The translations under genes and the position numbers were made by a program. Shown here piece after piece: positions 1-64,000 of a stretch of DNA of 64,000 nucleotides (within the stretch, counting starts at the first letter, position 1; each line of letters begins with the position of its first letter). The stretch lies in assembly GCA_963823555.1 (NCBI GenBank), contig CAWGMA010000003.1, positions 224,001 to 288,000 of the forward strand, in the 5' to 3' direction. Under the pieces are notes generated by a model, which was not told where the DNA came from, searched no databases, and was given only the letters and a program-made list of their open reading frames with translations. The DNA is from Candidatus Eiseniibacteriota bacterium (lineage in GTDB: Bacteria > Eisenbacteria > RBG-16-71-46 > CAVPCR01).

Positions 1-1
1 G

Positions 2-1972
2 GCCGTCACCTTGCGTGACGGCATCGTGAGCCGGCGCCTGACGCCGGCCCGTCCGGCACGACTCGCGACCGCTGGCGGTCGCACGGGGATCGCCGTGGCC
101 GATTCCCTTGTTCTCCTTCTGAGCGTCGCCCCCGATTCGGTCTCCCCCGGGCTGGGTCCGAGCGGTGAACCGGCGGACGATGTTCTCGAGCTCATCTACC
201 GGCCGCAGGGCGAGTTCGCGCTCGAGGTCCGGATGCCGTTCTTCCCGGTCGCCGTGGATCATGGCGACGAAACGCCGGTGGCGGCGCTGGGTGCCGGAGA
301 CGGAGCGGCCATGACCGCGGCCGCCGGACGCGATTGGGCCCAGCGACTTGCCGCCGGCGCCGCGATCGAGCTGCCCGAGACCGGTCCGGCCGAGACCGCT
401 GGCGCCTCTCTCTATCACATTCTCGGGGGATCCCTGGTGAGCGCCGGCGATCGCGTCGTCGTTCTCGGCGCGCCCTTTCTCTACCGCGAGTTCTACATGC
501 GGGATGCCGCCTACACGATGGTCGCGCTCGACCAGTTCGGTTACCACGCCGAAGCCCGCGCCGGTCTAGAGACCATGCTCACGCATCAGGCCGCTGACGG
601 ACAGCTCCTCTCCCACGTGGAACAGCACGATGGGATCGGACTCGCGCTGTGGGCGCTGGGCGAGCACCTGGCGCTGACCCGAGATCGCGGGTTCGCCGTG
701 GCGGTGATGGATCGCGTGGCCCGCGCTGTCGACTGGTATCGGAACGCGCTCGCGCCCTACCGCGCCGATTCGCCCGGAGAGCGCGGAGAGTGGGACACCG
801 AATTCCCCGGCATCCTGCCGGCCACGATCATGAAGGACAACGAGCAGGTGGTGGCGGCGCACATCGTCGGCCACAACCTGTGGGCGAGCGCCGGACTGGC
901 GGCGGCAATCGATGTGGCGAAGCTGGCGGGCGATGCCGACTCGGTGCGCTCCTGGCAGCGGCTCGATGCCCAGTTCGAGGAGGATCTGGCCCGGTATCTC
1001 GTCAAACTCGAGAAGCGGACCGGCGGGCTGATCACGGCGACATTCGAGGGCGCCGGCACGCAGGCCGGATACGACCAGCCATCATCGGTCCGCGGGGGCC
1101 TCGACTGGGGCAATCTCGAGATCGCCTACCCGACCCGCACCTGGCGCGGCGACGATCCCCGGCTGCGGACGAGCCTCGACGCCTGGAGTGGACGGCTCCA
1201 GGAAGGTCTCTATCCCTATCCGCTCGGCTTCAACACGAGCTTGATCCACCACTACCTGCCGGTCGCGCTCGGCCACGCGCTCCTCGGCGCCGGCAGTGAT
1301 ACCGATCGCGAGCATCTCCTCACCATCTTCTATGATGGCCTCCTGGGGCACGCGACGAGCACGTACGGCGGGGCCGAGCTCATCAACAGCTACACACGCA
1401 ACGTGTGGCCGCTCGAGAACATCCCGCCGCACAACACCTTCTCCGCCCGCTACCTGCTCCTGCTGCGCGACATGCTGCTGCGCGAGGTGGGGCGCGTGGG
1501 CGCGGCGAGCGATACGCTGCTCATCGGGGGCGGGTTGTCTCCGGCCTGGCTCGAGTCAGGGGCGACGATCAAGTTCGAGGGCGCGGCAACCCATTTCGGC
1601 TGGGTCGATCTCGCGCTCGAGATCAAGGCGGCATCCGATGCCGGGCGGACGCTCGCGCTGCGCGCGGCCCTCGGTGCCACCCCCCCCGCCCGTTTCCTCG
1701 AGCCTCGCCCCCATCTTCCTGCGCCCGCGACTCCGATCACGATCGGCGGACCGCCGCCAGCGCCGGCGGCCATCGTGTTCCGGGCCCCACTCGGGTTCCG
1801 TATCACGGCGGTGCGCGCCAGAGCGGGTGCGAGAGCGGGGACGATCGAGCAAGGAGGACGGCGTGTCGTGCTGTCGCCGGGCGCGGCGCAGTCGGGAGTC
1901 GAGATCGAGCTCGAGGGCCGAGCCGATCCGCGCTTCACCGTCGACCAGGCGCGGAGCCGTCTCGGGCTCTAA
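2..1972 (+). CDS. Six-hairpin (alpha/alpha)6 glycoside hydrolase-like protein, probably 5'-truncated by the window edge
   Basis: The frame is open from the window start. 'YREFYMRDAAYTMVALDQFGY' and 'DGIGLALWALGEH' resemble GH15/GH78/GH65-type barrel segments, followed by a C-terminal beta-sandwich ('ATHFGWVDL'). Exact GH family not determinable. Confidence 0.6.
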   Translation, partial: AVTLRDGIVSRRLTPARPARLATAGGRTGIAVADSLVLLLSVAPDSVSPGLGPSGEPADDVLELIYRPQGEFALEVRMPFFPVAVDHGDETPVAALGAGDGAAMTAAAGRDWAQRLAAGAAIELPETGPAETAGASLYHILGGSLVSAGDRVVVLGAPFLYREFYMRDAAYTMVALDQFGYHAEARAGLETMLTHQAADGQLLSHVEQHDGIGLALWALGEHLALTRDRGFAVAVMDRVARAVDWYRNALAPYRADSPGERGEWDTEFPGILPATIMKDNEQVVAAHIVGHNLWASAGLAAAIDVAKLAGDADSVRSWQRLDAQFEEDLARYLVKLEKRTGGLITATFEGAGTQAGYDQPSSVRGGLDWGNLEIAYPTRTWRGDDPRLRTSLDAWSGRLQEGLYPYPLGFNTSLIHHYLPVALGHALLGAGSDTDREHLLTIFYDGLLGHATSTYGGAELINSYTRNVWPLENIPPHNTFSARYLLLLRDMLLREVGRVGAASDTLLIGGGLSPAWLESGATIKFEGAATHFGWVDLALEIKAASDAGRTLALRAALGATPPARFLEPRPHLPAPATPITIGGPPPAPAAIVFRAPLGFRITAVRARAGARAGTIEQGGRRVVLSPGAAQSGVEIELEGRADPRFTVDQARSRLGL

Positions 1973-4434
1973 CGCAAGCGCACCAGCGGCCGGGAAACCG
2001 TGCGTCCTCCGGCCTCGACCCGGGTGAAGTAGACGCCCGAGCTCTGAGTCGCTCCCGACTCATCCCGGCCGTCCCAGCTCGTGCGGTGCTCACCCGCCTC
2101 GAGCGTGGCCGCCACGAGCGTACGGACGAGGCGCCCGGAGACGTCGATCACCGACACGCGCACGGTGGTCCTCGCCGGCAGCGCGAAGCGGATCGTCGCC
2201 GCGTCGCTGAAGGGATTCGGCTGGATCGCTCCAAGCGCGAGCGGTGGTGTGGCGAGGGGCGCGGTCGCCGTGACCGGACCGAAGGTCTGCGTGCCGCCGG
2301 AGCGATCCAGCGCCAGGATCCGGTAGCGATAGGTCGCGCCCGGATTCACGCGCGCATCACGGAAGCGGTAGGGTGCCGGCGCGGCGATCGGTGTCGCCGT
2401 CATGCGCTCGAATCCATTCCCGGTCGCGCGCTCGACATGGAAGCCGACCAGGTCTTCCTCGAACGATGTCGCCCAGGCGACCACGATGGCGCCCCCCTCC
2501 GGCATCGCCGTGAGGCTCGAGATCGCCACCGGATTGGCGCTCGCGCACTGCGCCGGTAGCACCGCGAGGCCCATGTCGAAGTCGGCGACGAAGGCGTAGG
2601 GGGAGTCGACCGCGATGCCGCGCGCGCTGCCCGGGGTGTTCGCGCTCCCGAGCACGACAGGGGCCGTCGGCACGTTGAGGTCGATGACCGTCACTCCCGT
2701 GCCGCGGGTGGCGACATACGCATGGTTCGACGAGATGGTGACGCTCGCCGCCGTCTCCGGGATGTCGATGGTGGCGGCGAGGACCGGCTCCATTGGGTTC
2801 CGCACATCGATGACATGCAACCCGGCGCTGCCGTCGGCGATGACCACGGTGCGCCCGGAAACCGCCACGGCGCACGCCCGCGTCGGGATGGCGAGGTTGC
2901 CGATGATCGTGGGGGCGGCGGGATTGCCCATATCCACGACCAGGAGGCCGCCCGTTCGGTCGGCGACATAGGCGAACGCTCCCGCCACCGCGACGTCGCA
3001 GGCGAAGCCCGGAGTGTCGGCGCTGCCGACGAGCGCTGGAGTCCGTGGATTCGCCACGTCGATGACGAGGAGGCCGGTGGCGCCGTCGGCCACCAGCGCG
3101 AGATGGCCGGAGAGCGTCACCGCGGAGGCGGAGTCCGGAGTGTCGAAGCTGCCGACAATGAATGGAGCGCCGGGATCGCTCGCATCGATGATCTCGAGGC
3201 CCGAGGCAAGATCCGCGACGTATGCCTGCGTTCCGCTGGCCGCGACTCGAGCCGCGTAGTCCGGGGTGTTCACGCTGCCGCGAAGCAAGGGGGCCAGCGG
3301 TGTGTTGACATCGATGACGCGTAGCCCGGATCGACCATCGGCGACATAGGCGAGATTTCCGGATAGCGCCACCGCGCTGGCCTCGCTCGGGGCGGCCAGG
3401 TTGCTCACGGCCACGACCGACGCCGGGTTCGACACGTCGACCAGGATGAGGCCCGAAGCGGCATCGGCGATGTAGGCGAGCGAGCCCGCGATGGCCACCC
3501 CCGAGGCCAGGTCCGGAGTATCGAATCCACCCACCAGTTCGGGTGCCGCGGGGACCGAGATGTCGATGGCATGCAGTCCGGATTCGCCGTCGACGACATA
3601 GGCGTGCGAGCCCGCGATGGCGACGCCGTAGGCGAGATCCGGAGTATCGATCGCCCCGATGATCGCCGGCGCGGTGGGGTTCGCCACATTCACGATCTGG
3701 AGGCCGGCGTTCCAGTCGGCAACGTAGGCGAGGCCTCCGATCACGGTCACGCCGCGGGCGGTGCCGGGCGTGTCCGCATTGCCGACCATCCGGGGCGCGG
3801 CCGGATTCGTGATGTCGATGACCTCGAGACCGAAGTAGCTGTCGGCGACATAGGCGTAGGAGCCGGCGACATCGATGCCGAGGGCATAGCCGGGAGTGTC
3901 GATCGTCGCGATGATCGCGGGTGCCGTGGGATCCGAGATGTCCACGACCTGGAGACCGGCATTCCAGTCGGCGAGATAGGCGATGGAGCCGGCGACAGAG
4001 ACCGCGAAGGCGATCCCGGGCGTATCGATCGCGCCCACGATGACGGGCGCCCTGGGGTTCGACACATCGACGATCTTGAGCCCGGCGTCATAATCGGTGA
4101 CCAGGACCAGGGGATAGGCGACGGTAACCCCGAACGCATAGCCGGGGGTGTCGGCGGTGCCGACGATCACCGGGGTCGCGGGGTTCGAGATGTCCACGAT
4201 CTGGAGCCCCGCGTCCCAGTCGCCCACGTAGGCGTAATAGCCGTGAACCGCTACTCGATATCCCGATCCCGGCGTATCGACTCCCCCTGTCCAGTGCAGG
4301 TAGTTGCCGTACTCGATGCAATCGCTGGCGGCCGCGGTTCCATGAATGATGACGGCGGCAAGGAGGACGAGAGGTAGTGGGCGACACGAGGCCCGGAAGA
4401 GACCCTTTCTGAAGCGCGTGGCGACTGATTGCAA
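1969..4434 (-). CDS. Secreted LVIVD-repeat beta-propeller protein with FN3-like and C-terminal FlgD-Ig/T9SS-CTD-like domains
   Basis: 14 repeats of ~42 aa (DTPGxAxxVxVxGxxAYVAD..GLxIVDxxNPxAP) and a C-terminal NPF...WDGRDESG...SGVYF motif. TTG start at 4434 chosen because AAGGAGG lies just upstream and a signal peptide follows. Confidence 0.85.
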   Translation of the reverse strand: MQSVATRFRKGLFRASCRPLPLVLLAAVIIHGTAAASDCIEYGNYLHWTGGVDTPGSGYRVAVHGYYAYVGDWDAGLQIVDISNPATPVIVGTADTPGYAFGVTVAYPLVLVTDYDAGLKIVDVSNPRAPVIVGAIDTPGIAFAVSVAGSIAYLADWNAGLQVVDISDPTAPAIIATIDTPGYALGIDVAGSYAYVADSYFGLEVIDITNPAAPRMVGNADTPGTARGVTVIGGLAYVADWNAGLQIVNVANPTAPAIIGAIDTPDLAYGVAIAGSHAYVVDGESGLHAIDISVPAAPELVGGFDTPDLASGVAIAGSLAYIADAASGLILVDVSNPASVVAVSNLAAPSEASAVALSGNLAYVADGRSGLRVIDVNTPLAPLLRGSVNTPDYAARVAASGTQAYVADLASGLEIIDASDPGAPFIVGSFDTPDSASAVTLSGHLALVADGATGLLVIDVANPRTPALVGSADTPGFACDVAVAGAFAYVADRTGGLLVVDMGNPAAPTIIGNLAIPTRACAVAVSGRTVVIADGSAGLHVIDVRNPMEPVLAATIDIPETAASVTISSNHAYVATRGTGVTVIDLNVPTAPVVLGSANTPGSARGIAVDSPYAFVADFDMGLAVLPAQCASANPVAISSLTAMPEGGAIVVAWATSFEEDLVGFHVERATGNGFERMTATPIAAPAPYRFRDARVNPGATYRYRILALDRSGGTQTFGPVTATAPLATPPLALGAIQPNPFSDAATIRFALPARTTVRVSVIDVSGRLVRTLVAATLEAGEHRTSWDGRDESGATQSSGVYFTRVEAGGRTVSRPLVRLR
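2545..4320 (-). repeat. 14 tandem LVIVD repeats (~126 bp unit) within the CDS
   Basis: Counted directly in the translation; a single Cys lies at each end of the array. Confidence 0.85.
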
Positions 4435-4591
4435 CGGCCAGCCCTCCTTCGGATGCGCCATCATGGATGCCGGTCGAGGCCCATGACGCCGTGGCCGGGG
4501 ATATCTTGTGCTAGAGTAGGGTCCGTTTTCCCGGGCGCCGCCCGGCGCCCCTTCGAACCCCCCGCTCCTCGAGCGACGCAAGGTATTGCCC

Positions 4592-6529
4592 ATGACGTCC
4601 AAGACCGCGGCTTCCGGCACTCCGGGAGCAGCCGGGCGTTCCCCCGGAGGGGAGTCCACCCCTCGCGGCGGCGCTCCCGCACCCCGGCGCACCAAGTCAT
4701 TCCTCGATGCCGTCCAGAACTCGATCGTCGTGTCCGACGGCGCCATGGGCACCATGCTCTATGCGCGGGGCATCTTCCTGAATCGCTGCTTCGACGAGCT
4801 CAACCTCACGAGCCCGGCGCTCATCGCCGAGATCCACAAGCAGTATCTCGACGCCGGCGCCGAGGTGCTCACCACCAATACCTTCGGCGCAAACCGATAC
4901 AAGCTGCAGCCCCACGGGCTCGAGGACAAGGTCCAGGAGCTCAATCAGCGGGGGGCCGCCATCGCCCGCCAGGTGGCGGGTGACTCAGCCTGGGTCGCCG
5001 GCTCGGTGGGACCCGTGGGCGGCCAGCTGCATCCGCTCGGTCCGCTCGATCCTCCGGAGGTCGAGGCCGCGTTCCGGGAGCAGATCCTGGGTCTCGCCGC
5101 GGGCGGGGCGGACCTGATCGTTCTCGAGACATTCCATGCCCTACCCGAGATGGGGGCCGCGCTCCGGGCCGCACGGGGGGCAGCCGAGCTACCGGTCATC
5201 GCCAGCTTCTCCTTCGACCACAACCGGCTGACCAACATCGGGGTCTCCCCCGAGGAGGCGGCCGCCTTCGCCGAGATCGAGGGCGCCGACGTGATCGGCG
5301 TCAACTGCTCGACCGGTCCCAACGACGTGCTCGAGGTCGTCGAGCGCATGGTGCGGATCACCAAGAAGCCGATCGCGGTGCAGCCCAACGCCGGCCTGCC
5401 GCGCGAGGTGCAGAACCGGCTCATCTTCCTCGCCACGCCGGAGTACCTCGCCGAGTACGCTCGCCGATTCATCCAGTCCGGGGCGAGCATGGTGGGCGGG
5501 TGCTGCGGCACCACCCCCGAGCACATCAAGCAGATGCGAGTCTTCGTGCGCCAGCTGGTGCCGATGAAGGCGGCCACGCGTCAGATCGAGGTGGTCGAGG
5601 AAGCCCCGCATCCGATGCGCAAGCAGAAGCCTCCCGCGGAGAAGACGCCGCTGGGGGCCAAGCTCGGGAAGACGTTCGTGGTCTCGGTGGAGATCGATCC
5701 GCCGCGCGGCACCGACCCGACCAAGGCGGTCGAGGGGGCGATGATGCTGCGCGGTGAAGGGATCGATGCCATCAACATCGCCGACGGCCCCCGGGCCTCG
5801 GCGCGCATGAGTCCGCTGGCCCTCGCTGTGCTCATGATGAACCAGGGAGTGGAGACGATCGTCCACTTCTGCTGCCGCGACCGGAACCTCCTCAGCATGC
5901 AGGCGGATCTCATCGGCTTGAATGCGATCGGGCTGCGCAACGTCCTCATCGTCACCGGCGATCCGCCCAAGATGGGTGACTATCCCGACGCCACGGCGGT
6001 CTTCGACGTCGACTCGATCGGCCTCACGCGCTTTGCCAGCCGCCTGAACGTCGGGCTCGACATGGCGGGAAACGAAGTCGGCGAGCCGACCTCATTGCTC
6101 CTCGGCGTGGGCGCCAACCCGGGAGCCATCGATCTCGACACCGAGGTGCAGCGTTTCAAGCTCAAGCTCGAGGCGGGCGCCGAGTACTGCCTCACCCAGC
6201 CGGTCTATGACGTCCGGTTCCTCGAGGAGTTCCTGCGGCGGGCGCGCCCGGTGCCGATCCCGGTCCTGGTCGGGATCCTGCCGCTCTCGAGCTATCGCAA
6301 CGCCGAGTTCCTCCACAACGAGGTGCCGGGAATGGCGATTCCGGCGTCGATCCGCGAGCGCATGAAGCGGGCGAGCGACGCCTCCAAGGAAGCGGCGCAG
6401 GCCGAAGGCATCGCCATCGCGCGCGAGGCTCTGGCCGCCGCCAAGGAGTTTCCCGAGATCCAGGGCTGCTACATCATGCCGCCCTTCGGACGCTACTCGA
6501 CCGCGCTCGAGGTCCTCGAAGCGATCTAG
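4592..6529 (+). CDS. yitJ: Bifunctional homocysteine S-methyltransferase / methylenetetrahydrofolate reductase
   Basis: N-terminal DGAMGTML, GVNC and GGCCGTTPEHI Zn motifs; C-terminal MTHFR domain (VSVEIDPPRG, CRDRN, TGDPPKMGDYP, TQPVYD). Confidence 0.93.
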   Translation: MTSKTAASGTPGAAGRSPGGESTPRGGAPAPRRTKSFLDAVQNSIVVSDGAMGTMLYARGIFLNRCFDELNLTSPALIAEIHKQYLDAGAEVLTTNTFGANRYKLQPHGLEDKVQELNQRGAAIARQVAGDSAWVAGSVGPVGGQLHPLGPLDPPEVEAAFREQILGLAAGGADLIVLETFHALPEMGAALRAARGAAELPVIASFSFDHNRLTNIGVSPEEAAAFAEIEGADVIGVNCSTGPNDVLEVVERMVRITKKPIAVQPNAGLPREVQNRLIFLATPEYLAEYARRFIQSGASMVGGCCGTTPEHIKQMRVFVRQLVPMKAATRQIEVVEEAPHPMRKQKPPAEKTPLGAKLGKTFVVSVEIDPPRGTDPTKAVEGAMMLRGEGIDAINIADGPRASARMSPLALAVLMMNQGVETIVHFCCRDRNLLSMQADLIGLNAIGLRNVLIVTGDPPKMGDYPDATAVFDVDSIGLTRFASRLNVGLDMAGNEVGEPTSLLLGVGANPGAIDLDTEVQRFKLKLEAGAEYCLTQPVYDVRFLEEFLRRARPVPIPVLVGILPLSSYRNAEFLHNEVPGMAIPASIRERMKRASDASKEAAQAEGIAIAREALAAAKEFPEIQGCYIMPPFGRYSTALEVLEAI

Positions 6530-6781
6530 TGACGGAGGAATTTCGCCGTGTCGCTACCGCCGGGAAAGCGTCTCGGCCTCGCGGCCGGGGTTGTTTCCTA
6601 AGTCTCATCCAGGCTTGCGCATAGCCGGATCTGAGGCCCGGGTGGATCAGCTGCAAGACCCGACCGGCCGTCGCCGGGCCTGCGCGAGGGATCCGAAGCG
6701 GAGCGCGTGGGGTCCCGGGCGTGCTACCGTCTGGCCCATCGGGCCGCTTCGGAAATCGCCGCTTGCCGGGAGGCTCTCGCC

Positions 6782-8248
6782 ATGGCGATCAAGACCTACG
6801 CCGACTACCTCGCCTCGCTCCGGGCCATGCGCCCGAACATCTACAAGTTCGACGAGCTCATCACCGACGTCACCACGCATCCCGCCACACGTCGCACGGT
6901 CGAGGGCCACGGCTGGACCTTCAAGGCCGCCGCCGATCCCGAGCTGCGACCGCTCGTCACCGCGACTTCGCATCTCACGGGCGAACCCATCAGTCGCTAC
7001 CTCTCCATCCTTCGCTCGCCGGAAGACATGTACGCCAATTCACGTATGAAACGGCTCATGTTCCATCTCACGGGCACCTGTACCGGAGGGCGCTGTGCCG
7101 GCTGGAACGCGCTCAACGCGATGTTCATCACCACCTGGGAGATGGATCGCGATCTCGGAACGGGCTATCACGAACGTCTGCTCCGGTGGCTTCGTGAGGC
7201 ACAGAGCCTCGATATCACGATCTCCGGAGCGCTCACCGATGCCAAGGGGGATCGCACCAAGACTCCCTCGCAGCAGGAGGATCCCGATCTCTTCCTCAGG
7301 ATCGTCGAGCGGCGCGACGACGGCATCGTGGTGCGAGGCGCCAAGCTCATGATCTGCGGGGTGGCCGCCGCCAACGAGATCTTCGTCCTGCCCGGGAGCG
7401 CCTACGGCGAGGCGGAGGCCGACTACGCGGTGTCTTTCGTCATTCCCCGCGACAGCGAGGGGCTCACCATCGTCGAGACCCGCCATCCCAGCGATGGCCG
7501 CGACTACGAGGAGGGCTTCGATAACCCGGTCTGCGAAGGCGGCATCACCCAGGCCTTTCTTCTCTTCGAGGACGTGTTCGTGCCGCGCGAACGCATCTTC
7601 ATGTGTGGAGAGGTGAGTCACACCAAGACGGCCGTGATGAGCTTCATCGGTCCCTACCGCGCCGCGATCGGAGGCTGTGTCGCCGGGCAGGGCGACGTCA
7701 AGATCGGGTCCGCGATCCTCACCGCGAGGGCCAACGGGCTCTCGGCCAAGGTCTTCACGGATAAGGTGGTCCAGATGCACATCAACAACGAGACCACCTT
7801 CGGCATGGGCATCGCGGCGGCGGCGATGGGACGGCCCCATCCCTCCGGAGCATGGCAGTGCGATCAGCTCCTCTCGAACGTCAACAAGGTGCACGTGGCC
7901 ACCTTGCCCTATCAGACGTCGGTGCTGGCGCAGGACATCGCCGGCGGCATCGCGGAAACGGGATGTATGCCGTCGGCCAAGGACTTCGCCTCGACCCGCT
8001 ACGGTCATTTGATCCAGAAGTACATGAAGGCCCGGGCGAGCGGCGAGGCGCGGGCGAGAGCGGCACGGCTCGTCGAGTGGTGCACGATCGGCGGCGGGGT
8101 GCCGGGATGCATGCACGGCGGGGGTTCTCCCGATGGGGCGAAGCTCATGATTCGCACCCTCGCCCACCTCGAGGACAAGGTCGAGATCGCCCGTCGTCTG
8201 GCCCGCATCGAGGAGGAGATCCCCGATCCGGCGCCCGCCCGGCGCTAG
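6782..8248 (+). CDS. 4-hydroxybutyryl-CoA dehydratase / 4-hydroxyphenylacetate 3-hydroxylase family flavoprotein (divergent)
   Basis: ALTDAKGDR, DPDLFLRIVERRDDGIVVRGAK, FEDVFVPRERIF, QDIAGG and MHGGGSP motifs; GGGAGG RBS before the ATG at 6782. Confidence 0.85.
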   Translation: MAIKTYADYLASLRAMRPNIYKFDELITDVTTHPATRRTVEGHGWTFKAAADPELRPLVTATSHLTGEPISRYLSILRSPEDMYANSRMKRLMFHLTGTCTGGRCAGWNALNAMFITTWEMDRDLGTGYHERLLRWLREAQSLDITISGALTDAKGDRTKTPSQQEDPDLFLRIVERRDDGIVVRGAKLMICGVAAANEIFVLPGSAYGEAEADYAVSFVIPRDSEGLTIVETRHPSDGRDYEEGFDNPVCEGGITQAFLLFEDVFVPRERIFMCGEVSHTKTAVMSFIGPYRAAIGGCVAGQGDVKIGSAILTARANGLSAKVFTDKVVQMHINNETTFGMGIAAAAMGRPHPSGAWQCDQLLSNVNKVHVATLPYQTSVLAQDIAGGIAETGCMPSAKDFASTRYGHLIQKYMKARASGEARARAARLVEWCTIGGGVPGCMHGGGSPDGAKLMIRTLAHLEDKVEIARRLARIEEEIPDPAPARR

Positions 8249-8273
8249 GCCGCGCGGCAGGGCGACCGGGCTG

Positions 8274-8301
8274 CCCCGGCGGCCGGCACCGGCCGCCGGG
8301 G
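8274..8301. terminator. GC-rich hairpin between convergent genes (candidate terminator)
   Basis: CCCCGGCGGCCG-gcac-CGGCCGCCGGGG is a perfect 12-bp stem; no U-tail. Confidence 0.5.
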
Positions 8302-8314
8302 ACATCACGCTCGG

Positions 8315-10134
8315 CTATTCGAGCAGCACCATCGCCTGCGAGGTGCTGCCGTTTCTCGACTCGAGCCGGCAGTAGTACACACCCGAGGCCAGTGACTGGC
8401 CCCTCTCGTCGCGCCCATCCCAGGTCACGCTCTCGATGCCGTTGCCGGCGGCGCCGGAGAAGAGCGTCCGCACGAAGCGGCCGTCGATGTCGTAGACCGC
8501 GAGGCGCACGGTCTCGCCGGCGGCCTCGAAGCGGATGGTCGTGGCCGGGTTGAACGGATTGGGCGAGCTCGGGTAGAGGCGGAGGGCCGAGCTTGCCGCG
8601 GGCGCCCCGCTATCCACCATCGCGACGATGTCCTCGCACTCATCGGGAATGCCGTTCTGGTTCGTGTCCGGGCTCGTGCCGAGCTGGATGTCGAGCGTGT
8701 CGGGAACGCTGTTCACGTTGCAGTCGTAGTCACCGATCCGCGTGTAGTAGACGTCCTGCTCGCCGTTGAAGGTGGCCGCCCAGGCCAGGCTTGGCGCCCA
8801 CGTCATCCGAGATCATGTGGTAGTAGTCGCCGATCTTGTTCTGCTGGGGCCAGCCGAGGAAGCTGTCCCAGTACTCGCTCACCCGCTCGTTCGGCCGACC
8901 AGGTCGCGCCGCCGTCGGTCGAGAACGAGTAGTAGAGCGCAGAGTCAGTTGACGACTCCGGTGTCCCGGGTGTCGTTCCAGACGGCATCGATGCGACCGT
9001 TCGGCGCCACCGACATCGTGGCGAACCACTGCCAGTTGTTGGGTGCGCTCGGGTCGTCGTTGACGCGGACCCACGGGCCCAAGGTGACGCCGCCGTCGGT
9101 CGAGCGCGCGAAATGGACGTCGAGGGGATCGGTGCCGGCGGGGTTCGACCGACGCCAGGACGTAGACCCAGCCGCCGGTGGGACCATCCGAGTGATCGAC
9201 GGCGATCCAGAACTGGCCCAGGAGCCCGCCCGGGTTGGGGCCGGTCGAGAAGCCGAGATTGCCGCCCATGTCGACATCGGCCAGCTGGAAGGTGGGCGAG
9301 GATCCGCGAGTTCTGCGCGTTGGTCGAGCGGGCGACGTAGAACGGGGAGCCGAAGTCGCTCCCCGAGATGTAGAGCGTGCCGTTCGGGCGCCACGTCGAG
9401 CGTGCCCCAGACCGGCGTGTTGGGGATCGTCACCGGCGTCTGGAAGCTCTGCCCGCCGTCGGTCGAGCGGGTGAAGATATTGCTCCCGCAGCAGCTCCCC
9501 GCCGTGCTCCAGCTCTGATAGAGGTAGCCCGATCCCGATGCCATCGGTGCGATCGATGGTGATCCACTGCTTGTCGCCGCCGAAGGCGGCCACCGGCGAG
9601 CCCCAGGTCATCCCGTTGTCGGTCGAGCGGAAGAGATCGACAAGAAAGGTCTGCTGGAGGCTCGAGTAGTAGAAGACGCCGTCCTTGTCGAAGGTGAGCA
9701 CCGGATCGCTGCGGAAGACGTCCGGGTCGAGCACGCCGGGGAAGGTCCAGGTCCGCCCGCCGTCGGTCGTGTAGGCCCAGCCGGCCTGGCGGAAGTTCGA
9801 GCTCACGGTGTCGAACTGCCGCCAGCCGATCGCCATCTTGTTGGGTTCGAGCGGGTTCACCGCGATCGACGGCTCGTTGGCGGCGTCGCCCTGGATGTTG
9901 GCGCCGACCAGGCTCGACGTTGACCTGATGCGCGGTGTACTGGCGGAAGCGGACGGGCTCGGCCGGGGGCGCCAGCGGATCGGGCCGGGCGGGGATGCCC
10001 GGCGGGTCGTCGAGGACCTCGGGCGCCGGCCGGGGGAGACTCGGGTCGGCTGCTGCCCGGGGCGGCGATGACAGCGAGAGGATGCCGAAGAGGGCGCAGG
10101 CGATCAGGATCAGAGGTCGGTTTCGCTCGGGCAT
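8315..10134 (-). pseudogene. Secreted BNR/Asp-box (sialidase-like) protein with TSP3-like Ca-binding repeats and FlgD-Ig CTD, split by about 8 frameshifts (decay or sequencing error)
   Basis: Signal peptide at 10134. Asp-box motifs (YTTDGGRTW, RSTDNGMTW, RSTDGGQSF, RSTDGGVTL, FSTDGGATW) are spread over different frames, followed by DCNVNSVPD..DTNQNGIPDECE and a CTD with PNPFNPATTI..WDGRDERG..SGVY. Confidence 0.8.
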
Positions 10135-10252
10135 GATGTCTCCGTTCGAGGCCCAGGGGAAGGTTGAGCGTCAGGCGCGCGAGTCGCGAGGACAGCGTGG
10201 CGGCACGCCCTCCATTGTAGCTGATCGGCGGCCGCTCGGCCCGGGCGGGTCC

Positions 10253-11032
10253 TCAGCCCGAGAAGAGCGCCTCCTCGTAGCGGGCGACGGGGGCGAAGCC
10301 GAGGCGTTCATAGCAGCCGATGGCGGTCGCGTGGTCCGCCTTGACGTTGAGGCCTATGAGATCGGTTGACGCGAGGAGCGCCTGGACGAGCCGCGCGGTG
10401 GTCCCGGTGGCGAGACCGCGGCCGCGCCGATCCGGGCGGGTGGTGATGTTGCCGAGCGCCGCCACCCGGTAGCGCGCCGAGTAGACATGCACGCCGGCGA
10501 CGCTCACGAGCTCGCCTCGCTCCCGGATCCCGAAGTAGTAGCCGGTTTCGAGCATGCGCGGATCGAACCAGTGGCCAGGATAGCTCGCCTCGTAGAGCGC
10601 TTCGAGGGCGTCGCGGTCGCGGGCCGTCAGCTGCCCGGCGGTGCTGCCATCGGTGGCGCGGGCCCGGGCGGGATCGGTGAGCGCCATCTTGAGATGGGTG
10701 CCGCGGGCATCGACTCGTCTCCCCGGTGTCAGTCGGGAGGCGAGATCCCCACTCAGGTGCGAGTAGAAGCGCGGCGGCAGATCGGGCGCGAGAGCGGTGA
10801 GCAGGCTCGCCATCGGTCCTGGGTCGCGGTCGAGCGCGAGCAGAACGGGCAGGTCGCTGCCGGTGTAGAGGAGCGCCACGGCGGTGAGCAGGTTCCCGTC
10901 GCGGAGTCCGTACCAGGTGGTGTGCGGCCAGAAGAAGTCGTCGAGATCGCCGATCTCGTAGAGATGGAGGAACGCGTCGCGGCGCAGGTAGGTCTCGATC
11001 TCGGATCGTGAAGTCAGACGCTCGGCACGCAC
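10253..11032 (-). CDS. GNAT family N-acetyltransferase
   Basis: Acetyl-CoA motif A 'ITTRPDRRGRGLA' and motif B 'LNVKADHATAIGCYERLGF'. Confidence 0.9.
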   Translation of the reverse strand: MRAERLTSRSEIETYLRRDAFLHLYEIGDLDDFFWPHTTWYGLRDGNLLTAVALLYTGSDLPVLLALDRDPGPMASLLTALAPDLPPRFYSHLSGDLASRLTPGRRVDARGTHLKMALTDPARARATDGSTAGQLTARDRDALEALYEASYPGHWFDPRMLETGYYFGIRERGELVSVAGVHVYSARYRVAALGNITTRPDRRGRGLATGTTARLVQALLASTDLIGLNVKADHATAIGCYERLGFAPVARYEEALFSG

Positions 11033-11060
11033 GAGGTCGCTCGATGGCGCTCGTGATGGA

Positions 11061-11927
11061 CTAGGACTCGGGTCCGTAGTCCCGTGAGTGCGGCTGATGG
11101 AGGGCCTGAGCCAGCGCTTCCCCGTTCGCTGCGGACTCTCCCGGCAGCGGGGGGGGCGTCTCCATCACGCGCGAGCCGCCGGCTTCTGGCGCGCGGTGCA
11201 CGTGAGGCATGCGTGGAGTCGGCGTCTCCTCACGGGCTGCCGTCCCGCGGTGGCGGGCTCCCAGATCCGGATAGCGCAGATGGATGACCTCCTCGACGAG
11301 CCGCACGCGCTCCTGCATGGAGAGGCTGGCCACGGTGATGTAGGGAACCGCATACATCTCGAGCAGGAGCTTCACCATGCCATCGATGAGGACGACGTCC
11401 TCCCAGCGCAGCGCGGCGCGGATGCCGTCGGTCTGCACCAGATCGGGATGCGGCCGGACGAAGAAGACCAGGCCCCCGGCTACCCAGCGCATGTATTCCT
11501 CGAGCGCCGGATCGCGGAACAGCTCGTGCATGACGGTGCCGTGGTTGGCCGTGTAGGCGAGATTGCAGAAGGCGCGGTCGGATACGAAGGCGTCACCGGC
11601 ATCGCGCTCGGCTTCGATCTGGCGGCGAAAGACCTCGATCTGGTAGCGATTCACCTGGTCGAGATTCGAGCGCAGGCGATCGAGGCTGACCTCCATCTCG
11701 GCGAGGATCGAGCGGGCGACTTCGCTGATGAGCTTGAGCCCGTAGCGGTCGCGGACATAGCGAGCGAGCGTGGTCTTGCCGGTGGCATGGGCGCCGACGA
11801 AGTAGATGCGTAACGACCGGCGATCGCTCCCCCGGGAGTGGGTGAAGCCCGCACCGGGGCGAGAGGCAGGCTCGGACCATCCGGATCTGGAATTGGGGTC
11901 ATGCGGTCCGGTGGGACGTGTCGCCAT
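11061..11927 (-). CDS. AAA_28 / NadR-type P-loop kinase/ATPase
   Basis: P-loop GAHATGKTT, 'ISEVAR' and 'VSDRAF'; AGGAGG RBS upstream of the ATG at 11927. Confidence 0.8.
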   Translation of the reverse strand: MATRPTGPHDPNSRSGWSEPASRPGAGFTHSRGSDRRSLRIYFVGAHATGKTTLARYVRDRYGLKLISEVARSILAEMEVSLDRLRSNLDQVNRYQIEVFRRQIEAERDAGDAFVSDRAFCNLAYTANHGTVMHELFRDPALEEYMRWVAGGLVFFVRPHPDLVQTDGIRAALRWEDVVLIDGMVKLLLEMYAVPYITVASLSMQERVRLVEEVIHLRYPDLGARHRGTAAREETPTPRMPHVHRAPEAGGSRVMETPPPLPGESAANGEALAQALHQPHSRDYGPES

Positions 11928-12129
11928 AGAGCAAACCTCCTCTGGCCGGCGCAGCGCTCCGCTTCGCGGCGCCGGGGCCCGACATCCTAGCACGGGGCCC
12001 CCAGATCGTTCCGGCCCTCTTCGCGCCGCGGTCCGCGCCCGCCCCGGGCGCAGCCGCCGCGGGGAAAGGCGGGAAAAATGTCGGGGAAGCGTCGGGCGAC
12101 CTTCCGTTCCTGAGAAGATGAGAGCGATC

Positions 12130-12345
12130 GAGGCCGAGGTCCGGTTCCAGGCCATCCTCCTCCCCGGACCTCCGGCCTCAGGCGGCCTCCAGTCGGGGCC
12201 GGTGTCGTCTCTCCAGGGAAGCCGGATCCGGTGCGGGTGATTGGGGGAGCCCAGCCGGGTTCTGCGAGCTCGTGGCCTCGGGTTTCGGACCCAGCCAGCC
12301 ATCCTCGGAGCGAGCGCCCGGGAGAGACGACGCCGGCCCCGGCCT
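12130..12345. other. Structured intergenic element: two long inverted repeats (ncRNA or MITE-like candidate)
   Basis: Arms 12130-12144/12164-12179 and 12194-12218/12317-12341 (25 bp with 2 imperfections). Confidence 0.5.
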
Positions 12346-12420
12346 ATTTCTGCCTGCCTTCATGACTTACGGCCGCCTTTCGCCGTCACTCGGGCCCGCC
12401 ACCCGTCCCGCGCGGTGCTC

Positions 12421-12450
12421 TTGACAGCTGTTCGATCCCATTCCTAGACT
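12421..12450 (+). promoter_or_regulatory. Sigma70-type promoter for the GldAFG-like operon
   Basis: TTGACA-18 nt-TAGACT, about 215 nt upstream of the ABC ATPase start. Confidence 0.7.
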
Positions 12451-12665
12451 CTCTGCCTGTTTTCCGGACACTGCGCGCTCGTCCCCGGAGGCCGGGAAAG
12501 CATCGCTGGCGTCCCGCTCAACCGGGATGTTCCGGCGAGGCTCTTTCATTCGCGGTCGCGAATCCCTCGACTGGCGATGTCCCGAACCGGTGCTCGAGGC
12601 GGGTCACGGCCCGCCCACCGGGTCGAATGCCTCCGACTCGGGCGCGCGCTTCCCAACTGAAAGCC

Positions 12666-13640
12666 ATGATTCAAGTCAAGAGTCTGAGCAAGCGGTTCGG
12701 GCCGACCATCGCCGTCGAGAACGTGAGCTTCGATGTTCAGCGCCGGGAAGTGGTCGGCTTCCTCGGGCCGAACGGCGCCGGCAAGACGACCACCATGCGC
12801 ATGCTCACGTGTTACTTGCCTCCCGACGCCGGGTCGGCCGAGGTGGCGGGCTTCGACGTCATGCGGCAACCCCTGGATGTGCGGCGAAGGATCGGATACC
12901 TGCCGGAGAGCGCCCCGCTCTACGCCGAGATGGGAGTCCTCGACTACCTCGAGTTCATCGCCGAGGTGCGGGGACTCGCCGGCCCGCGCCGGCGCCAGCG
13001 CATCCAGGACATGATCGGCATCTGCGGGCTGGAGCGCGTCGTCAAGAAGGACATCGGCGAGCTGTCGAAGGGATATCGCCAGCGTGTCGGCCTGGCCCAG
13101 ACCCTGATCCACGATCCCGATGTGCTGATCCTCGATGAGCCGACCTCGGGACTCGACCCGAAGCAGATCATCGAGATCCGCGAGCTCATCAAGGAGATCG
13201 GACGGGAGAAGACCGTCATCCTCTCCACGCACATCCTCCCCGAGGTCAACGCCACCTGCAACCGCGTGATCATCATCCACAACGGGCAGATCGTCGCTGA
13301 CGGCGCTCCCGACGAGCTCGGGGAGCGGGCTCGGGGTGGTGATCGCTTCTTCGTCACGCTGCGTGGTCCGGCGGAGGACATCTCGGCCCGCCTCGCCGAG
13401 GTGCCCGGCGTGCACGCCTTGCGTGCCGTCGGCCGGCCCGCTGGAGATCGCGTCCGCTTCGAAGTCAAGGCGGCGCACGAGGACGACGTGGCCGAACGCA
13501 TCTTCCAGGTCGCGGTCGACCATCGGTGGCCACTGAGCGAGCTTGCGCCGGAGGCATCGTCTCTCGAAGACGTCTTCATCCGGCTCACGCAGTCGGAACC
13601 GGGAACGGGGCCGGGTGCAGCTGGCACGGGCTCTGGATAG
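12666..13640 (+). CDS. ABC transporter ATP-binding protein (GldA-like)
   Basis: Walker A GPNGAGKTT, signature LSKGYRQ, Walker B LILDEPT, H-loop STH. Confidence 0.92.
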   Translation: MIQVKSLSKRFGPTIAVENVSFDVQRREVVGFLGPNGAGKTTTMRMLTCYLPPDAGSAEVAGFDVMRQPLDVRRRIGYLPESAPLYAEMGVLDYLEFIAEVRGLAGPRRRQRIQDMIGICGLERVVKKDIGELSKGYRQRVGLAQTLIHDPDVLILDEPTSGLDPKQIIEIRELIKEIGREKTVILSTHILPEVNATCNRVIIIHNGQIVADGAPDELGERARGGDRFFVTLRGPAEDISARLAEVPGVHALRAVGRPAGDRVRFEVKAAHEDDVAERIFQVAVDHRWPLSELAPEASSLEDVFIRLTQSEPGTGPGAAGTGSG

Positions 13641-13655
13641 CCGCGAAAGAACCAG

Positions 13656-14369
13656 ATGAAAACGATCCTTGCCATCTTCAAGCGCGAGTTCAAGAGCTAC
13701 TTCCGCTCGCCCATCGCTTACATCTTCATCAGCGCCTTCCTGATCGTGTCGGGGTGGTTCTTCTACCAGACCTTCTTCGTGATCGATTACGCGTCGATGC
13801 GGAACTACTTTGACATCTTGCCCTGGCTTTTCCTCTTCTTCGTGCCCGTGGTCACCATGCGCCTGTGGGCCGAGGAGCGGAAGATCGGCACGATGGAAGT
13901 GCTCATGACATTGCCGGTGCGCGACCATGAGGCCGTGCTCGGCAAGTACCTGGCGGGTCTTGCGTTTCTTGCCGTCGGCCTCGCGCTCACCCTTCCCATC
14001 CCGCTCACCGTGGCCCGGTTCGGCGATCCCGATGTGGGCGTCATCGTGGCCGGTTACGTCGGCGGCATGCTGATGGGAGCGGCCTATCTGGCGATCGGGA
14101 TCTTCGTCTCGAGCATGAGCTCGAACCAGATCGTGGCCGCCATCGTGGGCTGGGTGGTCTGTTTCATCCTCTTCTTCATCGGCAACGATCTGGTGCTCTT
14201 CAATGCCCCCAAGGCGGTGGTTCCGTTCTTCGACTATCTGGGGCTCGGCAACCACTTCGAGTCGATCGGGCGGGGCGTGCTGGATTCGCGTGATCTGATC
14301 TACTACGGGTCCGTGATCGCGTTCTTCCTCTTTCTGAATGTCCGCGTGATCGAGGCGCGGAAGGCATAG
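13656..14369 (+). CDS. ABC-2 type permease (GldF-like)
   Basis: 'REFKSYFRSPIAYIF', 'TMRLWAEERKIGTMEVLMTLP' and 'RGVLDSRDLIYY'; about 6 TM segments. Confidence 0.9.
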   Translation: MKTILAIFKREFKSYFRSPIAYIFISAFLIVSGWFFYQTFFVIDYASMRNYFDILPWLFLFFVPVVTMRLWAEERKIGTMEVLMTLPVRDHEAVLGKYLAGLAFLAVGLALTLPIPLTVARFGDPDVGVIVAGYVGGMLMGAAYLAIGIFVSSMSSNQIVAAIVGWVVCFILFFIGNDLVLFNAPKAVVPFFDYLGLGNHFESIGRGVLDSRDLIYYGSVIAFFLFLNVRVIEARKA

Positions 14370-14415
14370 CCGCGCCGGGCGCGGTGAATGGTGGAATGGC
14401 TATGAGGTCGATGTC

Positions 14416-16071
14416 ATGAGTTCGCGACGGATGCAAGCCGGACGCAACGCGGTCGTCGCGTCCATCCTGTTCCTTGCCATCCTGGTGCTCGTCAACTACC
14501 TGGCGGCCAGGAATTTCTCCCGGATCGACTTGACCCAGAACAAGGAGTTCACGATCTCACCAGCGACCCGTTCCATTCTCGGGCGCATGGACGACATCGT
14601 GAACCTCAAGGTCTACTTCTCGAAGGACCTGCCCTCATATCTCGCCACACTGAACAGCGAGGTTCGAGATCTGCTCGACGAGTTCGCCGCCTATTCGCAC
14701 GGCAATCTGGTCGTCGATTTCGAGGATCCATCGACCGACCCCGAGGTCGAGAACCGGGTGCGGCGGCTCGGCATCCCCCAGGTCCAGCTCGATGTCATCC
14801 AGAGCGACAGCCGCTCGATCCAGAACGCCTACCTCGGCATGGCCATGCTCTATGAGGACCGCAGCGAGACCATTCCGGTGGTCTATTCGACCGAGAACCT
14901 GGAGTACGATCTGGCCTCCTCGATCGTCAAGGTCCTGCAAGAGAAGAAGAAGGTGATCGGTTTCCTGACCGGGCACGGCGAGCCGGGTATCAACGACGCG
15001 TTCGACCCCGTGCGCCAGGAAGCCGAGAAGCAGTACACGGTGCGCGCGGTGGATCTCCAGGGCGGGCGGAGCCCGGTGCCGGCCGACGTCGACGTGCTGG
15101 TCATCGCCGGCGCGGACGCGATCAGCGAACGCGAGAAGTACCTGATCGACCAGTACTTCATGCGCGGCGGACGCCTGATCGTGCTCGAGGACGCCATCGC
15201 GCTCATGGGCGGAGCCCTGCAGGCCCGGCCCCTGCGCTCGGGACTCGAGAACCTGCTCCCGGCCTACGGCGTGCGGATCGACGAGGATCTGGTCCTCGAC
15301 AACGTGAGCGCGACAGCCGGCTTCACCTCCGGCTACATGCGGTTCATGGTCCGGTATCCGTACTGGCCGCGCATCGTGAAGCAGAACTTCGATCAGACCA
15401 ATCCGATCGTGAGCAAGCTCGAATCGCTGGTGCTGCCGTGGGTGAGCCCGGTCGAGGAAACCGAGATGAAGCCGGCCGCGGTCACCTTCACCAAGCTCGC
15501 CTGGACGTCGGATCAGTCCTGGACGCAGAGCGGCCCCTTCAACCTGGCGCCGCAACAGCAGTGGATGCCGGATCCCAACCGCATCAAGAGCCATGGAGTG
15601 GTGGCGGCGCTCAGCGGCCAGTTCCAGAGCTATTTCGCCGGCAAGGACATCCCGCCGGCTCCGGCCGATACGACGGCGGGGGTGGCGCCGGCGCCGCCCG
15701 ACGAGCCGCTGATCGATCTCAGCACCGAGACGCAGCTCCTGGTGGTGGGGACCTCGCAGTTCATCAACGCCAACTTCCTGAGCCAGTATCCGTCGAACAT
15801 CACCTTCTTCCTGAACGCGCTCGATTGGATGGCGCTCGGAGACGAGCTCATCGCCATCCGCTCCCGTACGGTGAGCGACCGCCCCCTCGATCCCGAAATC
15901 CTCAAGGATGAGGCCGCCGGCAAGCGGAGCGCGATCAAGTACGCCGGGATCTTCGGCATGCCGATCCTGCTCACGATCTTCGGCATCGGCCAGTGGATGG
16001 CGCGACGGCGCGGGAAGCAGACGTTCGAGTCCGCGCTGCGAGGCCCCTCGGGGGGGACGGGGAGCATCTAG
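14416..16071 (+). CDS. GldG-family ABC auxiliary component
   Basis: N-terminal TM, 'RIDLTQNKEFTISPAT', 'FLTGHGE', 'DQYFMRGG', 'NALDWMALGDELIAIRSR', C-terminal TM. Confidence 0.9.
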   Translation: MSSRRMQAGRNAVVASILFLAILVLVNYLAARNFSRIDLTQNKEFTISPATRSILGRMDDIVNLKVYFSKDLPSYLATLNSEVRDLLDEFAAYSHGNLVVDFEDPSTDPEVENRVRRLGIPQVQLDVIQSDSRSIQNAYLGMAMLYEDRSETIPVVYSTENLEYDLASSIVKVLQEKKKVIGFLTGHGEPGINDAFDPVRQEAEKQYTVRAVDLQGGRSPVPADVDVLVIAGADAISEREKYLIDQYFMRGGRLIVLEDAIALMGGALQARPLRSGLENLLPAYGVRIDEDLVLDNVSATAGFTSGYMRFMVRYPYWPRIVKQNFDQTNPIVSKLESLVLPWVSPVEETEMKPAAVTFTKLAWTSDQSWTQSGPFNLAPQQQWMPDPNRIKSHGVVAALSGQFQSYFAGKDIPPAPADTTAGVAPAPPDEPLIDLSTETQLLVVGTSQFINANFLSQYPSNITFFLNALDWMALGDELIAIRSRTVSDRPLDPEILKDEAAGKRSAIKYAGIFGMPILLTIFGIGQWMARRRGKQTFESALRGPSGGTGSI

Positions 16072-16138
16072 CGGATCGCGCCCGGGTCGGCGCCGGCGGG
16101 AGGTTTGCCGGCGGCCGGACAGGAGGAGTAGGCAGGAC

Positions 16139-17140
16139 ATGGAAGCTCGACAGATGCGCAACATGGCGCTCGTTCTCCTGGGTCTCTTGCTCGTCGCTCT
16201 GGTCCTGGAACAGCCGTGGTCGGGAGGAAAGAAGAAGACAGACGAGCTCTACCCCGATTTCAAAGCGGAAGAGATCGATCGTATCCACGTCGTGAATCGT
16301 GCCGATACCGTCGATCTCGTGCTCCGCGATGGATTGTGGCTGATCGGCGGCCCACGCCCGTTGCCCGCCGATACCGCCTCGATCAACCGGGCGCTGGAGG
16401 CGGTCGACCGATTCGAGAAGACGCAGCTCGTGTCCAAGAACGCCGAGAAGTTCACGGTCTTCGAGGTCGATTCAGCGAGCGCGGCTCATGTCCAGCTCTA
16501 TGCCGGCGGCGGTGATCCCGTCGTCGACATGCTCCTCGGCAAGTTCACCCCGGAGGGGGGCAACTACTTCCGTCCATCCGGCGAGGAGTTCGTCTATTCC
16601 TCCACCGATCGGGTCCGGGCCCTCTTCGCGCGCGATGCGCGCGCCTGGCAGGATCGGAAGATCTTCGATGTCGAGCCGGTTGACCTCACCAGGCTCATAG
16701 TCGAGCGCGGTGATTCGACCATCGTCTTCGAGAAGGAGGCCGATGGCAGCTGGCTCCTCAAGGAGCCGCTCAGTTTCCCGGTGCGCACCGAAGAGATGGA
16801 CAACCTTCTACGCAACGTGGCCAAGCTCATCGCCAATGCCTATCCCGATTCCGCGGTCACGGTGGCCGAGGCCGGGCTCGACAAGCCCAGGCTCCGGGTG
16901 CGGGCGGAGCGCCTCGACGGCACCGGGATCGAGCTCCTGGTCGGGGCGCAAGGCGGCAACGGGCTCTACTACGCCAAGGCCGCGGACCGCGACTGGATCT
17001 ACGAGCTGGCGCCCTACCGCATCGATCCCTTCTACAAGGATCTCCTGAGCATGAAGGCCGAGGCGCCGCCGGCGCCTCCGGCAGGAGAAGCTCCGTCAGG
17101 CGATGCTCCGGCCGGCGGAGCGCCGGGCACGAGCGGATAA
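16139..17140 (+). CDS. DUF4340 domain protein
   Basis: N-terminal TM anchor and two repeated domains ('W..PAD...I', 'GLDKPRLRV'); the usual fourth gene of GldAFG-like operons; AGGAGG upstream. Confidence 0.78.
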   Translation: MEARQMRNMALVLLGLLLVALVLEQPWSGGKKKTDELYPDFKAEEIDRIHVVNRADTVDLVLRDGLWLIGGPRPLPADTASINRALEAVDRFEKTQLVSKNAEKFTVFEVDSASAAHVQLYAGGGDPVVDMLLGKFTPEGGNYFRPSGEEFVYSSTDRVRALFARDARAWQDRKIFDVEPVDLTRLIVERGDSTIVFEKEADGSWLLKEPLSFPVRTEEMDNLLRNVAKLIANAYPDSAVTVAEAGLDKPRLRVRAERLDGTGIELLVGAQGGNGLYYAKAADRDWIYELAPYRIDPFYKDLLSMKAEAPPAPPAGEAPSGDAPAGGAPGTSG

Positions 17141-17203
17141 ACGGCTGCCGTCGAATCGATCCCGGCGCCACCTCGCCGGCGCGAGATGATAAGGTCGCGC
17201 GCC

Positions 17204-18487
17204 ATGAAGCGAGCATCGGGCATCGAGACGGGCGCGCAGCGCACCCACCCCTGGCGGTCGGGCCTCGCCGCGCTGGTGGTCTTGACCTCCATGGCCGTGT
17301 GGTCGCCGGCCGAGGTCTCCGCCTCCGATGATGCGAGTCCCGGCACGGAGGGTGCCGCCGACTCGATTCTTGTCGCCCTCGATCGCGATGCGCGCGAGGC
17401 AATGACCGGGCGCGACCTGGAGCGGCTCCTGGACCTCGGCGATGAGGCCCGGGTCTTTCCGGTCGGGATGGGGACCCCGCTCATCGAGGTCCTGGCGGCG
17501 GTCGCCGACCTTCGCGCCGGCAGCATCCCCGCTGCCGTCACGCGCCTCCGCTACGTCAGCCCGCTCGCCGTGGTGGCGGTCATTGCCGTCACCGCGCTGG
17601 CTGCGGTCCTCCTCGCCATCTGTCTCTATCTCCCGATCGCGCTCTTCGTCTGGGTGGCCGGCGAGCGCCGCATGGTCGCCGACCTGGCGGCGAGCACGTC
17701 CGGGGATGGTGATGGCGTGCCTCCGGCCAAGTCCGACCGCGCCGCCCGGCGCGCCCTGGCCTCCTGGCGCGCTCCGCTCGGGCTCGGAGCCGGGCTCTTC
17801 CTGACCGCGATCGACGATCTGATCGGTATCGGCGCCGCCTTCGCCATCGCCTGGATTGGCTTCGGCGCGCCCGAGTCGGTGCTGGCCATCGACGACATCA
17901 CGCGTGCCGGGGCCATCTCCACGCTCGCCGGCACCGCAGCCGGCAACCTGGGGACGCTGCTCCTGGTCGCTTTCGTCTATCGCGCGCGGGGAGTGGGCAT
18001 GGGTGGCGCCGGCCTGGCGCCGGTGTCCGCCCGCGACGTCCTGCGCCCGGCTCTTCTCCTCAGCGTGCCTCTGGTCATCCTCTCCGCAGCGCACGACCTC
18101 GCCTTCACGAAGATCGTGGGCCGTGAACCACACTCGAACGCCGAGCCGTTGCTCGAGATGCTGCTCGGACCGGCCGGGGGAATGTTGGGTGTGGTGGCGG
18201 TCGCGGTCACGGTTGTCGTCACCGCGCCGGTCATCGAAGAGGTGGTCTATCGCGGGGTGATCTATCGGGCCTTTCGCGATCGCGCCGGGGTGCCGCTGGC
18301 GGTGTTCGCCTCGGGCTTCATCTTCGCCGTCGCCCACCTCGACATGGACCACGTGCTCCCGCTGTGGTGGATCGGGATGACCCTGGCGCTGGTGGTGGAG
18401 CGCACCGGATCGATCATCCCCGCCATCGCGCTCCACGCCCTCTATAACGCGCTCTCGCTCATCCTCTACCTGATGGGACGGGTCTGA
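17204..18487 (+). CDS. CPBP (Abi/CAAX type II) intramembrane glutamic endopeptidase
   Basis: EEVVYRG, FAVAH and 'HALYN' motifs; multiple TM helices. Confidence 0.88.
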   Translation: MKRASGIETGAQRTHPWRSGLAALVVLTSMAVWSPAEVSASDDASPGTEGAADSILVALDRDAREAMTGRDLERLLDLGDEARVFPVGMGTPLIEVLAAVADLRAGSIPAAVTRLRYVSPLAVVAVIAVTALAAVLLAICLYLPIALFVWVAGERRMVADLAASTSGDGDGVPPAKSDRAARRALASWRAPLGLGAGLFLTAIDDLIGIGAAFAIAWIGFGAPESVLAIDDITRAGAISTLAGTAAGNLGTLLLVAFVYRARGVGMGGAGLAPVSARDVLRPALLLSVPLVILSAAHDLAFTKIVGREPHSNAEPLLEMLLGPAGGMLGVVAVAVTVVVTAPVIEEVVYRGVIYRAFRDRAGVPLAVFASGFIFAVAHLDMDHVLPLWWIGMTLALVVERTGSIIPAIALHALYNALSLILYLMGRV

Positions 18488-18497
18488 CTCCTGCGGA

Positions 18498-20573
18498 TCA
18501 GGGGGCGATGATCACGCGCTGCGAAGCCTGGCGCCCTCCCGCGTCCAGGCTCAAGAAGTAGACCCCGGGCGCGAGATCGCGATTCAGCGTGAAACGATGG
18601 CTGCCGGCCGCCTGCATGCCCTGATCGATGCGCGCCGCCACCCTCCCCGTGACGTCCACCAGGCGGACGACGACCTCGAGCGGTCGATCGAGCGAGTACT
18701 CGACGGCAAACGGCCCCGGGGCCGGGTTGGGCCGGACCGGGGCGAGCTGGAAGGCCAGGGCGGGGGAGGCCACCGGGCCGGGCGTGGCCGTGGTCGGCGG
18801 ATCCACCTCGACCGCGCCGCGGAGGATCCAGTAGTACGGGTCGAAGAGCACGGCAACCGGCTCCCCGCTCGCGGCGACTGCAAAGCTCTGCACGGCGAGA
18901 CTGTCGGTGATCACCGACCAGGTGGTGTCGCCGGCGGCACTGACGACGCCGATATCGATCGGCATCGTGAACGGCGGTGCATTGATCTGCACCTGCTCGA
19001 CATGCAGGCTCACCGCCCAGTCGCCGCCGCCCCGATCCACCGGCAGCCACCAGTAGGTGTAGAGCGGGCGGTTCACGCCGTAGATCCAGGGCATGAAGAA
19101 CCAGTCGAGATCGGCGCCATGGATCGACTCGGCGAGGGCCTGGAAGTCCGCGGTCACGGCGTTCCCGTATGCGTACTGGATCGCCCACTGGCGGAGCAGC
19201 TGTTCGAAGGCGGCATCTCCCATCACATGGCGGAGCATGTGCAGCACCCACCCGCCCTTCTTGTAGACGGTGCTGCTGAAGAGGTAGGTCGGATCGTAGA
19301 TCGGCCCCTGGAAGGAGCCGATGTCGAGCCCGCGCATGTAGAGGACATAGGCATCGAATCCCTGCACGGCCTCGACCCAGACCGCCTCGCTGTAGGTGGC
19401 GAAGCCCTCGTTGAGCCAGATATCCCGCCAGTCCCCGAGCGTGACGGAATCCCCCCACCACTGGTGGGACAGCTCGTGCGCCACGACCCAGTCATAGGAG
19501 TGGTCGCCGCGGGTGAGACCCGCCGAGTAGGTGGTGCAGGTCTGATGCTCCATGGCGCCGCCCCACTGGAACATCGCCATCCCGTACTTCTCCGCGAGGA
19601 ACGGGTACTCCCCGAAACGGTCGGCGTAGATCTCGATCATGGGCACGGTGACGCTCCAGTCCTCCTGTGCCTGTGTGAGCCGCTCCGGATACGAGTAGAA
19701 GATGACCGGCATCGTGTCCTGGCTCGCCGAAATGTACTGGTCCTCGAAGACGGTGAAGTTGGTCGCGGTGACGCTCACCAGGTAGGTCGAGATCGGATAG
19801 ATCTCCCGCCAGTGGTAGGTGATCTTGCCTGGGGCCGGCGCGGTGGTGCCGACGAGGAGGCCGTTCGAGGCGACGACCATGGTGTCGGGTACGGTGAAGT
19901 GCAAGTCCGCCGTGGCCTTGTCGTCCGGCACGTCCTTGCAGGGCCACCAGTTCCGCGCGTAGTTGGGCTCGGAGAGGGAGGCGGCGATCAGCGCGCCGTT
20001 GTGGGCTCCGAAGCCGAAGGCCAGGAATCCCCCTTGGGCCGGTTGCCCACCATAGGTGACCCGCACCGCGAACGGCTCGCCGGGGGCAAAGGGCCGGTCG
20101 AGGTTCACGGTGAGGAGGTTGTTGGCGTGAGTGTAGGGGAGCGGGATGCCGTCGCGGTCGACCGCGCTCACCACCATGGCGGGGTGCAGATCGAGGACGA
20201 GCGTCGTCAGGCTCGCCACGATGCTCTCGCTGGTCACCGTGAGGACGCCGCTGATCGATTCGCCGATGAAATCGATGTCGAGAGCGAGGTCATAGTGGAG
20301 GACATCGAAGTCGGTCTGACCCAGGGCCGGCTCGATGGACATCGGCTCGCGCTGCATCTCGAGGGCGTGCTTGGCATCGATCAGCGGGTGCGGTTCCTGG
20401 GGGAACAGCGCCGGATCAGCGAAGGGATGCAGCTCGAGCGGCGTGGCAAGAGCCGGTGGCGCGAGGAAGAGGGCCGTGGTCAGGGCGAGCGCCAGCGCGA
20501 GCGGGAGGACGGGCCACAAGAGTCGGATCCGGGAGGCGGATCCCGGACTGGGGCGCCGCGGAAGACCGATCAT
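18498..20573 (-). CDS. Secreted M1 family aminopeptidase with C-terminal T9SS-CTD-like domain
   Basis: GGAMEH, HELSH...WLNEGFATY and YKKG motifs; signal peptide; tail 'RPNP..DVTGR..LAPGVYFL'. Confidence 0.92.
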   Translation of the reverse strand: MIGLPRRPSPGSASRIRLLWPVLPLALALALTTALFLAPPALATPLELHPFADPALFPQEPHPLIDAKHALEMQREPMSIEPALGQTDFDVLHYDLALDIDFIGESISGVLTVTSESIVASLTTLVLDLHPAMVVSAVDRDGIPLPYTHANNLLTVNLDRPFAPGEPFAVRVTYGGQPAQGGFLAFGFGAHNGALIAASLSEPNYARNWWPCKDVPDDKATADLHFTVPDTMVVASNGLLVGTTAPAPGKITYHWREIYPISTYLVSVTATNFTVFEDQYISASQDTMPVIFYSYPERLTQAQEDWSVTVPMIEIYADRFGEYPFLAEKYGMAMFQWGGAMEHQTCTTYSAGLTRGDHSYDWVVAHELSHQWWGDSVTLGDWRDIWLNEGFATYSEAVWVEAVQGFDAYVLYMRGLDIGSFQGPIYDPTYLFSSTVYKKGGWVLHMLRHVMGDAAFEQLLRQWAIQYAYGNAVTADFQALAESIHGADLDWFFMPWIYGVNRPLYTYWWLPVDRGGGDWAVSLHVEQVQINAPPFTMPIDIGVVSAAGDTTWSVITDSLAVQSFAVAASGEPVAVLFDPYYWILRGAVEVDPPTTATPGPVASPALAFQLAPVRPNPAPGPFAVEYSLDRPLEVVVRLVDVTGRVAARIDQGMQAAGSHRFTLNRDLAPGVYFLSLDAGGRQASQRVIIAP

Positions 20574-20799
20574 GGTTGAGGTATCTCCTCGTCAGGACGG
20601 TGATGGTCGGGAAAGCGTCCGAGGGACCCAGAACAGGCCATCGCCAGGTGGGGCCGCCGCCGGCGGTTGTTCGATATCTGGCTGGTGGGAGCGCACCACC
20701 ATTATACACGAGCAGCCGGCCACGGCGCTGACCAGCAGAAGACCGTTCTGATTCAACCTGGAACAGGGCCTCAGCCGGGGCATTGCCCCCTCGTTCAGG

Positions 20800-20828
20800 T
20801 TGACGGCACTGCCGGGGGAGGGGAGAAT
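20800..20828 (+). promoter_or_regulatory. Candidate sigma70 promoter for the TPR/beta-barrel/cohesin/PKD operon
   Basis: TTGACG-17 nt-GAGAAT; the -35 overlaps the right arm of the inverted repeat TCAACCTG(G)AAC...GTTCAGGTTGA. Confidence 0.5.
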
Positions 20829-20953
20829 TGATGCCGCGTTCGCGTCCCAGCACAGGAAAGCCTGGGAATCGCGCGACTTCACCCGCTGCTGCCACCGATG
20901 TTCGGGTGCCCCCGGCTGCGGGCGACGGAGTAACCACCACGCCCACAGACCTC

Positions 20954-22303
20954 ATGCTCGAGCGCATCAATCACCATCAACTCGGCGTCCACATCCTGAG
21001 CCTGTTCCTGGCCGTTTCCGTCTCGGCATGTGTCCCGGTCTACGAGCGGCGCCTGGAGCGCTACCGGGCCGGCGGCGACCTCGCTGCCGCCGAGCAACTC
21101 CTCGATTCGGCTCTGGAGGGGCATCCCGACAACCCGGACGTTCTGCGCGATAGCGGCATCGTCGCGTTCGAGCAGGGTGATCTGGATCAGGCGATCGATC
21201 GGCTGGCTCGTGCCCATGCGCTCGATCCCGATGACGGACGCACCGAGGTCTACCTGGCAGCCGCCTACGAGAGATCCTCCCGCTACGCTGAGGCCGCCGT
21301 CCACTATCGCCACCTGGAGCACCGCGTGGTCGCCGGAGACGGGATCAGCGATTACGAAGCCGATCTCATTTGCCGGCGCAGCCTCGTCGAGTCGCAGTAC
21401 GTGGCTGACCTCGTGGCGACGCGCCTGGCCGAGGAGAAGGCCGGAACCCTCCCTCCCGGCGACCGGCTGCTCATCCTGCCCTTCAGGCTGTATCAGGCGA
21501 CGCCCGGCGCCCAGAGTCTCAGGCTCGGGCTGGCCTCGGTGCTGAGCGCTGACTGGAGGGCCGCGCCGTCACCGGAAGCGGTGCCTTTCGCCGAGGTCGA
21601 GGCTTTCATGACCGCGCTCGAGGTGCCTCTCGATGCGGTGATCGGCAACGACCTGCGCGATCGGCTGGCCCGCCTCACGGGGGCTCGTTACGTTCTCGAC
21701 GGCACGCTGTCGGATGTGGGAGAGGTCATCTCGGCGGCTCCCGTGCTCATCGACCTGAATGCCCGCTCCGCCGCTGGCGAGGACAACGCCTCGCCACGGG
21801 AGGTGCATCTCGAGTACCAGCAGGCACGCACCGGATCTCTCGTCGAGTTCGAGCAGACGCTGCTCTTCCACGTGACCCAGGCCCTCGAGATCGAGTTCTC
21901 GCCGGTGGATGAGGCAGGGATGAGGCGCTTCTCCTCCCAGAGCGGATATGCCATCGCTCTCTATGGTGAGGGTATGGCCCTCGAGCGGGCAGGAGACCGG
22001 GCGGCGGCAATGGAAAAGCTGGCCCAGGCCACCGCCCTCGATCCAGACTTCGCCGCGGCGCGGGAAGCCCAGCTGCGGCTCACGTCTTGTCGCGGAAAGG
22101 CGGGGGAGCCGGAGTCGGTCCTTCAAGCCTACGAGGTCGCGCTCGCGGACGCCCGAGCCCGCTCATCCGAACGCGACCTCCTTGCCCGCACCACGAACGA
22201 GGTGGGGCGAGTGGGCGGGCCCGCCGGAGATGGCGACAACTTCTCCATCAATCGCGCGGCGGGAGCCGGCTCGGCCGTGTTCCCGGTGCGGTTGCCGCGA
22301 TGA
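20954..22303 (+). CDS. TPR-repeat lipoprotein with a CsgG/HfaB- or TolB-N-like alpha/beta domain
   Basis: Lipobox VSAC; TPR helices ('GDLDQAIDRLARAHALDPDD', 'ATALDPDFAAAR'); central 'LLILPF...LGLASVLSAD...RLARLTGARYVLDGTL'. Confidence 0.68.
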   Translation: MLERINHHQLGVHILSLFLAVSVSACVPVYERRLERYRAGGDLAAAEQLLDSALEGHPDNPDVLRDSGIVAFEQGDLDQAIDRLARAHALDPDDGRTEVYLAAAYERSSRYAEAAVHYRHLEHRVVAGDGISDYEADLICRRSLVESQYVADLVATRLAEEKAGTLPPGDRLLILPFRLYQATPGAQSLRLGLASVLSADWRAAPSPEAVPFAEVEAFMTALEVPLDAVIGNDLRDRLARLTGARYVLDGTLSDVGEVISAAPVLIDLNARSAAGEDNASPREVHLEYQQARTGSLVEFEQTLLFHVTQALEIEFSPVDEAGMRRFSSQSGYAIALYGEGMALERAGDRAAAMEKLAQATALDPDFAAAREAQLRLTSCRGKAGEPESVLQAYEVALADARARSSERDLLARTTNEVGRVGGPAGDGDNFSINRAAGAGSAVFPVRLPR

Positions 22304-23556
22304 TGGGCCCGATGCGCGCATCACTCGCCCGGAGGCGGCCACAGCCGGCAGCTGAGATGGAAAGGCCCGGCCCTGGCTCGACGACGTGGGCCGTCATCAT
22401 CTTCGGGCTTCAGCTCCTCGTCCTTGGGTCCACTGTGTCCTGGGCGGATTCCATCGTGCAGCGCGAGTTGCAGCCGTTCGATGTCGGTCCGACTCCGATC
22501 GGCGCCACCTCGATCGATGTCGGTCTCAACTACCGCACCTGGTCCATCCAGCAGGAGAGCGGCGACTCGAGCGTCGATCAGTTCGCCGTACCCGTCTTCG
22601 TGCGCACATCGCTCACGAAGAGCCTCGATTTCTCCTACCTGTTCAGCGCCGCCTCCTCCGGCCTCTCCCTCGGTGCCGGTGAGGAAGGAACGCTCGAGGG
22701 TGTGACCGACGGCAAGCTCGGCGTCAACTACCTCCTCCCCGGCAATCGCGTCTCCCTCGGGCTCGGCGTGCGTGTGCCCACCGGCGAGAGCGTCCTCGAT
22801 CCGCAGGAGGATGCGGTGGCCCGGGTCCTCAATGACCGCATCCTCGGATTCTGGGTGAAACGCTACGGGGAGGGCACCGATGTCGAGATGCGCGGCGGCT
22901 ACTCGGCCGTCCTGGGGCGCGGCGTCGCCCTCGCGGGTGGTGTCTCCTACACCCTGAAGGGCGACTTCCCCTTCCAGGACCCCCTGTCCGGAGTCGAGGC
23001 CAACTACGAGCCTGGAGATGAGCTATCGGTTCTGGTCCGACTCGAGGCGCGGGCCATCGCCCGGGACTGGCGGACTCAGGTTCGTTTCGCCACGTACGGA
23101 ACCGATCAGCGCGACGGCGTGGACGAGATCCAGGAAGGGAGCGAGGTCGAGCTCGGCTTGACCATGGCCGAGGAGCATCTGGCGGGGGTCCTCGAGCTCG
23201 ACGCGGGAGCGCTCTTCAAGCAAGACACCGAGATCGTGAGCGCCGAGGGCGCGTCTCCGGTCCGTGATGTCGGTGGCAATATCTTGCGAGTAGGAGGGGG
23301 ATTCTACGGCAAGCTGAGCGCGGCGAGCCGTCTGGGCGGACGGGTCGGAGCCAGCTGGTACGGCGAAGCGAAAAGCGGCACGGGCGATGGTTTCGTGTTC
23401 GAGGTCGGTCCGCGCTACCGGCGGCAGTTCGGATCCGCCATCACTGCCGATCTTGCCTACACCTTCTATGCGGGTAATGCCGAGGACAAGACCATCGATT
23501 TGATCGGTCACGACGTGACGATCGCGTTCGGACTCCTCGCCTGGGGCCGGCGATGA
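22300..23556 (+). CDS. Putative outer-membrane beta-barrel protein
   Basis: Signal-like hydrophobic stretch ending VSWA; alternating amphipathic strands rich in G/Y/F; 'LGLGVRVPTG' motif; terminal strand 'DVTIAFGLLAW'. Start codon overlaps the upstream stop (ATGA). Confidence 0.7.
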   Translation: MMGPMRASLARRRPQPAAEMERPGPGSTTWAVIIFGLQLLVLGSTVSWADSIVQRELQPFDVGPTPIGATSIDVGLNYRTWSIQQESGDSSVDQFAVPVFVRTSLTKSLDFSYLFSAASSGLSLGAGEEGTLEGVTDGKLGVNYLLPGNRVSLGLGVRVPTGESVLDPQEDAVARVLNDRILGFWVKRYGEGTDVEMRGGYSAVLGRGVALAGGVSYTLKGDFPFQDPLSGVEANYEPGDELSVLVRLEARAIARDWRTQVRFATYGTDQRDGVDEIQEGSEVELGLTMAEEHLAGVLELDAGALFKQDTEIVSAEGASPVRDVGGNILRVGGGFYGKLSAASRLGGRVGASWYGEAKSGTGDGFVFEVGPRYRRQFGSAITADLAYTFYAGNAEDKTIDLIGHDVTIAFGLLAWGRR

Positions 23557-24440
23557 GGGGGCCGCTGACCTCGCGGCGCGCCCTGCGCGCGGTCGCGCTC
23601 CTCGCCATCCTCATCATCGGCGCCGACTGCGCCCACGATCCGGCCGTGGCCCCCATCGTGGCCCCTGGCGCCGTGTCCTTCGCCGTCCATGTGGTCGAGG
23701 GTCCACTGGCGCCCGCCGCGGGAGCTCCAGGTGTCCGGGGGGCGGCTCCCTGCGAGCCCGTACCGACCGGATTTCCGACCGAGGTCGAAGTCGAGATCGA
23801 CCTCCGTTCCGAGGTCGGAGAGACGAGCACGCACACCTTCACGATCCCGGCGCGCACCGAGTCGAGTGACCTCGTCATCGGCGACCTGCCTCCGGGGAGT
23901 GGCTACTCGGCGCAGCTCACCGTGACGGCCCTCAAGGAGATCGTGTTCACGGGTCATGGCGGTCCGTTCGCCGTGCCCTCCGGGTCCAGACAGCGGATCG
24001 TCGTTCCGCTCTACCCCACCGGCCGCCGGGCGGTGCTCGCGATCGGCGCGCCGCAGATCGCGGCCAATGACGAGATCGTGATCCCCGTCATGGCGTCCCA
24101 CTCGGCGCCCGTGCGCGCGATCGAGCTCGATCTCTGCTTCGATTCGGCTCTCCTCGAGCCGCTCGGGGCTGCGGCGACGGGAACCAGGGTCGCCGCCTTC
24201 CGCGGCGCGGGCGGCCAGCCCGGGGTCCCCGGTCTCTACCGCGCCGTCTTGTGGTCGGAGGACGGCGCAGCCAGGATCGCCCCCGGCCAGGACGAGGTGC
24301 TCGAGATCCGATTCCGTTTCCGGCCGGAGGCGCCGGGCGACCTCGTGACCGATCTCATCTTCCAGGGCGCCATCTTCACCGATGCCGCGGCTGAGCCGCC
24401 CTTCACGGTCTACTTCTTCGACGGCCAGGTGCGGCGATGA
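23553..24440 (+). CDS. Exported (possibly lipo-) protein with an N-terminal Ig-like and C-terminal cohesin-like domain
   Basis: Signal peptide with Cys (atypical GADC). The C-terminal 'EIVIPV....PVRAIELDLCFDSALL...IAPGQDEVLEIRFR...LIFQGAIFTD' fits the cohesin pattern. ATGA overlaps at both ends. Confidence 0.68.
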   Translation: MRGPLTSRRALRAVALLAILIIGADCAHDPAVAPIVAPGAVSFAVHVVEGPLAPAAGAPGVRGAAPCEPVPTGFPTEVEVEIDLRSEVGETSTHTFTIPARTESSDLVIGDLPPGSGYSAQLTVTALKEIVFTGHGGPFAVPSGSRQRIVVPLYPTGRRAVLAIGAPQIAANDEIVIPVMASHSAPVRAIELDLCFDSALLEPLGAAATGTRVAAFRGAGGQPGVPGLYRAVLWSEDGAARIAPGQDEVLEIRFRFRPEAPGDLVTDLIFQGAIFTDAAAEPPFTVYFFDGQVRR

Positions 24441-27400
24441 GCGCGCGCCCCCACCGCATTCGTCCGGTGCTCGCGGTCTGGCTCGGCCTCCTCGCCGCGA
24501 CCTGTTGCCTGGCTGCCTCCGCATGGGCGCAGTCGCCGCCGGTCGCCGATCCCGGCGGACCGTACTCCGGCAACGAAGGCCAGCCGATCGCCTTCGATGG
24601 AACGGGCTCCTTCGATCCGGACGGTGGCCTCCTCGGCTACGTCTGGGACTTCGGAGACGGGACCACCGCCACCGGTGCCACGCCGAGTCACACCTACGCC
24701 GCCGGCGGTCCCTTCGTCGTGACGCTCACGGTCACCGACCCCGAGTTCCTGACCGACGTCGCCACGACGACGGCCACGGTGAACCGGACGCCGGCCGCGA
24801 ATCCGAACGGTCCCTATGCGGCCAACCTGGGCCAGCCGATCAGCTTCTCGTCGGCGGGGTCGAGCGATCCGGACGGCGATCAGCTCAGCTACCTCTGGGA
24901 CTTCGGTGACGGATCCACCGCCACGCAGCGCAATCCGAACCATACGTACTCGAGCGGAGGCATCTTCACGGTCACCCTCACCGTGACCGATCCCGGCGGG
25001 CTATCGGATGCAGGAACGACGACGGCGACGGTGAACCGCCCGCCGGTGGCGAATCCGAACGGTCCCTATACGGCCAACCTGGGCCAGCCGATCGCGTTCT
25101 CGTCGGCGGGCTCGAGCGATCCCGACGGCGACACGCTCACCTACCGGTGGGACTTCGGGGACGGCTCGACCTCGACTGCGGCCAACCCGACGAAGACGTA
25201 CGCGACGGGAGGCGTGTTTGTCGTTCTCCTCCAGGTCATGGATCCGGGAGGGCTCACGAACCAGGTCTCGACGACGGCGACGATCAACCGGCCGCCGGTG
25301 GCGGAGGCGAACGGTCCCTATACGGCCAGCCTGGGGCAGCCGATCAACTTCTCGTCGGCGGGCTCGAGCGATCCCGACGGCGATACGCTCGCCTATCTGT
25401 GGAGCTTCGGGGACGGGACGACGTCGACGCAGGCCAACCCGACGAAGACGTACGCGGTGGGTGGCGTGTACACGGTGACCTTGCGGGTGACCGATCCGGG
25501 CGGGCTCTTCGCCGAGGACACGGCCGAGGCCACGATCGCCCGCCCGCCGGTGGCGAACGCCAACGGTCCCTACACGGGGAACCAGGGGCAACCGATCGCA
25601 TTCTCGTCGGCGGGCTCGAGCGATCCGGATGGCCAGGCGCTGACCTACCTGTGGACGTTTGGTGACGGGACGACCTCGACTGCGGCCAATCCGACGAAGA
25701 CGTACGCGGTGGGCGGCGTGTACACGGTGACGTTGCGCGTGACCGATCCGGATCTCCTGTTCGATGAGGACACGACGACGGCGACGATCAACCGGCCGCC
25801 GGTGGCGGAGGCGAACGGTCCCTACACGGGGAACCAGGGCTCACCGATCGCATTCTCGTCGGCGGGCTCGAGCGATCCGGATGGCCAGGTGCTGACCTAT
25901 CTCTGGACGTTTGGCGACGGGACGACCTCGACGCAGGCCAATCCGGCGAAGACGTACGTGGTGGGTGGTGTGTACACGGTGACGCTCAGAGTGACGGATC
26001 CGGGCGGGCTCTTCAGCGAGGACACGGCCGAGGCGACGGTGAACCGGCCGCCGGTGGCGGAGGCGAACGGTCCCTACACGGGGAACCAGGGCTCACCGAT
26101 CGCATTCTCGTCGGCGGGCTCGAGCGATCCGGATGGCCAGGCGCTCACCTATCTCTGGACCTTCGGCGACGGGACGACCTCGACGGCGGCCAATCCGACG
26201 AAGACGTACGCCGTGGGTGGCGTGTACACGGTGACGCTCCGGGTGACGGATCCGGGCGGGCTCTTCAGCGAGGACACGGCCGAGGCGACGGTCAACCGGC
26301 CGCCGGTGGCGGAGGCGAACGGTCCCTACACGGGGAACCAGGGTCAGGCGATCGCGTTCTCGTCGGCGGGCTCGAGCGATCCGGAGGGCGGCGCGCTCAC
26401 CTATCTCTGGAACTTCGGAGACGGCTCGACCTCGACTGCGGCCAATCCGAGTCACACCTATGCGACCGGCGGCGTCTTCGCCGCAACGCTCCGGGTGACG
26501 GATCCGGGGGGGCTCTTCAGCGAGGACGCGGCTGCGGTCCGCGTGAACCGGCCGCCGGTGGCGGAGGCGAACGGTCCCTATACGGCCAGCCTGGGGCAGC
26601 CGATCAACTTCTCGTCGGCGGGCTCGAGCGATCCCGACGGCGACGCGCTCGCCTATCTGTGGACCTTCGGGGACGGGACGACCTCGACGCGGCCAATCCG
26701 ACGAAGACGTACGCGGTGGGTGGCGTGTACACGGTGACCTTGCGCGTGACCGATCCGGGCGGGCTCTTCGCCCAGGATACGACGACCGCCACGATCGCCC
26801 GGCCGCCGGTGGCGAACGCCAACGGTCCCTACGCGGGGAACCAGGGCCAGCCGATCGCGTTCTCGTCGGCGGGCTCGAGCGATCCGGATGGCCAGGCGCT
26901 GACCTACCTGTGGACGTTTGGCGACGGGACGACCTCGACGGCGGCCAATCCGACGAAGACGTACGCGGTGGGTGGCGTGTACACGGTGACGCTCCGGGTG
27001 ACCGACCCGGATCTCCTGTTCGATGAGGACACGACGACGGCCACGATCAACCGGCCGCCGGTGGCGGAGGCCAATGGGCCCTACACGGGGAACGCGGGTC
27101 AGCCGATTGCATTCTCGTCGGCGGGCTCGAGCGATCCGGAGGGCGGTGCGCTCACGTATCTCTGGACCTTCGGCGACGGGACGACCTCGACGGCAGCCAA
27201 TCCGGCGAAGACATACGCGGTGGGTGGTGTGTACGCGGTGACGCTCAGAGTGACGGATCCGGGCGGGCTCTTCAACGAGGACACGGCCGAGGCGACGGTG
27301 AACCGGCCGCCGGTGGCGAACGCCAACGGTCCGTACGCGGGGAACCAGGGCTCACCGATCGCGTTCTCGTCGGCGGGTTCGAGCGATCCGGATGGCCAGG

Positions 27401-30400
27401 CGCTGACCTACCTTTGGACGTTCGGCGACGGGACGACGTCGACGCAGGCCAATCCGGCGAAGACATACGCGGTGGGTGGCGTGTACGCGGTGACGCTCCG
27501 GGTGACGGATCCGGGCGGGCTCTTCAACGAGGACACGGCGCAGGCGACGGTCAATCGCCCGCCGGTGGCCGAGGCCGGCCCGCCCTCGGCGCCGATCTAC
27601 AACGGAGACCGCGGCGTCCCGATCGCGTTCTCGTCGGCGGGTTCGAGCGACCCTGACGGAGATGCGCTGACATATCTCTGGGAGTTCGGCGACGGGACGA
27701 CCTCGACCCAGGCCAATCCGTCGAAGACCTACGCCCAGGGCGGCGCCTACACCGCGACCCTGCGCGTTCGCGACCCCGGGGGCCTGATCGGGACAGACAC
27801 CGCCCCCGTGCTCGTGAACGACCTCGTCGTCACGGCGCCGGCGGCCGGAGTGGTGTGGTCGGAAGGCTCGACGCAGTCGATCCAGTGGACCGCGATCGGG
27901 TCGATCGGCCAGGTGGCCGTCGAGTACCGCCTGCGGCCCACCTCGACGTGGACGCTCATCGGCACCGCGCCGGCGGATGCCGGCTCTCTCCAGTGGCAGG
28001 TGCCGGACATCGGCAGTGCAGACGAGACCGGCGTCCTCGTCCGCGTCCGCCGCGCCGCGGATCCGCAGCTCGAGGACCGGAGCGATCCCTTCACGATCCG
28101 GAACCGCGTGCTCACGGTCACCGCGCCGGCGAGCGGGGACTCCTTCTACGAGACGACGGTCACCGACATCAGGTGGACGAGTGTCGGATTCGTATCGCAG
28201 GTGCGGCTCGAGGTCCGCCTGTCGCCGACGGGCGCCTGGCAGCAGATCGCCGCCACCGAGCCCAACGACGGCCGCTATACCTGGACCGTGCCCGAAGTAG
28301 CGGCGACCCAGAACCGCGCCCAGGTGCGCATCCTGGATGCCGCCGACACCCTGTCCACGCGGGACACGAGCGACGAGTTCACGATCCGCAACCGTTCACT
28401 CGCGATCTCGTCGCCGTCGGCCGGAGTCGTGTGGTCCGAGGCCTCCAGCCAGACGATCGAGTGGACGGTGAACGGGCCGGTGGGGGATGTCGCCATCGAA
28501 TTCCGCCGGAACCCGCTCGAGATCTACCAGGAGATCGCGCGGCGGCCCGCGACCGATGGGAGCTATGTCTGGCTCGTGGCGGCGGTGACGCAGGATCAAC
28601 CCCAGGCGCAGGTCCGGATCCGGGAGCTCGACCCGCGAAGCGATCCGATCAACAGCGAATCCCAGCTCTTCATCATCCAGAACCGCGCTCTCTCGATCGT
28701 CGATCCGGCACCGGGCAGCGAGATCTCGGAACGCATCCAGACGCCGATCACGTGGTCGAGCGCCGGACTCATCGACAACGTGCGGATCGAGTTCCGGCGC
28801 CGGCCCGCTGATGCCTGGGAGGCCGTTGCCGCCTCCGTGCCCAACTCCGGTTCCTACCAGTGGAACACGCCGGAGGTGGCGGCCGACGAGCCGGAAGCGC
28901 AGATCCGCATCACGGATGTCGCGGTCGGCCCGGATCTCGCTCAGGCTCTGAGCCAACCCTTCACCCTGGTCAATCGCACGCTCACGCCGGTCCTGCCCGC
29001 GCCCGGGAGCATCGAGTGCGAGGCGGACACGGTTGCGATCGTGTGGGAGACGCGGGGTTCGGTTCCGACCGTGGACATCGAGTGGCGCATCGACCCCGAT
29101 TCGGCCTGGAATCCGGTGGTCACGGCCGTTCCCAACACGGGGTCCGCCCTCTTCCCGACTCCCGATGTCCCGGCCACGAGCGATCAGGTTCAGCTGCGCG
29201 TGCGACAGGCCACGGACCAGACCGTGACGGCTACCTGGTCACCGTTCACGCTCACCAATCGCGCCATCGCCTTCCTGCGCCCGGTAGGTGGCGAAACCTA
29301 CACCGAGGGCGATGCCGTGCCCGTGAGCTGGCTCTCCGACTGCATCGATTCGGTGCTGGTGGAAGCTCGCATTCGCCCCGGCGCGGCGTGGGTGCCGCAG
29401 GGGCCTGGAGTATGGCCCAACACCGAGCAGATCATCTGGACCGTGCTCCGCGTCGACCAGGAGGAGAACGCAGTTCAGCTCCGGATCTCGGACGCCTCGG
29501 ATCCAGGCGCGGTGCTCTCGGTGTCGAACCCGTTCACCGTGCTCAACCGCGTGCTCGACGTGGTGCGTCCGACGGTGACCGACAGCCTCTCGGAAACGAC
29601 CACCTTCCGGATCGAATGGGACTGGGCGGGGACCCTGCAGCGGGTCTCGATCGACTACCGACTCGATCCAGCGCTCGACTGGGTGCCGATCACGAGCAAC
29701 GTGGCGAACACGGGCAGCTACAACTGGCAGGTGCCGCTCGTGGATCGCGACTATCGCGCAGCCCAGATCCGCGTCACCGACACCAACAACCCGGGCGTCT
29801 TCGACGAGGGTGATCCCTTCATCATCATGAACCGCGCTCTTTTGATCACGCGCCCGGCGGTGCTCGACACGCTCACCGAGACGGCGGCCGATACCATCCG
29901 CTGGTCGACGCGGGGGGAGGTGCCGGTGGTGACGGTGAGCTATCGCGAGAGCCCGAGCGATACCTGGCAGGTGATCGCCTCGGAGCAGCCCAACACCGGC
30001 TTCCTGCCGTGGGTGGTGCCCGCGGTCAACGGGGACGCGACCGCGGCCCGGGTGCGTCTCGACTACCCGGCGGCCCCGGAGGTGACGGTGGAGAGCGGTC
30101 CTTTCGTCATCCTCGACCGCGCCTTCCTCGTGCTCTCCCCGGCCGGCGGCGAGAGCTGGTCCGAGGCCACGACACAGCTCCTCCGCTGGCGCACCGTGGG
30201 TGAGATCGATTCGGTGCGGATCGAGCTCGTGCTGCCGGGAGGCGGCAGTCAAGTGCTCTTCCCCTCGACGCCCAATGACGGCGAGGAGCCCTGGCTCGTC
30301 CCCGAGCTCTCGCTCACGCTCCCCGGCGTGCGCATCCGCGTCATCGATCCGCGGCCGCCGTCGACCGGGGCCACGTCGCAGCCATTCACGCTCGTGAACC

Positions 30401-31602
30401 GTTCGCTCACCATCACCGCTCCGGCGCCGGGCGCGCGCGTCGAGTGGCGTATCGGCTCCACGCAGGCGATTCGGTGGGCGACCGCGGGTGTCGTCGATTC
30501 GGTGTCGATCGAGCTCGGGCGTGATGGTCCGGTGGGATCCTTCGAGACCGTGGTGGCATCGACGCCCAATGACGGCGAGTTCCTCTGGCTCGTGACCGCA
30601 CCCGAGACCTTCAATGCCGTGCTGCGCATGCGCGGGGTGGGGGTCCCGGATGTGGTCGCCATCACCCCCAGCGTCTTCGCGATCTACGACCTGGTGCCAC
30701 CCGATCTGTGCGCCGACTTCGACCATTCCGGGAGCGTCACGCTCGACGAGCTGGTGCGTGTCGAGAGCATCATCATCGGGGATGCGGTGGCCAGCGAGGC
30801 CGATTCACTGGCCGCGGATGGAACCCGTGATGCGCTCATCGACGTTCGCGACATTCTCTGCGGCGTCGATGACATGATCGCGGGGGAGATCGCCGGGCGC
30901 GGGCGGCCCTTCGTGGATGCCGGGTTCGAGGAGAGCGCGGCCCATGGCGCGCTCATTGCCCTCGGCCCGCCACCGGCGGCCGGGATCGTGCCGATCGAGA
31001 TCACGACCGCGGACCCGCTGGCCGGCCTCCTGGTGGCGGTGGAGGTCGAGGGGGGGAGCGCCGACCCCGAGCTGGGCCCCGACGGGGAGGGGCTGGTCAT
31101 GGTCTGGACCGCGACTGGACCCGGACGCCTGACGGCGACCGTGCGCCGCACACCCGGCGGCCCCGTGCTGGCCGCGGGAACGAGCTGGCCTCTCCAGCTG
31201 CGAGTGCGCGCCGCAGCGACCGGCGATGTGATGGTGCGCGTCACGCGCGCGGAGGCAGTGGGGGTCGATGCGAACCCGAAGCCGGTGCATCTCCTGGCCG
31301 GCGAGGCGGCGGTCCTCCCGCTCCAGGTGGCGCTCGGACAGAACCGGCCGAACCCGTTCAATCCATCGACCGTGATCCCCTTCGAGCTGCCGGCGGCAGC
31401 GCGGGTCGAGCTCCGGGTGCATGACGTGGGCGGACGGCTGATCAAGCGCGTGATCGACGGCGCCACGTTCCCGGCGGGCTACCACAGCGCGCGCTGGGAT
31501 GGGCGGGACGAGCGCGGACTCACCGTGGCGAGCGGAGTGTATCTGGCCACGCTCCGCGCGGGAGGGGAGACCTTCACCCGCAAGATGATGGTGATCCGCT
31601 AG
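24437..31602 (+). CDS. Giant surface protein (~2390 aa): 13 PKD + 10 Ig-like repeats + dockerin + cohesin-like + FlgD-Ig CTD; one 1-nt frameshift near 26690
   Basis: ORFs 24437-26737 and 26659-31602 join inside PKD unit 9: 'acctcgacgcggccaat' lacks one base relative to sister repeats. Signal peptide ends AWA. WDFGDG/WTFGDG PKD motifs, double EF-hand dockerin pattern, and CTD 'QNRPNPFNPSTVI..WDGRDERG..SGVY..RKMMVIR'. Confidence 0.88.
24530..27820 (+). repeat. 13 tandem PKD-domain repeats, 252-bp unit, near-identical DNA
   Basis: Unit starts at 25286, 25790 and 26546 differ by multiples of 252 bp. Confidence 0.92.
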
Positions 31603-31696
31603 CGCGCGCGGCCGTCGCTGCGATAGAATCCCGGCCCCCCTGGCCCCCTTGCCCTGGCCCCCGTCTGCGGCTCACTCCCGCATCGAGGAGCAGTCC

Positions 31697-32032
31697 ATGT
31701 CCGAGACTTACTACAAGCCCGCCGACCTGTCGCGCTTTGCCGAGATGGGTGAGGGTGCCCCCGAGCTCTGGAAGAAGTACATGGAGTACTACTCTGCGGT
31801 GTTCGCCGAGGGGGCCCTCGGCGAGCGGGAGAAGTCCCTGATCGCGCTCGCGGTGGCCACCGCCGTGCAATGTCCGTACTGCATCGATGCCTACACCCAG
31901 GCCTGCCTCGAGAAGGGGTCGAACCTGGAGCAGATGACCGAGGCCATCCATGTCGCCAACGCGATTCGCGGCGGAGCATCCCTGGTGCACGGGGTGCAGA
32001 TGAAGAACATCGTCTCCAAGCTGGGCATGTAG
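31697..32032 (+). CDS. AhpD/carboxymuconolactone decarboxylase family protein associated with ArsS radical SAM enzymes
   Basis: 'GALGEREKSLIALAVA..QCPYCIDAY' CxxC and 'AIRGGASLVHGVQM'; GAGGAG RBS. Confidence 0.88.
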   Translation: MSETYYKPADLSRFAEMGEGAPELWKKYMEYYSAVFAEGALGEREKSLIALAVATAVQCPYCIDAYTQACLEKGSNLEQMTEAIHVANAIRGGASLVHGVQMKNIVSKLGM

Positions 32033-32041
32033 GGCGGGCGC

Positions 32042-33085
32042 ATGGTGAATTCCGTCTTGAGCCTCAAGCGCCGCGAGAGTCCGCTCGCCGATCCCCGCCA
32101 CCAGCGGGAAATCCTCGCCGGGGCGAACGGTCTCCCGCGCTTCGAGGACAAGCTCCGCCGGGTCGGTCTCTGGCCCCTCCGCACCACGCAGATCCAGGTC
32201 ATGCAGATCAACCTCGGCAAGCTCTGCAACCAGACCTGCCGGCATTGTCATGTCGACGCCGGTCCGGACCGCCGCGAGACAATGAGCGCGGAGACCGCCG
32301 CAGCGTGCCTGCGCGTGTTGAGCGAGACCGAGATACCGATCGTGGACCTCACCGGCGGTGCGCCGGAGCTCCATCCCGCCTTCCGCCCTCTGGTCCACGG
32401 TGCGCGAAAGCTCGGCCGTCATGTCATCGATCGCTGCAACCTCACCGTCCTCAATGTGGAGCCGCAGTCGGACCTGATCGCCTTCCTGGCCGCGAACGAG
32501 GTGGAGATCATCGCCAGCTTGCCCTATTACCAGGAGCGCCAGACCGACGCGCAGCGCGGGGATGGGGTCTTCGCGAGTTCGATCCGCGCTCTCGAGCGGC
32601 TGAATGAAGCCGGATACGGCCGGGGGAGCGGGCTCCGCCTGACGCTCGTCACCAACCCGGTCGGCGCTTTCCTGTCGCCGCCGCAGGAGAGTGTCGCGGC
32701 CGACTTCAAGCGCGAGCTCTCCCGTCGCCACGGGATCGCCATCGACGGCGTCTACACCATCACGAACATGCCGATCAGCCGCTTCCTCGATTTCCTGATC
32801 GAGAGCGGCAACTACGAAGGCTACATGCAACGGCTGATCGACGCCTTCAACCCCCTGGCCGCCGAGTCGGTGATGTGCCGCAGCATGATCTCCGTGGGCT
32901 GGGACGGTCAGCTCTACGACTGCGATTTCAACCAGATGCTCGAGCTACCGGTCGAAGCCGGCGCCGGCCGGGACATCCTCGATTTCGATCTCGCGCGTCA
33001 CGAGGGGCGGGCGATCGTCACTTCACGGCACTGCTTCGGCTGTATCGCCGGGGCCGGCTCGAGCTGCGGCGGAGCCACGGCCTGA
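32042..33085 (+). CDS. arsS: Arsenosugar-biosynthesis-type radical SAM protein (DUF3641 C-terminus)
   Basis: CNQTCRHC radical SAM motif, 'DLTGGAPELHP', 'YDCDFNQML' and Cys-rich tail 'HCFGCIAGAGSSCGG'. Confidence 0.88.
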   Translation: MVNSVLSLKRRESPLADPRHQREILAGANGLPRFEDKLRRVGLWPLRTTQIQVMQINLGKLCNQTCRHCHVDAGPDRRETMSAETAAACLRVLSETEIPIVDLTGGAPELHPAFRPLVHGARKLGRHVIDRCNLTVLNVEPQSDLIAFLAANEVEIIASLPYYQERQTDAQRGDGVFASSIRALERLNEAGYGRGSGLRLTLVTNPVGAFLSPPQESVAADFKRELSRRHGIAIDGVYTITNMPISRFLDFLIESGNYEGYMQRLIDAFNPLAAESVMCRSMISVGWDGQLYDCDFNQMLELPVEAGAGRDILDFDLARHEGRAIVTSRHCFGCIAGAGSSCGGATA

Positions 33086-33127
33086 GTGCGGGATGGCGTG
33101 AGCGGCGTCAGGTGCCAGATGGCGCCG

Positions 33128-33961
33128 TCAGTCGCGCGCCGAGTGGGCGAGCGCCAGCACGGCGAGCATCTCGTCGTGGATGAGCGCGTTCGAGGCGCAA
33201 ACCCCCGCGGTGACCAGGCGGAAGGCGCCGCCATCGGTCTCGGTGATCCGGCCTCCAGCCTCGCGCACGAGGAGCGCCCCGGCCGCCAGGTCCCATGGCT
33301 TGAGCCGGAGCTCCCAGAACCCATCGAAGCGGCCGCAGGCCACATAGGCGAGATCGATGGCCGCCGCTCCCGCGCGGCGGATGGCGAGGGCGCGGGTCGC
33401 GAAGCGCCCGAAGTGATCGAGATTGTTGCTGGGATTGGTGCGGATGTCGTACGGGAAACCGGTGGCGAGGAAGCCGCGGTCGAGCCGCGGCGTCGCGGAA
33501 ACCTGGATCGGCGCTCCGTTCAGCGTGGCGCCGCCGCCGTGCGCCGCCGAGAAGAGCTCGCCCAGCATCGGCACGTGGACGGCTCCGGCCGCGAGCTCGC
33601 CGTTCAGCTCGGCGCCCACCGAGACGGCGAACATGGGGAAAGAGCGGGCGAAGTTGGTGGTGCCGTCGAGGGGATCGATGATCCATCGCACGCCCCGGAT
33701 CACCGGCTCCCCATCGCCGCCGCGCTCCTCGGCGAGCAAGGCATCCCCGGGCCGCTCGCCGCGAATGGCGCGCACGATGATCTCCTCCGCGGCGTGATCA
33801 GCCTCGGTGACGAGATCGATGGCCCCCTTGAGGGTGATGCGACCGCTCCTGCCGAACTGGTCGCGGAGGTAGTCGCCGGCCAGAAGCGCGGCGCGTTCGG
33901 CGAGCTCGCGGAGGGCGGCCGGAGTGGGGATGGTGATGGGCGAAGGCGCTGATTGGGACAT
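33128..33961 (-). CDS. suhB: Inositol monophosphatase family protein
   Basis: DLVTEAD, WIIDPLDGTTNF and PWDLAAG motifs. Confidence 0.92.
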   Translation of the reverse strand: MSQSAPSPITIPTPAALRELAERAALLAGDYLRDQFGRSGRITLKGAIDLVTEADHAAEEIIVRAIRGERPGDALLAEERGGDGEPVIRGVRWIIDPLDGTTNFARSFPMFAVSVGAELNGELAAGAVHVPMLGELFSAAHGGGATLNGAPIQVSATPRLDRGFLATGFPYDIRTNPSNNLDHFGRFATRALAIRRAGAAAIDLAYVACGRFDGFWELRLKPWDLAAGALLVREAGGRITETDGGAFRLVTAGVCASNALIHDEMLAVLALAHSARD

Positions 33962-34100
33962 GGATGTGTTTCTTGGCCACGGGGCTGGGCGATGGTCCTC
34001 GGCGGCGGGCCGTGATCGATGGCACCCGGGCGCCGGCCGCTGAGACTACGGAAGCCGGACCCGGGCTGCAAGCGCGGCCGACCGGCACCGGGGGACGAAG

Positions 34101-34796
34101 ATGGCACATGAGGGCGATACGCTCGCGATTCCACCGCTCACGATCGCACCCGAACTCGCGCCTCTCCTCGATCTCGGGCTCCTGACCGCAGGCGGCCTCG
34201 CGGTCGGTCCCAGCGGACCGGAGATCGCACGAGCCATCGCCGCCGTGGCGGAGGCGCATCGCACGAGGCACGCGGACCAGGCGATCGGCAACGTCCCGGG
34301 CATCGGGCCGGTCCGGCGTCTCATGAGCGCCCTCGGCACCGATCCCACCAAGAACCGGCCCTCGTCCGAGGCCCTTCTCCGCCGCGTTCTCAAGGGGCAG
34401 GGGCTCCATGCGGTGAACAATGTCGTCGACACCGTGAACCTGTGCTCGCTGCGCTGGCTCCTGCCCATGGGGCTCTATGATCATTCGGCGCTCCATGGAC
34501 CGCTGCTTCTCAGGCGGGGTGCTCCCGGCGACGGCTATCCCGGGATTGGAAAGGAGCGGGTGAACCTCGAGAATCGCCCCGCTTTGTTCGACGACGGGGA
34601 GCCCTTCGGCGCCCCGACCTCGGACTCGTTCCGCACCCGAGTACACGAGGGCACCACCCGCATCTTCCTCGTCATCTACGCGCCGCGCGGGGCGGGCGTG
34701 GCGGATCTCCTCCCGCGCTGCCTCGCCGATACCCGGCAGGCGCTCGTCGATCTGTGTGGGGCCGTGCCAGGCGAGGAACGAGTGCTCGACGGGTGA
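34101..34796 (+). CDS. B3/4 domain protein (free-standing PheRS beta editing-like domain)
   Basis: 'GTDPTKNRPSSEALLRR', 'NNVVDTVNLCS..PMGLYD' and 'TSDSFRTRV'. Confidence 0.88.
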   Translation: MAHEGDTLAIPPLTIAPELAPLLDLGLLTAGGLAVGPSGPEIARAIAAVAEAHRTRHADQAIGNVPGIGPVRRLMSALGTDPTKNRPSSEALLRRVLKGQGLHAVNNVVDTVNLCSLRWLLPMGLYDHSALHGPLLLRRGAPGDGYPGIGKERVNLENRPALFDDGEPFGAPTSDSFRTRVHEGTTRIFLVIYAPRGAGVADLLPRCLADTRQALVDLCGAVPGEERVLDG

Positions 34797-34811
34797 TGCT
34801 ATGCTCCGGGC

Positions 34812-36218
34812 ATGCAACGACTCCTCATCGCCGGGCCGCGGAGCGGTGTCGGCAAGACCACGATCACGCTCGGGATCCTCGCCGCGCTCGTCGAACGTAA
34901 GCTGAAGGTTCAGCCGTTCAAGGTCGGCCCCGACTTCATCGACACGAGCTTCCATGCCGCGCTCACGCGCCGGCCCTGCTACAACCTCGATGGCTGGATG
35001 ATGCCGGGGGATCGCCTCGATGCCACCTTCACCCGCGCGCTCCGCGGCGGTGCCGACATCGCCGTCGTCGAGGGCATGATGGGACTCTTCGACGGCGCCG
35101 GCGCCGGCGAGAGCGGAACCGCAAGCGCGGACATCGCCAAGCGACTCGGTCTGCCCGTGATCCTCGTGCTCGACGTGTTCGCCATGGCCGGCTCCGCGGG
35201 TGCCGCCGCCCTCGGCTATCGCCTCTTCGATCCCGAGGTGAACGTGGCCGGTGTCGTTCTCAATCGCGTCGTCGGCGATCGACATGCCCAGGCTTGCGCC
35301 GAGGCGCTCGCGAAGGCCGAGCTTCCCGTGCTCGGCGCGGTGCCGGCCGAGGAGCGCCTCAGGATGCCGGAGCGGCATCTCGGTCTCATCCCGGCCTGGG
35401 AGCAAACCGGAGCGGCGAAGGCCTTGCGGGAGATGGCGCTCGAGGTGGCAAGCCATCTCGATATCGATGCCATCCTGGACATCGCCACCCGGGTGCCGGC
35501 GCTCGCGGCCGCAGAGGCGGGACGCCGGCGGAACGGGGGTGCGCGGCCGGCACCGGTTCGGATCGGCATCGCCCGCGACGAAGCGTTCGGGTTCTACTAT
35601 CAGGACACGCTCGACGGGCTCATCGCCGCTGGCGCCGAACTCGTGCTCTTCTCGCCGATGCACGACGAGGAGCTGCCGGAGAATCTGGGCGGGCTCTATC
35701 TGGGCGGCGGATTTCCGGAGCGGCATCTCGATGCGCTCGAGGCCAACACGATCCTCCGCGCCGAGATCGCCGAGTCGGCGCGTTCCGGCATGCCCATCTA
35801 CGCCGAATGCGGCGGGCTCATGTATCTCTGCCGCTCGATTGCCGCCGCGCGCGGGCCGCGGCGGGCGATGGTGGGGGTCCTCGACGGTCACGTGCGCATG
35901 GGTGGGCGGCAAGCGATCGCCTACGTCGACATCGATGTCGAGGTTGATACGCCGCTCGTTCCCGCCGGCAGTCACCTGCGCGGCCACGTGTTCCACAACT
36001 CGGTGGTGGAGCTTCCCGGGGAAGGCGCGCGCTTCGCCTATCGCCTCGACCCAGGGCCGGGGATCGCCGGCGTAGCCGACGGCTGGCTCGAGGGGAACGT
36101 GCTCGCGAGCTATGTCCACCTGCCGCTTGCCGCCTATCCGGAGCTCGTCGAGCGCTGGCTCGACCGCTGTCGCGACTTCCGTGGCGGGGATGCTGCAGCA
36201 CGCGACGACCGTGGTTGA
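34812..36218 (+). CDS. cbiA: Cobyrinate a,c-diamide synthase family amidase
   Basis: SGVGKTT, FKVGPDFID, EGMMGLFDG, PERHLGL, GGGFPE, YAECGGLMYL and ASYVH motifs. Confidence 0.92.
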   Translation: MQRLLIAGPRSGVGKTTITLGILAALVERKLKVQPFKVGPDFIDTSFHAALTRRPCYNLDGWMMPGDRLDATFTRALRGGADIAVVEGMMGLFDGAGAGESGTASADIAKRLGLPVILVLDVFAMAGSAGAAALGYRLFDPEVNVAGVVLNRVVGDRHAQACAEALAKAELPVLGAVPAEERLRMPERHLGLIPAWEQTGAAKALREMALEVASHLDIDAILDIATRVPALAAAEAGRRRNGGARPAPVRIGIARDEAFGFYYQDTLDGLIAAGAELVLFSPMHDEELPENLGGLYLGGGFPERHLDALEANTILRAEIAESARSGMPIYAECGGLMYLCRSIAAARGPRRAMVGVLDGHVRMGGRQAIAYVDIDVEVDTPLVPAGSHLRGHVFHNSVVELPGEGARFAYRLDPGPGIAGVADGWLEGNVLASYVHLPLAAYPELVERWLDRCRDFRGGDAAARDDRG

Positions 36219-36473
36219 CGCCGGGGCACCATGGCGAGCTGGGAAGTGCAAGCCACGAGAGCCGATGGCCCTGTCGGAAGGGGCGCTGGCCAGCCAGGCA
36301 TCGAACTTGCTTCTACTCCCTGGGGCCCACCGCAAAGCCGGGAGATCGCGCCCTGGGCCGGACAGGAAGCGACCGGATCGGTCCATTCTCGACCGGGCGG
36401 TTCAACCCAGGATGGGCTCATGGGGGCTTCGGGGGTGGAGGGAGCCCCTGATCCAGTAGAGGAGATTCGTACG

Positions 36474-37409
36474 ATGAGCGCTTGCACGTTTTCGCGCCGC
36501 TCGGCGCGCCTCTGGCCACTCGGCATCGCCTTGAGTCTCGCCGTGGCGGTCATCCTCACCGGCTGCGACGACAGCGGGGTCCTCGACACCGTCAACGAGG
36601 ACGAGCTGGCACCGCCGCTCGGGCTCACGAGCATCACCGGCAACGGGGAAGTCTCGCTCATCTGGTTCACGAGCAACTTCGAGAGCGGGTTCGAAGGTTA
36701 CATCGTCTTCATGCGTGAAGGGGATTACGAGACGGACCGCTCGGCGCAGCTGCCGACGGGGTTCGTCGAGGTCGACCGCATGCCGTTCGGCGCGTCCGGT
36801 GTGCAGCGGAGCACGCTGATCGGGGGCCTCGAGAACGGCCGCACGTACAGCTTCAGCGTGTGCGCTTTCCGTGATGGTGGCGGCGAGATCAGCCTCGCGA
36901 GCAACATCATCGCCGATACCCCGCGCCCGGACATCTCGGGCATCGTGCTCGCATCCGCCTCCACGAACGACGTCATTGGCGACGACTCGCGAGCCGGGTT
37001 CGATTTCGAGGGTTTCCAGGTCGAGGCGGTTCCGCTCGATCTCGCATCGGCGAACTACACGAACAACAGCGGCACCGACATCGTGCACGAGGCCTTCGAT
37101 CCAGGCGTCAACAACACCAACATCCGCTCGTGGCTCGCCGGCATGAACGGCGGCGGCGTGCAGGATCTGGGCTGGATGGCGGACCTGGACGGCTCGAGCG
37201 TGGCTCCGATTGACGGCTATGCCTCGACCGGCGAGTCGGTGCTCCTGACGGTCGGCCACGTGTACGCGGTCCGGACCGGCAACAACCACTATGCGAAGCT
37301 CATCGTGACGAGCATCCAGGGGGCTCCGTCCTTCCTCGTCACGTTCAACGCGGCCTACCAGACGAAGCTCGACGAGCCCAATTACTTCCCCGCGCTCGGT
37401 ATCCATTAG
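36474..37409 (+). CDS. Lipoprotein with a fibronectin type III domain
   Basis: Lipobox LTGC; FN3 'GNGEVSLIW...GYIVF...GLENGRTYSFSVCAF'; AGGAG RBS. Confidence 0.78.
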   Translation: MSACTFSRRSARLWPLGIALSLAVAVILTGCDDSGVLDTVNEDELAPPLGLTSITGNGEVSLIWFTSNFESGFEGYIVFMREGDYETDRSAQLPTGFVEVDRMPFGASGVQRSTLIGGLENGRTYSFSVCAFRDGGGEISLASNIIADTPRPDISGIVLASASTNDVIGDDSRAGFDFEGFQVEAVPLDLASANYTNNSGTDIVHEAFDPGVNNTNIRSWLAGMNGGGVQDLGWMADLDGSSVAPIDGYASTGESVLLTVGHVYAVRTGNNHYAKLIVTSIQGAPSFLVTFNAAYQTKLDEPNYFPALGIH

Positions 37410-37431
37410 CCCGGGGGGCGCGGGCGGGAGC

Positions 37432-37470
37432 GCAGAAGGGCGGCGGGATCGATCCTGCCGCCCTCTCTGC
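37432..37470. terminator. Hairpin between convergent genes (candidate bidirectional terminator)
   Basis: GCAGA-AGGGCGGCGGGATC / GATCCTGCCGCCCT-CTCTGC inverted repeat. Confidence 0.6.
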
Positions 37471-37480
37471 TGGTGCCCGG

Positions 37481-37903
37481 CTACTCTCCGATGATCTTCA
37501 GCAGCACCCGCTTCGGGCGCCGGCCGTCGAACTCGCCGTAGAAGATCTGCTCCCAGGGGCCGAAGTCGAGCTGTCCGTCCGTGATCGCGACCACCACCTC
37601 GCGGCCCATGATCTGCCGCTTCAGATGCGCATCCGCGTTGTCCTCGCCGGTCCTATGGTGCTGGTAGTGCTCGGGCCCGGGGCGGTAGGGAGCGAGCTCC
37701 TCGAGCCAGCGGGCGAAGTCGGCGAGAAGTCCCGACTCGTCATCGTTGATGTAGACGCTCGCGGTGATGTGCATCGAGTTGACCAGACAGAGCCCGTTCT
37801 GGACCCCGCTCGCCGCGACCGCGGCCTCCACCTGGGGCGTGATGTTCAGGAACTCGCGTTCCTTGCGGGTCGTGATCTTGAGCTCCTGGCGATGGGTCTT
37901 CAT
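37481..37903 (-). CDS. yjbQ: YjbQ/UPF0047 family (secondary thiamine-phosphate synthase)
   Basis: '[11 protein letters not shown]', 'NADAHLKR' and '[15 protein letters not shown]'. Confidence 0.92.
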
Positions 37904-38754
37904 GCCGAATCGTCCTCCTCCGGCGTGGCAGGTAGCTTGAAGAACGGATCATCGAGATAGGTGTCGGTGAGATAGCGTCGGCGCCGCGGGATCATACGGC
38001 GCACCGTCCGGCGGCCGAACGCGCTCGCGATCAAGAAGGCGCGCTCGACGGTGCCGATCTCGGCGAGGGGCCGGGTGAGGATGCCGATCCGGCGCAGCCG
38101 CTCCTCGGTGACCTCCGTCGTCCGCTCGAGGAATCCCGGCAGCTGGCGGAGCACCGGATGTTCGGGATCGGCGGCGCGGGCGATGGCGCCACGGGCGAAG
38201 CGGCGCATGGCGATCAAGCTCACCAGGTTGAGCCCGAGAAGATGCCGCGCCAGGGTCGGATCGGCGGCCACCGCGCGGCGCGTGCGCTCCTCGCCGAAGT
38301 CGACATGCCGTTCCTCCTGCTTGACCGCGTTCTCGAGCGAGCGCCGGATCCGCGGTTCGTCGATGAGATCGATGAGCGCGTAGAACACCATGAGGACGAA
38401 GCCCTCGCCCTGCGCCATCTCGAGGGCGACATGCTCCTCGAAGGCGCCGCCGATGAATCCGGTGGCGAGGAAGCGCATGAGCGGGTGCGGAGGCGTCGGC
38501 TCGACACCCAGAATGTCGAAGATGCGGCGGATGTGGACGACGTGAGTGAGCTCCTCCACCGACTGCCGGGCGAAGAAGCGGGCGGCCGCGAAATCAGGGG
38601 CGTGATGGAGCCAGTGCCCGACCTGGATCCCCGTCACCTCCCCGTAGAGGAACTGGCTGAAGATGAAGACGAGGAGCTCGCGGTCCCGCTCGACATCGAG
38701 GCGGGCGCCGCCGAAGTCGTAGCTCATTTCCTCGCGGGTGAAGAGCATGGTCAT
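37900..38754 (-). CDS. Ferritin-like (diiron carboxylate) domain protein
   Basis: Paired E...EExxH motifs: LYGE, EELTH, QGEG, QEERH. Confidence 0.72.
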
Positions 38755-39895
38755 CCTCGCTCGGTGGTGGCGGATCTCGGGGCTCCGGTCATGCCGGATG
38801 TCCGAAGCGCGTGGATGCCGTCCCAGGCCGTGAGCAGTCGCTCCCCGGTGGCGGCGAGCGCGGTCTCCGGTAGCCCGGCGGCGACGAGCGCCCGCTCGAG
38901 CTCGGGCCAGTCTCCGAGATGACGGACCCCGCAGGGACAGGCGGTGCTGCCCCGCGGCCGCCAGATCATCCCGTTCAGATCGCTGCCGAGCGCGATCGCC
39001 TCGGCACCGGCAACCTGTGCCAGATGCCGGTAGTGGAGCACATAGGCATCGGTGGTGCCGGGGACGAATCCCGCGGGACGCGCAGCACGGGGGACCGCAA
39101 GCAGACGGCGCCACAGGCTGACGCCGATCATGCCCCCGCGCGTCGCGACCGACTGCGCCTCCTCATCGGCGAGGTTGCGTTCGCCCGGGGCCAGAGCACG
39201 GCTCCCGGTGTGCGTGACCAGAAGCGGCGTCGAGTCACTCGCCGTGAGCGCGAGCACTTCCTGGAAGGCGCGATCGCTGGCATGGGCGAGATCGATCACC
39301 ATTCCCAGTTGCTGCATGCGGCGCACGACCTCGGTGCCGAGCGCGGTGAGTCCGCGCTCGTTGCGCCAGATGCCGCGCGCGCGCCGGCGGCGCGTGAACC
39401 ACCAGTTCGGTCCATCGAGCGGATGGCGCGCCGCGGCCGCGGCGGCCACCGCATTGTCCCTGAGGTGGGCGAGGGTCAGGAGGCGCACCCCGGCGCCGTG
39501 GAGCGCCGCCACGTCGTCGGCCGTGGCGATGCCATGGGCGCCCTCGACGGCGAGGACCAGCGCGGTGCGACCGCTCAGGGCGATGCGCCGCGCCGCTCCG
39601 GGTCGAGCGCCATCTCGACCTGGGCGGGATGAGCCCGGGCGAAATCGCGGACTGCGGCGGCCTGGCGCTGGATCTCCCGCAAGTGGCCCCGCCCGCGATG
39701 GAGGATCGCGGGCGAGTAGAGAGCCACGACGGCGATTCCGAAGCCACCCGCGCGCCAGCCGGCGACGGTGACCTGGTTGCGGAAGATGTCATCGGGGTCG
39801 AGCGCCACGCCGCCCCGCCCCGGGCGCCCGCGGAAGAAGAAGAGCGCTTCATCCATCAAGGCGTGGACATGGAGATCGGCGCGGGACATCGGCAT
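38751..39895 (-). pseudogene. Membrane dipeptidase (M19) family protein, 1-nt frameshift near 39596
   Basis: N-terminal ADLHVH is in one frame; LAVEGAH, IDLAHAS, THTG, RNLADE and LGSDLNG are in another. Adding one G (GAG GCG) restores a continuous ORF. Confidence 0.8.
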
Positions 39896-40211
39896 CACTC
39901 GGGCTTGGGGGCGACTGCATGACACGATGGCAGGGATGAAGAGGAACTCGGCCCTGGGATCTCGGTCGCCCGTCGGCGGTCGAGTCTACCAGCTCCGCGG
40001 TCTGCGGTCTCGAAGCCGAGACCCTCTCGGCCGCTCGCTCCCCGGCCCGCCCTTCCGCTACCCGCAGGAGATCGAGTGCTAGACTGGGGGCTGCTGCAAG
40101 AAGGCGTCCAGTGCAGAAGGGCCTGGCGGATTCAGTGGTGGGCGATGTCAGGGAGGCCGTTCCCGATCCCGGGTCCCGGCTTCTGATGCAGGGGAGGAGA
40201 CGAGTGATCCC

Positions 40212-42008
40212 ATGGCGTTGCTCAGCCTGAACGACGTGAGCCTCACCTTCGCCGGGCCCGCCGTCCTCAACTCGGTGAATCTCCAGATTGAAGACGGGGA
40301 ACGGCTCGGGCTCCTGGGGCGCAATGGCGCCGGCAAGTCGACCCTCCTCAAGGTTCTCGAGGGCACCCTCGTCCCGGACTCCGGCGAAGTGATCCGCAAG
40401 CCGGGCCTGCGCGTGGCGAGCCTCCCGCAGGACGTGCCCCCGGATCTTGCCGGTACCGTCCGCGAGTACCTGCATGATGTGTGCGGCGCGACCCGGAGCG
40501 ACGCCGCATGGGAGATCGAAACCCGAATCGATCGGGCCGCGCACGACCTGACGCTCGATCTGGACGCCGCCTTCGAGGCGCTTTCCGCCGGGTCCAAGCG
40601 GCGCGTCCTGCTGGCGGCGGCCCTCGTGCGCGATCCAGATCTCCTCATCCTCGACGAGCCGACCAATCATCTCGATATCGACGCCATCCGTCACCTCGAG
40701 GAGGCGCTCAAGCGCAGGCGGGGCACGCTGGTCTTCGTCACCCACGATCGGAGCTTTCTCCGCAACCTCACCACGCGCATCCTCGATCTGGACCGCGGCG
40801 TGATCCGCAGCTATCGCTCCACGTATGACGCCTATCTCGAGAAGCGGGAAGACGAGCTCCGCATCGAGGCGGCGCAAGACGCGCTCTTCGACAAGAAGCT
40901 GGCACAGGAGGAGGCATGGGTGCGGCGCGGAATCAAGGCGCGGCGCACGCGGAATGAGGGTCGGGTGCGGGCCCTCGAGTCCCTGCGCGCCGAGCGCCGG
41001 GCGCGTCGCGACGAGACGGGACGCGTGAAGGCGCAGCTGCAGGAGGCCGAGAGGTCCGGGCGCGTGGTGCTGCGCTGCCGGGATCTCGGGTACGCATTTG
41101 ACAGCGGACCGATCGTTCGCGGATTCACCTGGACCCTGCTGCGCGGCGATCGCGTTGGGATCCTGGGACCGAACGGGTGCGGCAAGACGACGCTGATCAG
41201 CCTGCTCCTCGGCGAGGTGCTACCCGCAGGGGGCACGGTGACCGCGGGCACCAAGCTCGAGGTCGCGCACTTCGAGCAGCTTCACGAAGGCCTCGATGAT
41301 GCCAAGACCGTCCTCGAGAATGTCGCCGAAGGACGCGAGATGATCGCGGTGGGTCGCGGTGAACGCCACGTGGTGGGCTATCTGCGCGACTTCCTCTTCA
41401 CACCGGACCAGATCCAGGGTCCTGTCCTCAAACTGTCCGGCGGCGAGCGAAAGCGGCTTCGCCTGGCGAAGATCCTCGCCCGTCCCTGCAACCTCCTCGT
41501 CCTGGACGAACCAACCAACGATCTCGATCTCGAGACGCTCGAACTGCTCGAAGATCTGCTGCTCGAGTTTCAGGGCACATTGCTCGTCGTCTCACACGAC
41601 CGATCGTTCCTCGACAACGTGGTCACCTCGACCCTCGCCTGGGAGGGCGGCGGCCAGTGGCGCGAGTACATCGGCGGCTACGAAGACTGGCTCCGCCAGC
41701 AGAAGTCCGCCGCGGCTCCGCCCGCCGCCAGGCCGGCCCGGCCGAAACCGGCGCCGGCCACGGCGCCATCGCGGCGCATCGGGTTCAAGGAAAAGCGCGA
41801 GCTGGGGGAGCTGCCGGGGAGAATCGAGAGCCTCGAGGCCGAGAGACGGAACCTCTACACGCTGATGGCGTCACCGGAGTTCTACGCGACGCGAGGAGAC
41901 GAGGTCGCGTCGGCGACGCAGCAGCTGGCCACGGTCGAAGGCGAGATTCAGAAGGCCTATGCGCGGTGGATGGAGCTCGAGACCCTCATGGCCGGCGACG
42001 AGCCGTGA
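40212..42008 (+). CDS. uup: ABC-F family ATPase Uup
   Basis: Two ABC domains, linker 'EEAWVRRGIKARRTRNEGRVRAL' and C-terminal coiled coil 'LPGRIESLE...YARWMELE'. Confidence 0.92.
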   Translation: MALLSLNDVSLTFAGPAVLNSVNLQIEDGERLGLLGRNGAGKSTLLKVLEGTLVPDSGEVIRKPGLRVASLPQDVPPDLAGTVREYLHDVCGATRSDAAWEIETRIDRAAHDLTLDLDAAFEALSAGSKRRVLLAAALVRDPDLLILDEPTNHLDIDAIRHLEEALKRRRGTLVFVTHDRSFLRNLTTRILDLDRGVIRSYRSTYDAYLEKREDELRIEAAQDALFDKKLAQEEAWVRRGIKARRTRNEGRVRALESLRAERRARRDETGRVKAQLQEAERSGRVVLRCRDLGYAFDSGPIVRGFTWTLLRGDRVGILGPNGCGKTTLISLLLGEVLPAGGTVTAGTKLEVAHFEQLHEGLDDAKTVLENVAEGREMIAVGRGERHVVGYLRDFLFTPDQIQGPVLKLSGGERKRLRLAKILARPCNLLVLDEPTNDLDLETLELLEDLLLEFQGTLLVVSHDRSFLDNVVTSTLAWEGGGQWREYIGGYEDWLRQQKSAAAPPAARPARPKPAPATAPSRRIGFKEKRELGELPGRIESLEAERRNLYTLMASPEFYATRGDEVASATQQLATVEGEIQKAYARWMELETLMAGDEP

Positions 42009-42873
42009 CCCTTCCAGGTTCAGCGGCGAGGATCTCCTCGGCCACGGCGGCCCAGCCGCGCGGGCCCGGCGCCGGGGCGACCGGAGCCCGGGGGAGGCCG
42101 CGTCGGAGGTAGGGATCGGGCTTCCCGTCCGGATGCGGCACGATGACCGGCCGGTCGACGGCGCGGAGGAGGGCGAGATCATGGGGGCCATCGCCCAGCC
42201 CCACCGTCACGAACGGACCGTGAGCGCGGGTGAGCCAGCGCATGACGATGCGCGCCGCGTGCCCCTTGTCGGTGCGCCCGTGCAGGTGGTTCATGATCGC
42301 GCCGCGGGTGATCGCAAGCCCGCGGTCGGCCAGAAGGAGGCGAATGGCCTTCCGGTGCGGGCGCGGATCACGCAGGAAGACGAAGGGTTCATCGAACTCG
42401 CGGCGCCGCGATCGCGTCACCGCTGCGGGCTTGAGCCCGGTCCAGGCCAGCACTTCGCGCCGGGTCATGTCGGTGAAACCGCGGACTCCGCCCGGCATCA
42501 AGCGCTCGATGGCGGCGAGCCCGGCGCGTACCTCGTCGATGCCGGCGGCCAGCGGGACGAGCAGCCCGTCGCGCGTGCGGGAGCCGCGACCCGCCGGGAC
42601 GGGCAGCGTCCCCACCGGGACCACCACGGCGCCCCCGCTTTCGATGATCGCTGGGAGACGGAGGCCGAGCTCCTCGCGGAGAACGCGTACCTCCGCCCGG
42701 GTCTTGCTCGTGCAGAGGATGATCGGGATCCCACTCCGGGCGAGCCGGCGGGCGGCAACGCGCGCCGGGCCGAGGCGATAGGTGCGGGCATCGAGGAGGC
42801 AGCCATCGACATCGGTGATCACGGCCAGGCGTGCCCCGGCGGGGAGCGGACGCAGGAGGCGGGAGTTCCCCAT
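41986..42873 (-). CDS. mpgP: Mannosyl/glucosyl-3-phosphoglycerate phosphatase (HAD-IIB)
   Basis: TDVDGCLLD, CTSKTRAEV, 'REFDEPF', DKG and GLGDGPHD motifs. Confidence 0.85.
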   Translation of the reverse strand: MGNSRLLRPLPAGARLAVITDVDGCLLDARTYRLGPARVAARRLARSGIPIILCTSKTRAEVRVLREELGLRLPAIIESGGAVVVPVGTLPVPAGRGSRTRDGLLVPLAAGIDEVRAGLAAIERLMPGGVRGFTDMTRREVLAWTGLKPAAVTRSRRREFDEPFVFLRDPRPHRKAIRLLLADRGLAITRGAIMNHLHGRTDKGHAARIVMRWLTRAHGPFVTVGLGDGPHDLALLRAVDRPVIVPHPDGKPDPYLRRGLPRAPVAPAPGPRGWAAVAEEILAAEPGRVTARRRP

Positions 42874-42888
42874 CTCACCCGCTCGTCT

Positions 42889-44142
42889 TTAGACCGAGGG
42901 GATGAGAGTGTCCCAGTGCTCGAGGCGCTGGATGAGATAGGGCTTCTCGTGCTCGAAGATCTCGGCCTGCCGCTCGACGATCTCATCGGCCTCGGCCGTC
43001 GTCATGTCCGCGGTCTCGATCATGTAGGAGGCGATGCGGCCGTAGTAGATGGGCGTCATCGTCTCGATGAGCTTGTAGCGGTCGCGCGACCAGCGCAAGT
43101 AGCTGTAGGCGAAGTCGTACACCATGTGGGACCAGGTCTGCGCATCGAAGGACGCCTCCGGCGCCTGATGGGAAGCGAGCTCGGCCAGGCGGTCGTAGGT
43201 CTCGGGGGCGAGGATCTCGCGCCACAGTGGGCTGAAGTGCTCGAAGCCAGCCCGGAAGTTGGTGTGCATGCGATCGATGGCCGGCGTGATCGGCGGCGGC
43301 TCGACCTCGGCGGGAGTGCCGAGGAGCGGGATCGGCTCCGAGCCCTGGACCCGCCGCCAGGTGGTCTCGTAGCGCGGCATCATGCCGAACAGCGTGCCGA
43401 CCACCTGCCGGAACATGGGCCCGAGGTGCAGCGCCGGGTCCTTGGGGTCATGGATCTTGGCGCCGAGGTGCGCCTCGCAGACGCGGAAGCCCTCGTTGAT
43501 GGCGACCGTGGTCATCCAGATGTCGACGCCGAACTTGGCGACATCGGAATCCCAGACATCGGCATGGGTGAAGAACTCGATCATCGGCCGCGAGAAGGCG
43601 AAATCGCCGCCGATCGGTTGCCGCACGCGTTTGCCGTAGAGCGCACGGGTCATGGCATAGGCGATGTGATTGGTGATCGTGCCGTCGTACTTGTGCCGGA
43701 TGTAATAGGGGCTCGCAAAGTCATACCCCTGGTTGAGCACCGGTTCGATGAGCGCCGGCACCCATTCCGGGGTAATGCTGCGGAGATCCGAGTCGAAGAC
43801 GGCGCAGGCCTTGACCCCCAGCCGCTCGCCGGCCTGGAACACGGCCCTGAGTGCCGTGCCCTTGCCGCCGATGCCGCGGTAGATGGCGACGATCTTGGGG
43901 ACCTTCGGCGACTTGGTCTTCTGGGCGAGCTCGCGCGTGTAATCGAGAGATCCGCCGTCGGAGACGTAGAGCACGCAGCGGCGATCCGGGTAATAGCGCT
44001 CGAGCCCGGCATAGACCGCGCTCATCACCGTGACAATGGACTCTTCGCTGTTGTAGGCGGGGATGCCGACGAGGAGGTCCGCAGCGCCGATCTCGGCGAT
44101 CTTGCTCAGGACGTACTCACGCAGGGCGGTATCGAACTTCAT
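42889..44142 (-). CDS. GT-A glycosyltransferase, glucosylglycerate/mannosylglycerate synthase-like
   Basis: 'VGIPAYN', SDGGS, GKGTA, FDSDLRSI, 'RHKYDGTITN', RQPIGGDF and FGVDIWMTT; adjacent to mpgP. Confidence 0.8.
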   Translation of the reverse strand: MKFDTALREYVLSKIAEIGAADLLVGIPAYNSEESIVTVMSAVYAGLERYYPDRRCVLYVSDGGSLDYTRELAQKTKSPKVPKIVAIYRGIGGKGTALRAVFQAGERLGVKACAVFDSDLRSITPEWVPALIEPVLNQGYDFASPYYIRHKYDGTITNHIAYAMTRALYGKRVRQPIGGDFAFSRPMIEFFTHADVWDSDVAKFGVDIWMTTVAINEGFRVCEAHLGAKIHDPKDPALHLGPMFRQVVGTLFGMMPRYETTWRRVQGSEPIPLLGTPAEVEPPPITPAIDRMHTNFRAGFEHFSPLWREILAPETYDRLAELASHQAPEASFDAQTWSHMVYDFAYSYLRWSRDRYKLIETMTPIYYGRIASYMIETADMTTAEADEIVERQAEIFEHEKPYLIQRLEHWDTLIPSV

Positions 44143-44254
44143 GGCGATGATCTCTCTCTGACGACATGATGAGTGTCATACGCTAACATGACCTTACCTG
44201 CCACGAAGCCTGCGGTCAATCGCCGGGGATCGGGAGCCGAGGAGGGGGCTCGAG

Positions 44255-45631
44255 ATGATGTCGCCTCATGCCGGTGCGGTAGAAGATTCCAGAGCCGCCG
44301 CCCGCGTGATCTGGGAGGCGGCGCTCGCGGCTGTGCAGCCGCATCGCCTCGTCGAGCGCGCGCTCGCCGTCGACAACGAGGCGATCGTCGTGGGCGGGAA
44401 GCGCGAGCCGCTCGTCCCGGGCGGCCGCCTTCGCCTGCTTGCGCTCGGCAAGGCGGCGCCGGCGCTGGCCCAGGCGGTCGCAACACGTCTCGATGATCGC
44501 CACGCGGACGGACTCGTCATCACCAAGGAAGGGCATGCGCGTGGTCCCATGCCGCCGCGTGTGGAAGTGGTCGAGGCGGGGCATCCGCTCCCCGATGCGC
44601 GCAGCGTTCGCGCCGGCGCGCGCGTGATCGAGTTCCTCGGCGGCGGGCGGGCTGATGATCTCGTTCTCGTTCTCGTCACCGGTGGGGCCTCCGCGCTCGT
44701 CTGCGTGCCGCGTCCGCCGCTCACGCTGGATGCGATCGAGGCGGTGACGGCGCTCCTGCTCCGGAGCGGAGCCGATATCGACGAGCTCAACACGGTGCGG
44801 AAGCACATGGACCTGGTGAAGGGTGGGGGGCTCCTCCGGATGGCGGCGCCGGCCCGCGTCGTGGCGCTCCTGATCTCGGATGTGATCGGCGACTCGCCGG
44901 CGACGATCGGGAGCGGGGTCGCTGCCGCCGATCCGACGACGTTTGCCGCCGCGCTCGCCATTCTCGATCGTCGCGCCGGCGGGGCGCCCGCCGCGGTGCG
45001 GGATCTCTTCGCGCGCGGCGCGCGCGGCGAGGAAGCCGAGACCCTCAAGCCGGCGGATGCGCTGGCATCCCGCGCTCGGAGCCACATTCTCGGCAGCGGC
45101 GCCATGGCCGCCGAGGCGGCGGCGGAGAAGGCGGCGGAGCTCGGGTTCCGATCGCTCGTCCTCTCGACCGAGGTCGCCGGCGAAGCGCGGGAGGTGGGAC
45201 GGATGATGGCGGCCCAGGCGCGCGCGATCCGTGGCGCCGGCGATCCAGCGCCGCCCGTCGCGCTCATCTGGGCGGGCGAGACCACGGTCACCGTGCGCGG
45301 CGCGGGGCGCGGTGGGCGGAACCAGGAACTCGCGCTCGCGGCCGCCATGGTCCTCGACGGGGTGCGGGATATCTGCCTCGCCGCGCTCGGCACCGACGGC
45401 ACCGATGGGCCGACCGACGCCGCCGGCGCGCTCGTCGATGGATCGACGGCTCGCGCCGCCCGGGAGGCAGGTCTCGACCTCGCCGCCGCGCTCGAGCGCA
45501 ACGACTCCTATCCCACGCTCGATGCACTCCACTGTCTGATCCGCACCGGGCCCACCGGGACTCACGTCAACGATCTCGGCCTCGCCCTGATCGGGGCCGG
45601 CGGGACCGGGGCCGGTGCCGGGGCGGGCTAG
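44255..45631 (+). CDS. Glycerate 2-kinase (MOFRL/DUF4147 family)
   Basis: LGKAA, AGHPLPD, TGGASAL, ISDVIGD, GETTV, GGRNQE, TDGTDG and TGPTGTHVND. Confidence 0.92.
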   Translation: MMSPHAGAVEDSRAAARVIWEAALAAVQPHRLVERALAVDNEAIVVGGKREPLVPGGRLRLLALGKAAPALAQAVATRLDDRHADGLVITKEGHARGPMPPRVEVVEAGHPLPDARSVRAGARVIEFLGGGRADDLVLVLVTGGASALVCVPRPPLTLDAIEAVTALLLRSGADIDELNTVRKHMDLVKGGGLLRMAAPARVVALLISDVIGDSPATIGSGVAAADPTTFAAALAILDRRAGGAPAAVRDLFARGARGEEAETLKPADALASRARSHILGSGAMAAEAAAEKAAELGFRSLVLSTEVAGEAREVGRMMAAQARAIRGAGDPAPPVALIWAGETTVTVRGAGRGGRNQELALAAAMVLDGVRDICLAALGTDGTDGPTDAAGALVDGSTARAAREAGLDLAAALERNDSYPTLDALHCLIRTGPTGTHVNDLGLALIGAGGTGAGAGAG

Positions 45632-45718
45632 CGCCCGCAGCGCGCGAAACTCGTCTATGCTCTCGCTCGCTGGCCGGGCCGGCGTCCCTCGCCGCCCCGA
45701 TGGATACCGAGGGCCCTG

Positions 45719-47695
45719 ATGCTCGCTCCCTTTCTCCGCGATCTCGCCGTTCTCCTCGCCCTGGGCGTGGTCGTGGTGCTCCTCTTCCATCGCCTGCGCC
45801 TGCCGGCGATCGTCGGCTTCCTCCTTGCCGGCGTCCTCGCCGGTCCTCATGGGCTCGGGCTCATCCGGCACGCCGAGCAGGTGGAGAGCCTCGCCGAGGT
45901 CGGGGTCATCGTCCTCATGTTCACGATCGGGCTCGAGTTCTCCCTGGGCGAGCTCCGGCGTCTGCGCTCGATCGCGCTCACCGCGGGGACCGTGCAGGTG
46001 GGGGTGACCATCGCGCTCACCGCCGCCGCCGCGATGTCGTTCCTCGGCATGACGCTCCGCGAAGGGATCTTCGCCGGCATGCTGGTCGCTCTCAGCTCGA
46101 CCGCCATCGTCTTGAAGCTCCTTAGCGATCGTGGCGAGATCGACGCCCCGCACGGGCGCATCGCCGTCGCCATCCTCATCTTCCAGGATCTGTGCGTGGT
46201 CCCGATGATGCTCGTGACCCCGCTCCTGGCCGGCGGGAAGACCGAGGTGACGCGGCTCCTCCTGGTTCTCGGGCAGGCGGTGCTCGTCATCTTCTTCACC
46301 GTGGTCCTCTCCCGGCGGGTCGTGCCCCGACTGCTCGCGGTCGCGGCCAACACCCGGAGCCGGGAGGTCTTCGTCCTTTCCGTCATCCTCGTCTGCATCG
46401 GCACGGCCTGGATCTCTCAGCGCATCGGTCTCTCGCTCGCTCTCGGCGCCTTCATCGCCGGGCTCGTGATCTCGGAATCCGAGTACAGCCACCAGGCCCT
46501 GAGCGATGTGCTGCCATTCCGTGACACGCTGGCGAGCGTCTTCTTCCTCTCCGCCGGCATGTTGCTCAACCTGCGTGTGATCGCCGCCGCTCCCCTCTTC
46601 ATGTTGATCTTCGTCCTCGCGGTGGTGCTGCTCAAGGCGATCGTGACCGGGTTCGCGGTATTCCTTCTCCTGCGCTATCCGCAGCGCGTGGGGCTCGTCG
46701 CGAGCCTGGGGCTGGCCCAGGTCGGGGAGTTCTCCTTCGTCCTCGCCGCCGTCGGATTCGGCTATGGACTCACTCCCGAGCATCTCCGGCAGCCGATCCT
46801 GGCCTCGGCGGTCCTCAGCATGATGGCGACACCCTTCCTCCTGAGCGGCGGGGTGAAGCTGGCCGGGCTGTTCGCCCGCCGCCATGCCGAGGGCGATGGG
46901 TCCGCCGACGCCAGGGTCCGGGCGCATTCCCCGGACGAGCTCCAGGATCACACGATCATCATCGGCTTCGGGCTCAACGGCCGGAACCTGGCCCATGTGC
47001 TCGAGGAGGCGGACATCCGCTATGTCGTCGTCGAGATGAATGCGCAGACGGTAGCCGCCGAGCGCCAGCGCGACGTGCCGATCGTGTACGGAGATGCCTG
47101 CCAGGCCTCGGTCCTCGAGGGCATCAACGTGCGCCAGGCGAGAGTGATCGTGATCGCGATCTCGGACCCGGCGGCGACTCGCCGCATCACCGAGCTGGCA
47201 CGGCGCCTGAATCCGCAGGCGGACGTCATCGTTCGCACGCGCTACTTCCAGGAGGTGGAGCCGCTCGCGGTGGCCGGGGCCAGCGAGGTGGTGCCGGAGG
47301 AGTTCGAGACCTCGATCGAGATCTTCTCGCGCGTCCTACGCCACTACATGGTGCCGGGGGATGTCATCGAGGAGCTGAGCAGCGCCATCCGGCAGGATGC
47401 CTACGTCATGCTCCGCTATCGCGATCTGCCGGGCGTGAGCCTCATCGGCAACCTGGCGGGGATCAAGACCGAGATCGTGCGCGTCGAGCGCGAGTCCCCG
47501 GTGGCGGGAATGACGCTCGCCGAGAGCCAGATCCGGAGCCGCACCGGGGCTGCGGTGGCCGCCGTCAAGCGCGGCGCCGAGGCGATCTCGAACCCGCCGC
47601 CCGACACGCGGCTCGAGGTGGGCGATGTCGTTCTGCTCCTCGGCACCAAGGATCAGGTCGCGGCCGGCGAGGCGCTCCTGCGCGGAGTGACCTGA
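45719..47695 (+). CDS. CPA2 family cation:proton antiporter (Kef-type) with RCK-N and RCK-C domains
   Basis: About 12 TMs, 'LMFTIGLEFS', 'LSSTAIV', FQD, 'QVGEFSFVL', GFGLNG Rossmann motif, YGDA. Confidence 0.92.
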   Translation: MLAPFLRDLAVLLALGVVVVLLFHRLRLPAIVGFLLAGVLAGPHGLGLIRHAEQVESLAEVGVIVLMFTIGLEFSLGELRRLRSIALTAGTVQVGVTIALTAAAAMSFLGMTLREGIFAGMLVALSSTAIVLKLLSDRGEIDAPHGRIAVAILIFQDLCVVPMMLVTPLLAGGKTEVTRLLLVLGQAVLVIFFTVVLSRRVVPRLLAVAANTRSREVFVLSVILVCIGTAWISQRIGLSLALGAFIAGLVISESEYSHQALSDVLPFRDTLASVFFLSAGMLLNLRVIAAAPLFMLIFVLAVVLLKAIVTGFAVFLLLRYPQRVGLVASLGLAQVGEFSFVLAAVGFGYGLTPEHLRQPILASAVLSMMATPFLLSGGVKLAGLFARRHAEGDGSADARVRAHSPDELQDHTIIIGFGLNGRNLAHVLEEADIRYVVVEMNAQTVAAERQRDVPIVYGDACQASVLEGINVRQARVIVIAISDPAATRRITELARRLNPQADVIVRTRYFQEVEPLAVAGASEVVPEEFETSIEIFSRVLRHYMVPGDVIEELSSAIRQDAYVMLRYRDLPGVSLIGNLAGIKTEIVRVERESPVAGMTLAESQIRSRTGAAVAAVKRGAEAISNPPPDTRLEVGDVVLLLGTKDQVAAGEALLRGVT

Positions 47696-48628
47696 TTACT
47701 GCGGCTCGCCGGATCCGGAATGCATCTCCGCTCCCGGATGCGCCGCCTGGACCGCTTCGGCGAGCCGGGTGCCGGCGAGCATCGCCGCGATGCGCCCGAA
47801 TCCCGGGAGGCAGGCTTCGAGGTGGTTTCGCTCGCACTCGAAGACGACGGCGCGCAGGTTGGGGGTGCGCGGTACCACATGCTCGAAGATCTGCCAGGTG
47901 TCGGGGAGGACGTCGACATTGTGGTCGTCCTCGAGGAAGCGGAAGCCGGCGACCTCGCTCTCGCTGGCGCCGGCCACGTGGAGCTCGGTCACGCGCTCCA
48001 GGGGAAAGCCGTCGAGGGCGGTGAGCGGCGGGTGACCCTTGGCGCGCTGATAGATGGCGAGATGGGCGCAGTCGAGGAGCATCCCGGTGTCGGCGAGGTC
48101 GATGACGCGCGCAAAGTAGTCGAGCAGGTGCAGATCACCGAGGTAGACCATGCCCGAGGGATTCTCCGGTAGCACCTCGAGGCCCGAGGCGTTACGCAGG
48201 CGCACGATCCCCGCCGCCGCGGCCCGCGCCGAATCCTCCGACAGCACGGGCGGCAGGAGCAGCATGTGTCCGCGCTCGCGCGAGCCGGAGTGCCAGAGCC
48301 CGGCATCTCCGCACATCCAGGACGGGCGGATCCAGGCAGCGATCGCCCGCACCTCGGCGATCCAGGCGTCGTCGAAATCCTCCGGCTCGTCGAGGTTGAC
48401 GTCCAGGAGGCGGTAGGTCGTGGGCCAGCCGCGTTCGACCCAGGCGCTGGCGTGACGATCGAGCCCCTTCGCGACCTCGATGCCGATCTCGAGGAAGCGC
48501 GCGTAGGCAGGATACCGCTCGCGGAGCGCAATCGGGTCGAGGGCGCTTGCGGTGTCGCCGGCCCCGTATTCCGTCGACACCCCGAGTCCGAGCCGCGGCA
48601 GCCGGCTTACTTGGGACAGGAAACTCAT
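47696..48628 (-). CDS. DUF692 family multinuclear non-heme iron enzyme (MNIO), divergent
   Basis: 'LGLGV', PENP, 'MLLDCAHL', 'PLERVTELHVAG', DDH and 'VVFECE'. Confidence 0.8.
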   Translation of the reverse strand: MSFLSQVSRLPRLGLGVSTEYGAGDTASALDPIALRERYPAYARFLEIGIEVAKGLDRHASAWVERGWPTTYRLLDVNLDEPEDFDDAWIAEVRAIAAWIRPSWMCGDAGLWHSGSRERGHMLLLPPVLSEDSARAAAAGIVRLRNASGLEVLPENPSGMVYLGDLHLLDYFARVIDLADTGMLLDCAHLAIYQRAKGHPPLTALDGFPLERVTELHVAGASESEVAGFRFLEDDHNVDVLPDTWQIFEHVVPRTPNLRAVVFECERNHLEACLPGFGRIAAMLAGTRLAEAVQAAHPGAEMHSGSGEPQ

Positions 48629-48753
48629 GGCCGTCTCCGATCCTCGCGGATCAAGGGATTGTCGCACGGGCGGCGGATCCTCGCCACCCGCCGCCGGCTC
48701 CTGCCCATGGTATGCTCGGCCGCGGACGTCTCCCCGCGGTGCTGCGAGCCGTC

Positions 48754-50019
48754 ATGCCGTATCCCATCGATTCCATCGTCATCGGGCTCATCCAGGCGCT
48801 TGCCATCGGCTTCCTGATCGGCGCCGAGCGCGAGAGCCGGGGCATGGACGCCGCACGGGCCGCTGCCCCCGGGCTCCGCGATTTCATCTTCATCGCCATC
48901 TCCGGCAGCGTCGCCGGTTTCCTCGAGTCGGTGCCCATCACCGCCATCTCGTTCGCCGCCATGGTCGTGATCATCGCGGTTCGTCGCATCAAGGATCGCA
49001 CCGAGCACGGGATCACGACCGAGCTCGCCGCGCTCCTGACCTTCTGGCTCGGGTTCATGACGCAGCAGTCCGATCTCGGCCTCCTCGCCCTGGGCGTGGC
49101 CGTCGGCGTCACCATCATCTTGATGGTGAAGGCTCCGGTCACCCATCTCGTGCGCGATGTCATCTCCAAGGTCGAGTTCTACGACACGGTCAAGTTCCTG
49201 GCCATCGTCTTCATCGTCTATCCCCTGCTGCCGGAAGGCGAGTACGGCCCCTACGGCTTCTTCGCGCCGCGGACCATCTGGAAGTTCGTGATCCTGGTGT
49301 CTTCCGTCTCCTATGTCGGGTACTTCCTCACCCGATTCCTGGGCGGGTCCCGGGGCCTCCTCCTGACCGGGATCATGGGTGCGGTCGCCTCCACCACGGC
49401 CACCACCACGGCTTTCGCCGAGGGCGCGCGCGAGGAGCCCGAGCGCTGGCGGGAATACGCCTGGGCCGCGATCATCTCGAACGCCGTCCAGTTTCCGCGC
49501 GTGGCGGTGATCATCTACGCCATGAACCAGGAGATGGCCCTCCGCGCCCTGAGGCCGCTCATGGCGATGTTCGCCGCTGGCCTCGTGATCGGCTGGTGGG
49601 TGGCGCGCCGGGTGCGGCGGACGGGCCCCGAGGGGGCAGCCGGGGCACGCCCCATCCTGCGCAACCCGTTCTCGCTCCGGCCTGCCCTCCAGTTCGGCCT
49701 CATCTTCACCGTGATCCTCTTCATCTCGAAGGTCGCGGCCGCCCGCTTCGGTGCCAGCGGCGCGTTGACCTCGAGCCTGGTCGCCGGACTCATCGACGTC
49801 GATGCCATCTCGATCTCGCTCGCCAATCTGGTCAAGCAAGGTCAACTGGGAATGGCGGCGGGTCTCCTGTCGGTGCTCGCCGCCCTTCTCGCCAACGCCG
49901 TCTTCAAGACCGGCTTCGGCTTTGCCGCCGGCGGGACACGATTCGGCAGAACCCTCCTCCTGGCGTTCCTCGGCATGTTCGCCGTCGGCCTCGGAGTCAT
50001 CGTCCTCGTTGCAGCGTGA
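48754..50019 (+). CDS. MgtC/SapB family membrane protein with DUF4010
   Basis: 'IGFLIGAERE', GLRDF, GITTE, 'ASTTATT', NPFSL and GLIDVDAI. Confidence 0.88.
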   Translation: MPYPIDSIVIGLIQALAIGFLIGAERESRGMDAARAAAPGLRDFIFIAISGSVAGFLESVPITAISFAAMVVIIAVRRIKDRTEHGITTELAALLTFWLGFMTQQSDLGLLALGVAVGVTIILMVKAPVTHLVRDVISKVEFYDTVKFLAIVFIVYPLLPEGEYGPYGFFAPRTIWKFVILVSSVSYVGYFLTRFLGGSRGLLLTGIMGAVASTTATTTAFAEGAREEPERWREYAWAAIISNAVQFPRVAVIIYAMNQEMALRALRPLMAMFAAGLVIGWWVARRVRRTGPEGAAGARPILRNPFSLRPALQFGLIFTVILFISKVAAARFGASGALTSSLVAGLIDVDAISISLANLVKQGQLGMAAGLLSVLAALLANAVFKTGFGFAAGGTRFGRTLLLAFLGMFAVGLGVIVLVAA

Positions 50020-50057
50020 GCGACGCCGGGCGCGAACCGGTGTATGATGCCAGGGCG

Positions 50058-51623
50058 ATGAAGCCATCGACTGCCAGACCCCGATGTCCCGCGCCACTCG
50101 TCGCCGCGGGTTCGAGCTTTCTTCTCCTCATCTCCCTCCTTGTCTCTGATCCGCTGCTCGCAGGTGTTCCCGATGATCTCGTCAAGGAGATCAAGCTGCC
50201 CAACGGCATGCGCTTCCTCTTCGTCGAGCGCCACCAGTCACCGACCGTGGCGGCCTTCATCGCCTTCCGGGTGGGGAGCGCCGACGAGCCGCGCGGCGCG
50301 ACCGGCATGGCGCATTTTCTCGAGCACATGCAGTTCAAGGGCACCGCGCGCCTGGGCACCGCCGACTGGGGCGCCGAGAAGGAGACGCTCGCGGCGATCG
50401 AGCGCGCCATGGATGCGATCGATGCCGAGCAGGATCGGCTTCTTGCCACGAATCCGCCGGGGGTGCTGGCGGCCCCCGATCCACCGACGAGCCCGGAGCT
50501 CGAGCGCTTGACCGCCGAGGCCGAACGGCTAGAGGCGGAAATGCGGCAACATGTCATCAAGAACGAGATCTGGGGCACCTACGATCGCCATGGCGGCAGC
50601 ATCAAGAACGCCTTCACCGGTCGCGACATGACCGGATACTATGTCGTCCTGCCCTCGAACCAGCTCGAGGTGTGGGCGATGATCGAAGCCGAGCGCCTCA
50701 CCGGGTCCGTGCTCCGCGAGTTCTACTCGGAGCGGAGCGTGGTCCAGGAGGAGCGCCGCCGCTCCCGGGAGTCGACACCGGAGGGAATGCTCTCCGAGGC
50801 CCTGGCCGCGACCGCGTTCACCGTGCATCCCTACGGGAACCCGGTCATCGGCTGGATGAGCGATCTCGAGCATCTCAGGCGCGATCAGGTGCTCGAGTTC
50901 TACCGGACCTTCTATCAGCCGGCGAATGCCGTGGGCATTCTCGTCGGGGACTTCGCCCCGGAGGCCGCCGAGGCCCTGGTGCGCAAGCACTTCGGACGCA
51001 TCGAATCGCGCCCGGTGGCGCGACCGCGGCGCCCCGCGGAACCGCCGCTCCAGGGCCGCCGTGAGCGCCTGGTCGAGTTCGACGCGGAGCCACAGCTAAC
51101 CCTCGCCTACCGTGTTCCCAGTTTCCATCATCCGGACTTTCCAGCCCTCGATGTGCTGACCACGGTGCTCGGCGACGGGCGCACCTCCCGGCTCCGGAAG
51201 CGGCTCATTCTCACCGAGCAGGCGGCGCGCTACGCCCGGGCGGATCTCGAGCTGGGCATCGATCCCGGGCTCCTCGAGGTTGCGCTCCAGCCGCTGGCCG
51301 GGCGCTCGCTCACCGAGGTCGAGGCCATGGCGCGCGAGGAGATGGCGCGCCTCGCCCAGGCGCCGGCCTCGCCCGACGAGCTTGCGGCCGTGCGCAAGCG
51401 AATGCGCGCGAGCCTCGTCTACCGGTTCGAGTCGAACATCTCCTTCGCGCGGTGGCTTGCGCAGAACGAGTGCATGGCCGGGAGCTGGCGCGCCGGTTAC
51501 GAGTACGTGGATCGGATCGACGCCGTCACGGCGGATGACGTGATGCGCGTGGCAGCCGAATACCTGACGCCGCGGAACGAGATCCGCGTCGAGCTCAGGC
51601 GACCGGAGGAGGGGGAGCCATGA
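50058..51623 (+). CDS. M16 (pitrilysin) family zinc peptidase, catalytic subunit
   Basis: Inverted zinc motif HFLEH in 'GMAHFLEHMQFKGT', NAFT, 'ERSVVQEERR' and HPYGNPVIG; signal peptide. Confidence 0.92.
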   Translation: MKPSTARPRCPAPLVAAGSSFLLLISLLVSDPLLAGVPDDLVKEIKLPNGMRFLFVERHQSPTVAAFIAFRVGSADEPRGATGMAHFLEHMQFKGTARLGTADWGAEKETLAAIERAMDAIDAEQDRLLATNPPGVLAAPDPPTSPELERLTAEAERLEAEMRQHVIKNEIWGTYDRHGGSIKNAFTGRDMTGYYVVLPSNQLEVWAMIEAERLTGSVLREFYSERSVVQEERRRSRESTPEGMLSEALAATAFTVHPYGNPVIGWMSDLEHLRRDQVLEFYRTFYQPANAVGILVGDFAPEAAEALVRKHFGRIESRPVARPRRPAEPPLQGRRERLVEFDAEPQLTLAYRVPSFHHPDFPALDVLTTVLGDGRTSRLRKRLILTEQAARYARADLELGIDPGLLEVALQPLAGRSLTEVEAMAREEMARLAQAPASPDELAAVRKRMRASLVYRFESNISFARWLAQNECMAGSWRAGYEYVDRIDAVTADDVMRVAAEYLTPRNEIRVELRRPEEGEP

Positions 51624-53152
51624 CCCCGGTCCGACCGCCGCGATGGGTCGCCCTGCGGGGGGGCGCCTTCCTTGGCGCCATCGTTCTCTCCTTGACCATG
51701 ACCGCCGCGGTCCCGGCCCAGCACGAAGAGGAGGAACCAGAGGCCGGCGCGGATCGGCGGCAATCCGAGCTCGTGCGAGAGATCGAGAAGCTCGCGTCTC
51801 CGCCCATCACGTGGCGGGTCCCAGCCGTGGGCCGCGAGGTGGAGCGGCTCGTCTTCGACAACGGACTCACGATCTTCCTCTATCCCGAGTCGAGCGTGCC
51901 GCGGGTCGGGATCATCATCCGGCTCAAGGATGGGGTCTTCTTCGAAGAGGCGAACGAGGAGCGCGAGTCGGCCATGCTCGCTCAGCTCATCCAGATCGGT
52001 GGCGCGGAGAACCGCTCGAGCGACGAGGTGGATGCTCTCCTCGATCGCATCGCCGCCCGCATGAGCATCTGGAGCGATGTCGAGAGCGCGGGCGGCACGC
52101 TCCGCTGCCTTCCCGAGGATGCGCCGGAGGCGATCGCGCTGCTATCCGACCTTCTCCTCCGTCCAGCTCTGCCCGACGAGAAGCTCGCTCTCGTGAAGAA
52201 GTCCGAGCGTGCCTCGATCCTCCGCCAGAAGGACCATCCGGGTTGGGTCTCGAGCACCCTCTTCGAGCATCAGCTGTATGGCGACCATCCCCTGGGACGG
52301 ATCCTCCGGCTCTCGGCCGTGGAGGGGGTCACGCGTGACGATCTTGCTTCCCGCCATGATCGCTTCTACGTGCCGGAGCGGACGCTCATCGGGCTGGCCG
52401 GTGACTTCGCTCGGGATCCCGTGCTCGAGCTCCTGCATCGCGCCTTCGGCGACTGGCCGCGTGGTTCGGGCGAGCTCGCAGCCCCCCCGCCGGTGGATCG
52501 CGCGGCGACCGCGCCGGCGAGGATCTACCTTTTCCAGAAGGACATCCCGCAGACCACGATCCGGATCGGACATCTCGGCGTCGAGCGCGGGCATCCCGAT
52601 GAGTTCGCGATCCGGGTCATGAACTTCATCCTCGGCGGACGGGGCTTCCGTTCCCGGCTCGGGGAGCGGGTGCGCAGCGATGAAGGGCTCGCCTATGCAG
52701 TGCGCAGCCGCTACGAGCTCGACACACCCGATATCGGTCTCTTCGCGGCCTGGTGCGAGACCAAGGCGGCGAGCACTTACCGCGCCGTCGAGATCATGAC
52801 CGACGAGATCCAGGGCATGCAGACCCGCCCGCCCGATGCGGCCGCCGTGGAGGAAGCCAAGGATTCGATCGCCCATTCCTATGTGCAGCGCTGGACCAAT
52901 GCGGTGACCACGCTGGAGCAACTCATGGACCTCGAGCTTTCGGGGCGTGACCCGGGCTACTTCGATACCTATCTCGATCGCCTGCGCGCCGTGACCGCCG
53001 CCCAGGTGGAGCACGCTGCCCGGGAGTACCTGCATCCCGACGACCTGGTCACGGTGCTCGTCGGCAATGCTCCGGCGATCGGCGACCCTCCGGGGGGAGA
53101 GCCGCTCATCCCCTTGAGCCTGCCCCCCGAGTACACGGGCGAAGCGCGCTGA
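51620..53152 (+). CDS. M16 family peptidase, non-catalytic partner subunit
   Basis: Lacks HxxEH; has 'SRLGERVRSDEGLAY' (R/Y pair); ATGA overlap with the catalytic subunit. Confidence 0.88.
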   Translation: MTPVRPPRWVALRGGAFLGAIVLSLTMTAAVPAQHEEEEPEAGADRRQSELVREIEKLASPPITWRVPAVGREVERLVFDNGLTIFLYPESSVPRVGIIIRLKDGVFFEEANEERESAMLAQLIQIGGAENRSSDEVDALLDRIAARMSIWSDVESAGGTLRCLPEDAPEAIALLSDLLLRPALPDEKLALVKKSERASILRQKDHPGWVSSTLFEHQLYGDHPLGRILRLSAVEGVTRDDLASRHDRFYVPERTLIGLAGDFARDPVLELLHRAFGDWPRGSGELAAPPPVDRAATAPARIYLFQKDIPQTTIRIGHLGVERGHPDEFAIRVMNFILGGRGFRSRLGERVRSDEGLAYAVRSRYELDTPDIGLFAAWCETKAASTYRAVEIMTDEIQGMQTRPPDAAAVEEAKDSIAHSYVQRWTNAVTTLEQLMDLELSGRDPGYFDTYLDRLRAVTAAQVEHAAREYLHPDDLVTVLVGNAPAIGDPPGGEPLIPLSLPPEYTGEAR

Positions 53153-53153
53153 G

Positions 53154-56100
53154 ATGGTGATGCACCGCGATCGGGTGCAAGCCGAGCTGCCACTCCCCGA
53201 CGATGCGACCGATCCCGGTTCCCCGCCGGCATGGGTCACCGAGCCGGCGAGCGAGGAGGCCATCGCCACCGCGGTCGCCGACCTCGACGCCGACCAGCTG
53301 GCCGCGGTGATGCACGGCGAGGGGCCGCTCCTGGTCGTCGCCGGCGCCGGTACCGGCAAGACGCGAGTGATCGCCCATCGCATCGCGTACCTGATCGCCG
53401 CCAAGAAGGCCCACCCCGCCGAGATTCTCGCGCTCACGTTCACCGAGCGCGCCGCCGCCGAGATGGAGGCGCGGGTCGACCTGCTCGTGCCGTACGGCTA
53501 CACCGACATGTGGATCTCCACCTTCCATGCCTTCGGCGATCGCCTCTATCGCGAATATGCGCTCGAGCTCGGGCTGCCCGACACCGCCATCGTGCTGAAC
53601 GAGCCCGAGCGCATGGTCTTCTTCCGCGAGCGCCTCTTCCGCCTGCCGCTCCGGCGCCTCTTGCCGCTCGGGAATCCGGGCCGCCATCTGGCCGCGCTCA
53701 TGCGCCTCATCGCTCGGGCCAAGGACGAAGCGGTGCTCCCGGAGGATTACCTGGTCTACGCCCGCAAGGAGCGCGCCGCGGTCGAGGCGGCGGTCGCCGC
53801 GGATCCGCAGGATCCGGAGGCGCGGGCCCGGCTCGCCCAGGCCGAGCGCCAGCTCGAGATCGCCGAGGTCTACCGGGTCATGGACGAGGAGCTTCATGCG
53901 GCGAACCGCATCGACTTCGGCGATCAGCTCCTGTTGGCGCTCCGCCTCCTCCGCGAACACGAGCATGTGCTGGCAGCGGTGCGCCGCCGCTTCCGCTACA
54001 TCCTGGTCGATGAGTTCCAGGACACGAACGTGGTCCAGTTCGAGCTCCTGAAGCTCCTCGCCGGCGAGCGCCGCAACGTGACCGTGGTCGGCGACGACGA
54101 CCAGTCGATCTACAAGTTCCGGGGCGCCGCCTTGAGCAACATCCTGGGTTTCACGGCAGCCTATCCAGATCGCAAGCTCGTCGTGCTCACCCGCTCCTAT
54201 CGTTCCGGGCAGAACATCCTCGATGCGGCCTACCGGCTCATCCAGTACAACAACCCCGAGCGGCTCGAGGTGAAGGAGTCGATCGAGAAGCGCCTGCGCT
54301 CGATGGTCGACGCTCCCGGAACGATCGAGCAGCATCGCCATGACATCCTGGGGACGGAGGCGGATGCGGTGAAGGCCCGCATTGCCGAGCTGGTGGCCAG
54401 CGGCCGGTACGGCTACCGCGACATCGCGATCCTCGTCCGCTCGAATCGCGATGCCGAGCCGTTCCTGGCCGCTCTCGGCGCCGCCGGTATCCCGCACGAG
54501 TTCTCGGGCGCCCGCGGCCTGTTCCGGCGCGAGGAAGTGCGGACGGCGATCGATTTCATGCGCGCGGTGGCCCGACCGACCGAGTCCCAGAGCCTGTTCG
54601 CGCTCGCTGCCTCGGATGTCTACCGGGTGCCGATGCTCGATCTGACGACCCTCGCCGACCTCGCCCGGCTCAAGCGACGCCCCCTCGCCTGGGCGATGGC
54701 GCAGGCAGCGGCCGCCGGGGGCGCGGCGGTCGAGAGCGGTGTTGAAGGGTCTGAACCGCTGAGCGCGGAGGGAGTGGCTGCCATCGAGCGCCTCCACCGC
54801 GATCTCGCTCATTACCGTGAGCGATCACGGCATCTGGCAACGGGGAGCCTCCTCTACGAGTTTCTCACCGACACCGGCTACCTCGCCGAGCTGACGGCCG
54901 CCGAGACCCTGGCTGCCGAGGACCAGGTCCGAAACCTCGCCCGCTTCTTCCATCAGGTCCAGCGCTACGAGGAGATCGCGGTCGCGGATCGCGTCCACTC
55001 CTTCGTGGATCATCTCGAGCTCCTGATCGAAGCGGGAGAAGATCCGCAAGCGGTCGAGCCCGATCCCGATTTCGACGCGGTGCGCGTTCTCACCGTGCAT
55101 CGGGCCAAGGGCCTCGAGTTCCGCGTCGTCTTCGTCGTCAATCTGGTGGATCAGAAGTTCCCGACCACCAGTCGGGGCGAGGCGCTCGAGATGCCGCTCG
55201 AGCTCTACCGGCAGAAGGTCGCCGGCGGGAATTTCCATCGCCAGGAAGAGCGCCGTCTCTTCTATGTGGCCATGACGCGGGCGCGGGAGCTCTTGATCCT
55301 GACGAGCGCGGCGGACCACGGCGGGCCGCGGCTCCGGAAGACCAGCTCCTTCGTGCTCGAGGCGCTCGACCTGCCGGCGGAGGCGGCGCAGGCGACCGGG
55401 GCGGCGGGGACGATCGCCGTGCTCGGAAAGCACGCCGCGAACCCGGCACCCCCGCCCGCCCCCCCGCGGCTCGTGGGACCCGACGAGACGATCCGCCTCT
55501 CCTGGTCCCAGATCGACACCTACCGCGAATGTCCGCTCCGTTATCGCTATGGCTACATCCTCAAGGCGCCGGCGATCGCTCACCACAGCCAGAATTTCGG
55601 CAAGGCGGTGCACGCGGCGATCGCCGAGTTCCTCAAGGGGAAGATGCGCGGCGATCCGCCACCGCTGCCCGCGGTGCTGGATGTCCTCAGGAAGAACTGG
55701 CGCAGCGAGGGCTTCTTGAGTCGCGAGCACGAGGAACGGCGGTTGGCAGCAGGAATCCGCGCGATCGAGCGCTTCCACGCCGAGGAGGCCACGTCGACCA
55801 CGATACCAGCCCAGGTCGAGAAGCCGTTTTCCATCGTCCGGGGCAAGGTGCAGGTGGAGGGGCGTTTCGATCGCGTGGATCTCGATCCGGACGGCGCGAC
55901 GATCATCGACTACAAGACCTCTCAGGTCGAGGATGCCGCGGAAGCGGCGGAGCGAGCACGGAAGAGCGACCAGCTCCGGCTCTACGCCCTCGCCTATGCG
56001 GCCCAGGCCGGGATCGAGCCGCGGGCGGTCGAGCTGCGTTTCGTCGAGTCGGGGTGCCGGGGCCGGGTTGCGCCGAGCGCCGAGGATCTCTCGAGGGCGG

Positions 56101-56219
56101 AGGATCTCGTCGCGAAGACCGAGGATGGGCTGCGCCGCGGCGATTTCACGGCTCGTCCCTCCCTCCGCACCTGCGACCGCTGCGATTTCAGGCGGATCTG
56201 TCCCCAGGCGGTCTGGTAG
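53154..56219 (+). CDS. UvrD/PcrA-like SF1A helicase fused to a PD-(D/E)XK nuclease with a 4-Cys Fe-S staple (AdnB/AddA-like)
   Basis: AGAGTGKT, LTFT, VDEFQD, GDDDQSIY, TVHRAKGLEF and EERRLFYVAMTRA; C-terminal CP...GRFDRVD..IIDYKT..QL..Y..CDRCDFRRIC. Confidence 0.92.
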   Translation: MVMHRDRVQAELPLPDDATDPGSPPAWVTEPASEEAIATAVADLDADQLAAVMHGEGPLLVVAGAGTGKTRVIAHRIAYLIAAKKAHPAEILALTFTERAAAEMEARVDLLVPYGYTDMWISTFHAFGDRLYREYALELGLPDTAIVLNEPERMVFFRERLFRLPLRRLLPLGNPGRHLAALMRLIARAKDEAVLPEDYLVYARKERAAVEAAVAADPQDPEARARLAQAERQLEIAEVYRVMDEELHAANRIDFGDQLLLALRLLREHEHVLAAVRRRFRYILVDEFQDTNVVQFELLKLLAGERRNVTVVGDDDQSIYKFRGAALSNILGFTAAYPDRKLVVLTRSYRSGQNILDAAYRLIQYNNPERLEVKESIEKRLRSMVDAPGTIEQHRHDILGTEADAVKARIAELVASGRYGYRDIAILVRSNRDAEPFLAALGAAGIPHEFSGARGLFRREEVRTAIDFMRAVARPTESQSLFALAASDVYRVPMLDLTTLADLARLKRRPLAWAMAQAAAAGGAAVESGVEGSEPLSAEGVAAIERLHRDLAHYRERSRHLATGSLLYEFLTDTGYLAELTAAETLAAEDQVRNLARFFHQVQRYEEIAVADRVHSFVDHLELLIEAGEDPQAVEPDPDFDAVRVLTVHRAKGLEFRVVFVVNLVDQKFPTTSRGEALEMPLELYRQKVAGGNFHRQEERRLFYVAMTRARELLILTSAADHGGPRLRKTSSFVLEALDLPAEAAQATGAAGTIAVLGKHAANPAPPPAPPRLVGPDETIRLSWSQIDTYRECPLRYRYGYILKAPAIAHHSQNFGKAVHAAIAEFLKGKMRGDPPPLPAVLDVLRKNWRSEGFLSREHEERRLAAGIRAIERFHAEEATSTTIPAQVEKPFSIVRGKVQVEGRFDRVDLDPDGATIIDYKTSQVEDAAEAAERARKSDQLRLYALAYAAQAGIEPRAVELRFVESGCRGRVAPSAEDLSRAEDLVAKTEDGLRRGDFTARPSLRTCDRCDFRRICPQAVW

Positions 56220-56230
56220 AAGGGCGGGGT

Positions 56231-57787
56231 ATGTCGCGCATCGTCCGCAACACCTCGGCAGTCGCCGCCGCCTTTGCCACCAACACGCTTCTCTCTTTCC
56301 TCCAGATCAAGCTCCTCACGCGCTACTTCACCCAGGCAGCACTGGGGGAGTACTCGGCGACATTCGCCATCGGAGCCATCGTCTCGGTGCTGGCGGCCGT
56401 GGGTCTGCCCACGGTCGTCCTGCGCTACACGGCGAAGTACGATGCGCTGGGCGAAGTGGGCCGGATCCGGCGCTTGCTCGCCCTGGCCTGGAGCCTCGTC
56501 GGCATCCTCGCCGTGATCCTGCTCCTCGTCGTGGCGCATGTCGCGCCATCGATCCTCGCGCGTCTCTACACCGTGCCACCGGCCGTGACCAACGTGCTTC
56601 TGGCCACTGCGGTCTTCGTCGCCACCGCGCTCCGCCAGGTGACCTACGCCGGTTTCGATGGGCTCCGCCGCATGAGTTACCCGGCCGTGCTCGAGAACCT
56701 GAACGTGGGAGCGATCACGCTCGGCATCCTCGTCCTCCGCGAACGGCTCACCGTCCCCCTCCTGCTCTCGATGAGCCTCATCTCGGGTCTCGTCGTCGCC
56801 GCGATCGCCATCGGACTCTTGCTGCGCGTGCTGCGCCAGCCGCCAGCCACGGGAACGGAGCGGAGGGCGCGCGACCTGCCGCCACTCCTCGCCGATATCA
56901 CCCCCTTCTGGTGGGGGGCGGCGATCAACGGCATCATCGGCATCGGCTTCGGCTATGCGGACAAGCTCCTGGTGAGTCTCTTCCTCTCCTTCGAGCTGGT
57001 CTCCATCTTCTTCGTCGCCGAGCGCATCACCTTCCTTCTGAAGCGTCTGCTGGCGGTGCCGCTGCAGGTCGCCGCCCCCGAGATCACCCGGCGCTGGGAA
57101 CTGGGCCGCCGCGAGGAGCTCAGGTACGACGTCGGCTTCCTGATCAAGGTCCAGCTCGCCGTGGCCATGCTGTTCGCCGTGCTCGTCCTGGCGGCGGCCG
57201 AGGTGGCAGTGCTCGTGGTCGCGAACCCCACGTTCCTGGCGGCCGCTGATCTCCTCCGCGTGCTCACGATCTCAGTCGTGCTCATGGCGGCCTATGCTCC
57301 GATCACGACTCTCCTGCGCGCCATCGACCGTATCGGGCTCGCCCTCACCTCGGACGTGATCTGGCTGGCGACCTACGTCGGACTGGGCATGTTCCTGATG
57401 CCCCGGCTCGGCCTCCGGGGCATCGTCATCGCGCACCTCGCCGCCTCGACGCTGGCCGCCATATGGAATGTCCTGGCCGGGGATCGGGTGGCCGCCATCG
57501 CCTGGGATCACGCCGGTCTCGCGCGCGTGCTCGTGATCGGCGCCGCGATCGGCCTCGGCGGTTACGTGGCAGCCATTCGTCTGGCTCAAGGCCGTCCGCT
57601 CGTCGAGCTGGGTCTGGCTGTTCTCGTTCTCGTCACCTACAACCTGCTCCTGCCGCTCACAGGAGCGCTCCGCGCCGATGATCGACTGCGCTTCATGCAG
57701 CTTGCCGGCCCCGGCCGGCTCGGCGCGATGCTCGACCGGCTCCTGTTCTGGCCCCTGCGCCTCTTCCAGCGGAGCGAGCCGCGTTGA
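56231..57787 (+). CDS. Oligosaccharide flippase (Wzx/MOP superfamily)
   Basis: About 14 TM segments, 'IVRNT', 'LGEYS' and 'YADKLLV'. Confidence 0.8.
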   Translation: MSRIVRNTSAVAAAFATNTLLSFLQIKLLTRYFTQAALGEYSATFAIGAIVSVLAAVGLPTVVLRYTAKYDALGEVGRIRRLLALAWSLVGILAVILLLVVAHVAPSILARLYTVPPAVTNVLLATAVFVATALRQVTYAGFDGLRRMSYPAVLENLNVGAITLGILVLRERLTVPLLLSMSLISGLVVAAIAIGLLLRVLRQPPATGTERRARDLPPLLADITPFWWGAAINGIIGIGFGYADKLLVSLFLSFELVSIFFVAERITFLLKRLLAVPLQVAAPEITRRWELGRREELRYDVGFLIKVQLAVAMLFAVLVLAAAEVAVLVVANPTFLAAADLLRVLTISVVLMAAYAPITTLLRAIDRIGLALTSDVIWLATYVGLGMFLMPRLGLRGIVIAHLAASTLAAIWNVLAGDRVAAIAWDHAGLARVLVIGAAIGLGGYVAAIRLAQGRPLVELGLAVLVLVTYNLLLPLTGALRADDRLRFMQLAGPGRLGAMLDRLLFWPLRLFQRSEPR

Positions 57788-57821
57788 CCCTCGTCCAGAC
57801 CGCATGCTAGCTTGCCCGCCC

Positions 57822-58565
57822 ATGACGGCCATGATCGAGGTGCGTGACCTCACCAAGACCTTCGACGGAGGAAAGTCGGGGCCAGTGCATGCGGTCGAGC
57901 AGTTCTCGTTCGCCGTGGACGGCGGAGAGGTCTTCGGTCTCCTGGGCCTGAACGGCGCCGGCAAGACGACCACCCTGCGCATGCTCGCCACCGTACTCAA
58001 ACCGACCTCGGGATCGGCCTCCATCGCCGGATACGACATCGCCAGCCAAGGCGACGAGGTGCGGGGAGCCATCGGTTTCCTCTCCGGCGACACCCGTCTC
58101 TATGACCGGTTGACCGCCCGCGAGATCCTCGTCTATTTCGGACAGCTCGAGGGTCTGAGCGCGGCCGAGGCCGGTCGCAGGTCGGGAGTGCTCATCGATC
58201 GGTTCGCCCTCCGCTCCTTTGCCGACCGGCGGGTCGGCCGGCTCTCGACCGGGCTCAAGCAGCGGGTCAACCTGGCGCGCGCGCTCATCCACGATCCGCC
58301 GGTGCTCATCCTCGACGAACCGACCGCCGGCCTCGACGTGCTGGGCGCCCGTGAAGTGGGTCACCTGATCCGCGAGATGCGGGGTGATGGGCGCTGCGTT
58401 CTCTTCTCGACGCACGTCATGCACGAAGCGGCCCGGCTCTGCGATCACGTCGCGGTCATCCACCGCGGGCGTCTGCTTGCCCATGGCACTCCGCACGAGC
58501 TCACGATCGGATACGAGGATCTGGAGGCGGCCTTTGCCGCCGCCGTCGCCGAGGTGGACGGGTAG
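57822..58565 (+). CDS. ABC transporter ATP-binding protein (NatA-like)
   Basis: GLNGAGKTTTLRMLAT, LSTGLKQ, DEPT and FSTH. Confidence 0.9.
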   Translation: MTAMIEVRDLTKTFDGGKSGPVHAVEQFSFAVDGGEVFGLLGLNGAGKTTTLRMLATVLKPTSGSASIAGYDIASQGDEVRGAIGFLSGDTRLYDRLTAREILVYFGQLEGLSAAEAGRRSGVLIDRFALRSFADRRVGRLSTGLKQRVNLARALIHDPPVLILDEPTAGLDVLGAREVGHLIREMRGDGRCVLFSTHVMHEAARLCDHVAVIHRGRLLAHGTPHELTIGYEDLEAAFAAAVAEVDG

Positions 58566-58651
58566 GCGAGGAACCCGGCCAGATGCTATCCTGGGCCCGC
58601 AGTATGGTCCGATGCGAAGTGCTCGCTCGATCCTGAGAGAACAGAGGAACC

Positions 58652-59833
58652 GTGCGTCGAACCTGGATCGTTGCTCGCAAGGAGCTCCTCGATACGATTC
58701 GCGATTCGCGGACGTTGTTGCTCGCCTTTGTCCTGCCCCTGGTCCTCTATCCGATCGTCTTCATCACCATCGGGCAGGTGTCCCGGGCCAACGAGGCCCG
58801 CACCAGCGAACGGAGCCTCAGGGTCGCCATCGCCGGAGCCGAGCACGCCCCGCACCTCGCCGCCACGCTGTCGGGATGGAAGCAGATCGAGATCGTTCCG
58901 GTCGATCTCGGGCCGACGGCGGTCAAGAAAGGATTCATCGAGGCGCTGATCATCGTGCCGCCGGCCTACGAGCAGGCCGTCGTCGTCGGCGCGCCATCGA
59001 CGCTCCGCATCTTCTACGACGAGACGAGCACCCTCTCCCGCCGGGCCCGGAGCCAGGTCGAGGAGGGGTTGGGACGATATCGGGAGCAGATCCTGCGCGC
59101 CGAGCTCGGCCGGCTGGGGGGGGCGGGGGGAGAGGTCGATGCGGCCCGCATCCGTTCCGAGAACGTGGCCACCGCCCAGGAAATGGGGTCCTATCTTCTC
59201 GGTACGCTCGTCCCCTACATCCTGGTGCTTCTCATCGCCTCCGCCGCCTCGCATACGGCCATCGACACCACGGCTGGGGAGAAGGAGCGCAGCACCCTCG
59301 AAACCGTCCTGGTGAGCGCCGCCTCGCGGTCTCAGCTGCTCCTTGGCAAGTTCTTCGCCACTTCGCTGATGGCCACGGCGGCCGGGGTGATGGGTCTCAC
59401 CGGGCTCACCCTGACCCTGTCCCTGCCGCTCACCGCGCAATCGCTCGCCGATGGCCAGATCGTTCTGCCGCTGTGGGCGATCGGTGTCCTCCTCGTCATG
59501 ATCTTGCCGGTCGCCTTCCTCATGAGCGCGACCTTGCTCGCCTTCGGCTGCTTCGCGCGCAGCACGCGCGAAGGGCAGACCTTCGCCACTTACTTCATCA
59601 TGTGTGTCGCGGTGCTCGCGGTGCTCTCGGTGGCCAGTGAAGCCGAGCCCACGACTCAGGGGTTCCTTCTGCCCATCGTGGGCACGACTCAGGTGCAGCG
59701 CCAGATCCTGGCCGGGGGCGCCGAACCGACGCATATTCTGCTCGCGATCGCCAGCACCCTGTTCATCGGGCTCCTGGGGCTGGTGGTCGCGCTCAGGTTG
59801 TTCGCCAACGAACGGGTCATGTTCCGCCAGTGA
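58652..59833 (+). CDS. ABC transporter permease (NatB-like)
   Basis: 'KELLDTIRDSRTL', 'AIDTTAGEKERSTLETVL' and 'LLGKF'. Confidence 0.88.
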   Translation: MRRTWIVARKELLDTIRDSRTLLLAFVLPLVLYPIVFITIGQVSRANEARTSERSLRVAIAGAEHAPHLAATLSGWKQIEIVPVDLGPTAVKKGFIEALIIVPPAYEQAVVVGAPSTLRIFYDETSTLSRRARSQVEEGLGRYREQILRAELGRLGGAGGEVDAARIRSENVATAQEMGSYLLGTLVPYILVLLIASAASHTAIDTTAGEKERSTLETVLVSAASRSQLLLGKFFATSLMATAAGVMGLTGLTLTLSLPLTAQSLADGQIVLPLWAIGVLLVMILPVAFLMSATLLAFGCFARSTREGQTFATYFIMCVAVLAVLSVASEAEPTTQGFLLPIVGTTQVQRQILAGGAEPTHILLAIASTLFIGLLGLVVALRLFANERVMFRQ

Positions 59834-59845
59834 TAGGAGCAACCG

Positions 59846-60328
59846 ATGTTGCGGAACTCACCGCGAAGTGAGGTTCCCCGCCGGCTGGCCATCAGCATGG
59901 CGGTCGCGATCGGGGTCGCTGCCTGCAACCCCGCCGCCGAGATCTCCGCTCCCGTCATGACGCTCGCCGACATCGAGGTGCGAGCGTTCTCCGGAGGGAC
60001 GGTCAACCTCAGCCTGGTTCTCACCGTCGACAATCAGAACAGCTTCGAGATCACTCTGGTCGAGATCGCCGGAGCTCTGACCCTCGACGAGGTTTCGGTC
60101 GGGGAGGTGCGCTGGTCCGGAGAGATCAAGTGTCCGAAGCAGGACACGACGACCGTTCGCATCCCCGTCCACCTGGTGGTGGGAGAAGGAAGCGACGTCT
60201 TCCGGGACCTCATCGATCAGCGCCCCATGGTCCAGACCTTGCGTGGCGAAGCCACCATCGCTCGCGGCGTCATCACCCGTTCCTTTGCGATCAACCTGAG
60301 TCGCGACTCGGGTCGCGAAGGGAGGTGA
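59846..60328 (+). CDS. LEA type 2 / WHy domain lipoprotein
   Basis: Lipobox VAAC; 'LVLTVDNQNSFEITL' (NPN-like motif). Confidence 0.75.
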   Translation: MLRNSPRSEVPRRLAISMAVAIGVAACNPAAEISAPVMTLADIEVRAFSGGTVNLSLVLTVDNQNSFEITLVEIAGALTLDEVSVGEVRWSGEIKCPKQDTTTVRIPVHLVVGEGSDVFRDLIDQRPMVQTLRGEATIARGVITRSFAINLSRDSGREGR

Positions 60329-60334
60329 CCTCCG

Positions 60335-61468
60335 ATCTACGAAGTCAGGCAGGAACGCAACCGGCGCGAACGGGCGCTGCTCGTGGGTATTGCGGAAGGC
60401 GGACTGCACGGCGGGTGGAAGGAGTCGCTCGAAGAGCTGGCGGAACTGGCCGGCACCGCCGGGGCCCGGGTGGTCGAGACCGTCATCCAGCCCCACGGCC
60501 GCATGAATCCCGCGACCTTCGTCACGCGCGGCAAGGTCGATGAGATCAGGTCCAAGGCCGCCCAAGCCAGTGCCGACATCGTCGTGTTCGATCACGATCT
60601 GACGCCGGCCCAGCTCCGCAATCTGGAGAAGGCGACCGGGCGCAAGATCATCGATCGTTCCGAGATCATCCTCGACATCTTCGCCTCCCGGGCGCGGACG
60701 CGGGAGGCGCGTATTCAGGTCGAGCTGGCCCAGCTCCAGTACACCTTGCCGCGACTGACCCGGATGTGGCAGCACCTGTCGCGCACCGGCGGGGGCATCG
60801 GCACGCGCGGTCCCGGCGAGACTCAGCTCGAAGTCGATCGCCGGCGGGTGCGCGAGAAGATCGCGCTCCTCAAGCGCAAGCTGGCCGACATCCAGAAGGA
60901 ACGCACTGTCCAGCGGCGCCGGCGCCGCAGTGTCTTTCGAGTGGCGCTCGTCGGCTATACCAATGCCGGCAAGTCGACTCTCTTCAACCTGCTCACCCGA
61001 TCCCAGGTGTTCACCGAGAACCGGCTGTTCGCCACCCTCGATGCGACCACCCGCCAGCTGGTGCTGCCGGGCCGGCATCTTGTCCTCCTCTCGGATACCG
61101 TCGGCTTCATCCGCAATCTGCCTCATCATCTGATCGCATCCTTCCGCGCGACGCTGGAAGAAGTCACTGAAGCCGACCTGCTCGTCCATGTCGTGGATGC
61201 CACCAGCGCCTACGTCATGCAGCACATCGCGGCGGTGCACACGGTTCTCGAGGAGCTCGGTTGCATGGCCAAGCCGCGAATCCTGGTCTTCAACAAGATC
61301 GACCTGATGCCGGCGGACGACATCCGGCTGATGGGGCTCAGGGCCTCGCACCCCCTGAGCCTGGCGGTCTCGAGCACCACCCGCGAGAACGTGGATGAGC
61401 TCATCCGGAACCTGCTCGCCGGGCACGCCCAGCACTGGACACGCCACGGTCCAGGCGGGGAGGAATAG
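60335..61468 (+). CDS. hflX: GTPase HflX (start inferred at non-canonical ATC 60335; first GTG at 60383)
   Basis: ERALLVG, LTPAQLRNLE, RGPGETQLE, GYTNAGKS, LFATLD, DTVGF and NKID. Confidence 0.95.
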   Translation: MYEVRQERNRRERALLVGIAEGGLHGGWKESLEELAELAGTAGARVVETVIQPHGRMNPATFVTRGKVDEIRSKAAQASADIVVFDHDLTPAQLRNLEKATGRKIIDRSEIILDIFASRARTREARIQVELAQLQYTLPRLTRMWQHLSRTGGGIGTRGPGETQLEVDRRRVREKIALLKRKLADIQKERTVQRRRRRSVFRVALVGYTNAGKSTLFNLLTRSQVFTENRLFATLDATTRQLVLPGRHLVLLSDTVGFIRNLPHHLIASFRATLEEVTEADLLVHVVDATSAYVMQHIAAVHTVLEELGCMAKPRILVFNKIDLMPADDIRLMGLRASHPLSLAVSSTTRENVDELIRNLLAGHAQHWTRHGPGGEE

Positions 61469-61574
61469 CCGGAGCCCGGGAATTTCCCGGTTCATTCTCC
61501 CGCCAGGGGTGATTTGTCGCATGAGGACGCGCCTTTTCGCTTGCTCGAGTCGAATCCGGACTGGTAGCATCACG

Positions 61575-61700
61575 CCACGCGCGCCCTGGACATGCACCTC
61601 TTCGCGTTGCCAGGACGCCGGCGACTGTCTCGCGGACGTGCCCCGAATCCAACGATCCGCGACGCGAGGGCCTCTGCTCGCAAGAGCAGGGGCCCTCTTC
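61575..61700 (+). ncRNA. Candidate small RNA (three hairpins, ending in a GCAA-loop stem)
   Basis: Upstream TTGCTC-18-TAGCAT with an extended TG; stems CCTGG/CCAGG, TCGCGGA/TCCGCGA and GAGGGCCTCTGCTC/GAGCAGGGGCCCTC. Confidence 0.35.
61666..61700 (+). terminator. Terminator-like hairpin downstream of hflX
   Basis: 14-bp stem (one G-U) with a GCAA tetraloop and a short T tail. Confidence 0.6.
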
Positions 61701-61733
61701 AATGCATGGCGGGCTCTTTCCTCCCCGTCAAGA

Positions 61734-61762
61734 TTGACGCCGGACCACGATTCAGCTATACT
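61734..61762 (+). promoter_or_regulatory. Sigma70 promoter for the downstream metallopeptidase
   Basis: TTGACG-17 nt-TATACT, near consensus. Confidence 0.8.
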
Positions 61763-62055
61763 ACAGTTGTCGGATCGCCTTCACGGACAACGTGTTGCGG
61801 CACCGAAGCCTCCCTGATCCAGCCGGTCGCGCCATCAGCGGTGGTTAACCTGTCTCCGGCAATCTTCGGTTCTCCTGGACCCGGTGTCACTCGCTTCGGG
61901 CGAGTGACCCATGCCGGCCACCCGGCGCCAGCGGTGGAGCTCATTCCCGAAGGCAAGTGGCGGCCCAGTGCAATCGCCGGCCCGTTGCCTTCGCCCTGCG
62001 TGTGCATCATGGACGAGCCCGCGCCCGAGAGCGGACTCGACAAAGAGGAGCAGTG

Positions 62056-64000
62056 ATGGCCATGAAGCGATTGGGATTCCTCCTCGCCATCGGATGTCTC
62101 ATGGTCGGTGCCGGTCAGGCGCTGGCCATCGTCCAGAGCGAGGACGCTCACGTCTTCGACATCGCCCTCCCGGAGACCCCGCCCATCGTCGATCCGGCGG
62201 GTATTCCGGGAGCCACGGCGACCATCGACGAGATGACCGCCCGCTACGGCGGCACCTGGCAGGTCGCACTCTGGGATCCGCTCTCGCGCTCTCCCGAGCT
62301 GGTGCTCGGCTCGGGCGTCGAGCTCGCGCCGGCGGGACTTCTCGCCGACACCGAGGCTGCGGAGACCGCCGACCGATTCGTCGCCGGCAATGCCGATCTG
62401 CTCGGCGCGGACGCTTCCGACCTGATGGTGGAAAACGTCGTGCGTGGGGCCGGCAAGGTGGCGGTGCACTACGGGCAGCGCTATCACGGAATCCCGGTCA
62501 TCGGCGGGCGCGTGCGCACGGTCTTCACCGAGACCGGGCGTCTCTTCGTCTTCGGCTCGAGCTTCCATCGTGGGATCGATGTGAACCCGGCGCCGGCAAT
62601 CCAGGGCCAGGAGGCCGAGGGCATCGCGCGCGCGGCGTTGCCCTTCAACCCGGCGACCGACCGCGTGCTCTCCGCGCCCGAGCTCCTCGTCCTGCCGGTT
62701 CCCGGCGGCGAGAGCGGGGTCGAGTACCACCTCGTGTGGCGGATGACGGTGGCGACGGCCGAGCCCTACGGGGCCTGGGTGTCCCATGTCGACGCCCACT
62801 CGGGTCAGATCATCTGGCGCTACAACGACGTCCACAATGCCTACTCCGGGACGGTGACCGGAGTGGTCGACGAGGGCAGCGGCTACTGCGCGGGCCCGGC
62901 TCCCGACCCGTGGCCGCTCAGCGAAATGACGGTGACCGTGACCGGGGCCGGGACCGCGACCACCGATATCAACGGTGATTTCTCGATCGCCGGTACCGGC
63001 GGCAATCGCGCCGTGACCTGCCAGTTCGACGGCACCAACCTCAACGTCAACGACGTTCAGTTCGGGGATGCCGTCTTCAACGGGACGATCCAGGAGGACG
63101 TGCCGCTCGCGATCAACTTCACGGATGCCACGCCGTCGCGGCGCGCCGAGCGCGATTGCTTCTACTGGATCAACGCCACCAACCGCTTCATCACCGGCAT
63201 CGATCCCACCTGGAGCATTCCCAAGCACAATGCCAACGTCAACGTCAACTCGAGCTGCAACGCCAACTGGACGACGTGGACGATGAACTTCTTCCGCGAG
63301 GGCGGCGGTTGCGCCAACACCGGCATCATCAACGATGTCATGGCGCACGAGTACGGTCACGGCATCCAGTACACGCTCCTCGGCGGCCAGGGTGGAGAGG
63401 GCCTCGGCGAGGGCAACTCGGACATCTCGGGCAGCCTCATGATCGACGACTCGGTCATCGGTCGTGGCTTCTACCTGAACAACTGCACGAGCGGGATCCG
63501 CGATTGCGAGAACACGCTGCGCTACCCCGGAGACGTGGTCGGTCAGCCCATCCACTCGGCCGGGCGCGTGATCTGCGGGTTCAACTGGGATTCGCGGCAG
63601 GCGCTCGAGCTGTCGCTCGGTCCGGAGCAGGGCAAGGCGACCATCGCCGATCTCTGGCACTTCAGCCGCAAGGTCCTCCGTCCCCAGACCCAGCCGGATC
63701 AGGTGCTCGCCTACTTCATCACCGATGACGACGACGGCAACGTGAACAACGGCACCCCGCACTACGATGAGCTGTGCGAGGGGGCGATGAACCACGGCTT
63801 CTCCTGCCCGGAGATCCTCATCGTCCAGGTCCAGCACACGCCGCCGCACTCGACGACCGACCACGTGAACGCCTTCACCATCGAGGCCAACGTCGTGGCC
63901 TACCAGGGTGCGATCGAGGACGTGCGGCTCTTCTACCGGATCGACGGCGGGGCGTTCACCGAGGAGCCGATGACGAGCTCCGGCCCGGACACGTACTCGG
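62056..64000 (+). CDS. Secreted M4/M36-like (thermolysin/fungalysin) metallopeptidase with FTP/PepSY-type propeptide; runs off the window end
   Basis: Absent from the ORF track because there is no stop in the window. GAGGAG RBS, signal peptide MAMKRLGFLLAIGCLMVGAGQALA, in-frame HEYGH (63346-63360) and GLGEGNSD. Confidence 0.85.
   Translation, partial: MAMKRLGFLLAIGCLMVGAGQALAIVQSEDAHVFDIALPETPPIVDPAGIPGATATIDEMTARYGGTWQVALWDPLSRSPELVLGSGVELAPAGLLADTEAAETADRFVAGNADLLGADASDLMVENVVRGAGKVAVHYGQRYHGIPVIGGRVRTVFTETGRLFVFGSSFHRGIDVNPAPAIQGQEAEGIARAALPFNPATDRVLSAPELLVLPVPGGESGVEYHLVWRMTVATAEPYGAWVSHVDAHSGQIIWRYNDVHNAYSGTVTGVVDEGSGYCAGPAPDPWPLSEMTVTVTGAGTATTDINGDFSIAGTGGNRAVTCQFDGTNLNVNDVQFGDAVFNGTIQEDVPLAINFTDATPSRRAERDCFYWINATNRFITGIDPTWSIPKHNANVNVNSSCNANWTTWTMNFFREGGGCANTGIINDVMAHEYGHGIQYTLLGGQGGEGLGEGNSDISGSLMIDDSVIGRGFYLNNCTSGIRDCENTLRYPGDVVGQPIHSAGRVICGFNWDSRQALELSLGPEQGKATIADLWHFSRKVLRPQTQPDQVLAYFITDDDDGNVNNGTPHYDELCEGAMNHGFSCPEILIVQVQHTPPHSTTDHVNAFTIEANVVAYQGAIEDVRLFYRIDGGAFTEEPMTSSGPDTYS

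Follow-up and report, generated by a model that had tools for sequence, protein, structure and literature searches.

We present evidence supporting the presence in Candidatus Eiseniibacteriota bacterium (GCA_963823555.1, contig CAWGMA010000003.1) of a conserved, non-cellulosomal cohesin lipoprotein that adjoins a giant dockerin-like Ig/PKD protein. The two are encoded in a cassette of four genes transcribed from the forward strand at 20954..31602 of the window, the stretch of 64,000 nucleotides that was analysed. Conservation extends beyond the cassette itself, to a unit made up of gene 1, a barrel, and a lipoprotein with an N-terminal domain of pilotin/transthyretin fold. It is quite plausible that genes 1 to 3 act as a trio that holds the gene 3 cohesin at the cell surface, so as to capture the gene 4 product, likely exported by type IX secretion (T9SS), through its dockerin-like repeat. 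The direct observations underlying this proposal are the gene order, the folds of gene 3 and of the gene 4 C-terminus, the T9SS tag and genes, and the linkage of the trio across the phylum.

Organization and conservation of the cassette

The features of the cassette are as follows.

20954..22303, + strand: gene 1, a helical TPR lipoprotein (Cys at 21029)
About 21446-21913, + strand: CsgG/FlgO/LpoB-like core of gene 1, lacking the pore hairpin, with TPRs before it and one TPR after
22300..23556, + strand: gene 2, a beta-barrel predicted to lie in the outer membrane, from a family without a name (sequence-based)
23553..24440, + strand: gene 3, a two-domain lipoprotein (Cys at 23628, followed by acidic residues)
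23658..24020, + strand: N-domain of gene 3, pilotin/transthyretin-like by fold match
24021..24437, + strand: cohesin domain of gene 3, type I-like fold (Z 15.2, rmsd 2.6 Å over 134 residues)
24437..31602, + strand: gene 4, a secreted giant of about 2390 aa when read across a one-base break (orthologue comparison)
24533..27813, + strand: 13 PKD repeats (Pfam), the ninth frameshifted near 26689
27814..30687, + strand: 10 Kre9/KNH-like Ig repeats (profile)
30703..30879, + strand: divergent dockerin-like duplicated calcium-loop/helix repeat (profile matches)
30934..31338, + strand: cohesin-fold domain within gene 4 (Z 13.8)
31348..31599, + strand: FlgD-like / T9SS type A C-terminal sorting domain (TIGR04183, 24.1 bits, cut-off 23)

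An earlier sequence-only reading described the four genes as chained by ATGA overlaps, and these are present at 22300-3, 23553-6 and 24437-40. Gene 2 contains additional in-frame ATG codons downstream of the overlap ATG, so translation may begin at one of these instead. The order of genes 1 to 4, which that reading proposed as a test, is kept in all five genomes of the host's Ca. Eisenbacteria order, and in metagenome loci the barrel lies upstream of gene 3 in five of five, with gene 4 reached in four of them. The gene 4 tail is nearly confined to the host's order (6 of 121 genomes), and among the six matches of a protein search those bearing names are Eisenbacteria. A literature search spanning cohesins and dockerins, T9SS, CsgG-like proteins and T6SS, and candidate phyla yielded no description of the cassette, in keeping with the earlier view that the combination is not a described system.

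The gene 3 lipoprotein

The C-terminal part of gene 3, previously called cohesin-like, proves to be a true cohesin fold and follows a lipoprotein-type Cys. The model (pLDDT 82) is a nine-stranded beta-sandwich with a VIA Z of 15.2, and its top Foldseek matches are cohesins. The match to Pfam Cohesin is 16.1 bits, under the cut-off of 24.1, and two orthologues score 17-18 bits. The N-domain matches the fold of ExsB (Z 10.8) and, with Z of 8.5-10.2, those of DUF4876 and of the N-domains of type V pilins. A sequence search of solved structures returned nothing significant for this domain, nor for the gene 2 barrel or the gene 1 core. The best of these fold matches, ExsB, is a pilotin, which counts against a surface tether; pilotins such as ExsB face the periplasm.

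The residues following the lipidated Cys carry a net negative charge in 17 of 20 N-domain lipoproteins, compared with 4 of 20 gene 1 proteins. A loosely similar acidic pattern after the Cys forms the Bacteroidetes surface-lipoprotein export signal (PMC5080379). The likeness is a loose one only, and the K/QA of that signal, as given there, is missing from the N-domain lipoproteins.

The gene 4 giant and its T9SS tag

The length of about 2390 aa assigned earlier to gene 4 holds across a break, although the gene is not a single open reading frame: it is split into two of 766 and 1647 aa by a one-base deletion close to 26689, within PKD repeat nine. Orthologues are intact in two related genomes (G001, 2721 aa; G003, 2167 aa), and contigs at 85% cover the frameshift region in short pieces only. 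The frameshift is likely an assembly error, but the host strain may instead have a genuinely disrupted gene 4. The N-terminus is hydrophobic and ends A-W-A, which we read by eye as a signal peptide, and a Pfam scan bears out the absence of any catalytic domain.

The dockerin-like double EF-hand first described is a divergent one. The repeat is duplicated, with two Asp-rich loops kept in five orthologues (the calcium-loop positions were assigned from the general dockerin motif), and hhalign comparisons with other dockerin-like repeats give 90.9% and 96.9%. The latter value is against the dockerins of a second family of loci, f18, one of three of which scores above the Pfam cut-off. Pfam Dockerin_1 matches none of the five gene 4 orthologues and the repeat in gene 4 itself matches only as an EF-hand; comparison with a dockerin structure gives E 0.43, and the AlphaFold monomer is unfolded (pLDDT about 30). 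Among the features first reported, the genes, their overlaps and the gene 3 cohesin stand; a single-frame gene 4 does not, and the dockerin stands as a divergent repeat.

Two further domains at the C-terminus had been overlooked. One is the cohesin fold that follows the dockerin, and the other is the sorting domain, which also matches the fold of the PorU C-terminal domain (Z 9.3). Gene 4 thus has both the signal peptide and the C-terminal sorting domain of a T9SS type A cargo. T9SS genes of the host score above the NCBIfam cut-offs (SprA 451/200, PorU 475/420, PorV family 191/90), and at least 150 FlgD-type tags are found in its genome. A search for the motor component GldN found no match, but the controls gave no signal either.

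Cohesin-dockerin pairing in cis or in trans

The presence of a cohesin fold within gene 4 complicates the pairing, because the gene 4 dockerin may then find its partner in the same chain or in a second gene 4 molecule. One scenario is that it binds the gene 4 cohesin, within a chain or head-to-tail, that PorU anchors gene 4, and that the gene 3 cohesin serves other dockerins or acts only as a chaperone. The immediate succession of dockerin and cohesin fold (Z 13.8) is consistent with this arrangement, as are the presence of PorU, a sortase that could anchor gene 4 independently of gene 3, and the tail of dockerin, beta-sandwich and tag shared by three proteins of the genome. We nonetheless regard it as unlikely, since the cis cohesin is less conserved among five orthologues (0.37) than the dockerin (0.52) or the gene 3 cohesin (0.43), and since the f18 cargos keep a cohesin lipoprotein although no cis cohesin is detectable in them (0.2%). 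In f18, three of three genomes encode an N-domain plus cohesin protein and, next to it, an Ig protein that carries both a dockerin and a tag, with cargos different from gene 4; no dockerin was found in the other 17 loci of the set examined.

The other two dockerin proteins of the host genome contain a cohesin fold by profile, although both are in the seed and the profile link to canonical cohesins is weak. Cohesin and dockerin are also juxtaposed at an S8-protease locus of this genome (C3:175109-178593). A cellulosome was considered and rejected: gene 3 has a single cohesin, gene 4 has no catalytic domain, and none of the three dockerin proteins found in the genome is a glycoside hydrolase.

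Gene 1 is not a CsgG channel

On the sequence-only reading, gene 1 would oligomerise into a pore like that of CsgG or HfaB and, together with the barrel, export gene 4. Pfam CsgG matches are indeed found in 11 of 16 gene 1 homologues scanned (7 of 16 above the cut-off), but not in gene 1 itself, and they always end at or before position 102 of the 210 in the profile. The direct profile match between the gene 1 core and CsgG is merely 4-6%. The stretch which we take to be the first membrane hairpin of E. coli CsgG is 31 residues long, as opposed to mostly 9 in gene 1 cores; it spans 7-13 residues in 22 of 23 pattern-matched cores (28 cores tried, and the first hairpin only). Gene 1 lacks the CsgG pore hairpin and is therefore not a CsgG channel, an identity that we rejected on this ground. 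Export of gene 4 through such a pore is very improbable, as gene 4 also bears a T9SS tag and the host has SprA, PorV and PorU. A peptidoglycan-binding insert is present in 6 of 16 gene 1 homologues. Gene 1 ends in a flexible tail with a conserved beta-strand-like motif at its terminus, found in 19 of 20 gene 1 proteins, the motif having been defined post hoc from their alignment.

A trio conserved across the phylum

The gene 2 barrel belongs to a family of 1526 clusters at 50% identity that has no name, and shows an alternating pattern of conserved hydrophobic residues. Among 44 homologues, six match OMP_b-brl or Phenol_MetA_deg, one above the cut-off. A protein atlas returned solely unnamed clusters, with N-domain scores below 0.9.

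Gene 1 lies immediately upstream of the barrel in all 57 loci with sufficient upstream DNA, among 60 examined. The N-domain occurs in 43 of 206 genomes, 40 of which also have the barrel, and outside the profile seed the barrel is present in 21 of 24 genomes with the N-domain compared with 10 of 163 without it; these genomes are kin, and neither count is of independent cases. Of 55 held-out N-domain matches, only 18 have a barrel gene no more than 3 kb away, and many of the assemblies are fragmented. The gene 3 N-domain aligns with that of the lipoproteins that follow the barrel elsewhere in Eisenbacteria (hhalign 95.5%, score 53.6, with 30 column shuffles at or below 14.4). The lipoproteins of a second group, which also lie after the barrel, at nine loci, do not match the gene 3 N-domain (0.5%), and their matches to cohesin are unconvincing (14-16%). 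Eighteen N-domain lipoproteins lack a cohesin, and those scanned mostly bear FN3 and HYDIN/ASH arrays. Dockerin matches are found at just two of the 60 loci, both of them cohesin loci.

The apparatus had also been regarded as dedicated to the gene 4 adhesin. This we exclude, in that genes 1 and 2 recur throughout the phylum in the company of different lipoproteins, of kinases and of T6SS genes. What survives of the earlier interpretation is the cohesin lipoprotein beside a dockerin-like giant, and what falls is the CsgG/HfaB export route and the dedication.

These neighbours raise the possibility of a trans-envelope contact sensor, in which the barrel and N-domain lipoprotein would link an Ig stalk outside the cell with gene 1, the tail of which would plug or traverse the barrel. 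From there the link would run on to a Ser/Thr kinase and a second TPR/CsgG-like protein, often with a T6SS under their control. We hold this as a tentative suggestion. The 60 loci include a kinase in 10, a second TPR/CsgG-like protein in 31 and T6SS markers in 16; a kinase adjoins two of the three f18 cohesin cassettes, and the near-universal terminal strand motif fits the same idea. The ExsB/TssJ fold family works in secretion machines (PMC3213119). Nevertheless, G000, at 92.5% completeness, yielded no T6SS, neither a kinase nor a second TPR/CsgG-like gene accompanies the host order's four other cassettes, and the T6SS labels of the seed proteins were recognised from sequence, without a family scan. 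In the host's order the output gene would be elsewhere or lost. Such a sensor is compatible with the tether, to which signalling would be an added purpose.

A model for surface display

In the tether model, gene 1 would sit on the periplasmic side as a scaffold, with the gene 3 N-domain docking on the barrel or on the gene 1 terminal strand, and gene 3 is presumably surface-exposed. Type IX secretion is the likely export route of gene 4. The predicted gene 3 cohesin and gene 4 dockerin would bind in trans, leaving the PKD/Ig rod as a putative adhesive or contact-sensing stalk. The cohesin-dockerin pair would here replace the direct fusion of stalk and lipoprotein in relatives, a split rather than fused arrangement.

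A broader and more doubtful proposal is that gene 1, the barrel and the pilotin-fold N-domain form an undescribed display-and-sensing machine of Eisenbacteria, Zixibacteria and Gemmatimonadota, with a strand-locked lipoprotein and stalks coupled to the cell wall, often with a kinase and T6SS. The gene 1 terminal strand would thread the barrel and lock the lipoprotein outside, and the stalks could be interchangeable, being either Ig arrays in direct fusion or T9SS cargos attached through cohesin and dockerin.

Relationship to known systems

OlpA and OlpC of the cellulosome producer C. thermocellum (PDB 3ul4, 4dh2) are SLH-anchored wall proteins that, like gene 3, have one type I-like cohesin fold (Z 14.1-14.2) on an envelope-bound protein adjoining dockerin-bearing clients. 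Gene 3, by contrast, is a lipoprotein of a diderm, has an N-domain of pilotin fold and neighbours an outer-membrane barrel, and its cargo is a PKD/Ig rod that has no catalytic domain but carries a T9SS tag and a cohesin itself. With T9SS (SprA/Sov, PorV, PorU) the cassette shares the type A-like sorting domain of gene 4 and the SprA, PorU and PorV-family proteins of the host, although the gene 4 tag is FlgD-like, and we know of no T9SS anchoring route in which cargo is captured by a cohesin lipoprotein.

The gene 1 core has weak homology, in its homologues, to FlgO, to LpoB and, over the first half of the profile, to CsgG; unlike CsgG and HfaB, gene 1 lacks the first pore hairpin, is TPR-flanked and has a fixed, separate barrel partner, and the cassette has no curli genes. 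ExsB, TssJ and type V pilin N-domains have a fold in common with the gene 3 N-domain, but the cassette has no secretin. The Slam surface-lipoprotein translocon has a similar layout of TPR and barrel beside a lipoprotein, and TPR_Slam matches are below the cut-off. We rejected this identity because the TPR protein, with its CsgG-like core, and the barrel are encoded by separate genes rather than as one chain, and the Slam barrel profile matches neither gene 2 nor its 44 homologues.

Cohesin and dockerin also occur together in a diderm candidate phylum in Ca. Stygibacter (Cloacimonadota), where a C-terminal domain has been suggested to provide attachment to the surface; in the portion of that report available, the set is cellulosome-like, a multi-cohesin scaffoldin with enzymes, and no cohesin lipoprotein, barrel or TPR partner is described (PMC8542988).

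To our knowledge, few roles of cohesin and dockerin have been described outside cellulosomes. The pair described here consists of two small modules in a well-defined genetic setting, and the contrast between split and fused forms predicts what it does. If the tether is true, it would join two export routes, those of T9SS cargo and of surface lipoproteins. Together with the TPR protein that constantly accompanies it and the lipoprotein of pilotin fold, the barrel family is a candidate new machine for surface display or contact sensing in several little-studied phyla.

A conserved four-gene cassette

The cassette comprises four genes.

20954..22303 (+): gene 1, TPR lipoprotein
22300..23556 (+): gene 2, predicted outer-membrane barrel
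23553..24440 (+): gene 3, lipoprotein with a pilotin/transthyretin-like N-terminal domain (N-domain) and a cohesin
24437..31602 (+): gene 4, giant PKD/Ig protein

All three ATGA overlaps that the sequence-only reading described are present, and the conserved order that it proposed searching for is kept in 5/5 genomes of the Eisenbacteria order: the source genome (G000; four contigs, 4.6 Mb), G001 of the same genus, G003, and G002 and G004, in which the contig ends inside gene 4 and its dockerin tail is on a different contig. Five metagenome loci agree in gene order over the extent covered. Gene 4 is interrupted in the window by one missing base near 26689, a likely, unproven assembly error, since the gene is unbroken in G001 and G003 and 3/25 orthologous G000 genes, gene 4 among them, occupy more than one frame.

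The predicted structure of gene 3 (295 aa; pLDDT 82) has two domains. Its C-terminal domain has the proposed cohesin fold (Z 15.2, rmsd 2.6 Å), and predicted-structure comparisons relate the N-domain to ExsB (Z 10.8) and to DUF4876 and type V pilin N-domains (Z 8.5-10.2). Gene 2 has no family in Pfam or NCBIfam; it contains conserved hydrophobic strands in an alternating pattern, and 6/44 homologues match barrel families. Gene 4 carries 13 PKD and 10 Kre9-like Ig repeats and a T9SS-type C-terminal sorting tag. Its dockerin is the weakest of the domain calls: profiles match other dockerin-like repeats (90.9% and 96.9%), but Pfam Dockerin_1 matches none of five gene 4 orthologues and structure prediction gave no confident model of the repeat. 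Dockerin_1 matches occur in 76/121 sampled Eisenbacteria genomes, mostly one or two each.

Gene 1 and the export route

Gene 1 (449 aa) is a TPR lipoprotein, as had been proposed, but not the CsgG/HfaB-type pore also suggested. Pfam CsgG matches 11/16 homologues, never beyond position 102 of 210, and none of the four in-order orthologues; the stretch that contains the first membrane hairpin of CsgG spans 31 residues in E. coli versus 9 in 18 of the 23 gene 1 cores (of 28) in which it was measurable. On these grounds we reject the pore, and a CsgG-type exporter is highly improbable. Peptidoglycan-binding inserts in 6/16 homologues point to a periplasmic location.

The source genome encodes SprA, PorU and a PorV-family protein, each above its cut-off, and at least 150 FlgD-type tags (150/257 candidates scored); gene 4 is thus likely one among many T9SS cargos. 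Upstream of the cassette (12627-17140) are a GldA/GldF/GldG-like ABC transporter and DUF4340, all below Gld cut-offs; in G003, GldG-like and DUF4340-like genes directly precede gene 1. An M1 aminopeptidase with a T9SS tag (18498-20573, -) is divergent to gene 1, and has the same position in G001.

A wider TPR-barrel-lipoprotein module

The barrel is found in 50/206 genomes of the phylum; its family comprises 1526 clusters, one member being a Zixibacteria protein, and its protein-atlas neighbours are for the most part from Gemmatimonadota. We surveyed 60 of 91 listed barrel places, chosen toward strong matches. Gene 1 is immediately upstream in 57/57 loci with at least 1.5 kb of upstream DNA, and the following gene varies.

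Gene directly after the barrel (n=60; lipoprotein groups sorted by hand)
Cohesin lipoprotein: 4 loci
Lipoprotein with gene 3-type N-domain, without cohesin: 18 loci
Another lipoprotein type: 9 loci (all four long ones that were scanned have Kre9 arrays)
Kinase: 7 loci
T6SS-sheath-like gene: 2 loci
Other or undetermined: 20 loci

An hhalign match of 95.5%, judged beside shuffled, reversed and further beta-sandwich controls, supports homology between the gene 3 N-domain and that of lipoproteins after the barrel elsewhere. The N-domain profile is found in 43/206 genomes, 40 of them with the barrel, and in held-out genomes co-occurrence is 21/24 versus 10/163, with 18/55 N-domain hits within 3 kb of a barrel, all figures that kinship inflates.

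Giant lipoproteins (1300-1700 aa) follow the barrel at L093, L094, L099, L103, L106 and L110; the four scanned have Kre9/KNH Ig arrays as in the gene 4 stalk, and the second domain of these lipoproteins weakly resembles a cohesin. At L081 (7121-14983) the gene directly after the barrel, with no lipoprotein between, encodes a 2620-aa protein of CARDB repeats whose C-terminus is tag-like.

The trio could instead be a contact sensor with output to kinase and T6SS. Kinases occur in 10/60 barrel loci and T6SS markers, found with seed proteins recognised as T6SS from their sequence, in 16/60, but no such markers were found in the source genome, and we consider this reading unlikely. The T6SS-like clusters adjoin the gene 1-barrel pair at L023, L024, L025, L028, L031, L032, L033 and at nine further Eisenbacteria loci; a second TPR/CsgG-like gene and an insert that binds peptidoglycan are often present there too.

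Predicted cohesin-dockerin pairing

In N-domain lipoproteins that lack a cohesin, FN3 and HYDIN/ASH domains often take up 1000-1500 aa, and no dockerin was seen at the loci of these lipoproteins. An N-domain followed by a cohesin occurs in 8 genomes; wherever the next gene is complete in the locus (G000, G001, G003 and three genomes of f18, a second Eisenbacteria family), its product is a large Ig protein that bears a dockerin and whose C-terminus is tag-like. The f18 cargos have TIG/PKD-type domains and were not retrieved with the gene 4 tail as query; in f18 a kinase-linked cohesin cassette is present. A further pair is outside the window.

G000:C3:175109-178593 (L067): S8 protease carrying a dockerin, a beta-sandwich and a T9SS tag

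Next after the protease gene, and overlapping it, is the gene for a 201-aa single-cohesin lipoprotein; the pair is kept in G000 and G001, the lipoprotein also in G002. The split-versus-fused pattern and this recurrence of lipoprotein-dockerin pairing in f18 and with the protease are the main argument that cohesin and dockerin would bind in trans. Gene 4 holds a second cohesin fold of its own (Z 13.8), with which its dockerin might pair in cis or head-to-tail; we regard this as improbable.

Elsewhere, a PKD protein encoded at G000:C1:1022497-1026177 (L068), with orthologues throughout the order, combines in a single chain a cohesin-like domain, a dockerin, a beta-sandwich and a tag. In place of the FlgD tag, small secreted cohesin-like proteins (G000:C1:377525-378346, L069; L019:4163-4729; L052:2005-2631) have at their end a TWG-x-(I/V)-K-like motif that may be a second sorting signal. 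In a predicted lipoprotein at 36231-37409 an FN3 domain is joined to an otherwise unknown domain at the C-terminus.

A model for surface anchoring

Payload size and type in relatives, and acidic residues after the lipoprotein cysteine in 17/20 N-domain lipoproteins versus 4/20 gene 1 proteins (for comparison, PMC5080379), suggest that gene 3 is exposed on the cell surface. In the most likely scenario, to which we give even chances, genes 1-3 would assemble an anchor linked to the barrel, and the gene 4 rod, exported by T9SS, would be captured at the surface by the gene 3 cohesin; all these interactions among the cassette proteins are putative.

Among the closest known systems are the single-cohesin anchors OlpA/OlpC, whose likeness to the gene 3 cohesin is one of fold, the Cloacimonadota cohesin/dockerin set (PMC8542988), rumen Bacteroidetes dockerins (PMC6487960) and the ExsB/TssJ lipoprotein fold family (PMC3213119). 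A literature search, with subscription journals largely outside its reach, found no description of the four-gene cassette. The cassette is real and conserved, and apparently undescribed: a new form of cohesin-dockerin surface anchoring, through predicted binding, that builds on a broader TPR-barrel-lipoprotein module without a name.
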